Shown here one piece after another: positions 1 to 64,000 of a DNA stretch of 64,000 nucleotides. Location: positions 1 to 64,000 of the forward strand of contig JAEZRP010000006.1 in NCBI GenBank assembly GCA_023444095.1, read 5' to 3'. Within the stretch, counting starts at the first letter, position 1. Every line of letters starts with the position of its first letter. Source of the DNA: Bacillota bacterium. Lineage in GTDB: Bacteria > Bacillota > Clostridia > Christensenellales > Aristaeellaceae. A program made the translations under genes and the position numbers. Below the pieces are notes generated by a model. That model saw only the letters and a program-made list of their open reading frames with translations. It had not been told where the DNA came from and did not search any database.

Positions 1-341
1 AGCTGGATCACCGGGATCGACAGCTCGGTCGCCAGCTCGAGCGCCTTTTGCATGATCTCAAGGCCGCGGCGCTCGGTCGCCGGATCGGCGCTGCCCAGCG
101 GGTATTTGCGATGGGCGCTCAGACAAATGCTCGAAAAGGGCAGGCCCGCTTCGCGCGCCTTGTCACGTAAGGCCCTGCGCTCCGCCGCGGACCAGTCGAG
201 CCGGGCGAGGCGCTCGTCGGTCTCGTCCACGCTCAGCTCCATCGCGTCAAACCCGGCCAGCTTCGCCGCTTCCAGCCGCCTATCCCAGTCCAGATCGGCG
301 GGCACCGCCTTTTCGTAAAGTCCCAGTTGGTATTGCTTCAT
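1..341 (-). CDS. ulaE: L-ribulose-5-phosphate 3-epimerase (UlaE/SgbU family, sugar-phosphate TIM barrel); only the N-terminal ~113 aa are in the window, the rest runs past the window start
   Basis: The reverse-complement translation starts at the ATG at 339-341 and gives MKQYQLGLYEKAVPADLDWDRRLEAAKLAGFDAMELSVDETDERLARLDWS...CLSAHRKYPLGS...EIMQKALELA, which is near-collinear with the E. coli UlaE N-terminus. An RBS (gtggagg) sits 8 nt upstream. It is missing from the ORF track because it is truncated at the window edge. Confidence 0.85.
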   Translation of the reverse strand, partial: MKQYQLGLYEKAVPADLDWDRRLEAAKLAGFDAMELSVDETDERLARLDWSAAERRALRDKAREAGLPFSSICLSAHRKYPLGSADPATERRGLEIMQKALELATELSIPVIQ

Positions 342-365
342 ATGCCCTGCCTCCACTATGCAAAT

Positions 366-388
366 GGGGGTCGCCGTAAGGCGACCCA
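366..388 (-). terminator. GC-rich hairpin downstream of rnpB (putative terminator, weak U-tract)
   Basis: An inverted repeat gggtcgccTTACggcgaccc on the minus strand is followed by ATTTG. Confidence 0.35.
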
Positions 389-737
389 ATAAAGATGGTG
401 AGTGCTGTCTATAAGCCGAGTTCTGTCGCGGACGACCATCTATCTAGGCCCGCGGTTGCCAGCGGGCTCCAGCGATTACCCGGGAGCGTGACGGGCCGCC
501 ACACAATGCTCCCCTATCAATCTTGCACCAGGTGGGGTTTACAGAGCGGACAAGTCGCCAAGCCGCTGGTGAGCTCTTACCTCACCTTTCCACCATCGCA
601 CGCTTTCGCGGGCAGTCTATTTCTGTTGCACTTTCCTTGGAGTCGCCTCCACCGGCAGTTAACCGGCACCCTGCCCTTCGGAGCTCGGACTTTCCTCAGA
701 CGGTCAAGCCGCCTGCGACCGTCCGACATGCTCAGAC
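380..737 (-). ncRNA. rnpB: RNase P RNA (bacterial type A-like), rnpB; ends approximate to +/-20 nt
   Basis: The minus strand carries the universal P4 motif GAGGAAAGTCCGAGCTCC, preceded by a perfect 7-bp P3-like hairpin (GACGGTC...GACCGTC). Near the 3' end it carries ACAGAACTCGGCTTATA, the conserved ACAGAAnnCGGCTTA. Length is ~360 nt and there is no protein-like ORF. Confidence 0.85.
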
Positions 738-743
738 CAAATG

Positions 744-772
744 ATTATACCACACCCGGTCAGTCTTCGCAA
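744..772 (-). promoter_or_regulatory. Sigma-70-type promoter for rnpB (-35 TTGCGA, 17-nt spacer, -10 TATAAT)
   Basis: The minus-strand sequence TTGCGAagactgaccgggtgtggTATAAT lies immediately upstream of the RNase P RNA 5' region. Confidence 0.5.
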
Positions 773-1467
773 TAGAGAATCCTTCCACAGTTGTCGCACT
801 CGATCAGCTTGTCGGTCTCCCGGATGAGGCGCAACGTCGCCGACGGAAGCTGCATGAAGCAGCCGCAGCACTGGCCGTCCGAGAGCCGCGCCATGGGCGG
901 CGTGGAATGCTGCTTGATCGCCTTGTAGCGCTCAAGGAGCAGCGGATCGACCTTCTTCGCCTCGCGCTCGATGTTCGCACGCATCTGGGTGAGCTTTGCG
1001 GTGTCGTCCTTGAACTCGCGGTCGTAGATCTCGCGAATCTGGTCGTACTCCATCTTCGCCTTCGCTGCGCGCACGCGGATCTCCTTCTGCTGGGAATCGC
1101 GCGTGTCGGCGTCCTTGCGCATCTTCTGGAGCTCCTGCTCGTAGCGGACAAGCGAGTCGGCCAGCTTCTGCATGGCGTCGATCTTGCGCGCGGCGTCGTC
1201 TGCGCCCGCTGGCGGGTTTTTGTCAATCTCCTCGAGCATGGCGGAGAGAACGCCGCTCAGCCGGTCCGCCTCGTCACGCACGGCCTCAAGCCTGTCCTGC
1301 ATCACGGCGATTTCCTGCTCGATCTTCTTCATGTTGTTTTGCTGTTCCAGCAAAAAATTGCGGTGCTTAATGAGCGTCTGGCGGTTCTCCGACTTGCGCA
1401 TTTCCGCCTCGAAGTTGTCTGCCGCAATGTCCACCTGCATAAAGTCCCAAAGTGATTTTAGCTGCAC
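760..1467 (-). CDS. Zinc-ribbon/coiled-coil protein, COG1579 (DUF164) family
   Basis: A 235-aa protein, coiled-coil rich, with a C-terminal CxxC...CxxC zinc ribbon (QCCGCF...CDNCGRILY). It sits in the conserved position next to nif3. Confidence 0.75.
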   Translation of the reverse strand: MQLKSLWDFMQVDIAADNFEAEMRKSENRQTLIKHRNFLLEQQNNMKKIEQEIAVMQDRLEAVRDEADRLSGVLSAMLEEIDKNPPAGADDAARKIDAMQKLADSLVRYEQELQKMRKDADTRDSQQKEIRVRAAKAKMEYDQIREIYDREFKDDTAKLTQMRANIEREAKKVDPLLLERYKAIKQHSTPPMARLSDGQCCGCFMQLPSATLRLIRETDKLIECDNCGRILYCED

Positions 1468-1482
1468 GTTTATCCCTCCATA

Positions 1483-2229
1483 TTACAAGAACGGTTCGAT
1501 GGCGCTCTCTGTGATTTCGATGTCGAGGCCGGTCGATCTCAGGATTCCGGCCATGTGGCGGACGGCGGGCCATTCGGTCGCGGCGTGTCCCGCCTCGAGC
1601 ACGCACATGCCCCCGTCGAGCGCGGAAAGCGCCCTGTGGTAGCCGATCTCGCCCGTCACGAACGCGTCCGCGCCCGCACGTTGAGCGATCTCCGCGCTGT
1701 CGCCGCCCGCGCCGCCCAGGACGGCGATCCGGGAGACGATGGTTTCCGGCCTTCCGTAGCGCCGCACGACCCCGCCGAGCCTCTCCCCCACGCGATCCGC
1801 GAAGGCATAAAGGGGCGTCGGCTGGACAAAGCCGATCCGGACGCCGCCCGCGAGGGGCAGCGCGCCCGATATCCCGAGCGCGTCCGCGAGCGCGTCGTTC
1901 ACTCCGCTTCCCGCGGCGTCGTAGTTTGTGTGCATGGCGGCGAGACTCTTTCGCTCCCGAACGAGCAGCGCGAGGAGTCTCCCCTCCGCGTCGTCCTCCG
2001 CAAGATTCCTGCGCGCGTGAAACAGGATGGGGTGATGGGTCACGATGAGCTCCGCGCCTTTTTCGACCGCCTCGTCCAGAACGGCCTCGGTCAGATCGAG
2101 CGCGACGAGAACGCGGTTGACCACGCTTTCCCCGCTGCCCGCGAGCAGGCCCACGTTGTCGTAGTCCTCCGCAAGGGAGGCGGGCATGCGCTCCTCAAGC
2201 GCCGCGCATATGTACTTCACCCGGACCAT
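1483..2229 (-). CDS. Nif3-family dinuclear metal-centre protein (YqfO-like)
   Basis: A 248-aa protein with N-terminal ...YDNVGLL and the ...VTHHP motif typical of Nif3/NGG1p-interacting factor 3. Confidence 0.8.
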   Translation of the reverse strand: MVRVKYICAALEERMPASLAEDYDNVGLLAGSGESVVNRVLVALDLTEAVLDEAVEKGAELIVTHHPILFHARRNLAEDDAEGRLLALLVRERKSLAAMHTNYDAAGSGVNDALADALGISGALPLAGGVRIGFVQPTPLYAFADRVGERLGGVVRRYGRPETIVSRIAVLGGAGGDSAEIAQRAGADAFVTGEIGYHRALSALDGGMCVLEAGHAATEWPAVRHMAGILRSTGLDIEITESAIEPFL

Positions 2230-2899
2230 CGTGCAACCTCCTCCCAGATCAAAAGTTCCCGCCGCATGGCGGTGTCGTCCGCGCCTCCCGCGGCCATGCC
2301 GAAGAGCGCCTTCTTGGCCACGCGGACCTTGTATTTGGCGTAGTCGGCAAGTTCTGCGGGGCGGCGCAAAAGAATCACGGGCCCGACCAGAAGCTGCGCC
2401 TCGTCGTAGCTTGCCCTCCCCCGCTCTGCGGCAATCACCGGATAAAGCCGATGTCCGTCGCGCACGATCCGCTCATCCGCAATACAAAAACCATGTTCCG
2501 CGAGCGCCTCGCGCAGCTCCCGCACGGCGACATTCGGCTGGAGCACCAGCCGCGCGCCCCCGAGCGTTTCGGCCCCGCGCGCGACGATGCCCGCGATCGT
2601 CAAACCGCCCATGCCCGCGATCACGCAGGCATCCGGCTTTTCCGGCAGCGCCGCCGCGCCGTCGCCGGCGTGGAAGCTCGCGCGCGCGGAAAGTCCGAGC
2701 GTCGAAATGAGGCGCCGCGCCTTCTCGAGCGACGCCCCGGAGATGTCGGAAAACAGGACGCGTTCGCAGCGCCCCGTCTGCAGCATGTACGCGCCAAGCC
2801 TGCCGTGGTCGCAGCCGATGTCAGCGAGCACGCGGCATTCCCCGCACATCTCGCTCAGGGCGGAAAGGCGGGGATCGACGTTGATCGAGCCGCGCGGCA

Positions 2900-2900
<1 letters not shown>
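2217..2900 (-). CDS. trmK: tRNA (adenine22-N1)-methyltransferase TrmK (YqfN-like class I SAM MTase)
   Basis: A 227-aa protein with LADIGCDHG (SAM-binding); it lies in conserved synteny between nif3 and sigA. Confidence 0.75.
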
Positions 2901-3988
<1,088 letters not shown>

Positions 3989-4011
3989 ATGGGGCCACTC
4001 CTTTCGACCGG

Positions 4012-5724
4012 TCAATTGCGCGCTTTCCCAATGAGCATTTCGTAGCGCGCTATCAGTTCCTTCTTTTGTTCGTCATCGGCTATCTTGATCTGCTCAAGAA
4101 GCTTCGTAATTTGTCGTTTGGTGCGCGATTCCCGTATCGCGGCGAGAAGCTCCTGCGCCATTGCAAGCGGATCTTTCAGATCCTCGAGCTCATGATCCGC
4201 ATTGATGTCCGCCAGGAATTGCGTGCGCTCGTCGTCCCCGAGATTGGCGATAAACGAAGCAATGTTGTTTCCTTCGATCATCCACTGCGCCGCGCGCGCG
4301 TTGACGGAAGCGTCGAAGTCGTCCGGCGCGACGGTTTCAGGCGGAATCAGGCCCTTCGCGATCAGCGCGAGGAGCGTCCCTTCCGCGCGCGCGGCCTTCA
4401 GAGGATTCCGCTCGCGGCGCGCGCGGGGAGCAAGCTCCCTTTGCGGCGTTGCCGCACCGACCTGCCGGGCGAGGATGTCCCGGTCGTAACCGGTTTCGTT
4501 TGCGAGCTTGCGCAGATGGTTCTCCGCCTCCACAGGATTTTTGACCGTCCGGATGATCCCGCAGGCGGCAAGCGCGTACCGGGTCATTCCGTCCTGGGTC
4601 GTGAGGTCGATGTCGTCCTTCGCGCGGATCATCCGGTACTCGATGCCCTCGATCTTCCTGAGATTTTCAAAGCCCGAAAGCCCGTGCGCCTTCACGAAGT
4701 CGTCCGGGTCCATGCCGCCGGGATAGTCGATCACGCGCGTCCCGAGCCCCGCCGCGTCGAGGATGTCGAGCGCGCGAAGGGCCGCCCTGCGGCCCGCGGA
4801 GTCTCCGTCATAGCTTATCCAAACCTCGCCCGCGTAACGCTTCATCAGAAGAGATTGTTCCTCCGTGAGCGCCGTTCCGAGCGTCGCGACGACGCCTTGA
4901 ACGCCGTGCTTCCTTAATGATACCACGTCCATGTACCCTTCAACCAAGACCAGATGCCCCACCTGTCGCTCGTTTTTCGCAAAATTCAACGCGTAAAGGT
5001 TGTTGCGCTTGTTGAACACCGGGGTGTCCGGGGTGTTAAGGTACTTGGGCTGGCCGTCCCCCATCGCGCGCCCGCCGAAACCGAGGACCTTCCCCTGCGG
5101 GCTGATGATCGGGAAGATCACGCGCGCGCGGAACAGATCGTACGCGCGCCCGTCGCGCAGGCCGATGAGCCCCGCCGCCTGAAGCTCTTCGCGCGAAAAG
5201 CCCATCCCTTCGAGCTCCCGCAAGAGGTCGTCCCAGCCGGACGGCGACGCGCCGAGACCGAAGCGCCTGATGTCCGCGTCCGCGAGTCCGCGACCGTAGA
5301 GATACTTGAGCGCCTGCGCGCCCTGGTCCGTCCAGAGAAGCGCGTGGAAATAGCGTGCGGCGGCGACGTTCGCCTCGTAGATCCGCTCCCGCGCGCCCGA
5401 TGTGATCCGGGGGCCGGCGGACGCGTCGTCGGGGAGATCCATGTGCGCGCGCTCGGCCAGATGCTTCACGGCGTCCGGGAACTCCATGCGCTCCACGTCC
5501 ATCACGAAATTGAACACAGTGCCGCCCTTGTGACAGCCAAAGCAATAGTAGAGCTGGCTCTCGCTGTCTACACTGAAGGACGGCGTCTTTTCGTTGTGAA
5601 ACGGACACAGACCCCAGAAGCGTTTACCCTTCTGCTTCAATCTGACGTACTCGCCGACGACTTCCTCGATGGGAACCCTCGAGCGAAGTTCTTCCAGCCA
5701 CGCGTCGGTAAACCTTCCCGCCAT
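4012..5724 (-). CDS. dnaG: DNA primase DnaG
   Basis: An N-terminal zinc ribbon ([13 protein letters not shown]...CFGCHKGG) and a TOPRIM domain are present. I placed the start at MAGRFTDAW, which has an aaaggtgaagggga RBS. Confidence 0.9.
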
Positions 5725-5989
5725 CTGCTCCCCTTCACCTTTATGATGATCGTGCCGCGTTTGAGCGACAGTATATATCATTCGCCGGGGGAGACAAATT
5801 TCCTGCATGTATCGATCAAAATACAGCAATTTATCAGTCATCGTCGCGTCGTCGCGTACCAATTATTCCCCGCACCCATGGTATATACCACGTGCCCGGT
5901 GCGAAACCTTTGTTTGTCGCGTTTTTTAACAAAATATAAACTGATTAATTCAAAACGGCAAACAATTTTCGCATTTTTGGCGCAAGCTG

Positions 5990-6017
5990 TTGATTTCGTC
6001 CGCATCCATGCTATAAT
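5990..6017 (+). promoter_or_regulatory. Sigma-70-type promoter (-35 TTGATT, 16-nt spacer, -10 TATAAT)
   Basis: TTGATTtcgtccgcatccatgcTATAAT lies ~35 nt upstream of the 6051 ATG. Confidence 0.5.
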
Positions 6018-6050
6018 CTACTTATTCTTTTGGAACGGCGAGGAGACGCG

Positions 6051-6695
6051 ATGAATTTTCATCCTGAATACGTTTACGTCATGTTCTCGGCAACCGACTG
6101 CTCGGTCGGCCGATTCATCCGCAAAATGACCCGGAGCAAATATAACCACGTCTCAGTCAGCTTCGACCCGGACATGCAGAGCCTCTATTCCTTCGCGCGC
6201 TACCACCAGTCCGCGCCATTCTATGCGGGCTTCGTCGAGGAATCGCTCATGCGCTACCAACTTTCGGGTCGGCAGGCTACCGTCAAGGTATGCAGGATCC
6301 GGCTTTCCGATCAACAGGCCGGTGCGCTTACGCGCGCGGTGGACGAGGTGCAGGCCTCCTCGGGCGAATACATCTACAACTACCTTTCGGCGCTCACCTT
6401 TCTGGCCCACAGGCGCTTTGATGTGCCGAGGGCCTTCACCTGCGTGGATTTCGCCGTGTGGCTCCTCTCCCGCGCGGGGATCCATGAGGTTCCGGACGCG
6501 TTTTTCACCATCGCGGACCTCGAGGCGGCGCTTCAGAAATACGTCATCTTTGAAGGCGAGAGCCAGTTCTACGCGGACGCGTTGACGTGGGGAAACGACG
6601 CGTACGCGGATCACCTCACCCGCAGGGGATACGTCAAGGGAACCGCCTCGATCCTCGGGAAGCTCTTCTACCGGACGGTCGCGCGCATGCTGTAA
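6051..6695 (+). CDS. Permuted papain-fold (YiiX/YaeF-like, NlpC/P60 superfamily) putative amidase/hydrolase
   Basis: A 214-aa protein. FSATDCSVGRFIRKMTRSKYNHVSVSF resembles the YiiX S/T-rich strand preceding the catalytic His. A later Cys sits in FTCVDFAVWLL. The start is set at the ATG with an aggaga RBS. Confidence 0.45.
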   Translation: MNFHPEYVYVMFSATDCSVGRFIRKMTRSKYNHVSVSFDPDMQSLYSFARYHQSAPFYAGFVEESLMRYQLSGRQATVKVCRIRLSDQQAGALTRAVDEVQASSGEYIYNYLSALTFLAHRRFDVPRAFTCVDFAVWLLSRAGIHEVPDAFFTIADLEAALQKYVIFEGESQFYADALTWGNDAYADHLTRRGYVKGTASILGKLFYRTVARML

Positions 6696-6697
6696 TA

Positions 6698-6727
6698 TTG
6701 ACACGACAGTTAAATATATGCTATAAT
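6698..6727 (+). promoter_or_regulatory. Near-consensus sigma-70 promoter (-35 TTGACA, 18-nt spacer, -10 TATAAT)
   Basis: TTGACAcgacagttaaatatatgcTATAAT lies 28 nt upstream of the 6756 start. The RBS is aagggtggagg. Confidence 0.65.
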
Positions 6728-6755
6728 TCCGTAGATCAAAGGGTGGAGGCGCAGC

Positions 6756-7859
6756 ATGGTCTACAATGAAATCAAGCATATATTGCCTTATTTTTCGTTC
6801 AAGGGGCGATACGTCGACGGCGTCGAGCTCACCAGCGGCAACATCAACAACACCTATCGGCTCGCTTACGACCTGGGCGGCGAGATGGAGTTCTACACGC
6901 TTCAGCACATCAATAAATATGTATTTAAAAAGCCTCACGACGTGATGAGCAATATCGAGCGCGTGACGGGGCATCTTTCGCGCGCGTACGAGCGGCAGGA
7001 AATCGATCCCGCCCGCCACGTTCTGACGCTGATCCCCGTGCGCGAGGGCGGGTATCTTCATCAGGACATGGAGGGCAACTACTGGCGCGCGTACCGCTAC
7101 ATCACGGGTACCACGGCATACGACGCGCCGAAAAAGGCCGGCCACCTTTTTGAAACGGGACGGGCGTTTGGGGAATTCCAGAAGCTTTTGTGCGATTTCC
7201 CGGTAGACATGCTTCACGACACCATCCCGGACTTCCACAACACGCAGCGGCGCTTCTTCTCGTTCGTGGCGTCCGTGTCAGCCGACAAGGCCGACCGCGT
7301 GGGCAAGGTAGACGACGAGATCGAGTTCATGTTCGAGCACAGGCGGCTCATGAACATGATCGTGAAAAAGCTGCAGGCCGGGCTCTATCCCCTGCGCGTC
7401 ACGCATAACGACACGAAGATCAACAACGTCCTGATCGACGACGATTCGGACAAGGCCGTATGCGTGATCGACCTCGACACCGTCATGCCCGGTTCCTCCC
7501 TCTACGACTACGGCGACGCCATCCGCTTCTGCGCCTCCACCGCTGCCGAGGACGAGGAGGACACATCGAAAATTTCCCTCGATATGGATAGGTTCCGCCT
7601 TTTCACCGAGGGCTTTTTGAGCGAGGTCAACGGTTTTCTGACCGAGGATGAGGTGCAGGACCTTCCGCTCGGCGCGCTCGTCATTACCTGCGAGCTGGCG
7701 ATGCGGTTCCTGACGGACTACATCGACGGCGATCTGTACTTCAAGGTGCGCTCACCGGAGCACAACCTGGTGCGCGCGCGGGCGCAGATCGCGCTTCTCA
7801 AGGATATGGAAAAAAAGCGCGGCGAGATGCAGCGGATCGTGGACGATTTTATCAGATAA
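6756..7859 (+). CDS. Anomeric sugar kinase of the APH-fold phosphotransferase family (N-acetylhexosamine 1-kinase NahK / AmgK-like), paralog 1
   Basis: A 367-aa protein with RVTHNDTKINNVLIDDD...CVIDLDTVMPGSSLYDYGDAIRF, the HxD...DxD catalytic and Mg-binding block of NahK/AmgK-type kinases. Confidence 0.7.
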   Translation: MVYNEIKHILPYFSFKGRYVDGVELTSGNINNTYRLAYDLGGEMEFYTLQHINKYVFKKPHDVMSNIERVTGHLSRAYERQEIDPARHVLTLIPVREGGYLHQDMEGNYWRAYRYITGTTAYDAPKKAGHLFETGRAFGEFQKLLCDFPVDMLHDTIPDFHNTQRRFFSFVASVSADKADRVGKVDDEIEFMFEHRRLMNMIVKKLQAGLYPLRVTHNDTKINNVLIDDDSDKAVCVIDLDTVMPGSSLYDYGDAIRFCASTAAEDEEDTSKISLDMDRFRLFTEGFLSEVNGFLTEDEVQDLPLGALVITCELAMRFLTDYIDGDLYFKVRSPEHNLVRARAQIALLKDMEKKRGEMQRIVDDFIR

Positions 7860-7875
7860 AAAAGGAGGCGGTCGG

Positions 7876-10134
7876 ATGGATGTGAAGGCCATCGTCAGCC
7901 AGATGACCCTGGAAGAGAAGGCGGGCATGTGCTCGGGCTCCGACATGTGGCGCCTGAAGGGCGTGGAGAGGCTCGGGATTCCCTCCGTCATGGTGACGGA
8001 CGGCCCGCACGGCCTGCGCAAGCAGTCGGGCGCGTCCGATCACCTTGGGATCAACGATTCGGTCGTCGCGGTGTGCTTCCCCACCGCCGCGTCCCTGGCG
8101 TCGACGTTTGACCGCGCACTGGTACGAAAGGTCGGCGAGGCGCTTGGCGACGCGTGCCAGGCGGAGGACGTCGCGGTGATCCTCGGCCCCGGCGCGAACA
8201 TCAAGAGAAGCCCGCTGTGCGGAAGGAACTTCGAATACTTCAGCGAGGACCCGTACCTGACGGGCGAGATGGCGAAGGCGCACATATCGGGCGTCCAATC
8301 GAAGAACGTCGGGACGAGCCTCAAACACTTCGCGGTCAACAATCAGGAGACCCGGCGCATGACGGTGGACGCGCGCCTCGACGAGCGGACGCTCCGGGAA
8401 ATCTATCTCGCGGGCTTCGAAAAGGCCGTCGTCGAGGCGAAGCCCTGGACGGTCATGTGCTCCTACAACAAGATCAACGGAACCTACGGCTGCGAGAACC
8501 CGCACACGCTCACGGAGATTCTGCGCGACGCGTGGGGCTTTGAAGGCTATGTCATGACCGATTGGGGCGCGATGAACGACAAGATCGCCTCCATTCAGGC
8601 GGGCCTCGAGCTGCAGATGCCGGGCGGAAACGCGTCGGTCGACCGGAAGCTGGCGGACGCCGTCCGGAGCGGCGAACTCGACGAGGCGATTCTCGACCGC
8701 GCATGCGAAACGATTCTCTCCATCACCATGCGCTACGCTGAGAACCGCAGGCCCGATACGAAGTTCGACCATGCGGCGCACCACGCGCTCGCGCGCAAGG
8801 TTGAGGCCGAAGGCTGCGTGCTCCTCAAAAACAGCGGCGCACTGCCTCTCTGTTATAACGCGAAGGTCGCGCTCATCGGAAAGTTTGCCGCCGAGCCCGT
8901 CTTCCAGGGCGGCGGCAGCTCGCACATCAATCCGTGGAAGGTGGAAACCGCGCTCGACGCATTCAAGGAGTTTGGCGGCCAGGTAACCTACGCGCAGGGT
9001 TATAGGACCGAAAAGGAAGAGGCCGATCTGGCGCTCCTCGACGAGGCGGCAAAGGCGGCTGCCGCGGCGGATATCGCGATCGTATTTGCCGGGATGCCAG
9101 CGGGCTTTGAGAGCGAGGGCTACGACCGAAAGCACCTGAACCTGCCGGCGTGCCAGGACCAGCTCATTTCCATCGTCGCGGACGTTCAGCCGAACACGGT
9201 CGTCGTGCTCCACAACTCGTCTGCCGTCGCGATGCCGTGGCTCCGGAAGGTCTCCGCGGTGATCGAAGCGTACCTCGGCGGCGAGGCGGTCGGCGGCGCG
9301 ATCTACGACGTTGTGACCGGAAGCGTCAATCCCTCCGGTAAGCTTGCGGAAACCTTCCCGAACCGGATCGAGGACACGCCCGCTTTCCTCAACTTCCCGG
9401 GCTACGACGACGTCGTCGAGTATCGCGAGGGCATCTATGTCGGCTACCGCTATTACGACGCGAAGAAGATGGACGTTCTGTTTCCCTTCGGCCACGGCCT
9501 GAGCTACACGACGTTCGCATATTCCAATCTTACGATCGACAGAGCCGAAATGACGGACGAGGAGGAAGCGACCGTCCGCTGCGAAATCACCAACACCGGC
9601 AAGGTGTTCGGTCAGGAGGTCGCGCAGCTCTACGTAACCCGAAAGACAGGCGGCGTGCCGCGCGCGGTGCGCGAGCTGAAGGGCTTTCAGAAGGTTGCGC
9701 TCGATCCAGGGGAGACGAAGGCGGTCTCGTTTACACTCGGAAGGCGCGCCTTCGCCTACTTTAACGCGGAGATGAACGACTGGTGCGTCGAGGAAGGCGT
9801 ATATGGCGTCGAGATCGGCGCTTCATCGCGCGCAATCAGACTCGAGATCGAATTGAAAGTTCGCCCCGTGAAGCCGCACTACAGGCCCTTCACGCTCAAC
9901 AGCACGCTCGGAGATCTCATGAAAAACCCGGTCGCCGCGCCCGTCGTCGAGGTGCTTCTGAAGGCCGCCTTCCCCATGCCCGAGGATGGCGCACCCGTGC
10001 TCGGCATGGAGGGCGGGCTCCTCGAGATGCTCGGCAGCGCGCCCCTGCGCGCCATGGTCGGCTTCTCGCAGGGCGCATTCTCTGAGGAGCAGGCGCAGGC
10101 GATGCTCGACGGGATCAATGCGGGACTGGGGTAG
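7876..10134 (+). CDS. Glycoside hydrolase family 3 beta-glucosidase-like (BglX type, with C-terminal FnIII-like domain)
   Basis: A 752-aa protein. The GH3 N-domain (...SLKHFAVNNQETRR..., MTDWGA) and the alpha/beta C-domain are recognisable. The RBS is aaaggagg. Confidence 0.85.
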   Translation: MDVKAIVSQMTLEEKAGMCSGSDMWRLKGVERLGIPSVMVTDGPHGLRKQSGASDHLGINDSVVAVCFPTAASLASTFDRALVRKVGEALGDACQAEDVAVILGPGANIKRSPLCGRNFEYFSEDPYLTGEMAKAHISGVQSKNVGTSLKHFAVNNQETRRMTVDARLDERTLREIYLAGFEKAVVEAKPWTVMCSYNKINGTYGCENPHTLTEILRDAWGFEGYVMTDWGAMNDKIASIQAGLELQMPGGNASVDRKLADAVRSGELDEAILDRACETILSITMRYAENRRPDTKFDHAAHHALARKVEAEGCVLLKNSGALPLCYNAKVALIGKFAAEPVFQGGGSSHINPWKVETALDAFKEFGGQVTYAQGYRTEKEEADLALLDEAAKAAAAADIAIVFAGMPAGFESEGYDRKHLNLPACQDQLISIVADVQPNTVVVLHNSSAVAMPWLRKVSAVIEAYLGGEAVGGAIYDVVTGSVNPSGKLAETFPNRIEDTPAFLNFPGYDDVVEYREGIYVGYRYYDAKKMDVLFPFGHGLSYTTFAYSNLTIDRAEMTDEEEATVRCEITNTGKVFGQEVAQLYVTRKTGGVPRAVRELKGFQKVALDPGETKAVSFTLGRRAFAYFNAEMNDWCVEEGVYGVEIGASSRAIRLEIELKVRPVKPHYRPFTLNSTLGDLMKNPVAAPVVEVLLKAAFPMPEDGAPVLGMEGGLLEMLGSAPLRAMVGFSQGAFSEEQAQAMLDGINAGLG

Positions 10135-10246
10135 GAACGGGAGAAGGCCGGGGGAACGAAGGAACGCCGGACTCCACCCTCCGGGCCTCCCCCGCGAGGG
10201 ATATTGACCCATGAAAATCCCACATGAGAGTATAATAGGCTTACAT

Positions 10247-10288
10247 GGCGATGCCCCGGGAGATCAAACCCCGGGGCATCGCTTTTAC
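10247..10288 (+). terminator. Rho-independent terminator after the GH3 gene (possibly bidirectional)
   Basis: A 13-bp perfect stem ggcgatgccccggg / cccggggcatcgc is followed by TTTTACAC. Confidence 0.55.
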
Positions 10289-10317
10289 ACTGAGCGCATG
10301 GAAAGGAACCGAGCGCC

Positions 10318-11024
10318 TTATCTTCTTATCTCCGCGAGCAGCGCGCGAAAAGGCTTGATCGAGTATTCGTCCATGCCGAGCGTCTTTTCCGGGTGCCATT
10401 GGAGGCAGACGACGAATGGATCGCCCGCATACTCGAGCGCCTCGACGGCGCCGTCGCGGGCGCGCGCGGAGATGACGAGACCGGGCGCGACGCGGTCGGC
10501 GGACTGATGATGATAACTGTTGGTGCGGATGGAGGTCGCACCGAAGATCGTCGCCGTGCGCGAACCGGGGACGATGTCCACGTCGTGCGTGAACGGCGGA
10601 TCGTCCTTCTGCTGCTGATGATCGGTTCCGTAGACCTTCGGCACATGCTGGATGAGCGTGCCACCTAGCGCGACATTGACGACCTGGAGTCCGCGGCAGA
10701 TGCCGAGGATCGGCTTTTTGCGCGCGAACATCGCCTTCACGAGCGGGATTTCGAGCGCGTCGCGGTCCGGGAGCACGGGACCGAGCTCGGGCCACGGCAG
10801 CTCGCCGTAATTCTCCGGTGCCACGTCCTTTCCGCCGGTGAACACCATGCCATCCAGCTCATCCGCGAGCGCCTCGACGGCGTCGAGCGGAAAATCCACA
10901 TAATCGATGTATCTGGGCTCTCCGCCCGCCTCACGGACGCCGTCTAAGTAACCCTCCGGCACATACCTGCCGCTTCCGTCCGCGCGCTCGTAGGGGATGA
11001 CCCCAATGACCGGTCTTTTCATGT
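10318..11024 (-). CDS. Class-I glutamine amidotransferase-like / peptidase C26 (gamma-glutamyl-GABA hydrolase family)
   Basis: A 235-aa protein with ...ILGICRGLQVVNVALGG...CLQWHPE (Cys-His catalytic pair). The start is at MKRPVIGV with a gagggtgg RBS. Confidence 0.7.
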
Positions 11025-11036
11025 CCGCATCCACCC

Positions 11037-12362
11037 TCACATTTTCATTGGTTTTCCGCAGCTCAGCCTGCCCTCGGGACACCTTCCGTCCACGTAGCAG
11101 CTTGGGCCGAATACCCAGAAGATATCCTCGTCGTATTCCTTGAGCAAATCAAGCATCAGGCGCGCCACGCGCCGGATCTCCCACTGCGCGCGGTTACAGG
11201 TGCGCAGCTTGATAAAGTGCAAAAGTTCGCGTGCGTTCATCTCGAGCATGATGTCCGTCACGTGCCCGCTGAGCGCGAGATACGCCATATCGTGTGCCGG
11301 CGCGCCGAGGGTGATGAGCTGTTCCGCCAACTCCGCCTGGCCCGCGAACGCCGCCTCGAAGCGCGCGAGGAGCGCAGGGTCCTTCTTCACGCTTTCGGGA
11401 ACGACGTACTTTCCGTTCGCGAGCGCGTGCGCGGCGTCCGGCACGAGCAGCGAGAGCATCCGGTGGCGCGTGAAGTGCGTGACGCAGGCGAGAGATACGT
11501 TTTTCACCAAGAACTGCGCGGTCAGAAACTCAAGTTCGCGCGGGCGCGCGTCCTGAACGAGCGCCATCATGTTGCGCTCGGAGGCGTAATCCCCGTCCTC
11601 GGGCGCGAACCGGCCCGCGAACGCGATGGCGCGCGCGAGCGCCTTCTGCGGATCAGGCGTCGCGGCGACGAGCTCCGCGCTCCCCTTTGCCGCCCCGCCG
11701 CGCTTCCATTCCGTCGGGAATGGTCTCGCCGCGCACCGGGCGTACCGCGCGCGTTCGGCGGCGATCACGCCGGGATAGAGCAAATCGAACTGCGCCTCGA
11801 GCTGCGCGCCGAGGGCCGCGATCTCAGGTTGCGCCGCGCCCCGTCCGCACGTCATTTCGGAGATGACCGCGATGAGCGTGCGGGCGTTCAAAGTGACGTA
11901 GAAATTGCTCGAGAACGAGTAAGGCAGCACGAAGCGCGCGTCCTCGCGCGGCACGCCCGCCTCAATAAGATCGGCGTACAGCCGGAAAAGCGCCTCCGCC
12001 GACGAGACATACCTTTCCCGCGCCGCGTCCGGAAGGTCCTCCGGCACCAGATAGCCCGCGCCCGAAAAGTCCACGTACCGCCTGGATTTCACGATATAGG
12101 AGGCGAGCCTGTGCTCGATCATGAACTGCTCGACGAGCACGCTCACCCGGTCGAATGCGACCGAGAATGTCTGATGTTCCATCAGCGACTTATGCCCGGA
12201 CGCGAGCACCTTTTTAACGAGCCTCAAATCCTTCTGCGCGTCGGCCGGCCGGTCGAACAGCTCGAGCGCGGAACCCTCCGTGGTCGAGATGCGCGCGGCA
12301 CTCGCCACGACCCGGAGCGCGTCCCTGTTATCCAGTATGATTTTTGCCGTTCCTTCGTACAT
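11037..12362 (-). CDS. Tandem ThyX-like (flavin-dependent thymidylate synthase family) two-domain protein with a Cys-rich C-terminal tail
   Basis: The N-domain carries ...HKSLMEHQTFSVAFDRVSVLVEQFMIEHRLASYIVKSRRYV, which is ThyX-like with SxRY but has EHR in place of RHR. The C-domain has a second ...THFTRHRM... block. The C-terminus is CYVDGRCPEGRLSCGK. The start is at MYEGTAKI with an aaaggggag RBS. Confidence 0.55.
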   Translation of the reverse strand: MYEGTAKIILDNRDALRVVASAARISTTEGSALELFDRPADAQKDLRLVKKVLASGHKSLMEHQTFSVAFDRVSVLVEQFMIEHRLASYIVKSRRYVDFSGAGYLVPEDLPDAARERYVSSAEALFRLYADLIEAGVPREDARFVLPYSFSSNFYVTLNARTLIAVISEMTCGRGAAQPEIAALGAQLEAQFDLLYPGVIAAERARYARCAARPFPTEWKRGGAAKGSAELVAATPDPQKALARAIAFAGRFAPEDGDYASERNMMALVQDARPRELEFLTAQFLVKNVSLACVTHFTRHRMLSLLVPDAAHALANGKYVVPESVKKDPALLARFEAAFAGQAELAEQLITLGAPAHDMAYLALSGHVTDIMLEMNARELLHFIKLRTCNRAQWEIRRVARLMLDLLKEYDEDIFWVFGPSCYVDGRCPEGRLSCGKPMKM

Positions 12363-12582
12363 CTGGCACTCCCCTTTGTTCCGTCTATGATACAACAAAA
12401 CGCCCATGCGCGCAATCGGGAAAACGTTTCACACTTGCACTCTTCCCAATGCGCGCTGCCGTGCATGCGGCGTCCGCATTCGAATCCTGATCGTCCGGCA
12501 TGTGAATCAGAGGCGGACCTTCTGAACGTGTGCGAGGGGCGCGCGCCATCGTCCGTGCGTGCAGGATTTGTGTGGAATAGCC

Positions 12583-13410
12583 CTAGCGTTTCCCGATTTT
12601 TTCCAGATATCGGATCATCGGCATCACCCAGTCGGTCTGGATAATGTCAAAGCCTCTGCGCGCGAGCCAGCCCCAGCCGGCTTCATAGTCCCCCTGCGCA
12701 GAAATGTCGTCCGAGTGCCCCGACGCGAGGACCGCCCTGTGGTTATAGACGATGGCGTTTGCCCACACGAGAAGGCCCTTTTCGTGCATGTCCTCTATGT
12801 ACGCGGGGGACGCGATCGGCGCTTCATCTGTTTCAAACAGCGCCTCGACGCCCGCGTAGCGGAGCTTTCTTTTGAGAAGCGCGTCCGTGCATTCGTCCTT
12901 CTCGCGCGCAACGACCATGTACGGGATGTCCGGCGCGACCTCCTCCACGGCGTCGAAGCATCCGGGGTGAACGAACGTCTTGACGAGCGCCTGATCCTGC
13001 ATGCCGAATGCGCGCACCGCTTCCGCGATCTCGCGCGGCCAGTCCCAGAACTTGTCAATGTTGATGAAGCACCGGCCCCGGAATCGCTCCAGCACGTCCG
13101 TGAGGCGCGGCACGTGAAACTGCGTCGCGGTCCGATCCTGATTGACGAGATAGAGCATATCGACCTCGCGGCTCTCCATCTCGGAAATGAGGCGCGCCGA
13201 ATAGAGGTGCGCGCTCTCCATGCCGGGATGAAAGACGTACAAAACGCCGTCTGCGCTCCTCGCGACGTCGATTTCGATCATGTCCGCGCCCTGGGCGAGC
13301 GCAGCCTCGAACGCGGCCATCGAGTTGCAGGGGATGTTCCCGCCCGCAACGCCGCGATGGGCCGCGACGAGCACTCGGATCCTGCTCGCCTGAATCAGAT
13401 CATATTTCAT
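12583..13410 (-). CDS. Glycerophosphodiester phosphodiesterase (GDPD family)
   Basis: HRG...E.D motifs are present (VAAHRGVAGGNIPCNSMAAFEAALAQGADMIEIDV). The start is at MKYDL with a gaggagg RBS. Confidence 0.75.
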   Translation of the reverse strand: MKYDLIQASRIRVLVAAHRGVAGGNIPCNSMAAFEAALAQGADMIEIDVARSADGVLYVFHPGMESAHLYSARLISEMESREVDMLYLVNQDRTATQFHVPRLTDVLERFRGRCFINIDKFWDWPREIAEAVRAFGMQDQALVKTFVHPGCFDAVEEVAPDIPYMVVAREKDECTDALLKRKLRYAGVEALFETDEAPIASPAYIEDMHEKGLLVWANAIVYNHRAVLASGHSDDISAQGDYEAGWGWLARRGFDIIQTDWVMPMIRYLEKIGKR

Positions 13411-13575
13411 GTGATTCCTCCTCGCATTTTCCATTCTTTCCGCCCCGTCGCATCATCGTTCACCCTCCCGGTCGAATGTTGCGAACGTCACAAACAGCGC
13501 AAGCGGCAGCGCCATGTAGAGCGCAAACACATACCGGAATCCGTAATTGATCGGAACGGACGCCATCAGCGTCAA

Positions 13576-15252
13576 CTAGATGCCCGTGAGGGGCACAAAT
13601 ACAATCCACTTGCGTCGCTCCCGCGCGCTGACGGCGATCCCCATAAGAAGAAGCGTGATCAGAAACACGTTCCCCGCACCGAGCATCGACTTTTTGTACC
13701 CCTGATACCAGGCATCCATCCTCCGCTGCAGCCAATCCGGAAGGATCTGTACGTTTTCGATCCCCAGACCGATCGAATCCGGATTCGCAATATCCGTATA
13801 GTAGCCCTGGGCGTATGCGTGCTCGAAGCTGTCCCAGAAGACGCTCGTCAAAAGCGCGTACGCCTGAATGTAGCTCCCGAGGTTCTTCGGGAGCATCTCA
13901 GCCCATACCCGGAAGAACTCAGCCTTGTTTTGATTGAGAAAGGACCTGCTGAATTTTGCCTTCTGTTCCCATTTCAGCTTGTCAAACGACGTGGGGCTGT
14001 AGTGTTCCAGTATGACCTCGCGCGGAACCACGCGGTAGATGAACGCTTCCTGCTCGTCTGTGATCTCCCCGCCGTTTAACACCGTCATGCAGATCTGCTG
14101 CATGGGAACGGCGATCATCTCCGTAAACTGGGCCTCCCCCTTCACGACGTACCGCATGGCGAGGGCGTTTGATCCATACGGAAGGGCGAGCGTGAGAAAG
14201 GCGACCAAAAGCAATCGGATCCGGTAGCGTCGGACCGAAAACAGCAGAACGAACATCGTGAGCGCCATCACATAGAGTCCGTTATTGCGCAGAAGGGCAG
14301 CAACCGTGCCGAGCCCGACGAGCGCGGCAGAAAATTTCGGACTTTCAAGCTTTTCGCCGCGCGATACCGCGAGATCGCAGAAAAGCGGCAGGAGAAGCAC
14401 CACGGTCGCGCCGAACCAGCCGTCCTTGATTCCCGTCACGGCGATGTTCGCCATCAGCCGCGAGAATGCGAAATGCGCGCAGAACGCGGCGAGGAGGAAC
14501 GTTGGACAACCCTTTTTCGCGAGCCATCGGAGCGCCCAGGCCATTGAAAACGCGACATAACACATCTGTGCGAACGTGTAAAGCGCGTATCCCGCGTTCA
14601 TGTGGCCAAAGAGGCCGTTTCCCGCCATGACGAGACCATACAGGAGCTGGCAGTAGAAGAATGGGTGTTGCGTGCTCATCCCCACAGGGTCTTCGAGGAT
14701 CCAGACCGTGTCGCTGATGCATGTGCCGGGGAAGTAGGTGATCAAAAATCCGCTCCAGGCAAACAGAAACGCCGCGAGCGCGGTGAAAAACACCGCATTG
14801 GGCTTTGCCCTTCCGGCGTTCAAATAGCGCGCGAGCGCGACGTGATCCCTTTCCAGAAGCGAGGCAGCATAGAAGATGACAAGAAAAAAACACAGTGCGA
14901 CGGCGGCAAAATTGGCGACGTCGACGAGGCTGAATTGCGCGACGAGCCGCTGATTCCCGGCGCTCGGACCGTTCAGGTACGCGTACACCTTGGCGCCCAT
15001 CGCAAACGCGCCGCCAAATGCCGCGCCAAACAGCGCCGAAAGGACGACCCGGCTCCCTCGGGCGCGCAGGCGCGCGCCTTTCATGGACAGCGCTCCGCGC
15101 AGGGCGATGAGCGTCGCCCCGCCGATGAACGCCCGCCACCCGGCGGCGACGCCGTCGATGCTCCAAACGCGGATCATCAGCGCGGCCGTAACCGCGTGCG
15201 CGACGCCCCACAGGAGAACCGCGCGCGCGGTCATGCTCAGTCTTTTCCCCAT
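13576..15252 (-). CDS. Large polytopic membrane protein (>=10 predicted TM helices) with a C-terminal soluble domain; possible GT-C-like glycosyltransferase (unconfirmed)
   Basis: A 558-aa protein with many hydrophobic segments, a ~150-aa hydrophilic region (EHYSPTSFDKLKWEQK...) and a final TM. The start is at MGKRLS with an agggagg RBS. Confidence 0.4.
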   Translation of the reverse strand: MGKRLSMTARAVLLWGVAHAVTAALMIRVWSIDGVAAGWRAFIGGATLIALRGALSMKGARLRARGSRVVLSALFGAAFGGAFAMGAKVYAYLNGPSAGNQRLVAQFSLVDVANFAAVALCFFLVIFYAASLLERDHVALARYLNAGRAKPNAVFFTALAAFLFAWSGFLITYFPGTCISDTVWILEDPVGMSTQHPFFYCQLLYGLVMAGNGLFGHMNAGYALYTFAQMCYVAFSMAWALRWLAKKGCPTFLLAAFCAHFAFSRLMANIAVTGIKDGWFGATVVLLLPLFCDLAVSRGEKLESPKFSAALVGLGTVAALLRNNGLYVMALTMFVLLFSVRRYRIRLLLVAFLTLALPYGSNALAMRYVVKGEAQFTEMIAVPMQQICMTVLNGGEITDEQEAFIYRVVPREVILEHYSPTSFDKLKWEQKAKFSRSFLNQNKAEFFRVWAEMLPKNLGSYIQAYALLTSVFWDSFEHAYAQGYYTDIANPDSIGLGIENVQILPDWLQRRMDAWYQGYKKSMLGAGNVFLITLLLMGIAVSARERRKWIVFVPLTGI

Positions 15253-15283
15253 CGATTTCCTCCCTGCATGATTGCCCGCGCCG

Positions 15284-16108
15284 TCAGAACAGGGCCGCCG
15301 AAATCTCCGGCCACTTTTCAATGAGGTAAATCAGCAGCAGATGACCGGGATAGAAGGCGTAGAACACCCACTTGTTGAGCTTAAGGCCCGAGCGCATGGG
15401 GATGTAGATGAACGGGAGCGCCATGATCGCGAACATCTGGATGTAGAAGCTCACTTCGAATAAGGTATATCCGGAACCGTCGAGTCCCCAATAGATCATA
15501 TACGCCGCGACGAGCGGGAGCGAGATATACCAACGATTGATGAACAGGTACAGAAGCAGCATGAGGAAGACGCCCCGGATGCCGTAATCGAGGGCAGAGT
15601 TCATGAGGTATGTGAGGAGCAGGATCAGCGCCGTGATCCAGAGCCGCCGTTCGCGCACCGACCAGATGGCCACGATGCCCACCGCAAGCGAAAGAAGGAT
15701 GCTCGGATCCTTCCAGCTGTAGACGTAGAAATTGAAAATCGCACCGAAAGGATCGATTTTGAATGGGATCGCGGTCATGAGCGGATTTGTATGATGAAGC
15801 GCCAGCACATAGATCGGCTGTGCAATGAGCGCCAGAAGCACGATGCGCTGGAGATATCGCCCCATATTGCGCGTGTAGACGCAGCCAACCGCGATGGCGT
15901 AGGCGTAGATCGGAAATGCGATCCGACCGATGATCCGCATCACGGTATACTGTGTGAAAATAGCCGCGCCGAGATGGTCAACCAGCATCGTGAGCATGGC
16001 GACGACCTTGATGAGGTTGGTATCCTGATTGAGTCCGACTTCCGTGTGCCGGAACGGCCAGTTGCGGTCGAGCCAGCTTTCTTTCTGCTTTGCGGGCACT
16101 TCATTCAC
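15284..16108 (-). CDS. TraX-family membrane protein
   Basis: A 274-aa integral membrane protein; ...KVVAMLTMLVDHLGAAIF... is typical of the TraX family. Confidence 0.65.
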   Translation of the reverse strand: MNEVPAKQKESWLDRNWPFRHTEVGLNQDTNLIKVVAMLTMLVDHLGAAIFTQYTVMRIIGRIAFPIYAYAIAVGCVYTRNMGRYLQRIVLLALIAQPIYVLALHHTNPLMTAIPFKIDPFGAIFNFYVYSWKDPSILLSLAVGIVAIWSVRERRLWITALILLLTYLMNSALDYGIRGVFLMLLLYLFINRWYISLPLVAAYMIYWGLDGSGYTLFEVSFYIQMFAIMALPFIYIPMRSGLKLNKWVFYAFYPGHLLLIYLIEKWPEISAALF

Positions 16109-16758
16109 CCCTTGTATGCGATCAGGCGCTCCGCGTCCGCGCGGCTGATGTGCTTCTCGAGTCTTTGAACGATCATTTCGCGTGAATCCTCCGGTTCCTC
16201 GTCGTAGGCCGCCGTGCAGAGGGCGCCAAACCGCTCCTCCGCAGTCAGATAGACGGAAATCCCCCAGCCGTAAGGAACGCCGTGGCGGTCGCGCCGTCGG
16301 TCGAAGCCCGCGACGGTGATGTAGGTGCGCATCTGAAGCCGCGTCAGCGCGGCCTCGAAGCCCTTATCCCCGTACGCCTTGCGCAGCTCGTGCGAGAGCG
16401 AGACGCCGCCCTCGACGAGCGCGTACAGCCGTCGGTCGCGGCTCAATACGAGCCCGTCCTCCGCACGCGCCTCAAAGTCATAGCCCTCTCGCCGCATGTT
16501 GCAGAAGCGGGGATAGAGGTCGCGCCCGATCAGCCCCGCCTTTCCGGCGAGGACCTTCGCATAGGCGACCTCGCCCGAGGCGGCGAGCTGTTCGCGCCAC
16601 TCCCACGGCCCCTCCACGCCCTCCTTGAACCAGAACTCCTCGGGCGTCATCTCCTGGATGGAGAAGCCCGGAACCTCCGAGCGAAACAGCGGGACGAGGC
16701 CGACCTCGTCGATCAGATCCCGGACGTCCTTCGCGGAGCGCAGCGCGCGCGGACTCAT
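16105..16758 (-). CDS. Hypothetical protein (~217 aa), translationally coupled between the ROK kinase and TraX
   Basis: Both the start and the stop overlap their neighbours by 4 nt (ATGA). Composition is protein-like. I could not assign a family. Confidence 0.5.
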   Translation of the reverse strand: MSPRALRSAKDVRDLIDEVGLVPLFRSEVPGFSIQEMTPEEFWFKEGVEGPWEWREQLAASGEVAYAKVLAGKAGLIGRDLYPRFCNMRREGYDFEARAEDGLVLSRDRRLYALVEGGVSLSHELRKAYGDKGFEAALTRLQMRTYITVAGFDRRRDRHGVPYGWGISVYLTAEERFGALCTAAYDEEPEDSREMIVQRLEKHISRADAERLIAYKG

Positions 16759-17630
16759 TCGAGCGCTTCCTTCGCAATCAGCAGGGAACCCACCGCGCCC
16801 GCGTTGTCGCCGAGGCCGGGATGGACGATGAAGGAGTCGATGTCCTTCGTGACCGCCGGGTGCGCCACATAGCCGCCGAGCTTTTCGAGTGTCTTTTTGC
16901 GCGTGCGCTCGATGAGGTTCGGCTGGTGCATGACGCCGCCGCCCAGGATGATGCGCTTCGGCGAAAGCATGCAGATTGCGCTCACGCACATCTGCGCGAG
17001 GTAGTCCGACTCAATCTCCCATGCCACGTGGTCGTCCGGCAGCGTGCGCGAGGGAACACCCCAGCGGCGGTTGAGCGACTCTCCACACGCCAGGCCCTCG
17101 AGGCAGCCGTCGTGGTACGGGCAGAATCCGTGCGGCGCCGGGTCCATGGGGTGCGGGTTCAAAAGGATGTGTCCCATCTCGGGATGCACGAGTCCGTGGT
17201 GCAGCCTTCCGCCCGCGTAGAGCCCGCCGCCGATGCCGGTTCCGATGGTGAAGTAGACCACGGTGTCGAGCCCTTTCCCCGCGCCCAGAATCGCCTCTCC
17301 CAGCGCCGCCGCGTTGACGTCGGTGTCGATGCCCACGGGCACGTGGAGCGCGTCTGCGAGCGCCTTGCGAAGCGGGTAATCCCTCCATTCGAGCTTCGGC
17401 GTCGTAGTAATCTTTCCGAACGCCGGATCGCCTTCTTCGAGGTTCAGCGGGCCGAAGCTTCCGACGCCCAGCGCGTCGATCGCCCTGTCCTTGAAATAAT
17501 TGGCCACCTCGCGCATCGTCTCGTTCGGTTCCCGCGTCGGGAAGCTCGCCCGCTCGAACAGATTGCCGTGTTCGTCGCCAAGCGCGCACACCATCTTGGT
17601 GCCGCCGGCCTCCAGTGCGCCCAGTCTCAT
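16755..17630 (-). CDS. ROK-family sugar kinase (fructokinase/glucokinase-like)
   Basis: MRLGALEAGGTKMVCALGD...; the typical ROK Zn site (HG...CxCGxxGCxE-like: CPYHDGCLEGLACG) is present. The start has an acggaggg RBS. Confidence 0.8.
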   Translation of the reverse strand: MRLGALEAGGTKMVCALGDEHGNLFERASFPTREPNETMREVANYFKDRAIDALGVGSFGPLNLEEGDPAFGKITTTPKLEWRDYPLRKALADALHVPVGIDTDVNAAALGEAILGAGKGLDTVVYFTIGTGIGGGLYAGGRLHHGLVHPEMGHILLNPHPMDPAPHGFCPYHDGCLEGLACGESLNRRWGVPSRTLPDDHVAWEIESDYLAQMCVSAICMLSPKRIILGGGVMHQPNLIERTRKKTLEKLGGYVAHPAVTKDIDSFIVHPGLGDNAGAVGSLLIAKEALE

Positions 17631-17653
17631 CAGTATCCCTCCGTTTTCGTGAC

Positions 17654-18709
17654 TTAAGCGTGCGATTCGACCGCTTCCGCCATCGCGGCGCGCGCCGCCT
17701 CCATCTCCGAGACGAGCTTGAACTGCGTGCGGCAGCGGTCGAGATTCTGGTTTTCGCGATGGATCTTGAAGTATGCGTCTCCCTGTATGTGGTCCGTGAG
17801 AAACCGGACGCCGCACTCATAGGTCATGAGCCGCGCGCCGTCCGGGAGCGTGGCGATCTCGTTCTCCGTCAGGCCATCCCTGCACGCGGCAAGGTAGCCG
17901 CGCGCATAGGCGTCAAAGAGCGGCAAGGAGAAACGAACCTTCGAAAGATCGCGCTCGTCCTCGGCGGCGGTCGTCGCGCCGAAGCGGATCGAGTCGCCAA
18001 AGTCGTTGCCTGCGAGGCCGGGCATCACGGTGTCGAGGTCAATGACGCACAGCGGCTCACGCGTCCCGGCGTCAAGAAGCACGTTGTTGAGCTTCGTATC
18101 GTTGTGCGTGACGCGCAAGGGGAGTTCGCCCCGTAGAAGCATGCCTGTCATGAGGGCGGCGTCCGCCTCGCGCGCGAGCGCGAAATCGATCTCCCTCTGA
18201 ACGTCTTTCGCGCGACCGAGCGGATCGGACGCGACCGCTTCCTTCAGGAGCCGCACCCGGTTGGGCGTATCGTGAAAGCGCGGGATCGTCTCGTGGAGGG
18301 TCTTTGCCGGGAAGCCGGAGAGCCGCCTCTGGAAGTCTCCGAACGCCCGCGCGCTCATCTCGAAATCAGCCGCCGACCCTGCCGACTCCAGGCAGATGCT
18401 GTCCTCGACGAAGTCGTAGACGCGGAAGTAATTCCCGCCGAATACCGCGTAGAGCGCGCCATCCGCCGTCTTTATGGGCGTGAGTACGTGACGCGGGTCG
18501 GGATCGTGCGCCGCAAGGAAGGATGTGACCGCGCCGACGTTTTCCATGAGCGCCGGCACGTCCTGGAAGATCAAGTGGTTGATTCGCTGGAGAATGTATC
18601 GCCTCTCAGTCGTCGCAATCAGGTACGTCTCGTTGATGTGACCGTTGCCGTAGGGGCGCATTTCGACAACTTCCCCCGCGAGGCGGAACAGGTCTGCTAT
18701 TTCGCGCAT
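17654..18709 (-). CDS. Anomeric sugar kinase, APH-fold (NahK/AmgK-like), paralog 2
   Basis: RVTHNDTKLNNVLLDAGT...CVIDLDTVMPGLAGNDFGDSIRF; roughly 50-65% local identity to paralog 1. The start is at MREIADL with a ggaggga RBS. Confidence 0.7.
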   Translation of the reverse strand: MREIADLFRLAGEVVEMRPYGNGHINETYLIATTERRYILQRINHLIFQDVPALMENVGAVTSFLAAHDPDPRHVLTPIKTADGALYAVFGGNYFRVYDFVEDSICLESAGSAADFEMSARAFGDFQRRLSGFPAKTLHETIPRFHDTPNRVRLLKEAVASDPLGRAKDVQREIDFALAREADAALMTGMLLRGELPLRVTHNDTKLNNVLLDAGTREPLCVIDLDTVMPGLAGNDFGDSIRFGATTAAEDERDLSKVRFSLPLFDAYARGYLAACRDGLTENEIATLPDGARLMTYECGVRFLTDHIQGDAYFKIHRENQNLDRCRTQFKLVSEMEAARAAMAEAVESHA

Positions 18710-19626
18710 GTGTCCCTCCACAGTTCCTCGGGGTATTTTCCGGCGCGCCTCATTTCGGCGATCGCGGAAACGACCTTTTCGAGATCCTCCTTGTACGTCA
18801 TGCCGTACCACTTTTCGTTTGTATCCAGAACCCTGACCGTCGCTTTCTCCTCCTCAATCAGGAGGTTCGGGACGAGCGGCAGAAAATATTCGCACTTCAG
18901 GGCGTTTTGGGGCAGATATTGTTTCAAAAAGGTCGAGAACCGGGATTCGATCTCGTCCATCATGGCGCGTCCGAAGCACCACATGTTCATAGAAACGAAG
19001 GTACCCGCCGGGATAAATGTAAACGTGCTTCCTCCGTCCTCGGAATACCTTGCGCCGCCCTCCGCCGGGAGGATGTAAGTGCGCTCCGTCACGCCGGTCA
19101 GGTTCCCTGCGCCATCGACCGCGCACACGCCGCGCGCGACAGAGCCGTTTTCCGTGAGCGTGTTCTCGATGCGGTAGCCGATCATGGCGTGCTCGCTTTC
19201 CGGGCGCCGGGGGGCCAGGAATTCGTACGCCCTCTGGAACGCGGACAGGCCATAGAAGTCGTCGGCATTGATGACGCAGAAGGAAGAATCGACCGCGTCC
19301 TTCGCGCACAGCGTCGCGTGGGCGGTTCCCCAGGGCTTCGTCCGGCCCGCGGGGATCGAAAAGCCCTCCGGGAGCATGTCGAGCTCCTGATACGCATACT
19401 CGACGGGAAAGACCTTCGCGATCCGTCCGCCGATTGATTCCTTGAACTGTTCCGAAAAGGAGCGTTTGATGACGATAACGACTTTTGAAAAACCGGCGCG
19501 CATAGCGTCGAAGATCGAATAATCCATGATGACGTGACCAAAGTCGTCCACAGGGGTGATCTGCTTGTCGCCGCCGAACCGGCTGCCCATCCCGGCGGCC
19601 AGCACGACGAGCACGGGCCTATTCAT
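18697..19626 (-). CDS. Sugar-1-phosphate nucleotidyltransferase (GlmU/RmlA/MurU-like NTP-transferase fold) with C-terminal extension
   Basis: The N-terminus MNRPVLVVLAAGMGSRFGGDKQITPV matches the (L)xxGxGxR(F) signature of sugar nucleotidyltransferases. Its 3' end overlaps the downstream kinase start by 13 nt. Confidence 0.65.
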   Translation of the reverse strand: MNRPVLVVLAAGMGSRFGGDKQITPVDDFGHVIMDYSIFDAMRAGFSKVVIVIKRSFSEQFKESIGGRIAKVFPVEYAYQELDMLPEGFSIPAGRTKPWGTAHATLCAKDAVDSSFCVINADDFYGLSAFQRAYEFLAPRRPESEHAMIGYRIENTLTENGSVARGVCAVDGAGNLTGVTERTYILPAEGGARYSEDGGSTFTFIPAGTFVSMNMWCFGRAMMDEIESRFSTFLKQYLPQNALKCEYFLPLVPNLLIEEEKATVRVLDTNEKWYGMTYKEDLEKVVSAIAEMRRAGKYPEELWRDTCAK

Positions 19627-19719
19627 TCCATCACCTTCTTACACGTGATAAATCGATTATACCCGCGCGGAAATGTAAAGTCAATGCGCGTTATTCATTG
19701 AAAATACATACTTTCCGGG

Positions 19720-19748
19720 TTGAAAACGTTGTGCTTCCATTATATAAT
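19720..19748 (+). promoter_or_regulatory. Sigma-70 promoter (-35 TTGAAA, 17-nt spacer, -10 TATAAT)
   Basis: TTGAAAacgttgtgcttccattaTATAAT lies 27 nt upstream of the 19775 ATG. The RBS is ggaggg. Confidence 0.6.
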
Positions 19749-19774
19749 GCCCATATGAAATTGGAGGGATTACG

Positions 19775-20110
19775 ATGGCCAAACCGACGACAACCATGGG
19801 CACGGACAAGCGGATGATTCTCGTTCTGATCGCGTGCGGCGCGCTTCTTCTCGCGCTCATCTGCGTATCCGCGTTCGCCTACCAGTGGCACGAAGAGAAT
19901 GTCGACCTCAAAAAGAAGAATCAGACGCTCAAGGCCCTCACGGACCAGTCGACGCTCGACTCCATCACCCAGGAGCTTTCCACGGTGCAGCAGGACCTGT
20001 TCGCCGCGCAGAGCGAGAACGAGGAGTACGAGCGGCGGATCAAGGAGTACGAGTCGATTCTGACCGAAAACGGGCTGATGCCGACGCAAGCCCCAACAGA
20101 GGGCCCATGA
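19775..20110 (+). CDS. Small membrane-anchored coiled-coil protein (hypothetical)
   Basis: A 111-aa protein with one N-terminal TM (ILVLIACGALLLALICVSAFAY) followed by a coiled-coil. Confidence 0.55.
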   Translation: MAKPTTTMGTDKRMILVLIACGALLLALICVSAFAYQWHEENVDLKKKNQTLKALTDQSTLDSITQELSTVQQDLFAAQSENEEYERRIKEYESILTENGLMPTQAPTEGP

Positions 20111-20526
20111 TGACGCCGTATCTGACCTTTGCCGGCGATTGCCGCGCCGCGCTCACGCTTTACGCCGAGGCGTTTCAAAGCGAGATCCGCATGGAACGGA
20201 CGTACGGGGACTACGTGCCGGAAGGCGTCGCGCACCCGCCGAAGGACCTGTGCGACTGGATTCTGCACGCAGAGATGGAAATCTCGGGCACGAACGTCTG
20301 GCTCGCGGACGAGATCCTTGCGCCCGTGTCGCCCGGTTCCATGGTGAAGCTCGTCGCGACGGCGCCGAGCGCGGCGGAGGGATGGCGCGTCTTTGACGCC
20401 CTCCTCCCAGGCGGACGCGTCACGCTCCCGCCAACGGACACGTTCTACTCGACGTTCCACGCGGGGCTCGTCGACCGATTCGGCGTCCACTGGAACATCG
20501 TCGCCGAGGAAGCACCCGCGCCGTGA
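20108..20526 (+). CDS. VOC-family protein (PhnB/glyoxalase-like)
   Basis: MMTPYLTFAGDCRAALTLYAEAF... is typical of PhnB-like VOC proteins. The ATG overlaps the upstream stop (ATGA). Confidence 0.65.
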
Positions 20527-20551
20527 TCAAGGATGCGAAGGCATAAGATTG

Positions 20552-20594
20552 GGCTGTTGCAGATTTCCGTTTCCTGCAACAGCCCTTTTTTTAT
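20552..20594 (+). terminator. Rho-independent terminator
   Basis: gggctgttgcag...ctgcaacagccc is followed by TTTTTTTA. Confidence 0.75.
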
Positions 20595-20750
20595 GTCTCA
20601 CCGTACCAAAATCCATGACACGGCACATCTGTCAGGCAGGCGTCGCGCTCGCAAAATCGGCCGTCGGAGGGTTGACCTCTGGACGGCCGACGCACATCTG
20701 CCGGAGTTCTGGCTTATCAGAGGATCGCCGACCTTAGCGGGCCCTCTCTC

Positions 20751-21884
20751 TCAGTACCCCGCGCTCTCCTCATGGATGATCGAGAGCATGTCCGGAATCG
20801 GGGTTGCGAAGTGCTGCGGGCAGGCGGAGACGCACGCGCCGCAGGCGATGCACTTCAACTCCGGCACCTGCCTCTTGTACCGCTCGAAGTAGCCCTTGAG
20901 GTTGTCAAACATGTGGGCCTGATCGTAGCCGCGCAGGATGTGCGGGATGTTGATCTCCATCGGGCAGGGCATGCAGTATTCGCAGCCCGTGCAGCCAACC
21001 TTGATGCGCGCCTCATAGGCCTCGCGAACCTTGGTGAGCATGGCGCGCTCATCGTCCGAGAGGCAGTAAGCGTCGCTTTCGGAGAAGATGCGCAGATTGT
21101 CGTTCAGTTGCTCCATGTTGCTCATGCCGGAAAGGATGGTCATGAACTCCGGCTTGTCGATGAGCCACTTGAACGCCCACTCGGCGGGGCTTAATTCCTT
21201 GCCCGTGGAGCCGTAGAGCTTCATGATGGATTCCGGAACGCTTTTCGTGAGGCCGCCGCCGCGCACGGGTTCCATGGCAATCACGCCGATCCCCCGCTTC
21301 GCCGCCTCGCGCACGCCGTCCATGGTCGCCTGGCTGAACTCGTCAAGGACGTTCATCTGTACCTGGCAGACCTTCCAGTCGTATGCATTCAGGATTTCTA
21401 GGAAGGCGTCCTTCTCGTCGTGGAAGGAGAAGCCGGGATAGAGAACCTTACCCTTTTTTACCATCTCGTCGAGGAATCTGGCAAAACCGATCTCGACGAG
21501 CTTTTTGAAGCGATCCCCGTCGAGCGCGTGGAGAAGGTACACGTCCACGTGATCGGTCCCGAGCTTCTGAAGCTGCTCGTCGAGGAGCACCTCGAAGTCC
21601 TCGTACTTCTCGACCTTCCAAACAGGCGATTTCGTCGCGAGGATCACCTTTTCGCGGTATCCGTCCTGAAGCGCCCTGCCGACGAGCACCTCGCTCATGC
21701 CGCCGTGGTAGGGGTATGCCGTGTCGATGTAATTGATCCCGCTGTCGATGGCGTGGCGAACCATTTTGATCGCCTCGGGCATGTCGATGGGATGGTTTTC
21801 CTCCGGAAGCGTGGGAAGGCGCATGCAGCCTATGCCGAGCGCGCTGACCATAACTTCCGTTCCGGGCATTTTGCGGTAGTTCAT
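20751..21884 (-). CDS. Aldo/keto reductase fused to a C-terminal 4Fe-4S ferredoxin domain
   Basis: An AKR TIM barrel (IDTAYPYHGG) is followed by CTGCEYCMPCP...CIACGACVSACP. Confidence 0.8.
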   Translation of the reverse strand: MNYRKMPGTEVMVSALGIGCMRLPTLPEENHPIDMPEAIKMVRHAIDSGINYIDTAYPYHGGMSEVLVGRALQDGYREKVILATKSPVWKVEKYEDFEVLLDEQLQKLGTDHVDVYLLHALDGDRFKKLVEIGFARFLDEMVKKGKVLYPGFSFHDEKDAFLEILNAYDWKVCQVQMNVLDEFSQATMDGVREAAKRGIGVIAMEPVRGGGLTKSVPESIMKLYGSTGKELSPAEWAFKWLIDKPEFMTILSGMSNMEQLNDNLRIFSESDAYCLSDDERAMLTKVREAYEARIKVGCTGCEYCMPCPMEINIPHILRGYDQAHMFDNLKGYFERYKRQVPELKCIACGACVSACPQHFATPIPDMLSIIHEESAGY

Positions 21885-21885
21885 T

Positions 21886-23652
21886 TTACTCCTCCATTTC
21901 CATGTCGTCGCCGGAATCCGAGCCAGCGGATTGGGGAGCGAGCGGAAGCGTCACGAGAAACTCCGTCCCCTCGCCCAGCTTCGAATGCACCTCGATCTCG
22001 CCGTGCATCGTGCGGACGATGTGCTTGACGATCGCGAGGCCGAGGCCCGTCCCGCCCATCGAGCGGGAACGGCCCTTATCTACGCGATAGAAGCGCTCGA
22101 ACATGCGCGGCAGGTGCTCCTCCGCGATACCAATGCCCGTGTCCGCGACGGACAGATTCGCTTCCGTGGCGTTCTTGAATACCTGCACCGTCACGGAACC
22201 GCCGGGCTTATTGTACTTGATGCCGTTTTCAACGAGGTTGATGAGCATCTGCTCCACATGGTCCTTGTTGCCGATGACGTAGACCGGGTCCGCGTTCATG
22301 TGGCAGGAGAGTCGGACTTCCTTCTCCCCGGCGTGGATCGCGAGCATCTCGGTCACGCCGAAGGCCACCTTGTCGAGCCGGATGCGCTCCTTCGGCGCCT
22401 CGTCCATGCCTGACTCGAGCTTTGAAATCGACAGGATATCATTGATGAGCCGCGTGAGGCGCTCGGTTTCGAGCATGATGATGTTGAGAAACTTCCTCGC
22501 CATCTCCGGCTTCTCGATCGCGCCGTCAAGGAGCGTCTCCACGAAGCCACGGATCGAGGTGAGCGGCGTCTTGAGCTCGTGCGAGACATTCGCCGCGAAG
22601 TCCGTGCGCACCTGCTCAAGCCTGCGGAGCTCGGTAATATCCTCCACCATGGCAAGCGCGCCCACGACCTTCCCATCCTTGCGCATGGGCGATACGTAGA
22701 GCCGAAGCGGCCTGTGCCCGCGCCCGATGGCGGTGCGAGCCGCAACCTCGTTGGTGTAGACGCCGCCTTGAAGCATGGCGTCCGAGAGCACCTGATCGAG
22801 CCGCACGTCCCGTGAAGCGTCGTTGATGTGCATGCCCTGCGCGGACCCCGTGATGCCGAGAAGCTGCTTGGCGACCGGGGTCACGAGGATGACGCGCAGC
22901 TTGTCGTCCACCGCGATGATGCCGTTTTGCATCTGGTTCATGACGACTGAGAGCGCCTGATTGCGGCTCCTCTGATTAAAGATTCGCTCGTCGATGCGCG
23001 AGAGGATGGCGTTATACTCGGCGGTCGCGTCTTTCCCGAAGCCGTCCGCGCGCGTCAGGCGCACGTCGAAGCGGCCGTCCGAATACGAATCGAGCACATC
23101 CATGATCCGCTCGATCGCGCGGCTGCGCCGGGCATTCAATAGGATGAGTGCGGTGAAAAACGAGAGCGCGATCACCAGAAAGATGCAAACATAAACCGCA
23201 GGTCCGCTCGCGCCGACCGACTGCCAGAAGCCCTCCCGCGCGACTGAGACCCGGAGGAACGAACCGTCCTCCAGAACTCCGATCGCGTACAGGATCGATT
23301 CGCCGTCCGATCCCGTCCTTTTGTAGACGCCCGATCTCCCCTCGCGCGCCTGTGCGATGTCTTGCTGATCGAGGGGCGCGGCCACCGCGTCAGAAGCGTA
23401 GACCGCGTCGCCCTTTCCGTTATAGACGCCCAGCGCGAGCCCCTTTTTGCGCAGATACTGGGTGAGCGCAGAAAAGCCCTCCGCATCCTTTCCGGAGGGC
23501 GCTGTCCCGGTGACGAGCCTGAGCGCCAGTTCTACGTCATCCGAAAGCCTCTCATTGCGCTCCTCAACAATTGCGAGACAGCTGAGCACGACGAGCAGAA
23601 CAAGCGCAAGCAATGTCGAGAGGGTTGCGGCGAGCGCAACCCTGCTTCTCAC
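21886..23652 (-). CDS. Sensor histidine kinase (2 TM, extracytoplasmic sensor, HAMP-PAS-HisKA-HATPase; PhoR/ResE-like)
   Basis: H-box SHELKTPLTSI, N and G boxes (NLVENGIKY, GTGLGLAIVK). The start overlaps the RR stop by 4 nt. Confidence 0.85.
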   Translation of the reverse strand: MRSRVALAATLSTLLALVLLVVLSCLAIVEERNERLSDDVELALRLVTGTAPSGKDAEGFSALTQYLRKKGLALGVYNGKGDAVYASDAVAAPLDQQDIAQAREGRSGVYKRTGSDGESILYAIGVLEDGSFLRVSVAREGFWQSVGASGPAVYVCIFLVIALSFFTALILLNARRSRAIERIMDVLDSYSDGRFDVRLTRADGFGKDATAEYNAILSRIDERIFNQRSRNQALSVVMNQMQNGIIAVDDKLRVILVTPVAKQLLGITGSAQGMHINDASRDVRLDQVLSDAMLQGGVYTNEVAARTAIGRGHRPLRLYVSPMRKDGKVVGALAMVEDITELRRLEQVRTDFAANVSHELKTPLTSIRGFVETLLDGAIEKPEMARKFLNIIMLETERLTRLINDILSISKLESGMDEAPKERIRLDKVAFGVTEMLAIHAGEKEVRLSCHMNADPVYVIGNKDHVEQMLINLVENGIKYNKPGGSVTVQVFKNATEANLSVADTGIGIAEEHLPRMFERFYRVDKGRSRSMGGTGLGLAIVKHIVRTMHGEIEVHSKLGEGTEFLVTLPLAPQSAGSDSGDDMEMEE

Positions 23653-24350
23653 AACCGATTCTCCTGCTTATCGTTGAACTTGTAGCCGACGCCGCGGATC
23701 GTCTCGATGTAGCGCGCGTCGTCGCCAAGCTTCTGGCGGATGTGGCGGATGTGGACGTCGACGGTTCTGGTCTCGCCGTAGAACTCGTAGCCCCAGATGC
23801 GGTCCAGGAGAAAATCGCGGGTCAGGACCTTGCCGCGGCTCAGGACCAAGAGCTTCAAAAGCTCAAATTCCTTGAGCGTGAGGGACAGCTTCTCGCCGTT
23901 TCGGAAGGCCTCGTAGTTGCCGACGTCAATGGTGAGTCCGCCAACGTGCAGGATGCCTTCCTCCTCGCTCTGGGGCGCTGCGCGCCGGAGGAGCGCCTTC
24001 ACGCGCGCGATCAGCTCGCGCACGGAGAACGGCTTGGTGATGTAGTCATCCGCGCCGAGCTCGAGGCCCAGTATCTTGTCCACTTCATCGCCCTTGGCGG
24101 TGAGCATGATGATCGGGATGTCGGCCGTGGTGGACGCGCTTTTCAGGCGGCGGCACACCTCCATGCCGTCGATCCCCGGCAGCATGATATCGAGAAGTAC
24201 CATCGCCGGACGCTCATGCGCACAAACCACCAGCGCATCTTCGCCCGTGGCGGCAGTGACTACTCGGTACCCTGAGGCCTCGAGATTGAACGACAAGAGT
24301 TCAAGGATATGAGCCTCGTCGTCAACGGCCAATATTAATTCGTTTGCCAT
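23649..24350 (-). CDS. OmpR/PhoB-family response regulator
   Basis: A REC domain (D-box LLDIMLPGIDG) plus a winged-helix trans_reg_C domain. Confidence 0.85.
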   Translation of the reverse strand: MANELILAVDDEAHILELLSFNLEASGYRVVTAATGEDALVVCAHERPAMVLLDIMLPGIDGMEVCRRLKSASTTADIPIIMLTAKGDEVDKILGLELGADDYITKPFSVRELIARVKALLRRAAPQSEEEGILHVGGLTIDVGNYEAFRNGEKLSLTLKEFELLKLLVLSRGKVLTRDFLLDRIWGYEFYGETRTVDVHIRHIRQKLGDDARYIETIRGVGYKFNDKQENRL

Positions 24351-24374
24351 GTGCGTGTCCTCATTTCTTGTGAA

Positions 24375-24869
24375 TTAGTATTTACCCGGCGGGTTCGAAC
24401 CGTCGGTACTACCCATTTCCGAATCGGTAAGAAGTTTGGAAAGCTCCGTCATGAAGGTTTGAATGTCCTTGAATTGGCGGTAAACGGAGGCGAACCGCAC
24501 GTACGCGACCTCGTCGAGCAGCTTGAGCTCGTCCATCACGATTTCCCCGATCGTCTGGCTGGTCACTTCCGTGTCCCCCGAGGAGTACACGCGCTTTTCC
24601 ACATTCCGAACGAGTTCGTCGATCTGGTTCAATGACACGGGCCGCTTCTGGCAGGCTTTGATGATGCCCAGCCGGAGCTTGGCCGAATCGAAGGTCTCCC
24701 GGGTCCTGTCTCGCTTCACGACCATGATGGGGATCACTTCGATCTTCTCATAGGTCGTGAACCTGCGCCCGCAGGCCTCGCATTCCCGTCTCCGGCGTAT
24801 GCTCGTGCCGTCGTCGCTCTGTCTGGAGTCGACGACGCGGCTCTGCATACATCCGCACAGCACGCATTT
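24375..24869 (-). CDS. nrdR: Transcriptional repressor NrdR
   Basis: An N-terminal zinc ribbon (KCVLCG...CEACGRRF) and an ATP-cone. I favour the GTG start, which has a gaggtga RBS and a TGTGTATAAT extended -10 upstream. Confidence 0.75.
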   Translation of the reverse strand, partial: KCVLCGCMQSRVVDSRQSDDGTSIRRRRECEACGRRFTTYEKIEVIPIMVVKRDRTRETFDSAKLRLGIIKACQKRPVSLNQIDELVRNVEKRVYSSGDTEVTSQTIGEIVMDELKLLDEVAYVRFASVYRQFKDIQTFMTELSKLLTDSEMGSTDGSNPPGKY

Positions 24870-25003
24870 CACGAACGCGCTCACCTCATTCGTTAATATT
24901 ATACACAATGTTGCGCTTTAAGTCTAGTCTTTTGTGAAAAAATGTGTCATATGCCCCCTGCTTCCACCCGAAATATTCACGGAAAACGCAAAAATTCGGA
25001 CGT

Positions 25004-25245
25004 TTATCCGTCCGAATCCAGCTCCACCAGGATGACGTCGTCGCCGATTCTACGTATTCTGTCCCAAGGGATCATAAGTCCTTCCCGATCGAGCTTGAAC
25101 ATGCCCAGCATGCCGCACTGCTCCGGGACGATAATTGCCTCCACGCACGCTCGCTCGTTGAGGCACAGGTCGTATGGCCTGCCCAGACGCCGCCCGTCGC
25201 AGATGTTGATCACGTCCTTTTGCTTCAGCTCCGAAAATGTCATGC
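25004..25245 (-). CDS. ylmC: YlmC/YmxH-family PRC-barrel protein (sporulation-associated)
   Basis: MTFSELKQKDVINICDGRRLG... is the hallmark N-terminus of YlmC/YmxH. The RBS is agggggg. Confidence 0.75.
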
Positions 25246-25448
25246 GATCGCCCCCCTGTACCATAGTATGCGGCTGATACCCCACGCGATTTTTTCGACA
25301 CGATGGGGTCGAAGGCGCTCCAAAAATGCACAACTTGTCGATGGCACAAAATGCCTGATTTTCCTTTATTTTACAAGACATTTCGATGAAAGGAAGGCAT
25401 AAAGGTTACCTGAACAGTTACATAAATCGTTTTATAATTCTCACTTTA

Positions 25449-25464
25449 TGCGTCGAATGTCGAA
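25449..25464 (+). promoter_or_regulatory. Tandem Spo0A-box-like motifs (tGCGTCGAA TGTCGAA) upstream of spoIIGA
   Basis: A perfect TGTCGAA and an adjacent cGTCGAA lie ~75-90 nt upstream of the spoIIGA start, with a TTGGCA -35-like hexamer just downstream. Confidence 0.45.
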
Positions 25465-25539
25465 TTTGGCACAATTTTACCCGACTTTTTTCACGCGATA
25501 TTCATCATTTCATCCGCTAAACTCAACGCACGAGGTGAT

Positions 25540-26325
25540 TTGGTGCGCCTGAGCGTTGAAAGCGTGTTCCTTTTCAACTTTGCGCTGGATGCGCTTACCA
25601 TCGCGGCGACGATCAGGCACAGAGTACGGCTGCGGCCCACACGGATACTTGCGGCGGCGGCGTTTGGCGGCATGTCCGCGTCGTATCTCGCGCTCGTTGG
25701 CGCAGGCGGTATCTTTCGCGTTGCCTCGGCGCTCCTGACCGCGCCCGTTATGGTGCGCGTCGCGGCCGGGAGGACGGGCCTCCGGACGCTTTTGGGCCTC
25801 TCGGCGGCGCTCATCTCCGTTTCGGCGTTCATGGCGGGCATCATGGGCGCTATGTCCGGCATATCATTTTGGGCATCGCTCCTTGCTTGCGTGACTTCCG
25901 CCATCGTGGCGGGCGCCGCGCTCGGCCTTCGGCGCAGATCGATGGACACTTGGGAAGCGTGGATTGAAATGAGCTACCGGGGCGTCAGGGTGCGCTTCCG
26001 GGCGCTGGTCGATACCGGGAATCGGCTGACGGAACCCTTAAGCGGTCTTCCCGTCATGATTGTCTCCCAAGATGAAATTGAGGAAATCCTTCCCGATGAT
26101 TTCTGCCCGGAGAGGGCGCTCGAGACACTTCCGCGCGGGTTCCGACTCGTTGGTTACGGCGGAGTCGGGGGCGCCGGTGAGCTTGGATGCTTCCTGCCGG
26201 ACGAGCTTGCGGCGGACACGGGCAACGGCGAACGGCCAATGGACGATATCTGGATCGCGGTCTATCCCGGCAAACTTCCCGGCGGGGCGGCGGCTCTCGC
26301 TCCGCCGATCTTTTTACATTCATGA
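25540..26325 (+). CDS. spoIIGA: Sigma-E processing peptidase SpoIIGA
   Basis: An N-terminal membrane domain and a C-terminal aspartic protease with LVDTGN. It uses a TTG start with a gaggtga RBS and is followed by sigE. Confidence 0.85.
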   Translation: MVRLSVESVFLFNFALDALTIAATIRHRVRLRPTRILAAAAFGGMSASYLALVGAGGIFRVASALLTAPVMVRVAAGRTGLRTLLGLSAALISVSAFMAGIMGAMSGISFWASLLACVTSAIVAGAALGLRRRSMDTWEAWIEMSYRGVRVRFRALVDTGNRLTEPLSGLPVMIVSQDEIEEILPDDFCPERALETLPRGFRLVGYGGVGGAGELGCFLPDELAADTGNGERPMDDIWIAVYPGKLPGGAAALAPPIFLHS

Positions 26326-26344
26326 TTGAACGGAGGGGAATGGA

Positions 26345-27049
26345 ATGGTCAACTCGATCAGCAAATCGATCTTCGGACTCGTCGTACACTTGAGGCGTGG
26401 AAACGTCTGCTACATCGGTGGGAGCGACACGCTCCCGCCCCCGCTGACGCGCGAGGAGGAACTTGCGCTCATGGCGCGCATGTCAGGCGGCGACAACGGC
26501 GCGCGCGCCACGCTCATCGAGCGGAATCTCCGCCTCGTCGTCTACATCGCGCGCAAATTCGAGAACACGGGAATCGGCATCGAGGATCTCATCTCCGTCG
26601 GCACGATCGGCCTGATCAAGGCGGTCAACTCGTTTGACGCGGACAAGAACATCAAGCTCGCGACCTACGCGTCGCGCTGCATCGAAAACGAAATTCTGAT
26701 GGTTCTCAGGCGGACGAGCAGACTGAAGCTCGAGGTATCCTTCGACGAGCCGCTGAATACGGACGTCGACGGAAACGAGCTTTTGCTCTCGGATGTCCTC
26801 GGAACCGAGCCTGACCTCGTCTCGCGCAACCTCGATTCCTCGATCGAGCGCGACACCCTCCGGATCGCGATTCGGGAACTCTCGACGCGCGAACGCAACA
26901 TCGTGGAACTCAGGTACGGCATCGGCGGCGGCAGCGAGCGCACGCAAAAGGAGGTCGCCGACATGCTCGGCATCTCTCAAAGCTACATATCCCGGCTCGA
27001 AAAAAGAATCATCGGAAAGCTTCGTGTGGAAATGGACAAAATGGCGTAA
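26345..27049 (+). CDS. sigE: Sporulation sigma factor SigE (pro-sigma-E)
   Basis: Near-collinear with the B. subtilis SigE I remember ([14 protein letters not shown]...[22 protein letters not shown]...[13 protein letters not shown]). Confidence 0.9.
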
Positions 27050-27087
27050 AACAGACTTTCGCTTGTTTTTCGCGTTTGCGCTGATTT

Positions 27088-27117
27088 GAATATCCGGCCT
27101 TCGCAGCGGCAATACTT
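27088..27117 (+). promoter_or_regulatory. Putative forespore (sigma-F/sigma-G-type) promoter: -35 GAATA, 15-nt spacer, -10 GGCAATACTT
   Basis: The pattern matches G(A/T)ATA-N15-GGnnAnAnT(A); it lies 22 nt upstream of the sigG ATG. Confidence 0.4.
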
Positions 27118-27139
27118 TGTCTGCTACGGAGGTGACGAT

Positions 27140-27913
27140 ATGCCATCCAACAAGGTTGAGATCTGCGGCGTGGACACGTCCACCCTGCCCGTACTCAACA
27201 ACGAGCGGATGCGCGAACTCTTCCCGCGCGTGCATGCGGGCGACGTCGAGGCGCGCAACGAGTTCATTCAGGGGAATCTCCGGCTCGTCCTGAGCGTAAT
27301 TCAACGGTTCAACAATCGGGGCGAGAGCGTCGACGACCTGTTTCAGGTGGGCTGCATCGGCCTCATCAAGGCCATCGACAATTTTGACGTGACCCAAAAC
27401 GTGCGCTTTTCCACCTACGCGGTGCCGATGATCATCGGCGAAATCCGGCGGTATCTGCGCGACAACAATCCGATCCGCGTTTCGCGCTCCCTCCGGGACA
27501 CAGCCTACAAGGCGCTGCGCGCGCGGGAAGCGCTTACCTACGAGCGCGGCCGCGAACCGCGCGTGGACGAGATCGCCCGGCAGATGGAAATGCCGGAGGA
27601 GGACGTCGTGTACGCGCTCGAGGCGATCCAGGACCCCGTGTCGCTGTTCGATCCCGTGTATCAGGACGGGGGCGACGCCATCTACGTCATGGATCAGGTG
27701 CGCGACAACCGCGTGAGCGAGGATGATTGGGTGCGCGACCTCTCCATCAATCAGGCGCTCTCGCGGCTCGCGGAGCGGGAGCGGAACATCATCAACCGCC
27801 GCTTCTTTCAGGGCCGCACGCAGATGGAGGTCGCGGAAGAGATCGGCATCTCGCAGGCACAGGTTTCGCGGCTTGAAAAGTCCGCGCTCCAGCAGATGCG
27901 AAAATATGTTTAA
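27140..27913 (+). CDS. sigG: Sporulation sigma factor SigG
   Basis: ...FDVTQNVRFSTYAVPMIIGEIRRYLRDNNPIRVSR... The start is at MPSNKV with a ggaggtga RBS, immediately after sigE. Confidence 0.85.
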   Translation: MPSNKVEICGVDTSTLPVLNNERMRELFPRVHAGDVEARNEFIQGNLRLVLSVIQRFNNRGESVDDLFQVGCIGLIKAIDNFDVTQNVRFSTYAVPMIIGEIRRYLRDNNPIRVSRSLRDTAYKALRAREALTYERGREPRVDEIARQMEMPEEDVVYALEAIQDPVSLFDPVYQDGGDAIYVMDQVRDNRVSEDDWVRDLSINQALSRLAERERNIINRRFFQGRTQMEVAEEIGISQAQVSRLEKSALQQMRKYV

Positions 27914-28677
27914 ACGCTTGGATCGCCGGCGGAGGAACCGTCGGCGGTTCCTTTTTCAAGAGCGTTTCCCGGGACAGCCATGAAAAGATAGATGGTGTAG
28001 CCGACCGACACGACCGTGATCAGCGCGGCCTGGATCGTGTGATCGACGCTGTTCCCTGGCGCGGCGAAAACACTCAGCGCGTTGATGATCCCGTGGACGA
28101 CGATGCAGGGGACGAGCGAGCCGCTCTTGACAAAAAAGACGGTAAACAAAAAACCAATCGACGTCGCGTACACGATTTGGAGGGCCGTCTCGAGGACGCT
28201 CGCCCCCGTCAGAAAGTTTACGATGTGGCCGAGTCCGAACGTGAGGGACGAGACGACGACCGCGGATTGGAGGCTCCTTTGCGCGATCGCCCGGAAAAGC
28301 AGGCCGCGAAAGACGATCTCCTCGACAAAGCCGACGAACAGCATGGAGAGGATGATGACCGTGGTTTCATGGGCGGGAAAGTTGATCGCCACGCCGCCCC
28401 AAAGGTTGCTCGAGGCGATGACGGCGAGGGGGATGAGGTAAAGGGATCGCGCGTAGCCGATGCCCCGGTTCCGGCAAAGACCAAAGCGCTTCCACAGCCC
28501 GTTTTTCCGGATAAAGCCGACGAGAAGGAGCGAGGCGAGAAAGAGCGCCGGAAGGGTCGCGATCTGCCGGATGCCGATGAGAGCGGAAACGGTATCCGTG
28601 GCGCCGATGAGAAGGATGTATCCTGCGATCCAGAAAAGCGCGAAGAGCAGCGGATTTTTTCTGTAGAGTCCGGTCAT
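27910..28677 (-). CDS. CPBP-family intramembrane glutamic endopeptidase (CAAX protease/Abi-like)
   Basis: EEIVFRG, FGLGH and HGIINA motifs are present; it is polytopic. Confidence 0.75.
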   Translation of the reverse strand: MTGLYRKNPLLFALFWIAGYILLIGATDTVSALIGIRQIATLPALFLASLLLVGFIRKNGLWKRFGLCRNRGIGYARSLYLIPLAVIASSNLWGGVAINFPAHETTVIILSMLFVGFVEEIVFRGLLFRAIAQRSLQSAVVVSSLTFGLGHIVNFLTGASVLETALQIVYATSIGFLFTVFFVKSGSLVPCIVVHGIINALSVFAAPGNSVDHTIQAALITVVSVGYTIYLFMAVPGNALEKGTADGSSAGDPSV

Positions 28678-28801
28678 TTTATTTCCTCCGATCCATTTTT
28701 TTGACGCGCGCCATTCTCCCCCTCCCTTCCGTGCGCGATGCTTATATCAGATTAAAATTCTTATGAAAAGACCCCGCGCCTGTGCGACGCGGGGCGATTG
28801 G

Positions 28802-30196
28802 TCAGCCGTTTCCCTCTATTTTTGCGTCGTCCTTCTCCCCCGCGTCCCTCCCGAGGACGGGCGGGAGCTCCATCCCCGCCTGCCTGAACAGCTCGTTCAT
28901 CGGCGGGATGGCCTTCAGCATGCCGGAGAGGAAGTTCGCCGTGGCAGGCGTCCCGTTTCCCCCGTTCATGCCGTCCCAGACGGTAACCTTGTCGATCTTG
29001 ATGTTCTTGATGGCCTCGACCTGCATCTTGACGAGCTCCTCGAGCTTGTCCGCGATGATGAACTTCACGGCTGCGTCGGGGTCCCCTCCCGCTGCCTCCA
29101 CGAGTTTCTGCATGCCCGCCGCCTGCCGGGTGAGGACCTCCTCGATGCCCTTTGCCTGTGCGGCCATGCGGGCGTAGATGGCGTCCGCGTCGCCCTTCGC
29201 CTTACGGCGCGTGACCTCAGCCTCGGCCTCGGCTGCGATTTCCACCTGCTGCTTCTCGATTTCGGCCTTGACGATGACGTCTGCCTGCTGGGACGCGCGC
29301 TCAAGCTCGGCGCGGGTCTGCTCGGCCGCCTGCTGCGCACCGTAGGCTTCCTTCAAGGCGAGGGCGGCCTGTACCTTTTCGGCGGCGGTTGCGATCTTGA
29401 GAGCCTCCGCCTCCTTCTCGCGCCTTCTTGCCTCGGATTGGGCGACCTCGATCTTCGCGTCGTTTTCGCCCTTGATGGCGGTTGCGTCGGCGGCGGCGAC
29501 CTGGATGCGCTGATCCATGTGCGCGTTGGCCTGACCGATTTCACCGTCGCGGTTCTTCTCGGCGACCGACTTCTTCGCGTCGTTGATCGCCTTCGCGGCA
29601 GCCTCCTTGCCAAGCGCCTCTATGTAACCGGATTCGTCGTTGATGTCGGTCACGTTGACGTTGATGAGCCTGAGACCGATCTTCTTGAGCTCGATTTCAA
29701 CATTGTTGGAGACGGCGAGCAGGAACTTGTCGCGGTCGGTGTTGATCTCCTCGATGTCCATCGTCGCGATGACCAGGCGCAACTGACCGAAGATGATGTC
29801 CTTGGCGAGCTCCTGAATCTCCGGAAGTTTCAGGCCAAGAAGGCGCTCGGCGGCATTCTGCATGATGCCCGTCTCGGTCGAAATGCCAACCGTGAAGCGC
29901 GAGGGCACGTCCACGCGGATGTTCTGCTTGGAGAGCGCGTTCTTGAGGTCGACGTTAATGGAGATGGGCGTCAGGTCCAGATACTGGTACGATTGAAGCA
30001 CGGGGATGATGAACGCCGCGCCGCCGTGGATGCACTTGGCCGAGCGGCTCTGCCCCTCCCTGTCGGAACCGACCTTACCGTAAATGACGAGCACCTTGTC
30101 GGACGGACACTTCCGGTATCTGGAGAGAATGCCGATGATGACGACCAGAAGCACAACGACGACGATTACCGTAATCCCGAGCACATAGGATCCCAT
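28802..30196 (-). CDS. Flotillin-like SPFH/band-7 protein (YqiK/FloT-like)
   Basis: An N-terminal TM, an SPFH domain and a long Ala/Glu-rich coiled-coil (EA repeats). Confidence 0.8.
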   Translation of the reverse strand: MGSYVLGITVIVVVVLLVVIIGILSRYRKCPSDKVLVIYGKVGSDREGQSRSAKCIHGGAAFIIPVLQSYQYLDLTPISINVDLKNALSKQNIRVDVPSRFTVGISTETGIMQNAAERLLGLKLPEIQELAKDIIFGQLRLVIATMDIEEINTDRDKFLLAVSNNVEIELKKIGLRLINVNVTDINDESGYIEALGKEAAAKAINDAKKSVAEKNRDGEIGQANAHMDQRIQVAAADATAIKGENDAKIEVAQSEARRREKEAEALKIATAAEKVQAALALKEAYGAQQAAEQTRAELERASQQADVIVKAEIEKQQVEIAAEAEAEVTRRKAKGDADAIYARMAAQAKGIEEVLTRQAAGMQKLVEAAGGDPDAAVKFIIADKLEELVKMQVEAIKNIKIDKVTVWDGMNGGNGTPATANFLSGMLKAIPPMNELFRQAGMELPPVLGRDAGEKDDAKIEGNG

Positions 30197-30215
30197 AGTA
30201 CGCCTCCTGTCGGTT

Positions 30216-30944
30216 TTATTCTTCGGATGTGTCGCTCGATACGACGAGCACGCCTTTCGCCACCCCCACGATCACGACCGCCGTGCCGGAGGGGATCATG
30301 TCAGGCTCGTCTGTGACCGCGCTCAGCTCCACGAACGCATCCTGGAGGACGAGCGTGACCTTCCCCTCTCCGGCACGCGCACCGGGGACAGGGATGTAGA
30401 CGCGGGCGACCAGGTCGATCGCGTTTTCGAGGTTCATGTTGCCGCTCTCGGTCAGATATCCGCTGAGCTGGAGGATCTTCGCGACCAGGTACATCGCGGC
30501 GCCGCCGGGAATGAGGCCGATCGCGACCGCGAACGGGCTCGGCACGCCGCCGAGCTTCAGGAGGATCGACGACCAGCTGAAAACGGTAAAGAAGCTGACG
30601 ATGCCCGAGAGCGTGAAGAGCCGGACGGCGTCGATGCCGGGCGCGTGCGCTGGCACGTCGGCTGCATCCGGGCCCGGAACGAGGTCATGACCGTGGAATC
30701 CCGCGACGTCCGCGTCGGGCGCGCCGGAGCCCAGGTCGTGGGAAACGCCCGCGTCCAGCCCGCTCGCATCCAAACTGCCCGCATCCAGTCCACTGGCGTC
30801 CCCGGCATCCGGAATCCCGCCGTGCGCGAAGCCGATGACCGCGAGGATCAGCTGCACAACCAGCAGAAATGTCGAGGGCACAGCGATCACGTAGAGGATG
30901 CGCATCAGCGCGTCGAGAGAGCCCCACCATGCCTGCAGATTCAT
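30216..30944 (-). CDS. NfeD-family membrane protein (flotillin partner)
   Basis: A polytopic N-terminus plus a C-terminal OB-fold-like soluble domain (GKVTLVLQDAFVELSAV). It lies immediately upstream of flotillin. Confidence 0.65.
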   Translation of the reverse strand: MNLQAWWGSLDALMRILYVIAVPSTFLLVVQLILAVIGFAHGGIPDAGDASGLDAGSLDASGLDAGVSHDLGSGAPDADVAGFHGHDLVPGPDAADVPAHAPGIDAVRLFTLSGIVSFFTVFSWSSILLKLGGVPSPFAVAIGLIPGGAAMYLVAKILQLSGYLTESGNMNLENAIDLVARVYIPVPGARAGEGKVTLVLQDAFVELSAVTDEPDMIPSGTAVVIVGVAKGVLVVSSDTSEE

Positions 30945-31230
30945 CGGACCACCTCCCCTCCCCTTCTTAACATATTATAACAATTCTCAAAAAGTGTGTC
31001 AATGAAGCCAGCACCCCTCGAAGCCCTGAATTCGCCTTTTCCCGCCTCAAATATCCGTCCGCGCGCACGGAAGATACATTTGGGCCGCGAAATTGTCCGG
31101 CGTATGCTCCGCAGTGCTTCCTTGACGGTTGCATACTCATATTTCCCTTCGCCGCGCAATCATGGAAAAAACCGCCGCATCTGCCTTGAGGGCAGAGGCG
31201 GCGGCCCACGGTTCAGTCGGCGTGGCGCGA

Positions 31231-32667
31231 TTATTCGGCGTAGAAGTTGTCGAGTTTATAAACGGGGTTCAGCGCCGCGACCCAGGAGGAAAGCTGCTCC
31301 TGCATATAGCTGTCCTGCGCCTCCGTAAGGGCGGCCGTATAGAACGCGTCGCGGATGTCTTCAAGGGGGACCGCGCCGGGCGTCACATCGGAGTGATAGC
31401 TGATGATGTGCACGCCGGAGGAACTGATGACCGGCTCGAGCGTGTAGTCGCCCACGTTCTGAAGCGCCATGGCGGCATCGCGGAAGTGGGTGTCCCAAGT
31501 GGTGGAGGTGGCGGAGACCAGATAGCCGCGCGTCATCGAGGGGTCCTCCTGCATGCCGGGATCCTCGCCGTACTCCGCCATCACGCTGTCGAAGGACTCG
31601 CCGCTGGCGAGCTTCTGATAGATCTCGTCAAGCTTGCCCTGCACGGTCGCGATGCACGCGGCCTTCTTGGTGGCGAGATCCGTCTCAAGGGTCGCGACCT
31701 CGGCCGCCTTCGCGTCGATATCCGCCTGAATGTCGGCGGTGGGACGCGGCGTGGCGGCGGCAGTCGCTTCGGCGGTGGCCTCCGCGGTTGCGGTCGCGTC
31801 GGGCTGGACGGTCGCCTCGGGCGCGGTGGCGGTCGTAAGCTCCGCTTTCAGGGCGTCAAGCGCGGTCTGCGCGGTCGCGAGCGCGGCGTACGCGTCGGTG
31901 ACGGGCGTCAAAACGGACTCGTCGACCTTGACGAGAATGTGCTTCGCCGTGCGGTAGCCCTCGGGCATCCAGGTGATCACCTTCTCGGGATCGTTCATGT
32001 CGGTCTCGAAGGTAGAGAGATTGCTTTCGTAGGCGGCTTGATCCTCGGCGAGCTGCGCCGTGTATGCCGCTTCCAGATCATCGTCGGAAATTTCGGCGAC
32101 ATTTGCCTTGACAACTTCCTCGACCTTGTCGACGATCTTGGTCCACTTCTGCTGGTTGATATACTCTTCGAGCGTCTCGCCCTGCTCGTAGAGCGCGTAC
32201 TCGGTGTTCTTCTGCTTCAGCTCTTCCGAATCGCCCTCGGCGGACTCGTAGGCCTTGTCATAGGCCTCCTGATAGGAGGTCTGTCCGGCGGATTCGCACT
32301 CGGCGATCTCGTCGTCTGTGAGGGTAATGCCCATCTCCTCCGCCTTGAGGAGGGTCGCGCGGGTGTTCATGTGCGCCTCGACGACGTTCTGGAGGATGCC
32401 CTGCGCCTGGGACTCGTCCATCGTGTAGCCGTACATGGAGTAGATGTAGTACATATAGGAGTACTGATTATAATAGTCCGCCGTGACGTCGAACTTGGTG
32501 ACGGTGCCGCCGTCATAGGTCGCGACAGGGGCGGAGTATTCCTTTTTAAGAGTCGCCATGTCTTCGTCCGCCTGCATCACCGGATCGACGGCAATCAGGC
32601 TGCATCCCGTCAGGGTGAGCGCAAGCATGGTCACGATTGACGCGAGCTTGACGAATCTGTTTCTCAT
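31231..32667 (-). CDS. prsA: Lipoprotein peptidyl-prolyl isomerase (PrsA/SurA-like foldase, parvulin domain)
   Basis: A lipobox LTLTGCS, a long SurA-like N-domain and a PPIC-type domain near the C-terminus. Confidence 0.7.
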   Translation of the reverse strand: MRNRFVKLASIVTMLALTLTGCSLIAVDPVMQADEDMATLKKEYSAPVATYDGGTVTKFDVTADYYNQYSYMYYIYSMYGYTMDESQAQGILQNVVEAHMNTRATLLKAEEMGITLTDDEIAECESAGQTSYQEAYDKAYESAEGDSEELKQKNTEYALYEQGETLEEYINQQKWTKIVDKVEEVVKANVAEISDDDLEAAYTAQLAEDQAAYESNLSTFETDMNDPEKVITWMPEGYRTAKHILVKVDESVLTPVTDAYAALATAQTALDALKAELTTATAPEATVQPDATATAEATAEATAAATPRPTADIQADIDAKAAEVATLETDLATKKAACIATVQGKLDEIYQKLASGESFDSVMAEYGEDPGMQEDPSMTRGYLVSATSTTWDTHFRDAAMALQNVGDYTLEPVISSSGVHIISYHSDVTPGAVPLEDIRDAFYTAALTEAQDSYMQEQLSSWVAALNPVYKLDNFYAE

Positions 32668-32773
32668 TCCTTATCTTCCTCTCAATCCTCATCGGTTCGC
32701 GATCCGCATCCCAGACGCAGATATACCTTTATATTATACACATTAATAACGATTTGACAAGGCGTATTCCGCC

Positions 32774-33490
32774 TTAACCTTCAGCCAAAAATTCGAAGAC
32801 GGCCTCCGCGAGTTCGTTTTCACGCTCGGTAAACAGGTTCGCCATCTTCGCGCCGCGCATTTCGAGCAATCGCACGTCCCGGGAACGGGTGCGCGTGCCG
32901 AAGACCGCGACCGATGTGGCGGCGCGCGGACTCAGATCGCCGGGCAGGACCGTCAAAACCGGGCAGACGATGGAAAAGAGATTGTTCCTGGCGATCCGCA
33001 AGACGCGCGACGGCGCTCGCCTCCCCGCACCCCTGCCCACGCCGAAACTCCCGACGGAGATGAGCGCGTCCACGGGATATTGCTCGGTGATGAGCGCCGC
33101 GAGCGGAACGGACTGGCCGAAACCCAGAACCGCGATCCGCTCGGCGCGCTTGCGCAGGCTCTGATACGCCGTCTGCGCCTGCGTGAGCTGCCTCTGCCAT
33201 TCGGGCGTGCGGTCGAAGCGGTCGATGGGCAAGTAGCCGCGAATATCCGCGCGCTCAACGGCCAGCCCGCCCGCCTCCATGCGCTTCGCAAAGCGTCTGG
33301 CGCCCTCCTCGTCCTCGTCCGCAACGATCAGAAGCCCCATGTCGCGCATGGGCTCCGGCTCCGCAAGCTTCCTGCGGTCCATCTCCTCGTATTTGACCTC
33401 GACCTCCTGCGAAAGCAGCTCCGCTCGCGCGCGGAAGTCGAGAAGATCCTCCTCGGTCACGCGTCTTCTCGCCATATGATCCCCCGCCAT
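32774..33490 (-). CDS. Hypothetical protein, possibly a degenerate alpha/beta-hydrolase (DLH-like) fold
   Basis: A 238-aa protein with protein-like composition. I did not see a clear GxSxG and could not assign a family. Confidence 0.35.
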   Translation of the reverse strand: MAGDHMARRRVTEEDLLDFRARAELLSQEVEVKYEEMDRRKLAEPEPMRDMGLLIVADEDEEGARRFAKRMEAGGLAVERADIRGYLPIDRFDRTPEWQRQLTQAQTAYQSLRKRAERIAVLGFGQSVPLAALITEQYPVDALISVGSFGVGRGAGRRAPSRVLRIARNNLFSIVCPVLTVLPGDLSPRAATSVAVFGTRTRSRDVRLLEMRGAKMANLFTERENELAEAVFEFLAEG

Positions 33491-33511
33491 CTCGTCATTG
33501 AATACTGTCCT

Positions 33512-34462
33512 CTATGCGTGCCCGTCCGCGGATATGCGCTCGACCTCGACCAGCGGCAGGAGCCGCTCGTAGTCGCGCGCCTCGAAGGTCCTCGTGCCCT
33601 CGGTCATGCAGGCGGCTGCCGAGCAGGCCACGCCCATGCGAAACACCTCCGAAAGAGGCTTTCCCTCGTGGAAACCCGCCGTCAGCGCCGCGACCATCGA
33701 ATCCCCCGCACCGACGGTGGAACGCACGTTCACGTCCAGCGCGGGCGCCGCGAACGACTCCGCGCCGTCCGTGATGAAAGCGCCCTCCGCGCCCAGGGAC
33801 ACCGCGACGACCTTCACGCCCATTTGGATGATGCAGAGCGCCGCGCGTCGAATGTCGCCCATGGAAGCGAGCGTCTCCCCCGTCATGAGCTCAAGTTCGT
33901 AGCGATTGGGCTTGACGAGGAAGGGCTTCGCCCTGAGGCCCTCCGAGAACCGCGCGCCATCGGCGTCGAGCACGCAGCGGCAGCCCTTTCCTGTCGCGAT
34001 TTCGATGAGCGTCCTGTAATAGTCGATGGGGCAGCCCGGCGGGAGCGAACCTGCGAGCACCATGAAGTCGCCCGGCTTTGCGCGGGCGGCGACGAGCGCG
34101 TTCATCCTCTCGAGCCCCTCGCCCGTCACAGCGCGGCCCGACTGATTGACCTCGGTGATGAGTCCGGTCTTTTCGTCGCGCAGCTTCACGTTCGTGCGCG
34201 CGCGGCCCGGGCAGAGCACGAAATCGCCCTCCGCACCGTTTTCCGCAAGCTTCCCGGAAAACATCGCCGCACTCTCCTCCTGCATGAAGCCCACGCACGC
34301 CGAGGAAATGCCCAGTCGCCGCGCGGCGAGCGCCACATTCATACCCTTGCCGCCCGCGTCGGATTGTTCGGTCAAAACCCGGTTAAGCCCGCCATAAGTA
34401 AAACCGTCGATGGAGAGCGTCAGATCGACGCTCGGATTGAGCGATACTGCCGTTATCATCAT
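33512..34462 (-). CDS. fruK: PfkB-family 1-phosphofructokinase / tagatose-6-phosphate kinase
   Basis: ...GGKGMNVA... and a C-terminal TVGAGDSMVAAL anion hole. The start is at MMITAV with a ggaggc RBS. Confidence 0.8.
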   Translation of the reverse strand: MMITAVSLNPSVDLTLSIDGFTYGGLNRVLTEQSDAGGKGMNVALAARRLGISSACVGFMQEESAAMFSGKLAENGAEGDFVLCPGRARTNVKLRDEKTGLITEVNQSGRAVTGEGLERMNALVAARAKPGDFMVLAGSLPPGCPIDYYRTLIEIATGKGCRCVLDADGARFSEGLRAKPFLVKPNRYELELMTGETLASMGDIRRAALCIIQMGVKVVAVSLGAEGAFITDGAESFAAPALDVNVRSTVGAGDSMVAALTAGFHEGKPLSEVFRMGVACSAAACMTEGTRTFEARDYERLLPLVEVERISADGHA

Positions 34463-34579
34463 GTGCCTCCGCGGTCCGTGATGGGTCAATTATAGCACCC
34501 GGGACGGACAAAAACAACCGCGCGCCATTCCAATCCGCGGATTGATATGTTATACTACAAACATAAGGGGTGATACGAC

Positions 34580-35542
34580 ATGGCCTACTGCGCGGAATCC
34601 TATGCGGCGATGCTGCTTTGCCTCTCGCTTTCCCCGAACAAGGAGGAATACGCGCGCCCGCTCGCGACGATTGAGTACCGCGACCTCGTCGAGCGCGTGA
34701 AGGCGACGTCCGCCCGGCGGCTGAGCGCGCTCATGAATGTCGACATCTCCGGCATCATGCAGCTTCTTTCGATGACCGAGGAGGAGGCGTACCGCGTCTA
34801 CATCCTCATGAGCCGCACGGTGCAGCTCTCCTATGCCATAGAGGGCTTCGCGGAGAGGGACATCCGCATTGTGACCGAATTCGACGACGAGTATCCGCTC
34901 CGGCTCTCCAAGCGCCTTGGCCCCGCCGCTCCGCCGGTCTTTTACCTCTGCGGCGACCATGAGGCGCTCGCACGGCCCTCCATCGGCATCCTCGGCATGA
35001 GCGGGATCAAGACCGCGGCCGAAGTGCGCGCGTCCGTGGAAGCGATCGCGGGCTTCTCCAGGCGCGCGGGCTACCGGGTGGCGACGGGCGGTGAACTGGG
35101 CGTTTCGCGCGTGACGGAAGGCTTCCTTCTTCCGGGCGACGGCGATCTCACCGCGGTCCTCGGCGGCGGACTCCTGGAATACGCGGAGCGCCCGGAGATT
35201 CGGACCCTTTTCAGGGAAGGACGCCTCGTCGCACTCTCGCTCGAGCATCCCGAGGCGCTCTTTACGACGGCGCACGCCATCGCGCGCAACAAACTCCTGA
35301 TGGCGCTTTCCGAAGCGGTATTCATCTTCAACACCGACGGCAAGCGCGGCGAATCGGACGCGCTCCGTTCGAAGGTCTGCGACTGGGTTTACGCCTGGGA
35401 CGGATATCCGGGCAACCAGCCGCTCCTCAACAAAAACGCGATCCCCTTCCACCAGCTCGACCCGAATGCGCTTCAGGAAATGGCCGCGCGCTGGAAGGAC
35501 TCCCGCGTCGAGCAGCTCGACATGTTCGATTTGTTCGACTGA
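34580..35542 (+). CDS. dprA: DNA-processing protein DprA/Smf (divergent)
   Basis: ...DDEYPLRLSKRLGPAAPPVFYLCGD... then IGILGMSG...VATGGELGVSRV...TAVLGGGLLEY matches the DprA Rossmann-fold pattern. An upstream TTGATA...TATACT promoter-like pair is present. Confidence 0.6.
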   Translation: MAYCAESYAAMLLCLSLSPNKEEYARPLATIEYRDLVERVKATSARRLSALMNVDISGIMQLLSMTEEEAYRVYILMSRTVQLSYAIEGFAERDIRIVTEFDDEYPLRLSKRLGPAAPPVFYLCGDHEALARPSIGILGMSGIKTAAEVRASVEAIAGFSRRAGYRVATGGELGVSRVTEGFLLPGDGDLTAVLGGGLLEYAERPEIRTLFREGRLVALSLEHPEALFTTAHAIARNKLLMALSEAVFIFNTDGKRGESDALRSKVCDWVYAWDGYPGNQPLLNKNAIPFHQLDPNALQEMAARWKDSRVEQLDMFDLFD

Positions 35543-35616
35543 CGCGCTCCTCTGCGCCCGCATATTTTCCCCGCACGGGGCAAACAATACGGGAAAAGCG
35601 CAGAGGAGTGGTTTTT

Positions 35617-36878
35617 TGAATCCGTTTGAACTAAGACCCATGCGGGTGGAGGACGGCATTCTCGACTGGAATAGCGTCTACCCCAAGCCCTACGATAAAA
35701 AAACCGTCGACCCCTACACCAAGGTCCGGATCATCCTCATGAACGGGATCGAGGTGGAGGAGGTCTTTTTCAAGCACCAGTTCGAGCGTAACTGCCGGAA
35801 CAACGACCTTCGGCGCGAGCTGGCGCTCTCCCGCCGCGTCGAGCAGCAGCAGCAGAAGCGCATCAACTGGCTCAAGCCCATCGACGAGACGGCGCTTGAG
35901 ACCACCATCGGATACGAGCACGTGGCAGTCGATCTGACTGCCTGGCTCGCGCAGAATGAGCCAAACCAGTACGTCAAGCAGGCGCTCGACTTCGCGCTGC
36001 TCGAGGACTTCGACCACCTGTACCGCTACTCGAACCTACTGGATCTCGACGCGCAGATTCCGGCGGAACAGCTCGTCAAGAGCTACGTGGACATCACGCC
36101 CGGCAGGCCCACCATCGCGGAGCACCGCTTCCCCTTTGATTCGATCAAGAACGCGACCGACTTCAAAACCGCCGATATCAGGACCAAGCTCAACACCCTC
36201 ATCATTACCTCCGGCGAGCAGCAGACCATGAACTTCTATATGAACCTCGGGAACACCTACTTCAACGACCTGGGCAGAAGGCTGTACCTCGAGATCGCGA
36301 TGATCGAGGAGCAGCACGTGAGCCACTACGGCGCGCTTCTTGATCCGAACGCGACGTGGCTTGAGAATCTGCTGCTCCACGAGTATATGGAGTGTTACCT
36401 CTATTACTCCTTCTGGCAGGACGAGCGCGACCCGAATGTCAAGTCCATCTGGGAACTGCACTTCAATCAGGAGGTCTTGCATCTGCACCGAGCGGCTGAC
36501 CTTCTCAGGCAGTACGACAACGAGGACTGGCAGGCGGTCATCCCGGGCGGCGCATTCCCTGCGCTCCTCCAGTTCCACGATACGCGCGATTACGTCCGCA
36601 ACATCCTCGCAAGCCAGATCAACCTGACCGCCCAGATGGAAAACTACACGCCCGTCGACCGTCTGCCGCCGGATTACGAGTTCTTCTTCTATCAGGACAG
36701 GGTCAACCATGACGTCAACGCCGTCGCAAGCCACACGGTTGTGACCGACCACCAGAAGCGCTTCAACGTGGATTACCGCGCGGAATCGCACCCGAACCCC
36801 GTCAAGGAGCTGCAGGACCGCAAGACGGACAACACCTCCGTCGCGCGCACCGCCAAGGTCGGGTCGTTCGCAAAATAA
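35617..36878 (+). CDS. Ferritin-like diiron-carboxylate superfamily protein (unknown function)
   Basis: ExxH/E motifs (IEEQHVSHY, LHEYMECY, NQEVLHLH) suggest a four-helix-bundle diiron site. I chose a TTG start with a gaggag RBS; an alternative ATG lies 8 codons downstream. Confidence 0.5.
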
Positions 36879-36968
36879 CGGAGAACGAGGGCGCTGCCCT
36901 CGGACTCTCGCTCAAGGGGTGGTTCCCTTGAGAATCCCATATAGAAAGGGAAATCACGTTCATTCGTC

Positions 36969-37030
36969 CGACCGCCCGGAGCTGGCTTTCCGATGCAAGC
37001 CAGCCTCCGGGCGGTCGATTTGCATTTTTT
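36969..37030 (+). terminator. Rho-independent terminator (19-bp stem + T-run)
   Basis: gaccgcccggagctggctt...aagccagcctccgggcggtc is followed by GATTTGCATTTTTT. Confidence 0.75.
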
Positions 37031-37050
37031 GAAGTATCTTGTACAAAGTT

Positions 37051-37081
37051 CGGCGGCTCGGGTTTTGCGCCCGAGCCGCCG
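37051..37081 (-). terminator. GC-rich hairpin downstream of the giant surface-protein gene (putative terminator)
   Basis: cggcggctcggg-TTTTGCG-cccgagccgccg; on the minus strand it is followed by AACUUUGUAC. Confidence 0.4.
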
Positions 37082-37255
37082 ATGGATGTGTATCTGTTGA
37101 TCTCCCATTTCGGGATTCCATGGAGCGCCAGCCCATGGAGGTTGGTTTGCCGGAGGCAAACCAAGTCGCTTCGCGACCGTGCGGATCCAATTGCCAGTCG
37201 ATCCGCACGCCGCTGGGAGGGCCTGGGGGCAGAGCCCCCGGACGTTCCTCCCCCG

Positions 37256-40200
37256 TTACGGCATCACGGGATTCGTGAAGTCGATCGTCTCGTCGTCCGT
37301 CATGATGAGCTGCAGGGTGTCGAGCCCGACGTAGGGCTTTTCGGCAATGAGGTCGATCATCTCGAGCGGGACGAACGCCGCGTCTTCCACATACAGGCCG
37401 TTGATGTAGGTCTGCAGGTTCAGAGCCGCGATCATCGTCGCCTCGTCAAACGTGCCCTCGACAGCGCTGCCCTCGACATTCGGATCGAGCGAGAGCCAGC
37501 CCCACAGCACCAGCTTCTGCTGGAAGGCGGCGACGTGCTCGGCATCGGACTTCGCGTCGAGCGGCTGATCCCAGACGAGCTCGGTCGGCATGGGTTCGGC
37601 TGTCGGCTCCGCCGTGGGCTCCGCAGTCGGTTCCGCCGTGGGTTCCGCGGTCGGCTCCGCCGTAGGCTCGGGCGTCGGTTCGGCCTCGGGGCGCACGAGC
37701 GTCACGTAGGACATTTCTCCGTCCGCCTCGGTTCCGTTGATGGGAACCGCGTACACCACCACGTAGTAGGTTTCGCCTTCCGCGAAGTTGGCGTTCTTGA
37801 TGGAGATGCTCGTCTCGGTGGTGCCGGTCAGTTCATTGATCTTCTCCTGGTTGCCGTTCAGGAAGTAGATGTTGTAGCTTGCCACGTCGCCCGACGAGGA
37901 CCAGCTGATTGTGATATTGTCGCCTCCGACGAGATATGCGCTGCCGTCGAAGTCCGCGTAGCCGGAGACTTCGATCTCAGGCACGCCGACGGTGTACACG
38001 GGCTCGGCCGTGGGTTCGGCAGTCGGTTCCGTCGTAGGCTCGACAGTCGGCTCGGCGGTCGGTTCTGCCGTGGGTTCCTGGGTCGGTTCGTTGGTCGGCT
38101 CCGCAGTAGGCTCCGCGGTCGCCTGCTGGATTGCCGCTACCTTGACGATCGTTTCGGCATCGCCGGAGAGCGTATGCGCCACGATCTTCAGGCCGTAGAC
38201 GGCTTCCGCGCCGAGCGCGTCGGAGGCAAGGTTCATGGCCGTCTTGTCGGTGCCCTCGACGGACTTGACGACGTCGCCGTTCCCGTCGAGCAGGTACACG
38301 TCGTAGGTCGCTTCGCCGCCGGTGGACGTCCAGGAGATGAGCGCCGGCTCCGCGCCGATCATATACACGTCGCCTTCAAGTGTCGCGCCCTCGACCGTTA
38401 TCACAATCGTCGCGGGCTGGGCGGGCTCCTGGGTGGGTTCCACGGTCGGCTCGACGGTCGGTTCTTCCGTCGGTTCGACAGTCGGTTCCGCCGTGGGTTC
38501 TTGAGTCGGCTCGTTGGTCGGCTCCGCAGTAGGTTCCTCGGTCGCCTGCTGGATCGCCGCAACCTTGACCGTCTCTTCGGCGTCGCCGAAAGTCGTATGC
38601 GCCACGATCTTCACGCCGTATACTGCTTCCGTACCGAGCGCATTGGAGGCAAGGTTCATGGCCGTCTTGTCGGTGCCCTCGACGGACTTGACGACGTCGC
38701 CGTTCCCGTCGAGCAGGTACACGTCGTAGGTCGCTTCGCCGCCGGTGGACGTCCAGGAAATGTGCGCCGGCTCCGCGCCGATCATATACACGTCGCCTTC
38801 AAGTGTCGCGCCCTCGACCGTTATCACAATCGTCGCGGGTTCGACGGGCTCCTGGGTGGGTTCCTCTGTCGGCTCGGCAGTCGGTTCCGCCGTGATTTCG
38901 GCTGTGACCTCCGCCGTGGGTTCGGGCGTCGCGAGCGCGACGGGCGCGATGGAAATCGTTTCCTCCGCGTCGCCGGAAGCGGTGTGCGCCACAACCTTCA
39001 GGCCGTAGGAGTTGTTCTGCTCGAGGTCGGAGGCGTCGAGCTGCATCGTCGTGTAGCTGGTGTTTTCGGCCTGCTTGAGGACGTTCCCTTCGCCGTCGAG
39101 GAGGTACACGCTGTAGGTCGCCTCGCCGCCGGTCGACGTCCAGGAGAAGGTTGCCGGTTCGACGCCGATGTAGTAGACGTCGCCGTCCATCGCCGCGTTC
39201 TCAACCGTGATCTTGACGCTCGTCGGTTCGTTCGTCGGTTCTGCGGTCGGCTCGGTCGTCGGCTCGGGCGTGGGTTCGGGGGTCGCCTCGGGCTGGACAG
39301 CGGCCACGTAGATGACCTGATCGACGTTACCCGCCGGAGCGTGCGCTTCGATCATGAATCCGTAGACCTTTCCGGCCTCGAGGTCAGCCGCGCTCATGGA
39401 GAACACGGTTTCCGCGTAATTGTCTGACTGGTTCAAGATGTTCCCGTCGGCGTCCATGAGGTACAGGCTGTAGCCCGTAACCTCGCCCGTCGTCATCCAG
39501 CCGATGGTTGCGGGGGTCTCGCCGATGTACCACACGTCGTCGATGCGGTTGGCGTTTTCAACCGTCACGGAGAGGGTCACATCCTCCGCTTCCTCGCCCT
39601 CCGTCGGGGGCTCGGTGGGATCGGGCTCCTCCTCGGTCGCCATCAGCGCGACGCTGGCGGTCTTGCCCTCGGATTCGTTGCCGTCCTCGGGGTAAGCGAG
39701 GATCTGCAGGTAGTAGGTTTCATCCTCAGTCAGTTCGTCGGGCAAGATTTGGAGGCTGCCGGTTGGGATGTCCTCGTACGACATCAGCACGTTCCCGCCG
39801 CCGTCGATGACGTAGGCGTTGTAGAGCATCCCGGCCACGGCCTCCCAGTTGATGGTCGCGCCGCTTCCGCCGATGATATAGATGTTGCCGTTGATGATGA
39901 CGTCGCCCGAGATATTGATGATCGGGACGATGATCGTCGGGCCGGGCGTCACGGAAGGCGTGGGCGTCGGCTCAATCGTCGGAAGGACGATGGGCGGCTC
40001 GGGGGTCGGACTCGGCGTGGGCGTCGGCTCGACGCGCGCGGGAGTCATGATGGCGATTTCGGTATACTTCGCATCGTCCATCGTGCCGTTCACGGGCACC
40101 GCGAATACGGCGATGTTGTACCGCGATTCAGCGTCGAGCGCGGTCACATCCAGCTGCATGTTCGTGGCGTTGAGCTTGCCGGCCTGCAGGTTGTAGCCGT

Positions 40201-42346
40201 CCTCGTCCCTGATTTCGACGTAGTACTCCTTGACGCTGCCCTCAACCGTCCAGGAGATGGTGATCATGGTGTCCTCGACGTAGAAGACGCCGGGCGTAGG
40301 CTGGGTCATGACGTTGGATACCGTGATGACCGGGGCCGTGATCACAGCGGGTTCGGGTTTTTTCGGCGCATCCGGCGAGAACAGCAGCTTCTGCGTCTCG
40401 ACCGTCGCGACGCCCGTCACGTCGAGGCCCGCGACCTTCTGGAACTCCTTCAGCGCGTTCTGGGTGTACTTTCCAAAGTATCCGGTCGTGTTTCCCTTGA
40501 AGTAGCCGAGCTGCTTCAGGCGCTCCTGGAGGTCGAGCACGCGATCGTTCTCGTCGCCCCGGCGCAGGGTGATGTAGCCGCTGTACTCGGGCGCGTTGTT
40601 GGCAAACAGCTTCTGCTGGAGAAGCGCGCTCGCGACGCCCGACTGCACGACGCCGATCTCCTTCTGGAAGAGCTTCACGGCGGCCTTCGTGGCCGAGTTG
40701 TAGGAGTAACCGGGCTTGCCCTCAAGATAATATAGCTCCTTGAGTCGCTTGTTGAGCTGGAGTACGCGCCAGCCGCTGTCGCCCTGATTCATCAGGAAGT
40801 AGGAGCTGCTGGACTTGGCCTTCGAACTGTACAGCGCGCGCAGCGTCTCGGAATCGGCGATGCCCGTCTCGTCGAGTCCGTTCTCCGACTGGAAGAGGCT
40901 CAAGCCGTCGCGGGTGTAGGGGCCGTAGATGCCGTCCGCCGGATCGGCCATGTAGCCGAGCGCGCGCAGCCGGGTCTGCATCTCCTGAACGCGCAGACCG
41001 CGCGCCCAATAGGAGATCTTGCGATAAGGATCAAACCGGGGCGGGTTTCCGTCGATCAGGAGCTCCTGAAATCCCCTGTCGGCGATGCCCGTGACGGTCA
41101 ATCCGTTGAAGTCCTGAAAGAGCTTTACGGCGTAGCGCGTCTTCGGGCCGTAAATGCCGTCGACGCGGTCATTGAGATACCCCAGTTCGGTGAGCGCCTG
41201 CTGAAGCGCCTTGACGGCATCGCCGCGGCTCCCGTAGCTGAGCGTCGCATACTTGGCGACGGGCGTCAGAATGTCCTTCGTGGTCTGCTCCGTGGTAAGC
41301 TTTGCGCTCGCGAGGAGGCTGAGGGCGCTTGCCTTTTCTACGGAAGCGTCGTCGTCATCGTCGGCGAAATCAAACACGAGGATGTCCTGCGGCTCCTCCT
41401 CCGCCCGCGCGTAGACGTTGAGCTGGCCGCTCACGGCGCTCAGGAAGACGTCCGTCATGTTGTAGCTGTCGGGAATGGTGATCTGCGCGAACGGGGAGAT
41501 GGCCCCGGTCGCGTCGTCGATCGCGTATACGAGGCCCGCGTCGTCCATGACGAGCGCGGTCGCATAGCTGGCGGTAACGCTCACGGGCTCCGCGTTCGGC
41601 AGCGCGATGTTCTGCCAGGAGAGCGTCTTGGGCGCGTACTGCATGAGCTGGCGCGCGCCGTCGACGTCGCGGATGTAGTAAAGATATCCGTTGATGCCCG
41701 AAAACTGATCGATGTCGGTCGCGATGAGCTGTTGGACGCGCTGAGCGGGATCGTCAAGGTAGAGCGCCCCGTCGCCCGTCAGGACGAGGTCTGCGCTTCC
41801 GAAGAGCGCGCGCTGTTCCCCGATCGCGCCGGAGAACGCCTCAACGGTCTGGAGCACGGGGTCGTAGACCATCGCGCCCGCCTCCGATTCAAAGCCGATC
41901 ACGAGGCCGTAGTTCGACGCCTGAAGGTATGAGACCGTCTCCTCGGAGGAATAGATCTCGCTCTTCGCGCCGGAGAACGCGATGAAATCGACGGCGGTGG
42001 GATCGGCCGCGGGGACATAGTAAACGCCGGCGCCGCCGAAACCGTTCGCCATCCTGACGCCCTCCACGAGCGTCGATTCCGCGTGGGTAACGATATTGAC
42101 GGCCTTGACATCATAGACGTCCTGTGCGGCCGTCTCGGAAAGAAACACGACGCGGCTCGCGTCGATCGAGACGAGGTCGTATGCGTCGGTCGCGTTGACG
42201 CGGCCCTCGTACCCGGTGAGCATAATGCCGCCGCTCGAGTCCAGATACGCCGATATGCGATCGTTCTGTACCGCGACGTCCGCATGCGCGACAAGCGATA
42301 CGCACATCAGCGCCGCAAACAGGGCGGCAATGAGATATTTCCTCAT
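37256..42346 (-). CDS. Giant secreted cell-surface protein (~1696 aa): signal peptide, N-terminal domain, 4x peptidoglycan-binding (PG_binding_1-like) domains, >=6 Ig-like repeats separated by (P-E/T-x-T) linkers, C-terminal PG-binding-like domain
   Basis: Signal peptide MRKYLIAALFAALMCVSLVAHA. Four GxxGxxVxxLQxxLxxLGY...DGIYGPxT..AVK.FQ repeats. Repeated ~100-aa modules (ITVEGATLEGDVYMIGAEPAHISWTSTGGEATYDVYLLDG...) are flanked by PEPTAEPT... linkers. The start is at MRKYL with an aaggagga RBS. Confidence 0.8.
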   Translation of the reverse strand: MRKYLIAALFAALMCVSLVAHADVAVQNDRISAYLDSSGGIMLTGYEGRVNATDAYDLVSIDASRVVFLSETAAQDVYDVKAVNIVTHAESTLVEGVRMANGFGGAGVYYVPAADPTAVDFIAFSGAKSEIYSSEETVSYLQASNYGLVIGFESEAGAMVYDPVLQTVEAFSGAIGEQRALFGSADLVLTGDGALYLDDPAQRVQQLIATDIDQFSGINGYLYYIRDVDGARQLMQYAPKTLSWQNIALPNAEPVSVTASYATALVMDDAGLVYAIDDATGAISPFAQITIPDSYNMTDVFLSAVSGQLNVYARAEEEPQDILVFDFADDDDDASVEKASALSLLASAKLTTEQTTKDILTPVAKYATLSYGSRGDAVKALQQALTELGYLNDRVDGIYGPKTRYAVKLFQDFNGLTVTGIADRGFQELLIDGNPPRFDPYRKISYWARGLRVQEMQTRLRALGYMADPADGIYGPYTRDGLSLFQSENGLDETGIADSETLRALYSSKAKSSSSYFLMNQGDSGWRVLQLNKRLKELYYLEGKPGYSYNSATKAAVKLFQKEIGVVQSGVASALLQQKLFANNAPEYSGYITLRRGDENDRVLDLQERLKQLGYFKGNTTGYFGKYTQNALKEFQKVAGLDVTGVATVETQKLLFSPDAPKKPEPAVITAPVITVSNVMTQPTPGVFYVEDTMITISWTVEGSVKEYYVEIRDEDGYNLQAGKLNATNMQLDVTALDAESRYNIAVFAVPVNGTMDDAKYTEIAIMTPARVEPTPTPSPTPEPPIVLPTIEPTPTPSVTPGPTIIVPIINISGDVIINGNIYIIGGSGATINWEAVAGMLYNAYVIDGGGNVLMSYEDIPTGSLQILPDELTEDETYYLQILAYPEDGNESEGKTASVALMATEEEPDPTEPPTEGEEAEDVTLSVTVENANRIDDVWYIGETPATIGWMTTGEVTGYSLYLMDADGNILNQSDNYAETVFSMSAADLEAGKVYGFMIEAHAPAGNVDQVIYVAAVQPEATPEPTPEPTTEPTAEPTNEPTSVKITVENAAMDGDVYYIGVEPATFSWTSTGGEATYSVYLLDGEGNVLKQAENTSYTTMQLDASDLEQNNSYGLKVVAHTASGDAEETISIAPVALATPEPTAEVTAEITAEPTAEPTEEPTQEPVEPATIVITVEGATLEGDVYMIGAEPAHISWTSTGGEATYDVYLLDGNGDVVKSVEGTDKTAMNLASNALGTEAVYGVKIVAHTTFGDAEETVKVAAIQQATEEPTAEPTNEPTQEPTAEPTVEPTEEPTVEPTVEPTQEPAQPATIVITVEGATLEGDVYMIGAEPALISWTSTGGEATYDVYLLDGNGDVVKSVEGTDKTAMNLASDALGAEAVYGLKIVAHTLSGDAETIVKVAAIQQATAEPTAEPTNEPTQEPTAEPTAEPTVEPTTEPTAEPTAEPVYTVGVPEIEVSGYADFDGSAYLVGGDNITISWSSSGDVASYNIYFLNGNQEKINELTGTTETSISIKNANFAEGETYYVVVYAVPINGTEADGEMSYVTLVRPEAEPTPEPTAEPTAEPTAEPTAEPTAEPTAEPMPTELVWDQPLDAKSDAEHVAAFQQKLVLWGWLSLDPNVEGSAVEGTFDEATMIAALNLQTYINGLYVEDAAFVPLEMIDLIAEKPYVGLDTLQLIMTDDETIDFTNPVMP
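38010..38855. repeat. Two near-identical ~423-bp tandem direct repeats inside the giant gene, encoding duplicate Ig-like module plus PT-linker units; more diverged copies extend roughly 37600-39700
   Basis: The DNA at ~38283-38420 and ~38706-38843 is almost identical. The spurious plus-strand ORFs 38322..38504 and 38745..39008 share the N-terminus MDVQEM.AGSAPIIYTSPSSVAPSTVITIVAG. Confidence 0.75.
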
Positions 42347-42520
42347 AACCGGTTCCTCCTTCATGGGTTATCTGCGTTTTAGACGCACCTCGAGCCACTT
42401 AGTTCCAAATCGGGCGAAAAATGGACTCGGTGTGTGATCGAATGATGAAACGATTTAATCCTGCGTTCGATTCCAATATGCGGAAAAATGTGCTATCATA
42501 CGTACATCGAACAGGTGTTC

Positions 42521-43255
42521 TTACAGGGTGCCTTGCTTGGTTTCCGATGGGAAGCCATCCCCCGTCCAGCCGTCGAGCCAGCGCGCGAGGAGCGGATTGT
42601 CGCTCCCCTGCGCGCGCCACGCGGGTTCCGGAATGAAGCCGAGGCCGCGCACGCTCACCGCACGCCTGCCAACCATGATCATGTGGTCAAGAAGCGGCGC
42701 GTTGAGCGGGTATAGGGCGTCCATGAGCGCGGCGGTGCAGTCGACGTCGGCCTTCGAGGGACGCGGCGTGGCGTTCGGATGGTTGTGGGAGATGATAATG
42801 GCGGCGGCGTTCGTGCGCACGGCCTCGGAGAGAACGTGCTTCAGGTAAAATGGCGCGCTTTCCTCGGAGCCCGACTGCAATTCCACGCATTCGATGAGCC
42901 TGCCGGACTGGTCGAGGGCGAGCATGAAGAAGCGCTCGATGCTGAGTCCCACGTAGCGCATGGCCATGTACCTCTCCGCTTCGACGAGCGTTCCGATCGA
43001 AGGATGCGGCCCGAACCGCTGGCGCTCCGTGTGGCGGACAATGTCCGGAATCATGCCAATCAGGAGCGCGCCCCGCTCCGAGAGACCGCACGCAGCGAGG
43101 CGGTGCTTCCCCGCCTCGATCGCCCCTCCGGGCGAACCGAAGCGCCTGAGGATGTGTTCTGTGAGAAGGTCCGCGTCCGCGCCCGGCTCGAGGAAGGAGA
43201 CGACGTCTTTGAGTGCCCTCGACGCGCGCGCGATCCGTTCCCGCGCCCCGCTCAT
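42521..43255 (-). CDS. radC: RadC-family JAB/MPN-domain protein
   Basis: JAMM motif ...IISHNHPNATPRPSKAD... and a HhH-like N-domain. The start overlaps the upstream small ORF stop (ATGA). Confidence 0.7.
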   Translation of the reverse strand: MSGARERIARASRALKDVVSFLEPGADADLLTEHILRRFGSPGGAIEAGKHRLAACGLSERGALLIGMIPDIVRHTERQRFGPHPSIGTLVEAERYMAMRYVGLSIERFFMLALDQSGRLIECVELQSGSEESAPFYLKHVLSEAVRTNAAAIIISHNHPNATPRPSKADVDCTAALMDALYPLNAPLLDHMIMVGRRAVSVRGLGFIPEPAWRAQGSDNPLLARWLDGWTGDGFPSETKQGTL

Positions 43256-43536
43256 TCGCCGAGCGCTCCCGCCGCGCGCAGAATCTCCGTCACCCGTTCC
43301 GCGGACTCCACGGGCCCCGAGAGGTAGTAGCCGTCCGACTCCGCGTCGTAGGCAAGATACTCCGCGCCGTCCGCAAACACGCTTTCCTTTTTGAACACGA
43401 GATCCAGTGAGACGGGCGTCTCGACGTCGTACAGGTCGGCCACCCACTCCCCCTCCGCCAGCTTCTCGCAGTCGGACGACCCCGCGAGAAAGTTGAGCAG
43501 GGACGTTCTTTCCTCCGCAGTCAGTTTCAGCTTCAC
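43252..43536 (-). CDS. Small acidic hypothetical protein (94 aa), translationally coupled to radC
   Basis: It is in a different frame from the long overlapping artefactual ORF and is followed by the radC start with a 4-nt overlap. Confidence 0.45.
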   Translation of the reverse strand: MKLKLTAEERTSLLNFLAGSSDCEKLAEGEWVADLYDVETPVSLDLVFKKESVFADGAEYLAYDAESDGYYLSGPVESAERVTEILRAAGALGE

Positions 43537-43554
43537 CCAGCGACCACCCCATTC

Positions 43555-44025
43555 ATGAGATTTATGAGAATTGAGATTCGAAAAAAAGCAAGGACGATCA
43601 GATGCCTCGCGCAGGGGCGCACCCTGTTCACCGCGCCCGTCCAGCTCGGCTTCGGCGCCGAAGAAGGCGAAAAGCGGGCGGAGGGCGACGGGCGGACGCC
43701 CGAGGGAGAATACCTCGTGTCGTCGAAGAACCCGCAGTCAAAATTTTACCTCGCGCTGGGCCTCTCCTACCCGAACGCGGACGACGCGCTGCGCGGTCTG
43801 CGCGCGGACGCCATCTCCCTCGCCGCGTTCGATCGCATCGTCGCTTCGCCCGGACGCCCCCCGTGGGATACGCCGCTCGGCGGCTTCGTCATGATCCACG
43901 GCCAGCCCGGTGCCGGCGCGCGCGACGGCGACTGGACGGCGGGCTGCGTCGCGCTCCCCGACGCGCACATGGAGATGCTCTACGCCCTCGCCCGCATCGG
44001 TGACGAGGTGGTCATCCTGCCGTGA
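43555..44025 (+). CDS. L,D-transpeptidase catalytic-domain protein (YkuD/ErfK family) lacking a signal peptide
   Basis: ...FVMIHGQPGAGARDGDWTAGCVALPD... is the H/G...(S/T)xGC catalytic motif. I saw no N-terminal hydrophobic segment. Confidence 0.65.
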   Translation: MRFMRIEIRKKARTIRCLAQGRTLFTAPVQLGFGAEEGEKRAEGDGRTPEGEYLVSSKNPQSKFYLALGLSYPNADDALRGLRADAISLAAFDRIVASPGRPPWDTPLGGFVMIHGQPGAGARDGDWTAGCVALPDAHMEMLYALARIGDEVVILP

Positions 44026-44371
44026 AAAACAGTAGGAACGGCGAGCGCGCTGTCTTCGCACTCCCCCCAAAGGGACAATATCCCTTTGGCAACCCAAGCT
44101 GGAGAAAAGTCCGTCGGATCGCTCGGGGCCTGAGGCACGATAACCGAACGCGTTCGGTCATCGTGGCCGCGAAGCGGCTCGATTCGTTTCGGGCAAATCA
44201 ACCCTGCCCCGAGTTTGCGATGGGTGCCGCAGCCGGTATCCTTCCATAGCCTTGTCTGGTTTTTCCTCAAAATAACCCATCCCATCCCTCGGTCGCGTGT
44301 GGCTGGCCCACGCGACCGAGGTGCAGTTCATCATGATCCATCCGACCGGGATTCTTCAGGCACGGTGTCCC

Positions 44372-45121
44372 TTAAGCGGAGGTCGGGGGCAGCGCCCCCC
44401 GGATCGTCTCCTCCAACTCTCCCAGCTCCGTCACGCACATGTGCGCGACCTCGGGCGTGGCGTTGGCGCGCGCGTCGCGGTAGGAGCATTTGAGGCCCGA
44501 ACGGTACCAGACGGGGAAAATGCCGACGGAGGCCGCGCCCAGGACATCCGCGTGCGCGTTGTCGCCGACGTACCACACGTCCTCCGCGGCCACGCCGGTC
44601 TTTGCGATGGCGAGGTTGAAGATTGCGGGCGCGGGCTTTCGGATGCCGTATTCGCTGGTCGCGATCACAAAGCGGAAGTCATTCGCGGGAAAAAGCCTGT
44701 CCAGCCTGCGCCGGAGCGAACAGCCCGAGAAGCTCAGATTGCTGACGACTCCCGTCGGAATATTCTCGGTTTTGAGAAAGGCGAGGAACTCCGGCATGCC
44801 CGGTGCCTGCGTGCCCGGATGGGCCGCGTCCCAGAACACGTCGTCGAGCACCTCATAGGGAAGGTCGAACCGGACGCCGAGCGTCTCGAAAATCAACCGT
44901 TCGACGTTCGGGCGGTAGAGCTCGACGCAGTGCTCGCGCGCGCAGTGGAGGATCTCGCGATAGAATGTGTCGGAGATGGCGAGCACGTCCGCGGGCGTCG
45001 TGCCGCGCGGATTCTCCACCGCCAGGCGCAAGACCGCGTCGTATCCTGCCTCCAGTCCCCCGTCCTCCTCGTGAACCAGCGTCTCGCCGTAATCAAACAA
45101 CACCCATTTTGGTCTTCGCAT
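44372..45121 (-). CDS. HAD-superfamily hydrolase
   Basis: Motif I VLFDYGETL and motif IV WYVGDNAHAD are present. Confidence 0.75.
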   Translation of the reverse strand: MRRPKWVLFDYGETLVHEEDGGLEAGYDAVLRLAVENPRGTTPADVLAISDTFYREILHCAREHCVELYRPNVERLIFETLGVRFDLPYEVLDDVFWDAAHPGTQAPGMPEFLAFLKTENIPTGVVSNLSFSGCSLRRRLDRLFPANDFRFVIATSEYGIRKPAPAIFNLAIAKTGVAAEDVWYVGDNAHADVLGAASVGIFPVWYRSGLKCSYRDARANATPEVAHMCVTELGELEETIRGALPPTSA

Positions 45122-45135
45122 CTCGTCTCTCCGTT

Positions 45136-45909
45136 CTATGGATTCGAACCGAACCGCACGTTGAAAAGACGCGTGTCGGGAATGAATCCCGCGCTCGTCA
45201 GCGTCCTGATGCTGTTCAGATTGTAGTACCAGCAGCCCGCCGTCGGTTTCGCGCCAGACGCGATGGCGGCGTAAGCGAGGTTGATGAGGACGCTTCGGCC
45301 GACGCCCTTTTGCCGATGCGCCGGGAGGGTGTAGTTCCCGATGTCCGCGCAGCCTTTGTCGAGCATGCGCGGGTAGACGGCGCCGTAGCCAAGCGCCTCG
45401 CCGCCCGATTCAACCCTGTAAAACGCGGCGTCCGCCGGAATCTCCCCCTCCCACTGGCCTTCCGTCAGCGCGTGCATCTGCGCGTAATCCGCCTCCGGAA
45501 CGCGGACGAAGCACTCCTTTGAAAACTCCGGCGGGCGCTTCGGCACGCCGAAGGTCAGGTTATACGCCTGCATGTCAAAGGAACCGCCCGTTCCCAGCAT
45601 CCGCTCGAACGCGAGGCACAGGAAGAGCTCGTCGTTCGACGCGACCATTGCGCGCGCGACCGCGTGGGCCGCGCAGACCTCCCCGAAAAGCGCCTGCGCG
45701 CGGGCGCGATCCCGCTTCGGCAGCCAGAACGCGCGCAGCATCGGCGCGCCGTCCCACTCACCCACTGCGAAAAATCCGCCCTTCACCCAATACGGGCGCG
45801 CGGCGTAGATGCCGTCGTCCCAGAAACCGTCGTTTCTGTGGCCCGTTTCTTCCAAAAATGCCGCAACCTCGAAGGAAAGCTCGTCCCATGTCGCCGGAAT
45901 GCCAGTCAT
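45136..45909 (-). CDS. GNAT-family N-acetyltransferase (C-terminal GNAT domain)
   Basis: ...HRQKGVGRSVL... is an acetyl-CoA-binding Q/RxxGxG/A motif. Confidence 0.55.
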   Translation of the reverse strand: MTGIPATWDELSFEVAAFLEETGHRNDGFWDDGIYAARPYWVKGGFFAVGEWDGAPMLRAFWLPKRDRARAQALFGEVCAAHAVARAMVASNDELFLCLAFERMLGTGGSFDMQAYNLTFGVPKRPPEFSKECFVRVPEADYAQMHALTEGQWEGEIPADAAFYRVESGGEALGYGAVYPRMLDKGCADIGNYTLPAHRQKGVGRSVLINLAYAAIASGAKPTAGCWYYNLNSIRTLTSAGFIPDTRLFNVRFGSNP

Positions 45910-45927
45910 GTGCGTATCCTCGTTTCG

Positions 45928-47481
45928 TCAGAATAGCGGCGCGAACAGCCTGAGAAGCGGCAGCGCAAGCCGCAGCGGGATCGGACGTTTGCGCGTGTGC
46001 TCGAGCGTCACCTCGCGCGAAAGGGCCATCGCGTTCGTGATGTCCGCCTTGATCTCCGGGATCGCGGGCGTGTCGCACATCCAGACCGCGCACTCGTAAT
46101 GGTGACAGAGGCTGCGGTAGTCGAGGTTGATCGTGCCCACGATGGCGCATCGGTCGTCCGATACGAATACCTTCGCATGCATGAAGCCCGGTGTGTATTC
46201 GTAGATGCGCACGCCGCCGCGCAAAAGCGCGTCGTAGTAGGAGCGCGTGAGCGCGAAGGCAAGCTTCTTGTCCGGCACGCCCGGGGTGATGATCCGGACG
46301 TCCACGCCGCTCTTGGCGGCGACGGTCAGCGCGGTCATCATCTCAGAATCGATAATGAGGTAGGGGGTCGTGATGTAGACGTAGTTCTTTGCTCGGGTGA
46401 GCATGTTGATGTACGCCGTTTCCCCCACGAGCTCGGTGTCGTAGGGACTGTCGTTGAAGGGCTGGACGTAGCCGGACGCGCGTACCTCGACGGAGGGCAG
46501 ATACAGCGTAAACCGGTCGTTCTCACGCTTCTCAAAGTCCCAGAGCGTCAAAAACATCGCCGTCAGGCTCCACACCGCCTCGCCGCGCAGCATGACGTTC
46601 GCGTCCTTCCAGTGGCCGAAGCGCGTGTGCGCGTTGATGTACTCGTCCGCGAGGTTGCAGCCGCCCGTGAAACCCACGTCGCCGTCGACCACGCAGATCT
46701 TCCTGTGGTCGCGGTTGTTGAAGCGCGAGGATAGGATGCTCTTGACGGGATTGAACATCAGCGTGCGGATGCCCTTCGCCTCCAGCACGCGGACGAAATC
46801 GGCGGGCACGCGCCCAAAGGAGCCGACCTCGTCGTAGATCAAGCGCACGTCGACCCCATCCCGCGCCTTTTTCGCGAGCACATCCTCGACCGCGTTCCAC
46901 ATGATGCCGGGATGGATGATGAAATACTCGATGAAGATAAATTCCTTCGCCCTTTCGAGCGCGGGAATCATCGCCTCGAACATCCGCTCGCCGAGCGGGT
47001 AGTAGGTGACCTCGGTGTTCGTGAAGACCGGCGCGCCCGCGTTGTTGCGGATATACTGCGCCTGCATCGCCAGATCCTCCGAATCCCTCATGAGCTCGCA
47101 CATCCTGTCCCTTTCGCGGAACATGGCGCGGTTGTACTTTTCCTGGATTTCGGCTGCGCGCCTCTTCTCCGCGCGGGTAAAGCGCACGCGGCCGAACATC
47201 ACGTAGGAGAGCCCGCCCAGAATTGGAAGGGCGAGGCTCAGGATGATCCAGGGGATCTTGTAGGAGGGGTTCGAATCTTCGCGCACGATGTAGAGAACGA
47301 CGATCAGCGATATTAGCTCGAGAACCGCGTAAAAGTGCGCGAAATAGCGCTTGAACAGCAGAAAAGAGGCGACCATGAACGCCGCCTGCAAAAGTAGGAA
47401 AAGGCTCAGCGCGATGTAATGCACCGCGCTTGAGATATTCTGCTTTCCCCGATCGGTCATCTTGCCGCCTTTTTCCATCAT
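45928..47481 (-). CDS. cls: Cardiolipin synthase (PLD superfamily, two HKD motifs)
   Basis: N-terminal TMs, HRKICVVDG and HAKVFVSDD HKD motifs. The start is ambiguous (MMEKGG or MTDRGK). Confidence 0.85.
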   Translation of the reverse strand: MMEKGGKMTDRGKQNISSAVHYIALSLFLLLQAAFMVASFLLFKRYFAHFYAVLELISLIVVLYIVREDSNPSYKIPWIILSLALPILGGLSYVMFGRVRFTRAEKRRAAEIQEKYNRAMFRERDRMCELMRDSEDLAMQAQYIRNNAGAPVFTNTEVTYYPLGERMFEAMIPALERAKEFIFIEYFIIHPGIMWNAVEDVLAKKARDGVDVRLIYDEVGSFGRVPADFVRVLEAKGIRTLMFNPVKSILSSRFNNRDHRKICVVDGDVGFTGGCNLADEYINAHTRFGHWKDANVMLRGEAVWSLTAMFLTLWDFEKRENDRFTLYLPSVEVRASGYVQPFNDSPYDTELVGETAYINMLTRAKNYVYITTPYLIIDSEMMTALTVAAKSGVDVRIITPGVPDKKLAFALTRSYYDALLRGGVRIYEYTPGFMHAKVFVSDDRCAIVGTINLDYRSLCHHYECAVWMCDTPAIPEIKADITNAMALSREVTLEHTRKRPIPLRLALPLLRLFAPLF

Positions 47482-47504
47482 TCCGCCCGTCGCGCCGGTG
47501 GCGC

Positions 47505-47972
47505 CTACCAGTTCTTGCACACGTCGATCCACGCGAGGGAGCGCGCGCTCGCTTCCAGTTCCCCGATCGAGAGATCTACCGCGCTCTTCGCGCTTCCGCA
47601 TGCGGGGTAGACCCTTTCAAATCGCCTGAGAGATTCGTCGAGATAGACCTCGACGCCGGTTTTCACGCCGAAGGGACAGACGCCGCCGACCGCGTGGCCG
47701 ATTTTTTCTGCCACCTCGTCGGGCGAAAGCATGCGCGCCTTGGTGTGGAACCGCGCTTTGAACTTAGGATTGTCGATCTTCGCGTCGCCCGCCGCCACGA
47801 TCAGCGTGGGAACGCCCCCCACGTCGAAGGAGAGCGTCTTCGCGATCATCGCCGGGGCGCAACCCACCGCCTGCGCCGCGAGCTCCACCGTCGCGGACGA
47901 GACGTCGAACTCCATGACCCTTCCGGATAGGCCGTATTTCTCAAGGTGCTTTTTCGCCGCTTCAACGGACAT
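47505..47972 (-). CDS. ybaK: YbaK/ProX-family aminoacyl-tRNA deacylase
   Basis: ...KTLSFDVGG...IVAAGDAKID...GGVCPFG... The start is at MSVEAAK with a ggagga RBS. Confidence 0.7.
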   Translation of the reverse strand: MSVEAAKKHLEKYGLSGRVMEFDVSSATVELAAQAVGCAPAMIAKTLSFDVGGVPTLIVAAGDAKIDNPKFKARFHTKARMLSPDEVAEKIGHAVGGVCPFGVKTGVEVYLDESLRRFERVYPACGSAKSAVDLSIGELEASARSLAWIDVCKNW

Positions 47973-48060
47973 GCCCGTTTCCTCCGTAACGATTTTCCAC
48001 GCGACACACATGCGCCGCATCCATGTCCAATTCTATCACATTTTGGGGAACATGTCAAAA

Positions 48061-48753
48061 TCATCCGCCGGACATCGCCTCCCGAAGCTTCTCGAGCGCG
48101 CGCTTCTCGATGCGCGAGACGTAGCTTCTCGAAATGCCCAGAAGTCGCGCGACCTCGTGCTGCGGGAGCGGTTCGCCGTCGAGAAGTCCGTAGCGCAGCA
48201 CGATCACCTGCCGCTCCCGCTCCTCGAGGGCGTCCTCCAGCATCTCCACCGCGCGGGTCGATTCGATGGCGACCTCGACCTGCGCGGGCACGATGTCCGC
48301 GTCGGTGCCGATGAGGTCGATGAGTCTGATCTCGTTCCCGTCGCTGTCCGCGCCGATGGGATCGTTGAGCGAGACCGTGCCGCGCGTCTTGCGGCCCGCG
48401 CGCAGATGCATCAAAATCTCGTTTTCGATGCAGCGCGATGCGTACGCGGTGAGCCTTCCTGCCTCCGGGCGGAATGTGTTCACCGCCTTGATGAGCCCGA
48501 TCGCGCCAATGGAGACGAGATCGTCGCTGTCGACGCCGCTCGAGGCGTACTTCTTCGCGATGTGCGCAACGAGGCGCAGGTTGTGCACGATCAGCTTGTC
48601 GCGCGCGCCGCAATCCCCCTGCGCCTGCCGCCGAACGAGCTCGGCTTCTTCCTGCGCGGTCAGGGGCTTGGGGAACGAGGACTTTCCCGAGAGGTGCATG
48701 GCGATGAGCCATGCGTCCTCCGCGAGAGAGAGGAGCCAGCCTAAAAAAAGCAT
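48061..48753 (-). CDS. sigK: Sporulation sigma factor SigK (pro-sigma-K, uninterrupted)
   Basis: A pro-sequence ...SSFPKPLT... then ...LIVHNLRLVAHIAKKYASSG...[14 protein letters not shown]...ISRSYVSRIEKRALEKLR; it is a single contiguous ORF. Confidence 0.85.
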   Translation of the reverse strand: MLFLGWLLSLAEDAWLIAMHLSGKSSFPKPLTAQEEAELVRRQAQGDCGARDKLIVHNLRLVAHIAKKYASSGVDSDDLVSIGAIGLIKAVNTFRPEAGRLTAYASRCIENEILMHLRAGRKTRGTVSLNDPIGADSDGNEIRLIDLIGTDADIVPAQVEVAIESTRAVEMLEDALEERERQVIVLRYGLLDGEPLPQHEVARLLGISRSYVSRIEKRALEKLREAMSGG

Positions 48754-48810
48754 AGGGCGAACCCCCTTTGGGGAAGTCTGCCCTATACCGTATTCGACAA
48801 AAGTTGTCCG

Positions 48811-50070
48811 CTATTCGTCGCCGTGCAGCGCGTCGTATGCCTCCCAGCTCGGCCTGTACTGATTGACGTTCGCCTGATGCTCCTCCTGCGTCTTCGCGAA
48901 GGCGAGTTCGCCCGAGTCGGGCTCCTTCGCGCAGAAGTACATGTAGCCGTCCGTAATGAAGCTCATGTCGGGATACAGCGCCGCCAGCATCGCGCTCTCG
49001 GAGGGATTGCAGATCGGGCCCACGGGAAGCGCGTCTACAACGTAGGTGTTATATGCGCTCTGGTACGCGAGCTCCTCGCTCGTGAGTACGAGCCTGTTCT
49101 TGCCGATGGCGTAGTTGACGGTCGCGTCGCTGTCGAGCTTCCAGCCCGCGTTCAGGCGGTTGTAGAACACAGCCGAAACCTTCGCGTATTCTTCCGTCTT
49201 TCCGGCCTCCTTCTCGATCATGGAGGCGAGCGCGATCACCTGATCCATGGTGAGCGTCGACTGGTACTGCTCGACCTCGGTGTAGATGCCCTCGTTGTCC
49301 ACCACATACTGGGTGTGGTCGGCGTAGAACACCTTGTCGATGACGGTGTTGCCCTGTGAGAGAAGCGTCTTCAGGATGCTCTCGGCGTCCGCCGATTTGA
49401 ACACGCGGTAGGTGTCCGGGGCGAGGTAGCCCTCGAGCGCGTACTTGCGGCCCTCGAGCGCGCCCGCATCGTAGGCGGCCGAAAGCGCGTAGGAGTAGTT
49501 TGTGAACCTTTCCGGCTCGTTGCAGAGCCGGAGGAAATCATCCCGCGAGGGAATCGCGCCCTGTGAAACGAGGTAGTCGGCGACATCCTCCACCGTCCAG
49601 CCGGGGACGATTGTGATCGCGCGCTCGTTGGTCTGGTTGCCGGAGGACAGCTCGTCGATGATCTCGAACACGTCCATTCCCTTGGACAGATCGTATGTGC
49701 CGTAGCTGATGGCATTCTGGAGACCCCTGAACGACACGATGTAACGGAACACGCTGCCGTTTTTGAGAAGTTCCGCATCCTCGAGCGCATCGCCGATGGA
49801 GGTGATCGTCTGACCGTTTTTGACCTCGAACGCGACTGTCTCGACGCTGCCCGGCTCGACCGGCCGAAAGAAGTTCTCGTCAAGGCGGCTCCAGACGACG
49901 GTCACGAGTCCCACGACGATCAAGAGGCTGCACAGAAAGATCAGCACGGGCCTCATCACCTTCCAGAGCCACTCGTACCAGAAAAATCCGTACTCGCGCT
50001 CTTCGTGGAGGGTTTTGACATTGTATCTTTCCGGCCTGTACGCGCTCGGGCGCTTTCTCTTCTTCGGCAT
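48811..50070 (-). CDS. mltG: Endolytic murein transglycosylase MltG (YceG-like)
   Basis: An N-terminal TM and a YceG domain (...VTIVPGWTVEDVADYL...). The start is at MPKKRK with a ggagggg RBS. Confidence 0.8.
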   Translation of the reverse strand: MPKKRKRPSAYRPERYNVKTLHEEREYGFFWYEWLWKVMRPVLIFLCSLLIVVGLVTVVWSRLDENFFRPVEPGSVETVAFEVKNGQTITSIGDALEDAELLKNGSVFRYIVSFRGLQNAISYGTYDLSKGMDVFEIIDELSSGNQTNERAITIVPGWTVEDVADYLVSQGAIPSRDDFLRLCNEPERFTNYSYALSAAYDAGALEGRKYALEGYLAPDTYRVFKSADAESILKTLLSQGNTVIDKVFYADHTQYVVDNEGIYTEVEQYQSTLTMDQVIALASMIEKEAGKTEEYAKVSAVFYNRLNAGWKLDSDATVNYAIGKNRLVLTSEELAYQSAYNTYVVDALPVGPICNPSESAMLAALYPDMSFITDGYMYFCAKEPDSGELAFAKTQEEHQANVNQYRPSWEAYDALHGDE

Positions 50071-50086
50071 GCTTCCCCTCCGGGCT

Positions 50087-50434
50087 TCAGCGCGCAAACA
50101 TGTCCGGGCTGATCCCCGCGACATCCGCGAGAATCCGGAACACATCCGCGAGCAATTTCTGATAGTTGAATTCGGCGAGCAGGTAGGCTCCGGCGTCCTG
50201 ATTGAGCTGCAAAAGCGTCGCGATCTGGTTGAGGCGCGTCATGTCGCCGTCCGGAAGGGATTCCCCGGAGGCCATCTTCGCCTGGAGCCTGAACTGCAAC
50301 TTCTTGTACTCGTCCAGAAGCGCGGCGTTGGTCCGATCCGCATAGGCCAACTCCCTGAGCCGCATGTACTCCTTGTAGGCGTCCGATTCCCGGAGGCTTC
50401 GGGCGAGGGCGTGCGCCTCGTCGTATACGTTCAT
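50087..50434 (-). CDS. YlbF/YmcA-family (UPF0342) regulatory protein
   Basis: A 115-aa helical protein with a typical length, in the typical position upstream of rnj. Confidence 0.5.
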   Translation of the reverse strand: MNVYDEAHALARSLRESDAYKEYMRLRELAYADRTNAALLDEYKKLQFRLQAKMASGESLPDGDMTRLNQIATLLQLNQDAGAYLLAEFNYQKLLADVFRILADVAGISPDMFAR

Positions 50435-50435
50435 T

Positions 50436-52124
50436 CTATATCTCCACGATGATCGGCAGGATCATGGGCTTTCTCTTGAGTTTCTCATAGATGTACTTCT
50501 GTACCGCGTCGCGCACGTCGCCCTTGATGTGGCTCCAGTCGGAGTTCTCGATCTGGCCGTAGTGGTCGATCGCCTTCCTGGCGGCCTCACGGGCGCCTTC
50601 GAGCAAGTTGTCCGCCTCGCGCATGTACACGAAGCCGCGGCTGATGATGTCGGGCCCGGTTACGACCTCGCCCAGCTCGTGATCGATTCCCATCACCACG
50701 ATGAGCATGCCGTCCTCTGCGAGCAGCTTCCTGTCGCGCAGCACCACCGCGCCCACGTCGCCGATGCCGAGACCGTCCACCAGCACGGAGCCCGCGGGGA
50801 CCACGCCCGCCGGTGCGATCTCGCGGCCGTCGAGCTCAATCACATCGCCGATTTCCGGGATGATGATGTTCTCTTCCGGCACCCCCATCGACATGGCGAG
50901 CTGCGCGTGATAGTGAAGGTGCCTGTATTCGCCGTGCACGGGGATGAAGAATTTGGGCTTTGTCAGCGCCTGAATGAGCTTCAGCTCCTCGCGGCGCGCG
51001 TGTCCGGAGACGTGCACCTCGGCGAGGGATTCGTAGATCACGTTCGCGCCGATCCTTACCAACTGATTTATGACGCGCGAGACCGACTTTTCGTTCCCCG
51101 GAATGGGGGTCGCAGAGATAATGATCATGTCGCTGGTCCGGATGACGAGCTTTCTGTGCTCCGAAAACGCCATGCGCGAAAGGCCCGACATGGGTTCGCC
51201 CTGGGAGCCTGTGGTGACGATCGTAAGCTTCGAGTCCTCGTAGCGGTCGATGTCGTCCGGGGAGACGAGGTTGCCCTCGGGAATCCTGAGATCGCCCAAC
51301 TGCATCGCGACCCGCGCGACGTTGATCATGCTGCGGCCGATGAGACAGACCTTCCTGCCGTACTTCGTCGCCGCGTCGACCACGAGCTGTATCCTATGTA
51401 TATTGCTCGCGAACATGGCGACGATGATGCGGCCCGACGCCTTCGAAAAAAGGTTCATGAACGTCTCGCCGACGTTGCGTTCGGACATGGTATAGCCGGG
51501 GCGCTCCACGTTGGTGGAGTCCGCCATGAGAAGCGTAACGCCGTTCTTGCCGAGCTCTGCGAAGCGGCCCAGATCGATGGGCGCGCCGTCGATGGGCGTA
51601 TAGTCGACCTTAAAGTCGCCCGTGTGCACGATGACGCCCACGGGGGTGTGGATCGCAAGGGCGCAGGAGCCCGCGATCGAATGGTTGACTTTGATGAACT
51701 CCACCTGAAACACGCCGAGCTTCACCGTATCGCCCGGCTGGACCACATTCAGCTCGACCTTGTCCGCAAGCCTGTGCTCCTTGAGCTTGTTCTCGATGAG
51801 CGCCAGCGCGATGCGCGAGCCGTAGACGGGCTTAGGCAATTCCTTCAGAATGTACGGCGACGCGCCGATGTGGTCCTCGTGGCCGTGCGTGATGACATAG
51901 CCGCGGATCTTGTCGCGGTTTTTTTCCAGGTATGTGGTATCCGGAATCACAAGGTCGACGCCCGGCATGTCTTCGCGCGGAAAAATGGAACCTAAATCCA
52001 CGCAGATGATGTCGTTTCCGTACTCGAAAACCGTGATGTTCTTGCCGATTTCGCCCAGGCCGCCCAGTGGAATGATCCTCAGTCTGGGTCTGCCCTTTTT
52101 GCTGTTATGGTTGCTGCCTGCCAT
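50436..52124 (-). CDS. rnj: Ribonuclease J (beta-CASP metallo-beta-lactamase RNase)
   Basis: HGHEDHIG, a beta-CASP domain and a C-terminal domain. The start is at MAGSNH with a gaaggagg RBS. Confidence 0.9.
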   Translation of the reverse strand: MAGSNHNSKKGRPRLRIIPLGGLGEIGKNITVFEYGNDIICVDLGSIFPREDMPGVDLVIPDTTYLEKNRDKIRGYVITHGHEDHIGASPYILKELPKPVYGSRIALALIENKLKEHRLADKVELNVVQPGDTVKLGVFQVEFIKVNHSIAGSCALAIHTPVGVIVHTGDFKVDYTPIDGAPIDLGRFAELGKNGVTLLMADSTNVERPGYTMSERNVGETFMNLFSKASGRIIVAMFASNIHRIQLVVDAATKYGRKVCLIGRSMINVARVAMQLGDLRIPEGNLVSPDDIDRYEDSKLTIVTTGSQGEPMSGLSRMAFSEHRKLVIRTSDMIIISATPIPGNEKSVSRVINQLVRIGANVIYESLAEVHVSGHARREELKLIQALTKPKFFIPVHGEYRHLHYHAQLAMSMGVPEENIIIPEIGDVIELDGREIAPAGVVPAGSVLVDGLGIGDVGAVVLRDRKLLAEDGMLIVVMGIDHELGEVVTGPDIISRGFVYMREADNLLEGAREAARKAIDHYGQIENSDWSHIKGDVRDAVQKYIYEKLKRKPMILPIIVEI

Positions 52125-52373
52125 TTCATCCTCCTTCGCTGCTCTTACCCCAACGCGCTCCCTTTCCACGAAGTCCCCGCGTCCGCGGCGAACCGAAAGA
52201 CGTCGCGCATCCCGAGCATATTCTCATGTTTTCCGCCGTCCGGGCCTCGCCCGTCCGATCGAGTTGCGCATAGTATACCACATGCGGGTTATGTTTTACA
52301 CCGCGCCGTTTTGATTTTTGAGCAATATTTGCCGAAAATCGTCCTTCGCACAGGCCCGAAAGAGGGCTTCGGC

Positions 52374-52402
52374 GCACGAAAAAGCGGGCGCGACGCGCCC
52401 GC
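52374..52402 (-). terminator. Rho-independent terminator downstream of trxA
   Basis: gcgggcgcgACGcgcgcccgc; on the minus strand it is followed by UUUUUCGU. Confidence 0.7.
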
Positions 52403-52415
52403 TTTCCGATTCAGA

Positions 52416-52739
52416 TTAAAGATTCTTATCGACAAACGCCTTCAGTGTCTGCTGGGGCACCGCCCCGATCAGGCGGTCCTTTTCGACGCCGTCCTTGAAG
52501 ATGACGATGGTAGGGATGGACGAAACGCCCATGGAAATCGCGGCATCGGTCTCGTCGTCAATGTTAAGCTTTCCGACCGCGAGCTTGCCTTCGTACTCCT
52601 CGGCGATCCTGTCGACGACCGGACTCATCATGCGGCACGGGCCGCACCAGCTTGCCCAGAAGTCCACGAGCAGGGTTCCTTGCGCCTGAAGGCTCTCCTT
52701 CGACAAATCCGACGATTTAAGTGTCTTGATCTCCGCCAT
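52416..52739 (-). CDS. trxA: Thioredoxin
   Basis: The WCGPC active site is present. The start is at MAEIKTL with a gcggagga RBS. Confidence 0.85.
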   Translation of the reverse strand: MAEIKTLKSSDLSKESLQAQGTLLVDFWASWCGPCRMMSPVVDRIAEEYEGKLAVGKLNIDDETDAAISMGVSSIPTIVIFKDGVEKDRLIGAVPQQTLKAFVDKNL

Positions 52740-53145
52740 AATTTCCTCCGCTTTCCCGGCACGCGCGCGCCTTGGGCGCGTACTTGCCGCTTGCTTTGAT
52801 ATGTCTGTCATACATTCTGACCGCGAGGAGCCCGAGCGCGAGCGCCCCGATGCCCGCCAGCGCCTGCAGATAGTCCACGTCCGTCAACGCGCGAGCGATA
52901 AAAAGGCCTGCGAAAAACGCGGCGATGGGAACGCCATAGGCGATCAGCGAGGCGCGCGAAAAGCTCGCGTCGTCGAGCTCAAGTTCGACCGGCTGACCTT
53001 CCTCATAGCTGCCCTTGGGAAGTTCCACGTAAACGGTCTCCCGCCTTCCGAATTCGCACGCACGGCAGTTTCCGCACGCTTCCGCGCGCCGGACCTCCGC
53101 CATGAGCCTTCCCTCGCGCCTGACCACAGTCGCCATTTGTTTCAT
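52717..53145 (-). CDS. RseC/MucC-family protein (SoxR-reducing-system-like positive regulator, membrane)
   Basis: An N-terminal Cys cluster (EACGNCRACEFG) and two C-terminal TMs. Its 3' end overlaps the trxA start by ~23 nt. Confidence 0.55.
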   Translation of the reverse strand: MKQMATVVRREGRLMAEVRRAEACGNCRACEFGRRETVYVELPKGSYEEGQPVELELDDASFSRASLIAYGVPIAAFFAGLFIARALTDVDYLQALAGIGALALGLLAVRMYDRHIKASGKYAPKARACRESGGNYGGDQDT

Positions 53146-53196
53146 TTGCCTCACGCTCCGCGTGTATTATAACCGGGCGCGCCTTTTTCTAAACCA

Positions 53197-54288
53197 TCAG
53201 AGCGAGACGGACGGGCACGTCTCGGACGCGAGATCGAGCATCCGGACGGGCCGTTCGGTTTCGCCGCTTCGGAGCATGCCGGTCATCACGTCGAGCGCGT
53301 GGCCGGTCAGCTTCCAGCTCGTAACGAAGTCCCCGTCGCCCAGATCGAACGCCTCCGCCATTTTGGAAAGGCCGAGCGCGCGGCTGTTCTCCTTGTAGGG
53401 AAACATGAGGGGCATTTCGCGCGTCGCGCCGTCCTCGGGAAGGTAGAGCTTCACGGGGCCGCCAAACGTGTTCGGGTCGGGGACCGTGAGCGTGCCCTTT
53501 TCGCCGTAGATCTCGATGCAGGGAAGCGTCGCCTTCAGCGTCTCGAAGGACATGACCATGCTCGCCGTCGCGCCCGATATAAAGCGCAGTGTGCCCGCCA
53601 CGTAGGTCGGCGTATCGACGGAGATCACGAGCCCCTTCTTCTCCTTGCAGCTCGCGACGCGCGTTTCGAACGACTTCTGCGTCATGGCGAACAGGCTCTC
53701 CACCGGGCCGAGCAGGTGGATGAGCGCCGTCGTATAGTACGGCCCCATGTCGAGCATCGGACCCGCGCCGGGCTTGTAGAAGAACTCCGGATCGGGGTGC
53801 CAGGTCTCGACGCCGTGGCTCATCATGAACGCCGTCGCAGCGAGCGGACGACCGATGAAGCCCGCGTCGATGATGCGCTTGCAGGTCTGAATGCCCGCGC
53901 CGAGAAAGGTGTCCGGCGCGCCGCCGAGCATGAGGTTTTTCTCGCGCGCGAGCCTGATCAGCTCGATTCCCTCTTCGATCGTGCCCGCGAGCGGCTTCTC
54001 GGAATAAACGTTCTTTCCCGCAAGGAGCGCGGCCTTTGTGACTTCATAGTGCTGGTAGGCGCGCGTGATGTTGAGGACAATGTCCACGTCCGGATCCGCG
54101 AACGCCTCGTGCATGTCCCGGTAGATCTTCGGGATCTCGGGATACTTCTCCTTGGCCGCGCGCGCCCGTTCCGGGATGAGGTCGCAGACGCCCGCGATCT
54201 CGAGGTTGTCAAACGTGCCGGTGATGTTCTTCAGGTAGATTCCGCTGATGTCGCCCACGCCGATGAACGCGATCCTCGCCATTTCCAT
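53197..54288 (-). CDS. Gfo/Idh/MocA-family NAD(P)-dependent oxidoreductase
   Basis: An N-terminal Rossmann fold (IAFIGVGDISGIYL) and an EKPLA motif. Confidence 0.8.
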   Translation of the reverse strand: MEMARIAFIGVGDISGIYLKNITGTFDNLEIAGVCDLIPERARAAKEKYPEIPKIYRDMHEAFADPDVDIVLNITRAYQHYEVTKAALLAGKNVYSEKPLAGTIEEGIELIRLAREKNLMLGGAPDTFLGAGIQTCKRIIDAGFIGRPLAATAFMMSHGVETWHPDPEFFYKPGAGPMLDMGPYYTTALIHLLGPVESLFAMTQKSFETRVASCKEKKGLVISVDTPTYVAGTLRFISGATASMVMSFETLKATLPCIEIYGEKGTLTVPDPNTFGGPVKLYLPEDGATREMPLMFPYKENSRALGLSKMAEAFDLGDGDFVTSWKLTGHALDVMTGMLRSGETERPVRMLDLASETCPSVSL

Positions 54289-54303
54289 TCCCCTCCGGAA
54301 TTT

Positions 54304-57288
54304 TTATTGATCCGAAATCGACGTCGGGGGATTGCAGTAGCCGCAGTCGCCGAATCCGTGCTCGAGCGCGTACTGGAGCGTCACGGCGGTGCCATTTTTC
54401 ATGCCCGTGTCCTCGCACTTGGACGAGGTATGGTAAAGATACGAGCTCGAATCGCCCGACAGATCGACATAGACCGTGGTGTCTCCCGGCGCGGAGCTCT
54501 CTTCGCCCTCATCGCCGCCCTCGTCTCCCCCGTTGCCCGTTCCTGTGACGCAAATCGGGCAGGGTTTGAGGCCGTAGCCGAGCGCCTCCGCGAGCGTGCC
54601 GGATACGGCGCCGGAGCCGGCGCACGCGGCGTCGTAGTGATACGTCGTCGACCCGGAAACCGCGTACACCTTCTTTGCCGCGGCAGCGGCGCAGTCCGGG
54701 CAGGCGGTCAGACTGTAGTTGAGCGCGGTCTCGAGCGTCACGTACTTCGCGCCCGTCATGCCCCCGCAGTTCGACTTGGTATGGAAGTATTTGCCCGTGG
54801 CCGTCACGTACACCTTCATGCCGGACGTGCCGGAGGTAAACCTGCCGGAATTCGTGGGCGTTTCACCGGTCCCCGTGCCCGTCACACAGTTGGGGCAGGG
54901 CTTGAAGCCGTAGGCGAGCGCCTGGTCGAGCGTACCCTTCGAAGCGGAACTCCCCGCGCAGCTGGACGAATAGTGATAATACTTTCCACCCTTTGTCGCG
55001 TAGACCGTCTTGTCGGCGGAGGCGGCGCAAGCCGGGCAGGCGCTCTTGCCGTAATTGAGCGCCGTCTCCAGCGCAATCTTGGTCGCCGTACCCGTGACGT
55101 TCTTGCACGTCGCCTTTGTGTGGTAATACTTGCCCACAACGGTCGCGTACACGTCGATGCCGGATGTGCCGGACTCGTATGTCTTCGAGGAAGTCGGCGT
55201 GGTGCCGTCGGAAGTCGCGCTCCAGCAGACCGGGCACTTCTTCAGCCCGTGGACGAGCGCCTCGGCGAGCGTTCCCTTGACCGCGTTCGTCATGCCGGAG
55301 CAGGTTGCGGTCTTGTGGTAATAGGCATTGCCTTTCTGCGCGTACACGCTCTCGTTCGCGCTCGCGGCGCACACCGGGCATGCGGTCTTGCCGTCGTCGA
55401 TCGCCTGCTCGAGGAGCACCTTGGTCGCACCCTCGTCGATCTGGGAACAGCCGGTTTTGGTGTGATAATACTTCCCATTTTCAGTGGCGTACACATACAC
55501 GCCGGAGTAGCCGCTGTTGCCGTCGTCCGACGAGCCCGCACCGTCGCCGGTTCCGCCCGTGCCGTCTCCGGTTCCGCCTGTGCCATCGCCACCGCCTGCG
55601 CTCCAGCACTTGGGACAGGCCGTGAAGCCGTATGCCAATGCCTGCGCGAGCGTGGCGTCCTTCGCGTCCGTCATGCCCGAGCATGTCGCATAGGAGTGGT
55701 AATACTTTCCGCCCTCGCTGACGTAGACCTTCCGGGCGGCGGACGTCGCACAGATCGGGCAGGCGGCGCGTCCATCCTTCAGCATGGACAAAAGCGTCAC
55801 CTTTTCCGCCCCGGTCATGCTGGAGCAGGTGGAGTTGGTGTGATAATACTTGCCGCTCGAGGTCGCGTAGACGTAGACCGCGTTGTCAGTCGATTCCTCG
55901 CTGTTCGAGTAGAAATCGTCCTTCACGCACACGGGGCACTTCTTCTTGCCGAGAACGAGCGCCGCCGACAGGGTGATGTTCTTCGCGTTCTTCATGCCCG
56001 AGCAGGTCGGGTCGGTGTGATAGTATGTTCCGGGCTCGGTCGCATAGACCTTCTTGTTCGCACCCGCGGCGCAGGTTGGGCAGCCCGACTTTCCGCTCTG
56101 CAGCGCCGCGAGCAGCGTTACCTTCTTTGCGCCCGACATGCCGGAGCAGTTGCTCTTGGTATGGAAATACGTGCCGTTTGATGTCATGTAGACGTACACG
56201 CCGCTCTTGTCGTTCTTGATGCTCGCGAGATACTTTTCGCTCGCGGACTTTTCGCTGCCCTCGGAACCCTCGGACGAGGATCCGGTCGACGTCCCGCCCG
56301 CGCAAACGGGGCAGGGGGTCTTTCCCTCCGCCTCGGCCTCGGACTTCGTATAGGAAATGGCGTTCTTCATGCCCTGGCAGAACTTGTCGGTGTGGTACCA
56401 CTTGCCGTCCGCCGTGCCGTAATACACCGTGTCGTCGACCGCGCCGATGCAGACCGGGCAGGAGGTCTGATTGCGGTTGCGCGCCGCCGCGACGGTCATC
56501 GCCGTGATGGAAACGCCGGTCTCGATGTTCGAGCAGTTGGGATCGCTGTGGTAGTAGAGTCCGGTCTGCGGGCTGTAAACAAGCGTTTCGTCCGTCCCCA
56601 CGTCCCCCGACGTGGTGTCGCCGAGGTTCGCGAGGGGGGTCGGCGAGGGCGAAACGCCCGGCTCGAGCGTTTCGCTCGCACCGAGCTCACCCGTCGGCGC
56701 TGCGGAGGGCTCCTCTGTGGGCGCAGCGGTCGGCGCAGTCGTCACAAGGGTCATCTGGGGCGGCGTCGAGGTGTCGCTCCAACCGCCGAAAAGATTCGAA
56801 AAGATGAGAATCAGAAGCACGATGAACCAGACCGCGGCCACAGCCGACAGTCCGGCGCGCACCTTCAGGTCGTAGCGGTTCAGCCGCCAGAGCAGATAGA
56901 TGCCCAGCGGCGGAAGGACCGCGAGCAGCGCGAGCACCACCCACGCGTTGTTTTCTATGTATTCCATGACGGGGCCGGCCGACGTACGCGGCTCGCCTTC
57001 GCGATAATAGCCGTCCTCGTCCTCGTAATATCCGTCCTGTGCGCCCTCGGGCTCATATCCCTCGTCAGGCGCGTAATCGTCCGCGCGGTAATCGGAATCG
57101 TCCGCGCGAGTATCGCCGTACGGATCTTCCCCGTAAGGATATCCGGAGGCATCGTACGCCTCGCGCCCCTCGCCCGCCGAATCGTCCTTTCCAAACGCGA
57201 TTCGCTTGATGTCGCCCTCGCCCCAGCGATAGGCGAAGCCGTGCCTGGAAAGATTGAACTTCAGTTTTCCTATTTTATGCGTTGCCAT
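54304..57288 (-). CDS. Membrane protein (~994 aa) with acidic N-terminus, 2 TM helices, Pro/Thr linker and 13 tandem ~40-55-aa His/Cys3 zinc-ribbon-like repeats (YYHx4-5C-x19-24-CPxC)
   Basis: Repeats such as GKYYHTKSNCSGMSGAKKVTLLAALQSGKSGCPTC, GTYYHTDPTCSGMKNAKNITLSAALVLGKKKCPVC and KYYHSYATCSGMTDAKDATLAQALAYGFTACPKC recur 13 times. The positively charged inter-TM loop (RLNRYDLKVR) suggests the repeats face outward. Confidence 0.75.
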   Translation of the reverse strand: MATHKIGKLKFNLSRHGFAYRWGEGDIKRIAFGKDDSAGEGREAYDASGYPYGEDPYGDTRADDSDYRADDYAPDEGYEPEGAQDGYYEDEDGYYREGEPRTSAGPVMEYIENNAWVVLALLAVLPPLGIYLLWRLNRYDLKVRAGLSAVAAVWFIVLLILIFSNLFGGWSDTSTPPQMTLVTTAPTAAPTEEPSAAPTGELGASETLEPGVSPSPTPLANLGDTTSGDVGTDETLVYSPQTGLYYHSDPNCSNIETGVSITAMTVAAARNRNQTSCPVCIGAVDDTVYYGTADGKWYHTDKFCQGMKNAISYTKSEAEAEGKTPCPVCAGGTSTGSSSEGSEGSEKSASEKYLASIKNDKSGVYVYMTSNGTYFHTKSNCSGMSGAKKVTLLAALQSGKSGCPTCAAGANKKVYATEPGTYYHTDPTCSGMKNAKNITLSAALVLGKKKCPVCVKDDFYSNSEESTDNAVYVYATSSGKYYHTNSTCSSMTGAEKVTLLSMLKDGRAACPICATSAARKVYVSEGGKYYHSYATCSGMTDAKDATLAQALAYGFTACPKCWSAGGGDGTGGTGDGTGGTGDGAGSSDDGNSGYSGVYVYATENGKYYHTKTGCSQIDEGATKVLLEQAIDDGKTACPVCAASANESVYAQKGNAYYHKTATCSGMTNAVKGTLAEALVHGLKKCPVCWSATSDGTTPTSSKTYESGTSGIDVYATVVGKYYHTKATCKNVTGTATKIALETALNYGKSACPACAASADKTVYATKGGKYYHYSSSCAGSSASKGTLDQALAYGFKPCPNCVTGTGTGETPTNSGRFTSGTSGMKVYVTATGKYFHTKSNCGGMTGAKYVTLETALNYSLTACPDCAAAAAKKVYAVSGSTTYHYDAACAGSGAVSGTLAEALGYGLKPCPICVTGTGNGGDEGGDEGEESSAPGDTTVYVDLSGDSSSYLYHTSSKCEDTGMKNGTAVTLQYALEHGFGDCGYCNPPTSISDQ
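54330..56590. repeat. Imperfect tandem DNA repeats (~120-170 bp units) encoding the His/Cys3 modules
   Basis: This follows directly from the periodic protein repeats; the units are diverged, not identical. Confidence 0.6.
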
Positions 57289-57524
57289 TCAATTACACCT
57301 CATCGGAGACGCGTCGTACGCTCTTGATCGCCGTCCGGGCATGCGATACACATATTAAGTTTACATCATAAATAGCGCGCAGTCAATCGCCCAATGGCGA
57401 AATAATGTGCCCGAAATGAGAAGAATCGGTCAGTATTGTCACTTTGCCGTCATAATCATTCCCCTGTATACTACTAATCTTTGAACTTTGTTTCAAATGT
57501 TTGAAAAAAGGTTTCATTTCTTCA

Positions 57525-57554
57525 TTGCTTTGGATGGGCGGGATATGATATAAT
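57525..57554 (+). promoter_or_regulatory. Sigma-70 promoter for the capA-like gene (-35 TTGCTT, 18-nt spacer, -10 TATAAT)
   Basis: TTGCTTtggatgggcgggatatgaTATAAT lies ~47 nt upstream of the ATG. Confidence 0.5.
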
Positions 57555-57601
57555 CCCTCTATACATATACGGCTTACGGGGCCTTTTCGGAGGTGCATTC
57601 C

Positions 57602-58921
57602 ATGAAAATGGGCAAGGGCGGAATCCATATCGGGCAATATCGCGTCACACCACTGGGAATCGCGGTGTTCGGCGCTATTCTTCTTGCGCTCGCCATCATC
57701 GCGGTCATTCTCGTCATGAATCAAATTTCCACCGATCCCACGATCGCGGGACCCGGCCCGGTGGACGGCGGACCAATGGACGGCGAAACCGTCATCACAA
57801 CCCATACTCCCACCCCGGCGCCGACGCCCGAGGTAACCAGCGAGCCGACGCCCGAGCCGGAACCCACGCCCGCCTCCGCGCGCATCCGCTTCCTCGGCGA
57901 GATCTCGGCGGACGATAACGTGCTCTCCGCGGCGCTTCAGGAGGACGGGAGCTATGACTTCTCCTCCATGTTCAGCATGATCGCGGGAGCGGCCAGCGAC
58001 GCGGATTACACGGTCGCGGACGTCGAGGGTTCCATGGGCGACATGGGCGAGGGTTACAGCGGGAAGACCCAGTATCACACACCCGACTCGATCATCGGAA
58101 ACCTCCGGGATGCGGGCGTCGACATGCTCGCCCTCGCGAACGACCACGCGCTCGACGTGTTCTTCGAGGGCCTGCTCGACACGATTGAAAACTGTAAGGC
58201 CGCAGACATGGCCTACGCGGGCGCCGCGGCGACGCAGGAGGAAAAGGATACGCCGAACATCGTCGACATCAACGGCATCAACGTCTGCTTCCTCAATTAT
58301 ACGACCACGCTCAACTCCAACGAAAAGGCGACCAGCGAGGACGCCGTCAAGTACGGCGTGAACCTCGCCTCCCAGTCAGACGCCAAGGCGGACATCGAGG
58401 CGGCGCGCGCCGCCGGTGCGGATGTGATCGTGGCGATCATGAGCTGGGGCGACGACGGAGAATCGAAGATATCAAGCGTGCAGACAAAGGTTGCGAAAGT
58501 GCTCGTGAACGCGGGCGTCGACGTGATCGTCGGCTACGGTCCGCGCGTGATCCAGCCCGTCTACTGGCTGGAGGCAAAGGATGACGAAGGAAACGTGACC
58601 CACAAAACGCTCTGCGCCACCTCGCTCGGTACCTTCCTTTCCGATTCCAACGAGAAGAATCGGGACTTCGGCACGATCTTCGAGTTCACGATTCGGGAGC
58701 AGGAAGACGGCGGCTTCACGATCGAGAGCCCCGTGAGCATTCCCACCTACGTGTGGCGCGCGGCGAACGGCGACAAGACCGACTACCGCGTGCTCGCCTG
58801 CGGCGAGTGGCTCGAGGAACAGCCCGAGGGCATGTCCGACGAGAACTACGCGCGGATGCTCGAGATCTGGAATAACATCGGCGGGATCCTGACGGACGCG
58901 ACGACCGTTGAAGCAAACTGA
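57602..58921 (+). CDS. CapA-family protein (PGA-synthesis CapA-like metallophosphatase fold) with N-terminal TM and Pro/Thr linker
   Basis: ...DMLALANDHALD... is the CapA/metallophosphatase motif. There is a TM near the N-terminus. The start is at MKMGKGG with a cggaggtg RBS. Confidence 0.7.
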   Translation: MKMGKGGIHIGQYRVTPLGIAVFGAILLALAIIAVILVMNQISTDPTIAGPGPVDGGPMDGETVITTHTPTPAPTPEVTSEPTPEPEPTPASARIRFLGEISADDNVLSAALQEDGSYDFSSMFSMIAGAASDADYTVADVEGSMGDMGEGYSGKTQYHTPDSIIGNLRDAGVDMLALANDHALDVFFEGLLDTIENCKAADMAYAGAAATQEEKDTPNIVDINGINVCFLNYTTTLNSNEKATSEDAVKYGVNLASQSDAKADIEAARAAGADVIVAIMSWGDDGESKISSVQTKVAKVLVNAGVDVIVGYGPRVIQPVYWLEAKDDEGNVTHKTLCATSLGTFLSDSNEKNRDFGTIFEFTIREQEDGGFTIESPVSIPTYVWRAANGDKTDYRVLACGEWLEEQPEGMSDENYARMLEIWNNIGGILTDATTVEAN

Positions 58922-58976
58922 CGGCAAACAAAACCGGTCTCCCAAAAGGGAGGCCGGTTTTCTCATGAAGGCCGCG

Positions 58977-59288
58977 CTATTCTTCCTTGATCATGTGCCC
59001 GTTCGGCAGCGCGCGGTACCTGCGATTTTTATTCTTCTCCATCTTTTTGAGGATCTCCGCCTCGAGGTCGACGCCCGCGATCTCGGAAAGCCCGAGCAGA
59101 TAGATCGCGACGTCGGCCAGTTCCTCGGCAAAGTCCGCCTTTGACTTCAGCGCATGGGCGCGGTACGCCTCGCCGAGCTCCGTCATGATGAGGCAGAACT
59201 CCATTTCGACATTTTCCACGTTGAAGCCGTGTGCGACCTTGTTTTCATAAACCATCTTCTGAAGCTGATTCAGGTCAACCATTTTCAC
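58977..59288 (-). CDS. MazG-like nucleotide pyrophosphohydrolase
   Basis: ...EELADVAIYLLGLSEIAG... is the EExxD motif of all-alpha NTP-PPases. Confidence 0.65.
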   Translation of the reverse strand: MKMVDLNQLQKMVYENKVAHGFNVENVEMEFCLIMTELGEAYRAHALKSKADFAEELADVAIYLLGLSEIAGVDLEAEILKKMEKNKNRRYRALPNGHMIKEE

Positions 59289-59787
59289 ACGCTCCGCAAT
59301 CCCCGTCGCAGCCGGCGCAGGCGTTGTGCCCGCCGCACGCGCCCTCGAGGTTGATCTTGTCGCCCATGACGCGCATCATCCTGTGCGGACGGCCCTCGTC
59401 GTAGACGACCTCTCCGTACGGTTCGAAGCCGTACCTCTCGTAAAAACCGACGCACTCGACCTGCGCCGAGAGCGTGACGGAGCCCGCGTTCAGCTCCTGC
59501 GCGCGGTAGAGGAGCATGCGCATCACGAAGTCGCCGACGCCCCTTCCCCGCCACTCCGCTTTCACGCACACGCGCCCGATCCGGAGCCCGCCTTCAACGT
59601 ACAGCCTGCCCGTCGCAACCGGCGCGCCGTCTTCAAAAACGAGCGCGTACATGGCCATCCCGTCATGCTGATCGGGTTCGCTCTCCGGCGAATAGCCCTG
59701 CTCGTCCACGAATACCGCACGCCTCAGGGCGATGACGTCCGTCAGGTCGTCCTTCGAAGTCAAATAAGCCCCACGTATCACAAGCAT
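59275..59787 (-). CDS. GNAT-family N-acetyltransferase with an unusual Cys/Gly-rich C-terminal tail
   Basis: A GNAT core (...RGRGVGDFVM...) ends in GACGGHNACAGCDGDCGACENG. The start is at MLVIRG with an aaaggcgg RBS and a TGCTATAAT -10 upstream. Confidence 0.55.
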   Translation of the reverse strand: MLVIRGAYLTSKDDLTDVIALRRAVFVDEQGYSPESEPDQHDGMAMYALVFEDGAPVATGRLYVEGGLRIGRVCVKAEWRGRGVGDFVMRMLLYRAQELNAGSVTLSAQVECVGFYERYGFEPYGEVVYDEGRPHRMMRVMGDKINLEGACGGHNACAGCDGDCGACENG

Positions 59788-59926
59788 ACCGCCTTTCGCA
59801 TCCATTATAGCACACGGCGGCGCGCGTGTAAAACAGTAGGGTTCAAAGATCGCTGTTGATTTTCGCAATGCGGCGGGGTATAATATGGGCGGTGCCCAAA
59901 TTCGGGTGTGAAAGGAGCGTGATCAC

Positions 59927-60250
59927 ATGGAAGACGAACTGGATCTTGTCGTCTTTGAGGATGACGAGGGGAACGAGTTGACCATGGAAGTGCTCGATTA
60001 TTTCTTCTATGAGGGTCAGGAGTACGCACTTCTGTCCGAAGTGCAGGACGATGGCGCAGACGAGGATTCCGAACGCGAAGTCGTCGTGATGCAGGTCGTC
60101 CCCGTGGGTGACGACGAGGAGGAATTCATTCCGGTCGACGACGAGCTGTCCGAGAAGCTTCTCGAGATGGTCGAAAGCGGCCTCTATGACGAGGACGAGG
60201 AATTCGACGAAGAGGACGAAGAGAACGAGGCCGAAGAAGACGAGGAGTGA
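59927..60250 (+). CDS. DUF1292-family small acidic protein
   Basis: ...DDEGNELTMEVLDYFFYEGQEYALL... plus an acidic tail; 107 aa. Confidence 0.6.
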   Translation: MEDELDLVVFEDDEGNELTMEVLDYFFYEGQEYALLSEVQDDGADEDSEREVVVMQVVPVGDDEEEFIPVDDELSEKLLEMVESGLYDEDEEFDEEDEENEAEEDEE

Positions 60251-60278
60251 CCCCGGATCCCTCAATCTGACAGGATCA

Positions 60279-60309
60279 GCCGCCGCGCGATGAGCGCGGC
60301 GGTTTTTCT
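60279..60309 (+). terminator. Rho-independent terminator
   Basis: gccgccgcgcGATGAgcgcggcgg is followed by TTTTTCTGG. Confidence 0.75.
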
Positions 60310-60420
60310 GGCGGTTTTTGCGCGTTCAGCAATATATCACCAGACCGGTGGTCTTTATTTTTAACACGTAGACATGTATAATGATCTATATGAAATGATC
60401 ATACCGAAGGACGTGTTTAT

Positions 60421-62769
60421 TTGCCTGAGTCAAATGTCAAACTGCCGATGATCCCCCTCCGGGGCATCATCGCGTTTCCCACGACGGCTGTGACCTTCGA
60501 CGTCGGCCGGGACAAATCGGTCAACGCGATCGAGCGCGCGATGGAAGGCGACCGACGGGTATTCTCCGTCGCCCAGCGCGACGCAGCCAACGACCAGCCG
60601 CATATCGGAGACGTGTATCAGGTCGGCACGATCATCCTCCTCAAGCAGCTCATGCGCCTTCCAGACGGCACGGTGCGCGTGTTCGCCGACGGCGTTTGCC
60701 GGGCGCTTTTGACAGACGTCATCGAGGGCGGAGAAATCCAGATCGCGGACATCTATCCGGTTAACGAGTCCATCGAAGTTGAGGGGCTCGAGCTCACAGC
60801 CTGCACGCGCGTCATCAAGACCCGCGCGGCCAAGCTCGTGCGCACGCGCGCGACGGGCCAGGCGGAGCTTTCATCGGCCATCGCGGGCGAGCGCGACCCC
60901 GCGGCGCTGTGCGACCTCGTGGCCGCGAACCTCATCGGCGACGTCGGGGACAAGCAGTCCGTTCTCGAGTGCATGGACATCCAGCTGCGGCTCGAGACGG
61001 TTCTTCGGCTCGTGACGCGCGAGTTGGAGCTTGCCAAGATCGAGGCGAAGATCGCGTCGCGCGTGCGCGAGAACATAGACAAGTCCAACCACGACTACTA
61101 TCTGCGCGAGCAGATCAGCGCCATTCAGGAGGAGTTGGGCGAGGACGAGGACGAGGACATCGCGGCTCTTCGGGAGCGGCTCTCGAAGTCGAAGATCGAC
61201 GGCGAGGCGCGCGAACGCACGGAGCGCGAGCTGAAAAGGCTTGCGCGCATGACCATGCACTCCCCCGAGGCCAGCGTGTCCGTCAATTACATCGAATATA
61301 TGCTTTCCCTGCCCTGGGGAAAGAAGACCGAGAAACCGGTCGACATCCGCAAGGCCCGCTCCGTCTTCGAAGCCGACCACTACGGCATGCGCGAGGTGAA
61401 GGACAGGCTGCTCGAGTACCTCGGCGTGCGCGCGCTCAATCCCGGGGTCAGAAGCCCGATCATCTGCCTCGTCGGCCCGCCCGGCGTCGGCAAGACTTCC
61501 ATCGCCCGCTCCGTCGCCCGCGCGCTTGGCAGGAGCTTCGCGCAGATGTCCCTCGGCGGCGTGCACGACGAGGCGGAACTGCGTGGGCACAGGCGCACCT
61601 ACGTGGGCGCGATGCCCGGACGCGTCATTTCCGCCATCGAGCAGTGCGGCACGATGGACCCTGTGATGCTTTTAGACGAGATCGACAAGCTCTCGAACTC
61701 GCTGCACGGGGATCCGTCCTCCGCGCTTCTTGAGATCCTCGATCCCGAACAGAACGTCCGCTTCCGCGACCACTACGTGGACGCGCCGGTCGACCTCTCG
61801 GACGTGATGTTCGTCACGACCGCGAACACGACCGAAACCATCGACCGCGCGCTTCTCGACCGCATGGAACTCATCGAGGTCTCGAGCTACACCATCGAGG
61901 ACAAGGTGCAGATCGCGAAGCGCCACCTCGTGCCCAAGCAGCTCAAGGCGCACGGACTCAGGGCTTCGCAGGTGAAGTTCCAGGAGCCGGCGCTCCGGGA
62001 GCTCATCGACAAGTACACCCGCGAATCCGGCGTGCGCACGCTTGAGCGGCTGATCGCGAAAATCTGCCGCAAGGCGGCGCTGAAACGGAGCGAAGACGCA
62101 TCGCAGAAGACCGTGACGGTCAACATAAAGCTGCTTTCTGATTTCCTCGGCGCGCCCAAGTATCTGCGCACGCCCGTCAGCGCGCTCTCGACCGTGGGGG
62201 TCGTCAACGGGCTTGCGTGGACGAGCGTCGGCGGTGAGGTCATGCCCGTCGAGGTCGTTTCCCTCGATGGCGGCGGCGCGATTGAACTGACCGGGAAACT
62301 GGGCGAGGTCATGAAGGAATCTGCGAAACTCGCGCACACGACCGTGCGCACCCAGCTCGCGCGCTGCGGCCTGCCGACCGACTATTTCAAGACGCACGAC
62401 ATGCACGTACACGTCCCCGAGGGCGCGGTGCCCAAGGATGGGCCGTCGGCGGGCGTCGCGATCACCTGCGCCATGCTCTCCGCCGTGACGGGGATCCCCG
62501 CGCGCGGAGACATCGCCATGACGGGCGAGATCACGCTCACCGGACGCGTGCTGCCCATTGGCGGCGTGAAGGAAAAGCTGCTCGCGGCGTACCGGATGGG
62601 CGTCTCGAACATCCTTCTGCCCCGCGAGAACGAGAAGGACCTGGAAGAAATCGACCTGAGCGTCCGCGGCGACATGAACGTGAAGCTCATCGACCGCGTG
62701 GAGGAGGCTTTCGCGCAAGTGCTGACGGAGCCCGTTTCCCGCAAGACGGAACGCATGAGGGCCATATGA
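60421..62769 (+). CDS. lon: ATP-dependent Lon protease
   Basis: A LON N-domain, an AAA+ domain (GPPGVGKTS) and a Ser-Lys protease domain (PKDGPSAG). It uses a TTG start. Confidence 0.9.
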   Translation: MPESNVKLPMIPLRGIIAFPTTAVTFDVGRDKSVNAIERAMEGDRRVFSVAQRDAANDQPHIGDVYQVGTIILLKQLMRLPDGTVRVFADGVCRALLTDVIEGGEIQIADIYPVNESIEVEGLELTACTRVIKTRAAKLVRTRATGQAELSSAIAGERDPAALCDLVAANLIGDVGDKQSVLECMDIQLRLETVLRLVTRELELAKIEAKIASRVRENIDKSNHDYYLREQISAIQEELGEDEDEDIAALRERLSKSKIDGEARERTERELKRLARMTMHSPEASVSVNYIEYMLSLPWGKKTEKPVDIRKARSVFEADHYGMREVKDRLLEYLGVRALNPGVRSPIICLVGPPGVGKTSIARSVARALGRSFAQMSLGGVHDEAELRGHRRTYVGAMPGRVISAIEQCGTMDPVMLLDEIDKLSNSLHGDPSSALLEILDPEQNVRFRDHYVDAPVDLSDVMFVTTANTTETIDRALLDRMELIEVSSYTIEDKVQIAKRHLVPKQLKAHGLRASQVKFQEPALRELIDKYTRESGVRTLERLIAKICRKAALKRSEDASQKTVTVNIKLLSDFLGAPKYLRTPVSALSTVGVVNGLAWTSVGGEVMPVEVVSLDGGGAIELTGKLGEVMKESAKLAHTTVRTQLARCGLPTDYFKTHDMHVHVPEGAVPKDGPSAGVAITCAMLSAVTGIPARGDIAMTGEITLTGRVLPIGGVKEKLLAAYRMGVSNILLPRENEKDLEEIDLSVRGDMNVKLIDRVEEAFAQVLTEPVSRKTERMRAI

Positions 62770-63371
62770 CCATTAAAAGCGCCAATTTCGTGGTGTCGCT
62801 CGCGGAACTGAGGCCCTTCCCGAAGAAGGGCCTCCCCGAGATCGCCATGGCGGGCAAATCGAACGTGGGCAAGAGCTCGCTCATCAACAGCTTCGCAAAC
62901 CGCTCGAAGCTCGCCCGCACGTCCGCCGAACCGGGCAAGACGCGCCTCATCAACTTCTACGAGATCAACGAAACCTTTTTTCTCGTCGACCTCCCGGGCT
63001 ATGGCTTCGCGAAGGCGTCCAAGGACGAGCGCGACAAGTGGGGCAGGATGATCGAGGGATACCTTGAGAACTCGGAGGAGCTGAAGCACGTCCTCCTGCT
63101 CGTCGACGTCCGGCACGAGCCGACGAACGACGACCAGCTCATGGTCGAGTATTTGAGACATTACGAAATCCCGTTCACCGTCGTCGCCACCAAGTGCGAC
63201 AAGCTCTCGAAGGCCGCGCGCGGTCGGAACATCCCCGCCATCTGCAGAAAACTCGCCGTGCAGCCCTGGGAAATCATCCAGTACTCCTCCGAGGACGGCA
63301 CGGGAAGGGACGAACTGTACAAGTCAGTCGAGGATACGCTCGGGAGCGCCGCCCCCGAACCCCCCGCTTAA
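62766..63371 (+). CDS. engB: Ribosome-biogenesis GTPase YsxC/EngB
   Basis: G1 GKSNVGKSS and G3 DLPGYG motifs. The start overlaps the lon stop by 4 nt. Confidence 0.85.
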   Translation: MTIKSANFVVSLAELRPFPKKGLPEIAMAGKSNVGKSSLINSFANRSKLARTSAEPGKTRLINFYEINETFFLVDLPGYGFAKASKDERDKWGRMIEGYLENSEELKHVLLLVDVRHEPTNDDQLMVEYLRHYEIPFTVVATKCDKLSKAARGRNIPAICRKLAVQPWEIIQYSSEDGTGRDELYKSVEDTLGSAAPEPPA

Positions 63372-63424
63372 GGGCCATTCGCCCGAAAGATTCCCAAACC
63401 AAACGATCAGGATACCGTTGTACG

Positions 63425-63468
63425 TCGGCGGCTCGGAGGCCCAAACTCCGAGCCGCCGAGTTTGCTTT
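63425..63468 (+). terminator. Rho-independent terminator after engB
   Basis: cggcggctcggag...ctccgagccgccg is followed by AGTTTGCTTTG. Confidence 0.65.
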
Positions 63469-63650
63469 GTGTGGAAGGCATTGCGGAAGAGGCGGGTGGG
63501 CATACCCTTGTAGCTCTGTCAAGGTTGCCACGACATTGAATCGGCCGTCCGAGGCTTGACCCCGGACGACCGACGAACAAGAATGATCGATTTTTCCCAT
63601 CACAGAACCAAAGGGATGATGAAGGCAGCGCCCCGTCCCCTCACCGCCTC

Positions 63651-64000
63651 TCAGTTACGAAGGCTGCCCAGCGGTGCGGGGATGCGCCCGCCGCGGTTGA
63701 TGAATTCAACAGAAGAAAACTCCCGTACGGGGATGACGGGCGCGCGGCCCAGCAGGCCTCCGAACTCGACCATATCCCCCACCGATTTTCCGGGCGCGGG
63801 AATGACGCGCACGGCGGTGGTCTTGTTGTTGATCATGCCGATGGCGGCCTCGTCCGCGATGATGGCGGAGATGGTCTCCGCGGAGGTGGAGCCGGGGATG
63901 GCGATCATGTCGAGGCCGACGGAGCACACGCAGGTCATCGCCTCGAGCTTCTCCAATGAGAGCGCGCCTCGCTCGCAGGCCCCAATCATGCCGATGTCTT
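63651..64000 (-). CDS. C-terminal portion of a UPF0210/DUF711-family (COG2848) protein; the N-terminal part lies beyond the window end
   Basis: ...[15 protein letters not shown]...[13 protein letters not shown]... resembles the conserved C-terminus of UPF0210 proteins. The ORF is open to the window edge. Confidence 0.45.

Follow-up and report, generated by a model that had tools for sequence, protein, structure and literature searches.

The gene and its surroundings

The window, that is, the whole stretch of 64,000 nucleotides that was analysed, encodes at 11037..12362, on the minus strand, a protein of 441 amino acids (plus stop) with two Thy1/ThyX domains, as delineated by its open reading frame, two PF02511 matches, the TIGR02170 score and an AF2 model. 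All features given below also lie on the minus strand. The stop codon is a TGA at 11037..11039, and the longest open reading frame spans 11037..12407. Its Met16, at 12362 ('MYEGTAKI'), was preferred to 12407 as the start, since a Shine-Dalgarno-like AAAGGGGAG, read directly from the sequence at 12369..12377, stands 6 nt before this ATG and since most homologues have a length of about 441 residues. The coding span proposed by the first-pass annotation is therefore retained. No regulatory RNAs or terminators above chance were found around the gene.

The whole protein matches PF02511 (Thy1) with 239.9 bits against a cutoff of 24.8. Moreover, in agreement with the two ThyX-like domains of the first-pass annotation, each half covers the profile nearly end to end, above the same cutoff: the N-terminal domain (residues 12-193, 11784..12329) scores 132.7 bits over profile positions 6-186 of 191, and the C-terminal domain (residues 230-409, 11136..11675) scores 111.6 bits over positions 1-187. 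The equivalog model TIGR02170 (thyX) reaches 175.5 bits for the whole protein, twofold its cutoff of 87.9. Identity between the halves is 26% (BLASTP, E = 1e-7), and a poorly conserved linker (residues ~200-228, 11679..11765) with pLDDT values of 86-97 lies between the Pfam matches. The AF2 model of the single chain has a pLDDT of 91.6 and a pTM of 0.89, the latter indicating that the two domains would pack against each other in a fixed way. Searching with this model, Foldseek retrieved the ThyX chains of T. maritima, PBCV-1 and C. glutamicum, as well as PolB, with a probability of 1.00 and a target-normalised TM score of ~0.7 (about 0.72 per half), each match covering one half of the tandem protein.

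A gene of the Peptidase_C26, or class-I glutamine-amidotransferase-like, family (234 aa, 10318..11022; PF07722, 204 bits) lies 14 nt downstream of the tandem ThyX; against the PuuD model it scores only 97 bits, the cutoff being 266. Such a gene follows directly, on the same strand, at 29 of the ~75 loci with room for it, and is the probable operon partner of the tandem ThyX. At ~20 of the 86 loci a divergent nrdD adjoins the tandem gene, and at 13 others nrdR is found within 6 kb; in all, the tandem gene is beside nrdD or near nrdR at 36 of the 86. Further contexts are frr-uppS-cdsA-dxr-polC or holA/recX, and not biosynthetic clusters. The sugar/envelope setting noted at first is true of the window, but it appears to be incidental, since the GH3, GDPD and DUF6020 neighbours are not conserved across loci and it is the C26 gene that recurs. 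Each locus examined holds one tandem-ThyX match, and neither thyA, folA nor a second thyX was found in the window or in ~0.85 Mb of flanking sequence, which represents a small part of each genome.

More than 3,000 proteins in the databases share the tandem architecture, which occurs in at least 567 GTDB species of Christensenellales, Oscillospiraceae and relatives. A very large group of anaerobes of the gut and rumen, comprising hundreds of Clostridia, appears to use it as its standard ThyX. Annotation pipelines name the family plainly 'FAD-dependent thymidylate synthase', so that the gene is a routine match as far as automatic annotation is concerned; nevertheless, literature and structure searches returned no description, demonstrated activity or solved structure of a tandem ThyX, although an earlier description may exist.

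Complementary losses in the two domains

The N-terminal domain retains the canonical G-H-x-S..E-H element as SGHKSLMEH (residues 55-63, 12174..12200; T. maritima His53, M. tuberculosis His69/Ser71), with H57 present in 92 of 92 tandem representatives, S/T59 in 92 and H63 in 91. The ThyX motif proper is degenerate. In the numbering aligned to 1kq4, it corresponds to IEHRLASYIVKSRRYVD (residues 82-98, 12069..12119), and the RHRxxxxxxxS(xRY) of single-domain enzymes is replaced by EHRLASYIVKSRRY, E83 standing for the first Arg of RHR. S93, R95 and Y96, equivalent to T. maritima S88/R90/Y91, are intact, just as the first-pass annotation had read them, and these three residues and E83 are invariant in 121/121 homologues of 53-99% identity, together with R85, K92, R94 and R143. 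The dUMP loop thus reads SRRY rather than SxRY, K92 and R94 being the extra invariant residues. R143 corresponds to T. maritima Arg147 in the alignment to 1kq4 and is part of PREDARFVLP (residues 138-147, 11922..11951), of which E140, D141, A142, R143 and F144 are invariant.

Further along, in NARTLIAVISEMTCGRGAAQPEI (residues 159-181, 11820..11888), R161 (T. maritima R165) is kept in 121/121, and the position of T. maritima Arg174 is taken by M170 (M in 115 homologues, L in 6). This register comes from the half-versus-half BLASTP, which sets EMTCGR of the N domain against LRTCNR, and the AF2 helix boundaries agree with it. A three-way MAFFT alignment placed the Arg174 position at G185 instead, which agrees less well with these helix boundaries than M170 does; in either register the Arg174-type arginine is absent from the N domain.

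The losses of the C-terminal domain affect other positions. Its counterpart of the G-H-x-S..E-H element is the degenerate DARPRELEF (residues 271-279, 11526..11552), where His has become R273 and Ser R275; the sequence is invariant among close homologues, and in the wider family R275 is found in 77/92 and R273 in 46/92. No clear signal of covariation was obtained between E83 of the N domain and R273/R275, which would be expected from a salt bridge in a dead site. The RHR triplet is intact (R299, H300, R301) in THFTRHRMLS (residues 295-304, 11451..11480), and the downstream Ser-x-Arg-Tyr is lacking, in agreement with the earlier reading of this domain: the stretch corresponding to the single-domain motif is RHRMLSLLVPDAAH, without SxRY. 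The triplet is invariant in 121/121, and positions 305-312 are variable and hydrophobic, a pattern repeated in the wider representatives. In PAHDMAYLALSGH (residues 355-367, 11262..11300), column counts place A360 at the T. maritima Arg147 position, in the register set by comparing PREDARFVLP with PAHDMAYLAL, which means that the Arg147-type arginine has been lost; the adjacent Y361 is invariant. Finally, LRTCNRAQWEIR (residues 386-397, 11172..11207), aligned to residues 173-184 of 1kq4, keeps R387 at the position of T. maritima Arg174 and has R391 at that of His178. Here R387, C389, R391, A392, Q393, W394, E395 and I396 are invariant in 121/121, so that, with R299, H300, R301 and the cysteines C422, C428 and C435, the invariant residues of this domain include those of its RHR, its Arg174-type arginine and its four cysteines.

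About 210 tandem homologues, with identities as low as 31%, retain this complementary split: the above 121, and another 89 full-length tandem representatives, of 31-53% identity, in which the same pattern is found; in one distant subgroup, Glu replaces the lid Tyr. Since the residues are invariant across the 121 homologues and the pattern extends to the 89 divergent representatives, it is not due to chance. In fact, RHRx7SxRY occurs inside one domain in 0/120 tandem proteins versus 120/120 single-domain relatives, and a complete canonical motif, which the earlier note had proposed to look for in both halves, is absent from each of them. The lack of a full motif in either domain alone might be taken to mean a dead pseudo-enzyme, or an artefact of assembly or annotation in which two adjacent thyX genes have been read through. 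This explanation is highly improbable, because the frame runs on without interruption, the architecture recurs in independent assemblies across the family, no residue required for one composite site varies and the AF2 model has high confidence. A two-gene, heteromeric ThyX made of stand-alone N-like and C-like halves was also considered, and was set aside: the sequences look frameshifted or truncated, the one contig examined being 1.4 kb long.

A proposed composite active site and its assembly

The best sequence match in the PDB is the ThyX (FDTS) of Thermotoga maritima (TM0449; 1kq4, 1o26, 4gt9), whose fold is shared by each half of the tandem protein. Its R78/H79/R80 correspond to R299/H300/R301, S88/R90/Y91 to S93/R95/Y96, R147 to R143, R165 to R161 and R378, R174 to R387 and H53 to H57. 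That enzyme is a single domain of 220 aa forming a homotetramer with four identical sites, whereas here each chain carries two diverged domains. As each domain holds only part of the ligand set, four domains are expected to yield no more than two complete sites.

The ThyX enzymes of M. tuberculosis and H. pylori (2af6, 3gwc, 3n3y), which are homotetramers of complete subunits, provide the model for an active site built from three subunits. In them, the FAD phosphates are bound by the RHR of subunit A; dUMP is bound by Arg95 and Arg199 of A together with Ser105, Arg107 and Tyr108 of C; and Ser71 and Arg190 come from subunit B (PMC6514825). Alignments map these ligands to T. maritima R78/R174, S88/R90/Y91 and R165. 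When the dUMP and FAD ligands of both domains are pooled following these subunit roles, the full T. maritima set, namely R78, H79, R80, S88, R90, Y91, R147, R165, R174 and H53, is present and invariant in the aligned sequences. Neither domain has an equivalent of one further phosphate ligand, Arg87 in M. tuberculosis and Arg74 in T. maritima, which K92 and R94 may replace.

The tandem gene is therefore best read as a division of labour, in which the C domain would supply the RHR and the Arg174-type arginine, and the N domain the dUMP loop and the elements of a third subunit. In our view, its product is likely to be a genuine flavin-dependent thymidylate synthase (dUMP + CH2-THF + reductant -> dTMP + THF), fused and subfunctionalised, acting as a dimer of pseudo-dimers with two composite sites. 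The pseudo-dimeric ThyX with an active site built from complementary halves, which was the first option of the first-pass annotation, is thus well supported, the C domain keeping the elements of subunit A and the N domain those of subunits B and C. According to this proposal, an ancestral single-domain ThyX with four cysteines would have been duplicated and fused, after which each copy would have lost a part of the active site that the other retained. The C domain would play the role of subunit A, with R299-H300-R301 holding the FAD phosphates and touching dUMP, and R387 acting as the Arg174-type dUMP ligand. The N domain would take the role of subunit C through the dUMP loop and lid, S93-x-R95-Y96. 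It also keeps R143, although the subunit that supplies Arg147 has been assigned by us, beyond PMC6514825. The same domain retains the presumed set of subunit B, H57, S59 and R161, which would face the flavin phosphates, and SGHKSLMEH is best interpreted as the part of the FAD site that subunit B provides.

Two polypeptides could in this way reproduce the usual 222 shape of the ThyX tetramer. Each of the two complete sites would combine the C domain in role A, the N domain in role C and, for role B, the N domain of the partner chain, and the two degenerate sites would gather the lost positions: E83 and M170 from the N domain, and R273, R275, A360 and the missing SxRY from the C domain. Both the dimer of pseudo-dimers and the assignment of role B are based on symmetry reasoning and on one review of two structures; the oligomer, the number of live sites, the domain in role B and the enzyme activity are what we infer from these and from the alignments, as is the binding of a metal discussed below.

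A change of function within the fold has also to be weighed. PolB, the UMP/dUMP C5-methylase of polyoxin biosynthesis (4p5a), is a flavoenzyme of the ThyX fold which shows that the fold can change its substrate, and this homologue of altered specificity, from Streptomyces cacaoi, is among both the structure and the sequence matches of the tandem protein. An enzyme derived from ThyX but acting on another substrate or by another chemistry, such as a UMP/dCMP C5-methylase like PolB or a hydroxymethylase, would moreover be compatible with the added invariant K92 and R94 in the SRRY loop and with the Glu that stands for the lid Tyr in the distant subgroup, and the title of entry 3ge9, the ThyX of C. 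glutamicum, contains the words 'not required for thymidylate biosynthesis'. Nevertheless, we regard this as quite improbable. PolB is a single domain from an antibiotic gene cluster, and its match (4p5a, 2.3e-10) is weaker than that of the bona fide ThyX of T. maritima (7e-16); the tandem protein is neither closer to PolB nor located in a nucleoside-antibiotic cluster, and it exceeds the thyX equivalog cutoff twofold. The different nucleotide-modifying function that had been suggested as a second option gained no positive support either, the ligands of the composite site being invariant and nrdD or nrdR being near in 36/86 loci. The presence of the tandem gene in so many species, as one match per locus with nrdD/nrdR or housekeeping neighbours, fits a housekeeping enzyme of dNTP metabolism.

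Four conserved cysteines

The protein ends in GPSCYVDGRCPEGRLSCGKPMKM (residues 419-441, window 11040..11108), within which the Cys tail GPSCYVDGRCPEGRLSCGKP (residues 419-438, 11049..11108) holds C422, C428 and C435. In this tail, C422, C428, P429, E430, G431, C435 and G436 are invariant in 121/121, and the pLDDT per block of ten residues is 92, 88 and 76. The Cys-rich tail pointed out at first is therefore present, with three cysteines, but a fourth invariant one, C389, belongs with them; it sits two residues past R387, the putative dUMP-binding arginine. The spacing is C-x32-C-x5-C-x6-C, with no CxxC knuckle and with a Cys-Pro at the third Cys. All four are kept in 121/121 close homologues, 86/89 divergent tandem representatives and 120/120 single-domain relatives. 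Consequently, they are not a special feature of the two-domain protein, and their presence in a single-domain class with a complete motif indicates that they predate the fusion.

This single-domain class (P0242, P0236, P0258) is large, stands closest to the C domain among single-domain proteins and shares with it the signature LRxCxRAQWEIR and GPxC...CPEGK..CG; its labelled members come from MAGs assigned to Micrarchaeota and Bathyarchaeia. The proteins have 230-235 aa and, in contrast to the tandem form, the complete RHRx7SxRY in one domain (120/120), so that they presumably form ordinary homotetramers. They match M. tuberculosis ThyX best (1e-28), and no characterised member was found. No solved ThyX was found to have the four-Cys site: in the M. 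tuberculosis enzyme the Cys positions are occupied by Ser and Thr, and T. maritima ThyX has Asp176 at that of C389 and no Cys tail.

The cysteines probably bind a metal, most likely at a single site located on the domain with the FAD-binding RHR. The enzyme could then be the same synthase with a redox-active Fe-S cluster, through which reduced ferredoxin or flavodoxin would pass electrons to FAD independently of NAD(P)H. The invariance of the four cysteines over bacteria and archaea, their spacing and Cys-Pro, and the closeness of C389 to R387, which lines the active site, are consistent with such a cluster, and so is the fact that in the tandem protein the quartet survives only in the domain keeping the RHR and Arg174, that is, the one predicted to bind the FAD phosphates. 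Furthermore, the labelled carriers are all MAGs of Clostridia, Micrarchaeota or Bathyarchaeia, which are anaerobic or low-oxygen lineages. On the other hand, the cluster type is not readable from sequence and a structural zinc fits four cysteines equally well, solved ThyX enzymes function without these residues, and the literature searched (iron-sulfur, 4Fe-4S, ferredoxin, conserved Cys) yielded no report of a metal in any ThyX. An Fe-S cluster is therefore a possible but doubtful addition to the thymidylate synthase proposed here. A further extension of this idea is considered unlikely: a cluster by the flavin would set apart a large ThyX class that has so far gone unrecognised, with single-domain members in archaea and tandem ones in gut Clostridia, reduced by low-potential ferredoxin or flavodoxin and not by NAD(P)H, and the degenerate sites of the tandem form would serve as a structural plug or a regulatory pocket (E83, R273, R275, Y361).

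Many bacteria depend on ThyX alone for thymidylate; the enzyme does not occur in humans and is under investigation as a target for antibiotics. In this context, the tandem ThyX would represent a natural experiment confirming the three-subunit active site, its residues having been sorted by subunit role, one copy of each, and the tandem form predicts half the usual number of sites and of FAD molecules per domain. The pairing with a C26 gene resembling gamma-glutamyl hydrolases and with nrdD offers leads on the handling of folate and dNTPs by these anaerobes. Finally, the four-Cys site may be relevant to the way in which strict anaerobes reduce ThyX.

Gene limits and domain organisation

The tandem thyX gene, coding for 441 aa, occupies an open reading frame at 11037..12407 on the minus strand of the window, in which the ATG at 12362 is most likely the start, since AAAGGGGAG stands 6 bases upstream and most homologues are ~441 aa long. 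This agrees with the limits 11037..12362 proposed in the first-pass annotation, whose three quoted strings, IEHRLASYIVKSRRYVD, THFTRHRMLS and GPSCYVDGRCPEGRLSCGKPMKM, were all found in place. Two antisense open frames over the thyX and GDPD genes (11217..12644, 475 aa, and 12559..14079, 506 aa, both on the plus strand) look like chance products of 60-64% GC sequence and not genes, and neither an Rfam element nor a convincing terminator was found flanking thyX in the window.

Pfam Thy1 (PF02511) matched the protein twice and, when the halves were scanned separately, both the N domain (residues 12-193, 132.7 bits) and the C domain (residues 230-409, 111.6 bits) covered nearly all 191 profile positions. 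In addition, the whole protein scored 175.5 bits against the NCBIfam thyX equivalog TIGR02170 (cutoff 87.9); profile and fold place it in the ThyX superfamily, and it would work as a ThyX. The ThyX motif is complete in neither domain and is found only compositely across both. The two halves share only 26% identity (E = 1e-7), so that the duplication behind them is old. The single-chain AF2 model (pLDDT 91.6, pTM 0.89) is confident enough to imply a fixed arrangement of the domains. Foldseek against the PDB retrieved single-domain ThyX chains only, each covering one half, with no tandem ThyX among the solved structures; the closest characterised proteins are the ThyX of T. maritima, M. tuberculosis and H. 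pylori.

Distribution of active-site residues between the halves

In M. tuberculosis (Mtb) and H. pylori ThyX, three subunits build each of the four active sites (PMC6514825). The FAD phosphates and ribityl are bound by the RHR of subunit A together with Ser71 and Arg190 of subunit B, while the residues holding dUMP are Arg95 and Arg199 from A plus Arg87, Ser105 and Arg107 from C, which also provides the lid, Tyr108 (PMC6514825). Alignment confirmed the Mtb numbering, Arg95/Arg199 corresponding to R78/R174 of T. maritima (Tm) ThyX and Ser105/Arg107/Tyr108 to S88/R90/Y91. Equivalences in the tandem protein were taken from alignment to Tm ThyX 1kq4, whose chain numbering is native + 12. Tm R78/H79/R80 became E83/H84/R85 in the N domain and R299/H300/R301 in the C domain; S88/R90/Y91 became S93/R95/Y96 in the N domain, with no C-domain counterpart; and R147, R165, R174 and H53 became, respectively, R143, R161, M170 and H57 in the N domain and A360 (variable), R378, R387 and R273 in the C domain. 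The N domain also has an invariant G56-H57-x-S59...E62-H63 and keeps R161, this role-B set being replaced in the C domain by A-R273-P-R275-E-L-E. When set against the three-subunit description (PMC6514825), this mapping assigns role A to the C domain, which keeps exactly the role-A set, and role C to the N domain, which keeps exactly the role-C set plus the role-B set.

A word-indexed search gave >3,100 relatives, of which the best 120 are almost all tandem (433-490 aa), a few of them, from Christensenellales or Clostridia MAGs, being named 'FAD-dependent thymidylate synthase'. In the alignment of these 120 with the query (121 sequences), the N-domain consensus was I-E-[F/H/A]-R-L-A-S-Y-T-V-K-S-R-R-Y-V-D, with E83, R85, K92, S93, R94, R95 and Y96 invariant, and the C domain had an invariant R299-H300-R301 followed by variable hydrophobic residues without Ser-x-Arg-Tyr. 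HMMER, run exhaustively over 1.84 billion cluster representatives, returned 185 at E <= 1e-30, and the split was also kept in 89 further full-length tandem representatives with identity down to 31%: with a single exception, none had Arg as the first RHR residue in the N domain, S93 and R95 were essentially invariant, and the C-domain RHR was invariant. The split motif first noticed by reading the sequence is thus real and strongly conserved. When GTDB was scanned with one genome for each species, the tandem gene appeared in at least 567 species; the carriers among the matches listed were labelled Christensenellales, Pullichristensenella, Aristaeellaceae, Oscillospiraceae and Acutalibacteraceae, together with MAGs named Ruminococcus, Faecalibacterium or Eubacterium, the closest listed showing 87% ('Bacillota bacterium') and 71% (Christensenellales) identity.

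A distant tandem subgroup has S-R-R-E for S-R-R-Y, so that the lid Tyr becomes Glu, and Lys in place of R391 (P0196, P0199, P0207, P0210, P0213, P0217, P0224 from a 'Bacilli bacterium' MAG, P0234, P0238, P0239, P0244 and P0247), a hint that its chemistry or its handling of substrate is altered. The singleton P0222 (232 aa, single-domain) combines an N-type motif, IEFR...SGRY, the first Arg being lost, with a C-type HRCCNRAQWEIQ and the Cys tail, and may have arisen by deletion between the two halves or be an artefact of assembly. Stand-alone halves, N-like (P0225, P0252) or C-like (P0251, P0254, P0256, P0260, P0262), mostly appear frameshifted or truncated; the single contig fetched (L087), at 1.4 kb, is too short to reveal a possible two-gene heteromeric ThyX.

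In a 222 tetramer every subunit serves in role A at one site, B at another and C at a third. Two tandem chains could be arranged with both C domains in role A and the N domains in roles B and C, giving two sites with all conserved ligands; the other two would collect all the degenerate elements, role A falling to E83 and M170, role B to R273 and R275, and role C to A360 and a segment that lacks SxRY. Mainly from this self-consistent sorting of kept and lost residues, we infer that the protein is a dimer of pseudo-dimers in which two sites are live. An active site assembled from complementary halves, as the first-pass annotation had suggested, is the best explanation of a role-A set in one domain and role-C and role-B sets in the other, and is probably correct.

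A four-cysteine signature

C389 lies two residues past R387, in L-R-T-C-x-R-A-Q-W-E-I-R, and the tail G-P-S-C-x3-G-x-C-P-E-G-x2-S-C-G-x-P contains C422, C428 and C435. The four cysteines were invariant (121/121) and were kept in 86/89 divergent tandem representatives, the exceptions apparently having a truncated or altered C terminus. These cysteines are absent from every solved ThyX, Mtb ThyX having Ser and Thr at their positions and Tm ThyX having Asp176 where C389 stands. The same signature occurs with a complete RHRx7SxRY in single-domain ThyX proteins of ~230 aa, and 120/120 closest relatives of one of these, labelled Micrarchaeota and Bathyarchaeia MAGs, have all four Cys; this large class (P0242, P0236, P0258, P0265, P0275-P0393) comes mostly from MAGs so labelled. 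Since the cysteines are shared with complete single-domain enzymes, they are not specific to the fusion, and the tandem protein descends from a four-Cys class. Within the tandem protein they survive in one domain alone, the one in which RHR and the Arg174-type arginine are retained; C172, the N-domain equivalent of C389, is not conserved.

The invariance of four Cys in a cytoplasmic enzyme suggests that they form a metal site, at which zinc and an Fe-S cluster are indistinguishable from sequence; a cluster wired to the flavin seems unlikely. Our literature search found no report of metal in ThyX, nor any description of the tandem form, the complementary motif split or the four-Cys site, although an earlier mention is possible.

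Genomic neighbourhood and functional assignment

The sugar/envelope setting ascribed to the gene holds within the window, where a GH3 beta-glucosidase (7876..10134, plus strand) and a GDPD-family gene (12583..13434, minus strand) lie near, along with genes for a DUF6020 membrane protein and TraX, but not elsewhere, since these neighbours are not conserved, except that the closest relatives also have GDPD and TraX. Compared over ~15284..24350 and 13576..15321 (minus strand) with 1-9824 of the locus L001, the window is syntenic with this 88%-identical relative, in the shared order response regulator, histidine kinase, aldo-keto reductase bearing a ferredoxin domain, TraX, GDPD, thyX and C26; the DUF6020 gene is extra in the window, and the GH3 gene downstream stands where L001 has frr-uppS-cdsA-dxr.

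A Peptidase_C26 (class-I glutamine amidotransferase-like) gene lies 14 nt downstream of thyX (10318..11022, minus strand), and a gene of this type follows thyX immediately, in the same orientation, in 29 of the ~75 loci with room, from diverse genomes (e.g. L001 11337-12053, L002 9366-10106, L004 9334-10050). Given that folate gamma-glutamyl hydrolases belong to the C26 family and that the gene falls far under the PuuD equivalog cutoff (97 vs 266 bits), it may have a role connected with folate. Immediately upstream of thyX, and transcribed divergently from it across ~235-560 nt, stands nrdD, for anaerobic ribonucleotide reductase, in ~20 of 86 loci (L002 5421-7745; L009, L012, L018, L024, L030, L039, L043, L045 and others), where a regulator site common to both genes could lie between them; nrdR lies ~5.4 kb upstream in 13 other loci. 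Other surroundings are housekeeping (frr-uppS-cdsA-dxr-ispG-polC; recX/holA). Neither thyA nor folA nor a second thyX was found in the window or in the fetched flanks, which cover part of each genome only.

That the protein might be ThyX-derived with another function, the alternative first raised alongside complementary halves, is unlikely. PolB shows that the ThyX fold can change substrate; nevertheless, it is a weaker match than T. maritima ThyX, and the argument from context fails. With its recurrent nrdD/nrdR and housekeeping contexts, the tandem thyX fits an enzyme of dNTP synthesis, not a sugar or envelope function.

Follow-up and report, generated by a model that had tools for sequence, protein, structure and literature searches.

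What does a giant secreted protein, built from peptidoglycan-binding domains and a string of FN3-like modules, do at the bacterial cell wall, how is it held there and what switches it on? The question arises from one gene in the window (the whole 64-kb stretch of DNA analysed here) and concerns Christensenellales-type Clostridia, which are abundant in the gut/rumen, are mostly uncultured and have envelopes that are little studied. On balance, and with only a slight lean, we read the product as a polyanionic stalk protein that docks on the wall, carries no domain recognisable as catalytic and would be expressed under an ECF sigma factor.

The first-pass annotation had placed a secreted protein of ~1700 aa at 37256-42346, and a single gene whose product carries a signal peptide does occupy this interval. 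It lies within an open reading frame (37256..42364, minus strand) that is one uninterrupted frame across the observed interval.

37256..42346, minus strand: the giant protein's coding sequence (1,696 aa counted from M7), with the stop codon at 37256-37258
42355..42360, minus strand: ribosome-binding site AGGAGG, 8 nt 5' of the start codon at 42346, by inspection of the sequence
42281..42346, minus strand: predicted Sec signal peptide, MRKYLIAALFAALMCVSLVAHA followed by DV, with the presumed cleavage between AHA and D and no lipobox

The ATG at 42346 is likely to be the true start, because AGGAGG precedes it at this distance and the equivalent methionine is the first residue of the closest homologues. 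The signal peptide is conserved among homologues, and in one of these the Cys is missing. The mature protein (~179 kDa) has zero cysteine and a net charge of about -178. The peptidoglycan-binding block is its only basic segment. No catalytic domain was detected in the protein.

Two regions bear on how the protein is held.

40376..41263, minus strand: four PG_binding_1 domains at 75-aa spacing (aa 368-663; pI 9.2)
37259..37588, minus strand: divergent PG_binding_1-like C-terminal domain (aa 1593-1702), from profile-profile comparison

The four PG_binding_1-like domains reported earlier are borne out by Pfam, where PG_binding_1 (PF01471) scores 203.9 bits over four stretches between aa 372 and 660 (gathering threshold 23 bits). 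The nearest solved structures to this block are the peptidoglycan-binding domains of SleB (6tci, 4fet), phiKZ gp144 (3bkh) and an ErfK-family protein (4lpq). The C-terminal domain is a harder case. It has zero Pfam matches at E<=10 and reaches only 1.3 bits with an HMM made from the peptidoglycan-binding domains of this very protein, and the same HMM detects the domain in 9 relatives. When the family's C-terminal profile is compared with its profile of the four domains (hhalign), the former aligns over its full length with a probability of 97.8% (E 1e-12). By this comparison the domain, which most complete family members keep, appears to be a whole, divergent fifth PG_binding_1-like copy; the annotation had seen a fifth copy there but had taken it for a partial one. 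The usual DG.FG motif is missing from both the third domain and the C-terminal one.

The protein shares PG_binding_1 with SleB, the phiKZ gp144 endolysin and L,D-transpeptidases, and its four copies score far above the Pfam threshold. There, however, one or two copies serve to bring a catalytic domain to the wall, whereas here four copies plus a divergent fifth are fused to a beta-propeller and an extended stalk, and a catalytic domain is lacking. Other routes to the wall were looked for and, as the annotation had it, are absent. There are zero LP.[TSA][GAN] motifs in the whole protein (the C-terminus reads ...IDFTNPVMP), which sets it apart from sortase substrates with their C-terminal LPXTG, hydrophobic stretch and basic tail. 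Moreover, SLH, CWB2 and CW_binding_1 (choline-binding) domains are absent from a Pfam scan at E<=1, unlike in S-layer, SLH and choline-binding wall proteins. Peptidoglycan binding itself we infer from domain homology, and the protein is most likely held on the wall non-covalently through its PG_binding_1 domains, as had been proposed.

Upstream of the gene there is a candidate promoter.

42379..42406, minus strand: putative ECF-sigma-type promoter GGAAC-N16-CGTCTAA, with the -35 element GGAAC at 42406-42402 and the -10 element CGTCTAA at 42385-42379

The motif sits 32 nt before the start codon and is the sole match in the window (0.00 expected by chance). GGAAC-N16/17-CGTCTAA occurs <=100 nt from the start in 38/39 family genes examined, this one included; the control frequency is 33 in 4198 random 100-nt windows (0.8%). 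The closest relative, L043, has the motif too. When the family promoters are aligned, AAC and GTC..AA are invariant, a C precedes GTC in 38/39, and the spacer is 16/17 nt. The hallmarks of ECF promoters are AAC at -35 and CGT(C) at -10 (PMC5758882, PMC3397946), and both are found here at 16-17 nt spacing, correctly placed before the gene. The ECF-type assignment is a prediction from sequence. The regulons of B. subtilis sigma-M/X/V/W and E. coli sigma-E (GGAACTT at -35) share the GGAAC -35 element, the CGTC -10 element and the 16-17 nt spacer. On the other hand, the promoter described here precedes this single structural gene, and not a sigma operon, in every genome examined, and the sigma/anti-sigma pair is putative. 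A motif search, with Pfam on most window genes, turned up no gene for an ECF sigma either in the window or within the 10-kb locus flanks. The window shows no enrichment of a relaxed pattern, GGAAC-N15-18-CGTC (9 matches vs 4.7 expected), and therefore no further regulon members are claimed there. A promoter conserved at 38/39 loci is a handle by which the cognate sigma/anti-sigma pair, and the signal that induces it, should be traceable.

Readings of the same motif as a sigma-54, sigma-A or sporulation-sigma promoter were also considered, and its conserved blocks and spacing disagree with those consensus sequences. A leader RNA element was a further candidate, and Rfam gives zero matches in the leader.

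The N-terminal region precedes the wall-binding block.

41351..42280, minus strand: predicted seven-bladed beta-propeller, DUF5050-like (aa 29-338, ~310 aa)

Its fold had been singled out beforehand as a check on the annotation, in case a known enzyme class would explain the protein. The structural matches are generic beta-propellers only, and no assignment to an enzyme arose. The modelled fold matches structure 3s25, a DUF5050 propeller (EUBREC_1955 of Eubacterium rectale), and we assign the domain with confidence to a seven-bladed beta-propeller fold, DUF5050-like, and not to an enzyme. Of 23 family N-domains, 19 match DUF5050 (PF16472) at E<=1 (best 1.8e-7); the copy studied here has zero matches to the Pfam HMM itself. 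The literature searched held no functional information on DUF5050 or on the whole domain architecture.

The remainder of the protein is largely made of FN3-like modules joined by linkers. Seven modules were counted by our own parsing and a family-specific HMM, where the annotation had counted at least six.

40034..40339, minus strand: FN3-like module F1 (aa 676-777), from Pfam and HMM
39632..39943, minus strand: FN3-like module F2 (aa 808-911), from HMM
39290..39586, minus strand: FN3-like module F3 (aa 927-1025), from HMM
38930..39223, minus strand: FN3-like module F4 (aa 1048-1145), an older paralogue of F5/F6 with 56-62% aa identity
38462..38884, minus strand: repeat unit A of 423 nt, F5 (aa 1176-1274) with a linker on either side, from Tandem Repeats Finder and in-register alignment
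38039..38461, minus strand: repeat unit B of 423 nt, F6 (aa 1317-1415) with a linker on either side; identity with unit A 90.5%
38645..38839, minus strand: homogenised 195-nt tract, copy A (copy B at 38222-38416), with 2 mismatches (99% identity)
37691..37999, minus strand: FN3-like module F7 (aa 1456-1558), a distinct module type

Pfam fn3 (PF00041) gives 79.2 bits over the whole protein in 4 stretches (threshold 25 bits); as single modules, F7 reaches 29.4 bits and F5 only 12.9 bits. The module type of F7 is the one expanded in the relatives L001 and P0004. The linkers between modules, which the annotation had written as (P-E/T-x-T)n, are (E-P-T-x)n stretches of 15-42 aa, acidic and rich in P, T and E, and Pfam also detects a PT repeat.

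The two adjacent ~423-bp units had been described as almost identical and as the outcome of a recent duplication or gene conversion. Aligned in register and in frame, they agree at 383/423 positions (90.5%, 40 differences). Tandem Repeats Finder reports a period of 423 nt, 2.0 copies and 91% matches (38046-38887), and a repeat search over the pair finds one stretch of 191 nt at 98% identity and another of 300 nt at 85%. Near identity holds for the 195-nt core but not for the remainder, which is ~84% identical. The core has 2 mismatches where ~32 would be expected from the divergence of its flanks (binomial P = 3e-13, Fisher P = 4e-9). This mosaic of a tract at 99% within units at 90.5% points to gene conversion layered over an older duplication. 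A recent homogenisation of the two modules agrees with the earlier description; the duplication itself appears to be older.

The protein belongs to a family known in 40+ uncultured gut/rumen Clostridia, mostly Christensenellales-type where they are named; one member, L023, comes from an Aristaeellaceae MAG. The family was uncovered by an exhaustive HMMER search; a word-indexed search with the N-domain gave 3 matches and its alignment version 4. The propeller and the four peptidoglycan-binding domains form an invariant core, and all untruncated members have four such domains at the same spacing. The number of FN3-like modules, in contrast, runs from 2 to 8 across ~45 relatives (a between-species comparison), so repeat number does differ among related genomes. 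Near-identical adjacent module pairs recur in other lineages (100% in L012 and P0021, 88% in L034, 86% in L001) and appear to have arisen independently. Every family member is strongly acidic (net -70 to -276). Window neighbours are not kept beside the gene as conserved operon partners, apart from synteny at the level of clades (e.g. PfkB in 4 loci, DprA in L042 and L044). Exact-protein look-up, homologue search and two metagenome scans returned no same-species sequence. The family of giant wall proteins is now defined and its N-terminal fold assigned, and it offers a case of lineage-specific module expansion and gene conversion inside a stalk.

Could the 423-bp pair be an assembly artefact, a repeat collapsed or wrongly expanded? 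Related genes do often break assemblies: of 42 homologous genes, 12 are interrupted by a contig end, which in 6 cases falls within the acidic linker repeats, and caution is warranted since this gene is often truncated in short-read MAG assemblies. Here, however, the two copies are in frame with 40 differing positions, their longest identical run is merely 114 nt, distinguishable linkers flank each copy and comparable pairs occur in independent assemblies, which makes an artefact hardly credible. The same repeats invite comparison with Periscope-type and other fibrillar adhesins (SasG, Rib, Sgo_0707; PMC8201768, where the Periscope concept is described), in which an FN3 stalk would project a binding domain and near-identical repeats would drive rapid gain/loss of modules between strains, tuning reach. 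The protein shares with them the Ig/FN3-like stalk with its extended linkers, one tandem pair of high DNA identity and a module number that varies among relatives, including the highly similar adjacent pairs of other lineages. Yet only 2/7 modules are highly similar, the others being divergent (19-62% aa identity) and set in long acidic linkers, and there is one 423-nt pair (90.5% identical, with its 99% core) where a Periscope protein has an array of long repeats. In addition, attachment here would be non-covalent, without LPXTG. The wall-binding block adjoins the N-terminal head instead of lying at the end opposite the ligand domain, and the distal end is itself peptidoglycan-binding-like with no recognisable adhesive domain. 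The ECF-type promoter also suggests signal-dependent rather than constitutive expression, and no such promoter is mentioned in the adhesin literature consulted. We consider this reading rather unlikely. The annotation's suggestions of an adhesin, a phage receptor or a spore/cell-surface layer found no evidence specific to any of them.

A role in the peptidoglycan (cortex) of sporulation/germination has its own points of contact, as the best PG_binding_1 match is SleB and the hosts carry sporulation genes. The window holds spoIIGA-sigE-sigG at 25540-27913, in L043 sigG is ~2 kb away from the gene, separated from it by a single PPIase gene, and the 14 loci of one subclade have the gene next to spoIIIAA-AE in divergent orientation. 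This synteny, however, is clade-specific and involves different operons, and it may be mere chromosome neighbourhood. Moreover, the promoter that the family conserves belongs to the ECF type with AAC/CGTC and does not resemble the Bacillus subtilis consensus for sigma-E, F, G or K. A cortex protein is thus very unlikely.

The reading we favour, a wall-docked polyanionic stalk under ECF control, would work as follows. A putative ECF sigma factor, sensing an envelope/extracytoplasmic signal, would turn the gene on. The basic peptidoglycan-binding block would dock the product non-covalently on peptidoglycan, keeping the propeller beside the wall as a binding platform, and the polyanionic FN3/linker stalk, with its stiff acidic linkers, would reach through or past the wall. 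Module number would set stalk length and would evolve via tandem duplication and gene conversion; in the lineage studied, the order may have been F4, then F5/F6, then the 195-nt conversion tract. The presence of peptidoglycan-binding-type domains at both protein ends makes this topology tentative. Physiologically, the protein might serve as a shield (by charge or sterically), as a spacer or as a tether.

A bolder form of this proposal, which we consider unlikely as it stands, is that Christensenellales-type Clostridia have a putative ECF sigma/anti-sigma pair of which the family is the conserved, dedicated output. The protein would then be an inducible, peptidoglycan-docked polyanionic brush, with a length tunable by module number, that alters wall charge/sterics under envelope attack. 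If so, the brush might sequester cationic lysozyme/antimicrobial peptides in the gut or rumen, and it would be an equivalent, made of protein, of the envelope stress responses that modify charge.

Three features had been overlooked in the first-pass annotation: the ECF-type promoter, the extreme acidity and the membership of a conserved family. Public records label the family's proteins merely 'hypothetical' or 'peptidoglycan-binding'.

The giant gene is a single open reading frame at 37256..42364 on the reverse strand of the window. Its true start is likely the ATG at 42346, because an AGGAGG lies 8 nt upstream and the closest homologues begin at the same methionine; this start reproduces the coordinates proposed in the first-pass annotation and gives a protein of 1,696 aa. 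The longest-ORF start is the ATG at 42364, and the stretch 42346-42364 (reverse strand) holds the RBS of the second ATG. Six spurious residues (MKEEPV) may be added in automatic annotation. The Pfam matches are to PG_binding_1, which scores 203.9 bits over four stretches, to fn3 at 79.2 bits, and to the PT linker repeat. NCBIfam gives only partial matches via the PG-binding domains (SleB and others), all far under cut-offs. Reading the sequence, aligning the modules and iterating an HMM gave the following layout (residues counted from the ATG at 42364):

residues 7-28, signal peptide (AHA↓D)
residues 29-338, N-terminal domain
residues 368-663, PG_binding_1 domains PG1-PG4
residues 676-1558, seven FN3-like modules, F1-F7
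residues 1593-1702, C-terminal domain

The four PG_binding_1-like domains were thus recovered as first described, and the ‘at least six’ Ig/FN3-like modules are resolved as seven, joined by P/T/E-rich linkers of 15-42 aa. Also as first reported, a motif search found no LPXTG in the protein and a Pfam scan no SLH or choline-binding domain. The protein is cysteine-free with a net charge of -178, and its only basic part is the PG1-4 block (pI 9.2). We infer that, after Sec export, this block would dock non-covalently on peptidoglycan, with the rest forming a polyanionic, extended stalk whose length would track module number. A perfect 6-bp GC hairpin (GGGGGC-TCT-GCCCCC, 37222-37239, reverse strand) lies 17 nt past the stop codon with no T-run after it; the terminator scan does not list it.

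The N-terminal domain is a beta-propeller. AlphaFold with a 23-sequence alignment gave an all-beta model of 28 strands (pLDDT 89.1, pTM 0.83), matching BamB, BamB-like Rv3035, prolyl-oligopeptidase propellers, YxaL and the seven-bladed EUBREC_1955 (3s25). PF16472 (DUF5050) matches weakly in 19 of 23 family N-terminal domains (best E 1.8e-7) and not in the window copy; literature searches turned up nothing on what DUF5050 does. The first-pass annotation would have counted a known enzyme class here as a refutation; none emerges, so that case does not arise.

The C-terminal domain is unrecognised by Pfam, and an HMM made from PG1-PG4 of the giant protein gives it just 1.3 bits. In nine relatives, though, the same small HMM does pick up the domain as a fifth PG copy, it is kept in most complete relatives, and hhalign aligns its family profile throughout with the whole PG1-4 profile (probability 97.8%, E 1e-12). 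On these three grounds we read it as a divergent but whole PG_binding_1-like domain that carries two insertions and lacks the usual DG.FG motif. The fifth PG copy first described as partial is therefore PG-like, but not partial. Judging from their sequences, three relatives appear to have replaced this domain: P0012 has an apparent SH3-like segment and a long (PPGDPxTT)n tail at its end, and P0027 and P0029 finish with another kind of globular domain, about 150-400 aa long.

A word-indexed search returned three relatives, whereas an exhaustive search returned 42 cluster representatives, of which the full-length ones (>1,100 aa) are proteins of 1,160-1,850 aa with an N-terminal propeller. Species-representative genomes yielded 42 loci, all in rumen, gut or digester MAGs that belong to uncultured Clostridia (those with a name are Christensenellales, Aristaeellaceae, Ca. 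Pullichristensenella, Ca. Faecivicinus or Ca. Faecaligallichristensenella), and the best matches the window N-terminal domain at 48% identity. In every untruncated member the propeller leads into exactly four PG_binding_1 domains, spaced 75 aa apart, and these into 2-8 FN3-like modules; most members terminate in the PG-like domain. All are very acidic (net charge -70 to -276). We found no same-species sequence of the gene by protein look-up or metagenome scans.

Comparing repeat number among relatives, as first suggested, points to a labile module count. F1 to F4 are common to the giant protein and its two closest full-length relatives; by module orthology, F5 and F6 are F4-type modules from an expansion specific to this lineage (F4 is their next closest paralogue, with 56-62% amino acid and 72% DNA identity over the core). 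In locus L001 and protein P0004, the F7 type is expanded instead. Near-identical adjacent pairs also turn up, independently, in L012 and P0021 (100%), L034 (88%), L001 (86%) and L015 (76%). Contig ends cut 12 of 42 family genes, six of them within acidic linker repeats. Given the 2-8 modules, recurrent pairs and cut genes, module number is evidently labile in evolution and the gene is hard to assemble.

In the window, Tandem Repeats Finder places 2.0 copies of a 423-nt period at 38046-38887, with 91% matches. Set in register, the units 38462-38884 and 38039-38461 agree at 383 of 423 positions; of their codon differences, 18 are synonymous and 15 non-synonymous. Their identity is mosaic. Over a 195-nt stretch, which takes in the first two-thirds of the FN3 module, the copies differ by 2 mismatches (99%), so the first description of ‘almost identical’ units holds there, but not for the remainder (~84%, as is in-register similarity past the unit ends). 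Given the flank divergence, ≤2 mismatches in 195 nt has P = 3e-13. Because synonymous sites are homogenised too, the simplest account is an older duplication, part of which was recently overwritten by gene conversion. An assembly artefact could also yield a near-identical pair, but it is unlikely, since the copies can be told apart and their longest identical run is 114 nt.

The main value of the family lies in an experimental handle: an ECF-type promoter in 38 of 39 loci examined. Aligning by eye the 170 nt upstream of start codons, followed by a pattern search, gave nGGAAC(C)-N16/17-CGTC(T/A)AA, usually 23-40 nt ahead of the ATG. AAC, GTC and the closing AA do not vary, and C precedes GTC in 38/39. 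The motif occurs in 38/39 usable upstream regions (the window and 38 loci) versus 33/4198 random 100-nt windows, and the closest relative, L043, has it as well; the strict pattern occurs once in the window (42379-42406; 0.00 expected). ECF sigma promoters typically have AAC at -35, CGT(C) at -10 and a 14-17 nt spacer, and the E. coli sigma-E -35 element is GGAACTT (PMC5758882, PMC3397946). The family motif shares AAC and CGT(C) with the former and GGAAC with the latter. With two fixed blocks and between them a spacer that is variable but keeps its length, the motif fits a promoter rather than an RNA element, for which Rfam finds nothing there. Expression would be ECF-dependent and signal-induced. 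No ECF sigma gene was found in the window or locus flanks. Relaxed copies (GGAAC-N-CGTC.AA) lie 26-65 nt ahead of secreted-protein genes in three loci:

L015 11244-11272, forward strand, before a double VanW-domain protein gene
L042 2850-2878, reverse strand, before an Amidase_3 N-acetylmuramoyl-L-alanine amidase gene
L025 977-1005, reverse strand, before the gene of an uncharacterised 303-aa protein

These are only suggestive as regulon members, the count of extra matches being near chance.

We place the giant protein as a variant among known modular Gram-positive wall proteins. An adhesin or Periscope protein fits in part: the stalk agrees, but the topology (head beside anchor) and the regulation do not. 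A spore-related role has only synteny and the SleB-like domains in its favour. The window is core chromosome (sigA-dnaG, thyX, a two-component system, nrdR, spoIIGA-sigE-sigG, mltG, RNase J, Lon, EngB), with spoIIGA, sigE and sigG at 25540-27913 (forward strand), about 9 kb from the giant gene; a histidine kinase/response regulator pair and nrdR come before them. In L043, just one PPIase gene separates spoIIGA-sigE-sigG from the giant gene. In a 14-locus subclade, the gene is divergent from the spoIIIAA-AB-AC/AD-AE operon, about 50-400 nt upstream:

L004, L005, L009, L011, L013, L014, L019, L020, L024, L026, L031, L032, L033, L039

From these gene sets, the hosts are endospore formers or their descendants, and the window host is likely an endospore former. 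The subclade adjacency may reflect chromosome neighbourhood only, and the ECF-type promoter speaks against a sporulation sigma factor controlling the gene directly.

Immediately upstream on the same strand is radC, with the promoter in the 156-nt gap. The other immediate neighbours are a YkuD-domain protein and, downstream, a DprA-like protein and PfkB; the order gene-DprA-PfkB is common to the window and locus L044. No operon partner conserved across the family was found. The YkuD (L,D-transpeptidase catalytic domain) gene (43555-44025, forward strand) lies about 1.2 kb upstream of the giant gene and diverges from radC; its 156-aa product shows no obvious signal peptide, and locus comparison shows that the YkuD gene is not conserved beside family genes. 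Between the DprA-like gene and the giant-gene 3' end lies an ORF (35466-36878, forward strand, 412-470 aa) without a Pfam match; syntenic L044 has no gene there. Elsewhere in the window, a 994-aa ORF (54304-57288, reverse strand), also without a Pfam match, starts with an acidic region, followed by one predicted membrane span, a P/T-rich linker and a tandem array of about 16 repeats of ~45 aa each (VYaT..G.YYHt...C.gm......TL..AL..G...CP.C), whose paired cysteines look like small zinc-ribbon-type units.

Follow-up and report, generated by a model that had tools for sequence, protein, structure and literature searches.

Background

RsrA, ChrR and other zinc-binding anti-sigma (ZAS) factors regulate an ECF sigma factor, contain a zinc site whose ligands are His and Cys, and switch via zinc-thiolate. 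Their motif, H-x3-C-x2-C, sits in a cytoplasmic, sigma-binding helical domain. Tandem small modules on the C-termini of secreted enzymes and on membrane-anchored proteins are known from the choline-binding, CWB2, SLH, GW and LysM arrays, in which the repeats are variable and homogenised. The N-terminal domain of Ada (PF02805; PDB 1ADN/1EYF, 1U8B, 1WPK) is a small strand-plus-helix unit with one metal and four ligands, the first of which is the nucleophilic, methyl-accepting Cys38; in E. coli Ada it is present as a single N-terminal copy.

Here we describe a locus in a 64-kb window (the whole stretch of DNA that was analysed, 61% GC) from a gut anaerobe of the Christensenellales, which encodes a membrane-anchored protein with 13 copies of a small His/Cys3 module. 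The module has in common with the Ada domain the helix motif A..AG..(P)C..C(.P) and a similar spacing, L1-x3/4-L2-x20-26-C-x2-C, a likeness that the sequence-only reading had already noted together with the difference in architecture. Unlike Ada, the module has His as its first ligand, has neither the Ada N-terminal helix nor an AraC or methyltransferase partner domain, and is found outside the cytoplasm in tandem arrays of 3-18. Compared to the zinc site of the ZAS factors, the modules are on the opposite side of the membrane, have another fold and are repeated, and the window protein is without an adjacent sigma gene. The cell-wall-binding arrays have no sequence or fold kinship with the module, which is predicted to be metal-dependent; the 13-module family resembles them in its basic net charge and differs in that its array has a fixed count with each position conserved.

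Gene and feature map

The ORF 54304..57288 on the minus strand codes for 994 aa. It was confirmed as a real gene because its GC3 is 0.817 (0.83-0.88 in neighbour genes) and it has hundreds of homologues (at least 246, with E down to 0). A Shine-Dalgarno-like GAGGTG is found 5' of its ATG. The plus-strand ORF 53299..56181, considered as the true gene, was rejected as a shadow ORF because of its GC1 of 0.84 and GC3 of 0.52, its 17% Arg and its overlap with the GFO oxidoreductase gene. The sequence-only reading, which had described a genuine minus-strand gene for a protein of about 990 aa with an acidic Tyr/Asp-rich N-terminus, a Pro/Thr/Ser linker and 13 tandem copies of a compact module, agrees with what we found in each of these points (Table 1).

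Two other origins of the array were considered and rejected. The modules show no repetition at the DNA level, where the sole repeat is a 21-bp linker repeat, which speaks against an assembly or repeat artefact. A mobile-element origin was unsupported, with 0 matches in plasmids and only two weak matches in phages.

Table 1 Features of the 13-module gene and of the adjoining divergent region. Positions are counted from the first letter of the window.
Feature	Position	Strand	Remark
N-terminal small beta domain, aa 1-33	57190..57288	-	conserved MATHKIGKLKFNLS..G.A.RWG.G.I.R; weakly DUF4236-like
Acidic Asp/Glu/Tyr-rich disordered region, aa 34-105	56974..57189	-	pLDDT <50; length varies among homologues
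Hydrophobic segment 1, aa 114-136	56881..56949	-	invariant W116..L122..P126-P127-x-G129..L133-W134
Basic loop RLNRYDLKVR and TM2 signal-anchor, aa 137-167	56788..56880	-	charge bias; continuous helix 141-167
Pro/Thr/Ser/Ala-rich disordered linker, aa 168-234	56587..56787	-	sequence; pLDDT <50
Module 1, aa 235-283	56440..56586	-	long-insert subtype, net charge about 0
Module 2, aa 287-332	56293..56430	-	pairs with module 1
Module 3, aa 364-409	56062..56199	-	basic
Module 4, aa 412-457	55918..56055	-	pairs with module 3
Module 5, aa 471-516	55741..55878	-	modelled jointly with module 6
Module 6, aa 519-564	55597..55734	-	modelled jointly with module 5
Module 7, aa 597-643	55360..55500	-	
Module 8, aa 646-691	55216..55353	-	
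Module 9, aa 711-757	55018..55158	-	
Module 10, aa 760-804	54877..55011	-	ligand 2 is Asp in some orthologues
Module 11, aa 824-869	54682..54819	-	
Module 12, aa 872-916	54541..54675	-	ligand 2 is His in some orthologues
Module 13, aa 941-988	54325..54468	-	distinct terminal subtype, end C-x-[YF]-C-N-P-P-T-S-[IV]
Divergent intergenic region, 43% GC	57289..57601	.	promoter-like hexamers, both strands
CapA/PgsA-like (PGA_cap) partner gene	57593..58921	+	PF09587 E=6e-50; divergent

Module motif and probable metal site

We counted exactly 13 modules of about 46 aa with the pattern [YF]-H-x4-C-x20-24-C-x-x-C, arranged as six tight pairs and a distinct terminal module. Their His residues are at aa 247, 299, 376, 424, 483, 531, 609, 658, 723, 772, 836, 884 and 953. 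All 39 Cys of the protein lie inside module motifs, three per module, and the only invariant columns among the 13 modules are H, C, C and C. A regular expression for the module, run on all six frames of the window, gave a single chance match elsewhere. In the consensus written down from the sequence alone, the stretch given as A-x5-[TL]-L is actually A-x3-T-L.

In a census of 2,559 modules, ligand 1 is His in 2,546, the remainder being gaps, and the two cysteines of CxxC are present in 2,557 and 2,549. Ligand 2 is Cys in 2,401 modules; its sole substitutions are His (105) and Asp (27), together about 5%, and 130 of these 132 modules are without an alternative Cys. The ligand columns are thus essentially invariant and accept only metal-ligand residues (H, C/H/D, C, C), as in a generic metal-binding mini-domain such as a zinc ribbon or treble clef, and in line with the metal-binding module first proposed. 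Because the His and CxxC are essentially invariant, ligand 2 is only C, H or D, and the confidently modelled module pair has the Ada zinc domain as its best, albeit weak, PDB match, these data indicate a metal site rather than disulfides. Each module is predicted to hold one metal ion via His, Cys (or His/Asp), Cys and Cys, on which the four ligands would converge. Judged by the likeness to Ada, this ion would most probably be Zn2+, with Fe2+ or another ion possible.

Predicted fold and likeness to Ada and DUF6233

AlphaFold (AF2) folds the pair of modules 5 and 6 confidently (pLDDT 94.7, pTM 0.84), with a compact strand-strand-strand-helix-strand fold predicted for each unit of about 46 aa. 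The best PDB fold matches of the modelled pair are to the Ada N-terminal zinc domain, and on these weak matches the predicted structure appears closest to that domain. In sequence, Ada_Zn_binding (PF02805) reaches 13.4 bits (E=0.08) on the window protein, against a gathering cutoff of 23 bits, and gives 0 matches to single window modules even at E<=10. One orthologue (P0021) attains 26.1 bits, but only when partial matches at profile positions 43-63 are added up. HHalign of module profile A2 with Ada profile A7 covers 19 columns (helix and CxxC) at 48% probability, and with E. coli Ada alone 17 columns at 51%, so that no full-length profile-profile homology to Ada_Zn_binding was obtained. C38, C42, C69 and C72 do not vary in an alignment of the Ada family; the module, with His first, does not have this set of four Cys.

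DUF6233 (PF19746) shares with the module the motif ..YH..C....A...G...C..C. Three multi-module proteins (P0230, P0246, P0266) match the module profile with E=1e-47 to 1e-38 and DUF6233 with E=2e-18 to 6e-11, and actinobacterial-looking arrays (a label without taxonomy check) that also match DUF6233 reach E=1e-14 to 4e-10 with Ada_Zn_binding. The window modules have 0 matches to DUF6233 even at E<=10. The DUF6233-matching relatives either do without signal peptides or are oriented in the membrane so that the array stays in the cytoplasm, whereas the array of the window protein is outside.

The view that the array belongs to no characterised family is borne out by comparison of the entire protein, and of every module as a repeat unit, with Pfam and NCBIfam, which gave 0 matches above cutoff, and by the literature, in which we found nothing on Ada-like extracellular zinc domains or on DUF6233. 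A PDB sequence-profile search returned only chance CxxC matches, e.g. RING fingers and P5C dehydrogenase. The name 'sunset domain' was discarded for the module, with 0 matches in NCBIfam and 0 in the literature. Sub-threshold matches of relatives to DUF2849, Rieske_4, zf-tcix and others were taken as CxxC-motif noise.

Membrane topology

In the AF2 model, aa 1-33 form four strands with pLDDT 77-85, and this region is conserved across the family. DUF4236 (PF14020) gives 13.2 bits (E=0.13) on the window N-terminus, under the Pfam cutoff of 27 bits, and is sub-threshold in 5 of 29 family N-termini (best E 0.003); we treat this faint likeness as a lead only. In 142 relatives, segment 1 is preceded by 85-223 aa, with means of 54 D/E, 13 K/R and 22 Tyr.

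Two hydrophobic segments follow, at aa 114-136 and aa 141-167. The helix of segment 1 is broken at PP in the model, while that of 141-167 is continuous, and segment 1 may be a TM helix with a kink or else a re-entrant hairpin. In one relative (P0168) segment 1 has basic residues before and after it, a pattern that favours a re-entrant hairpin and an N-terminus on the inside. Another (P0255) starts at the loop and TM2, without segment 1. Of the two TM helices that the sequence-only reading had described, both hydrophobic segments are present, with segment 1 ambiguous as a true TM helix; if both were true TM helices, the acidic N-terminus of 110 aa would also be outside.

The loop between the segments has a mean of 4.3 K/R in the 142 relatives, compared to 0.46 after TM2. 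Because of this positive loop, the few K/R after segment 2, the relatives with signal peptides, the anti-sigma-like relatives (linked to an ECF sigma gene in 5/5) and P0255 with just the loop and TM2, it is strongly supported that the array is outside the cytoplasmic membrane, where the earlier reading had placed it, and that a signal-anchor helix together with a Pro/Thr linker keeps it there.

Wider module family

A search with the module profile retrieved 7,926 protein clusters (50% identity) at E<=1e-3. That the module is a widespread domain family without a database model, common in Clostridia, is strongly supported. In other Clostridia it makes up the C-terminus of secreted LytR_cpsA_psr, fn3 and LRR proteins, and stands behind signal peptides with known extracellular domains, as an extracytoplasmic domain would. 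Examples are signal peptide, LytR_cpsA_psr and module in P0158, signal peptide, WG_beta_rep, LRR_5 and module in P0241, and signal peptide, fn3 and module in P0249.

The module is also the C-terminal part of single-pass relatives. All five that were tested (P0145, P0160, P0140, P0164, P0251) are encoded directly 3' of an ECF sigma gene, the two genes being overlapping or one base apart, and because of this position they look like ECF anti-sigma factors whose module would face outward. Each combines an adjacent, co-oriented ECF sigma gene, a cytoplasmic N-terminal domain and one TM helix. The window protein does not have this combination: no sigma gene adjoins it, and its neighbours are the PGA_cap gene and a GFO/IDH/MocA oxidoreductase gene. 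A homologue search with an anti-sigma-type relative gave no match credited to a cultured organism, the only source-named match being a MAG. Actinobacterial-looking relatives have no signal peptide, or have two TM helices followed by LVRARV, and judging by these features their arrays appear cytoplasmic.

Roughly 7,900 clusters (50% identity) thus share a domain without a Pfam or NCBIfam model, a solved structure or literature, and its definition would permit annotation of thousands of 'hypothetical proteins'. For a set of ECF sigma/anti-sigma pairs of gut and rumen Clostridia, the module would supply an unassigned sensor domain. A thiolate-rich metal site outside the cytoplasmic membrane would be unusual, and plausible mainly in anaerobes.

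Conservation of the 13-module protein and its CapA-like partner

Both the phylogenetic distribution of the protein and the conservation of its neighbour had been named in the sequence-only reading as points to check. No fewer than 80 species-level genomes, MAGs with few exceptions, have the 13-module protein; the 80 loci retained from a scan of species-representative genomes are nearly all from gut, rumen or digester MAGs with the label Clostridia, Clostridiales or Christensenellales. The module count is 13 in 118 of 119 homologues, and module identity between orthologues is 50-61% at the same position and 36-40% at other positions. Such a fixed copy number with position-specific conservation is not usual where a repeating polymer is bound by simple avidity, and agrees better with a defined scaffold, with a ruler or with several partners. 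Modules 3-12 have a mean charge of +2.5 to +3.5 in 122 orthologues, compared to -0.9 in modules of other architectures; the basic charge is a trait of the 13-module orthologous group, not of the module generally.

The neighbour, described earlier as a divergent capA-like gene across an AT-rich region, indeed matches PGA_cap with 170.6 bits (profile 2-254 of 255; cutoff 27 bits) and is separated by a 313-bp spacer of lower GC than the window. Its true start is likely the ATG at 57602, after GGAGGTG. The product is membrane-anchored and, from its one TM helix combined with a Pro/Thr linker, is predicted to face outward. A PGA_cap gene is divergently upstream in 64 of 83 loci. In 11 of the 19 loci without one, the sequence upstream is shorter than 1.3 kb; counting loci with enough upstream DNA, the pairing is kept in 64 of about 72 (about 89%), which makes the neighbour a conserved one. 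In Christensenellales, a gut lineage that is abundant, associated with health and poorly represented in culture, the 13-module protein and the CapA-like enzyme form a conserved two-gene envelope unit. A conserved, patterned surface protein of this kind offers a handle on the biology of their envelope and is a candidate antigen or marker.

The kinship to CapA/PgsA and MslH concerns the partner gene and not the array. Adjacent pgsB and pgsC are expected in a PgsBCA/CapBCA system, whereas the ORFs of 80 aa or more in the roughly 5 kb to each side include no pgsB/capB or pgsC/capC, and likewise in loci L001-L003. MslH, a PGA_cap relative, is a peptide epimerase whose metal-dependent fold is calcineurin-like (PMC10406935); the partner matches the MslH model with E=8e-10, far below the model cutoff, and no lasso-peptide genes were seen beside it.

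Function and alternative explanations

In our view the protein has about an even chance of being a metal-stabilised surface binding scaffold that works with the CapA-like enzyme. Six rigid tandem module pairs and the distinct C-terminal module would be displayed outside the membrane, and the DUF4236-like beta domain and acidic Tyr-rich tail would remain cytoplasmic because segment 1 (W..PPxG..W) would be a re-entrant hairpin. The array may act as a multivalent scaffold in which an anionic envelope polymer or partner is bound by the ten central modules, each basic with a charge of about +3, and the membrane-anchored CapA/PgsA-like metalloenzyme may make, modify or anchor the polymer jointly with the array.

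A sensor role is possible, though we would not expect it. The array would be an extracytoplasmic redox or metal sensor whose His/Cys3 sites are Zn-thiolate switches, from which oxidants, or a shortage or surplus of metal, strip the metal, so that modules unfold and a signal is relayed. The relay, which we hold just as tentatively, would go via proteolysis and sigma release in the anti-sigma relatives and to the cytoplasmic N-terminal domain or the CapA-like partner in the 13-module protein. The place of the module as the sensor part of ECF anti-sigma factors, the strict conservation of the thiolate-rich site and the precedent of the ZAS factors are in favour of this explanation; so are the hosts of the extracellular form, which come from gut, rumen and digester samples and are strict anaerobes, and the apparently cytoplasmic arrays of the actinobacterial-looking relatives. 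However, it leaves unexplained the C-terminal arrays on secreted LytR_cpsA_psr, fn3 and LRR proteins, the fixed 13 with position-specific conservation and conserved basic charge, and the CapA-like partner, and the window gene has no sigma factor gene next to it. In its broadest form, which we regard as rather unlikely, the module would be a new class of extracytoplasmic Zn-thiolate sensor for oxidants or metal status, restricted to reducing habitats, an 'outside-out ZAS' for Clostridia ECF sigmas, with the 13-module version coupling envelope state to the CapA-like enzyme and the cytoplasmic acidic Tyr-rich tail.

It is improbable that the array is a surface store or scavenger, buffering or capturing Zn2+ (or Fe2+) for uptake or detoxification. 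There are 13 conserved sites per chain, displayed outside, and the partner has the fold of a metal-dependent enzyme (PMC10406935). However, the sites are buried in a well-folded mini-domain (pLDDT 94.7) and look structural and slow-exchanging, no conserved metal transporter gene is found near the 13-module loci, and use of the module as anti-sigma sensor and enzyme appendage favours a binding or sensing domain.

Very improbable is an array of metal-free repeats stabilised by disulfides, with the His incidental. In aerobic organisms, Cys-rich repeats outside the cell usually have disulfide bonds, but these hosts come from gut, rumen and digester samples, and each module has an odd number of Cys. 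Moreover, the His is kept nearly throughout the census, ligand 2 is exchanged only for residues incapable of disulfides, and the best fold matches are to a zinc domain.

Although two hydrophobic segments would place both termini on one side, the Ada domain is cytoplasmic and DNA-binding (PDB 1u8b) and actinobacterial-looking relatives seem cytoplasmic, a nucleic-acid-binding, Ada-like zinc-finger array in the cytoplasm (N-in, two TM, C-in), or an ORF that is not a real gene, is scarcely credible given the positive-inside bias of the loop, the relatives with signal peptides or anti-sigma architecture, the Pro/Thr linker after TM2, which is typical of wall-spanning regions, and, for the gene itself, its GC3 and hundreds of homologues.

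Flanking genes

The partner in locus L001 has 64% identity to that of the window. Other flanking genes are kept only in the five closest loci; those neighbouring the gene in the window code for the oxidoreductase, RseC, thioredoxin, RNase J, a MazG-like protein, GNAT, DUF1292 and Lon.

The array family and its CapA-like partner

The 994-aa product of the array gene contains 13 copies of the pattern [YF]-H-x4-C-x20-24-C-x-x-C, with the consensus ..VYAT..GKYYHT...CSGM..A...TL..AL..G...CP.C, and these motifs account for every one of its 39 cysteines and for 13 of the 17 histidines. In an alignment of the 13 units, H, C, C and C are the sole invariant columns. Twelve modules are arranged as six tight pairs, in which 2-3 residues separate the two partners; Gly/Ser/Thr/Asp linkers of 13-32 aa lead from one pair to the next, and the divergent module 13 comes last. 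Elsewhere in the window, six-frame translation gave one chance match to the pattern.

A whole-protein search returned at least 246 homologues (40-76% identity), all unannotated; those with a named source are MAGs labelled Clostridia, Clostridiales or Christensenellales. The phylogenetic distribution was obtained from a species-level scan (one genome per species; 99 relatives), where the 13-module family was found in 80 kept loci, including Pullichristensenella, Faecivicinus, many rumen and gut MAGs and one isolate, 'Bacillota bacterium Meth-B3'. The module count is exactly 13 in 118 of 119 homologues. Between species, modules at the same position are 50-61% identical and those at different positions 36-40%, and the tail of module 13 is conserved as C-x-[YF]-C-N-P-P-T-S-[IV]. 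The constant number, the position-specific identity and the conserved last tail together point to an ancient array of fixed length in which every position is under its own constraint. Net charge is conserved as well, at +2.5 to +3.5 for each of modules 3-12 and near neutral for modules 1, 2 and 13; modules of other architectures have a mean of -0.9.

The sequence-only reading had described a capA-like gene lying divergent from the array gene across an AT-rich control region, and this arrangement is confirmed and conserved. The 313-bp spacer has 43% GC, compared to 61% for the window, and carries promoter-like hexamers in both directions. Of 83 loci, 64 have a PGA_cap homologue upstream and on the other strand. 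Among the 19 loci lacking it, 11 offer under 1.3 kb of sequence on that side, and the remaining 8 represent either the most divergent relatives or a second copy within one genome. Since the other flanks (GFO oxidoreductase, RseC, thioredoxin and RNase J) are kept only in the five closest loci, the pairing is more than simple synteny. Mechanical calling begins the PGA_cap ORF with GTG at 57593; as GGAGGTG (57589-57595) precedes an ATG at 57602, the true start is likely this ATG (MKMGKGG...). No pgsB/pgsC-like genes were found near the array gene, in the window or in three related loci. As mechanically called, the nearby RseC/MucC-family and thioredoxin ORFs overlap by 95 nt, and the thioredoxin start is probably further downstream. 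Another ORF, 12 kb from the array gene, has four PG_binding_1 domains, fn3 and PT repeats (Pfam E=3e-61), and its product is a putative very large peptidoglycan-associated surface protein.

Positions of the features discussed (window positions for genes and DNA, residues for the array protein, locus:positions for the operons)
Feature	Position	Strand	Remarks
Array gene	54304..57288	-	ORF, 994 aa
PGA_cap (CapA/PgsA-like) neighbour	57593..58921	+ (divergent)	Pfam E=6e-50; one TM helix and Pro/Thr linker
Rejected ORF	53299..56181	+	960 aa
RseC/MucC-family ORF	52717..53154	-
Thioredoxin ORF	52416..52811	-
ORF with PG_binding_1 domains	37256..42364	-	1,702 aa
21-bp tandem repeat	55534..55590		2.7 copies
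Asp/Glu/Tyr-rich low-complexity tail	56974..57189	-
Small four-stranded beta domain	residues 4-30		AlphaFold2, pLDDT 77-85
Disordered acidic Asp/Glu/Tyr-rich stretch	residues 34-104		AlphaFold2
Short helix	residues 106-113		AlphaFold2
Two helices, break at invariant P126-P127	residues 115-124 and 126-136		AlphaFold2
Continuous helix (TM2)	residues 141-167		AlphaFold2
Disordered Pro/Thr linker	residues 168-227		AlphaFold2
Thirteen modules, confidently folded	residues 235-988		AlphaFold2
ECF sigma and module-array operons	L084:751-4265, L085:278-3350, L086:4514-8792, L087:2-3096, L088:2531-4893		Uncultured Clostridia metagenome contigs

The module in other proteins

No Pfam or NCBIfam model scored above its cutoff on the whole array protein or on single modules, in line with the earlier remark that such an array is not known as a feature of any characterised surface-protein family; the best Pfam match was Ada_Zn_binding (13.4 bits, E=0.08), and a sequence profile gave no meaningful match against the PDB. 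Despite the absence of a domain model, the module is widespread. Our module profile A2, built from 64 sequences and searched against 1.84 billion cluster representatives, matched 7,926 proteins with E<=1e-3; 840 of these pass E<=1e-10 and 193 pass E<=1e-30. Module-like sequences are also present in two gut-derived phage contigs (MT835924.1:5897-6175, 32% identity, E=1e-8; PP511792.1:25972-26109, 39%, E=5e-4), and none was found in PLSDB plasmids.

Other architectures were surveyed among the top 150 profile matches. Some proteins with a classical signal peptide combine the module with other domains: P0158 (803 aa) has LytR_cpsA_psr and, at its C-terminus, six modules, P0241 has WG_beta_rep and BspA-type LRR_5 domains, and P0249 has an fn3 domain. 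In a large single-pass group, a basic N-terminal stretch of ~40 aa is followed by a single TM helix (residues ~40-65) and then by 3-18 modules. We examined five of these, drawn from four N-terminal sequence classes (P0145, P0160, P0140, P0164 and P0251), and in all five an ECF sigma gene (157-173 aa, Sigma70_r2 + r4_2) lies immediately upstream, the two genes overlapping or sitting one base apart. This gene order argues that the five proteins are anti-sigma factors in the standard arrangement, with a sigma-binding N-terminus inside and the modules outside, and the operons look like sigma/anti-sigma pairs having the His/Cys3 module as outer sensor domain.

Proposed role of the array

The above results strongly support an extracytoplasmic, fixed-length array of His/Cys3 mini-domains, predicted to be metal-stabilised, on a membrane anchor, as well as its genetic coupling to a CapA-like ecto-enzyme. 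The array may serve as a scaffold for multivalent binding, in which the basic central modules would engage an anionic envelope polymer or partner, possibly one handled by the CapA-like enzyme, and the N-terminal domain with its acidic tail, if cytoplasmic, could provide a connection to the inside. Some caution is due, as wall-binding repeats do not typically show a fixed copy number or conservation by position. The strongest competing explanation is a Zn-thiolate redox or metal switch, to which the anti-sigma context of the module would lend some weight, as would the fact that the hosts come from gut, rumen and digester. We nevertheless prefer binding over pure sensing, because modules are also appended to the C-termini of secreted enzymes and because both charge and partner are conserved, and consider the switch rather unlikely. 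Metal storage by the array is a distinctly less probable explanation.

The sequence-only reading is supported, in description and in interpretation, with the reservations that zinc is a candidate metal, the link to Ada is weak and one of the two TM helices may be a hairpin. As a fold class, the small Ada-like metal site is already known. Within the libraries searched and the searchable literature, what is new is the module family itself, the combination of His/Cys3 ligands, the extracytoplasmic use of the module, its place as outer domain of ECF anti-sigma factors, and the conserved pair of 13-module and CapA-like proteins.

The probable metal site and its likeness to Ada

Ligands were counted in an unbiased HMM census, which covered 2,559 modules from 266 proteins. 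His occupies the first ligand position in 2,546 modules, the others being gaps; the second is Cys in 2,401, His in 105 and Asp in 27; the two cysteines of CxxC are present in 2,557 and 2,549, respectively. Of the 132 modules whose ligand 2 is His or Asp, 130 have no alternative Cys. As this position accepts only Cys, His and Asp, it looks like a metal ligand rather than a disulfide partner, and the same is suggested by the odd cysteine count of each module, which makes disulfide-only repeats very improbable. Such near-invariant columns are consistent with the metal site originally proposed for the module.

Pfam Ada_Zn_binding matches the orthologue P0021 at 26.1 bits (cutoff 23), and three actinobacterial-looking module arrays found with our profile match Ada_Zn_binding (E=1e-14 to 4e-10) as well as DUF6233 (E=2e-18 to 6e-11). 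These matches and the profile-to-profile alignments span the C-terminal helix and CxxC only (17-19 columns, 48-51% probability), and the array module has His where Ada has the methyl-accepting Cys38 as first ligand. The module thus would function as Ada-type metal sites do and probably has the Ada fold, yet does not qualify as a member of PF02805, and is best described as a new family within an Ada/DUF6233-like group. Five actinobacterial-looking proteins (P0230, P0246, P0266, P0238 and P0262) have 7-10 related modules (VVDG.P.YH..GC...) that match Ada_Zn_binding and DUF6233.

Layout, topology and reading frame

The layout of the whole protein was modelled by AlphaFold2 on a 29-sequence family alignment (see the table). 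Modules 5-6, modelled apart with a 70-sequence alignment of pairs, fold with pLDDT 94.7 and pTM 0.84, each module running strand, strand, short turn, strand, helix, strand. Throughout the family the N-terminus keeps the motif MATHKIGKLKFNLSK.G.A.RWGDGEI.R, and DUF4236 gave only sub-threshold matches to the N-termini (5 of 29 members, best E 0.003). The length of the acidic tail is highly variable among orthologues; the region preceding segment 1 (the hydrophobic residues 114-136) has 85-223 aa with means of ~22 Tyr and ~54 D/E, and DDGY or ADDGY periodicity is frequent in it.

Averaged over 142 relatives sharing the anchor, K/R and D/E counts are 0.75 and 4.0 in the 15 residues before segment 1, 4.3 and 1.0 in the 13-residue loop between the segments, and 0.46 and 1.5 in the 15 residues after TM2. 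By the positive-inside rule, the basic loop and the few K/R after TM2 place the loop in the cytoplasm and the array outside the cell, as first proposed, and the signal-peptide and anti-sigma-type relatives agree. If both segments were true TM helices, the acidic N-terminus (110 aa) would lie outside as well. We favour a re-entrant hairpin for segment 1, with the N-terminal domain and acidic tail cytoplasmic, because P0168 has RPRRRRK on one side of this segment and RRK on the other, P0255 starts straight at the basic loop and TM2, and the segment shows a pattern that is invariant and symmetric (W-x5-L-x3-P-P-x-G-x3-L-W). The 'two TM helices' thus stand as two hydrophobic segments, which may be a hairpin plus one TM helix. 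The actinobacterial-looking arrays have no signal peptide, or have two TM helices and then a basic stretch (P0238, P0262), and look cytoplasmic; with these relatives, judged by look, as the contrast, there is a hint that the module is outside only in organisms of anoxic habitats.

A cytoplasmic array, or an artefactual ORF, is scarcely credible given this charge bias and the following properties of the gene. GC3 is 0.817 (neighbours 0.83-0.88), and no DNA-level repetition of the modules was found in the gene, which rules out an assembly artefact. The plus-strand alternative fails on composition (GC1 0.84, GC3 0.52, 17% Arg): it is a shadow ORF of the sort usual in coding DNA with high GC3, antisense to the array gene and to a well-supported GFO/IDH/MocA oxidoreductase gene, and the minus strand is the coding strand. 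The sole DNA-level repeat in the array gene is the 21-bp tandem repeat, which encodes GDGTGGT repeats in a Gly/Asp/Thr linker between module pairs 3 and 4.
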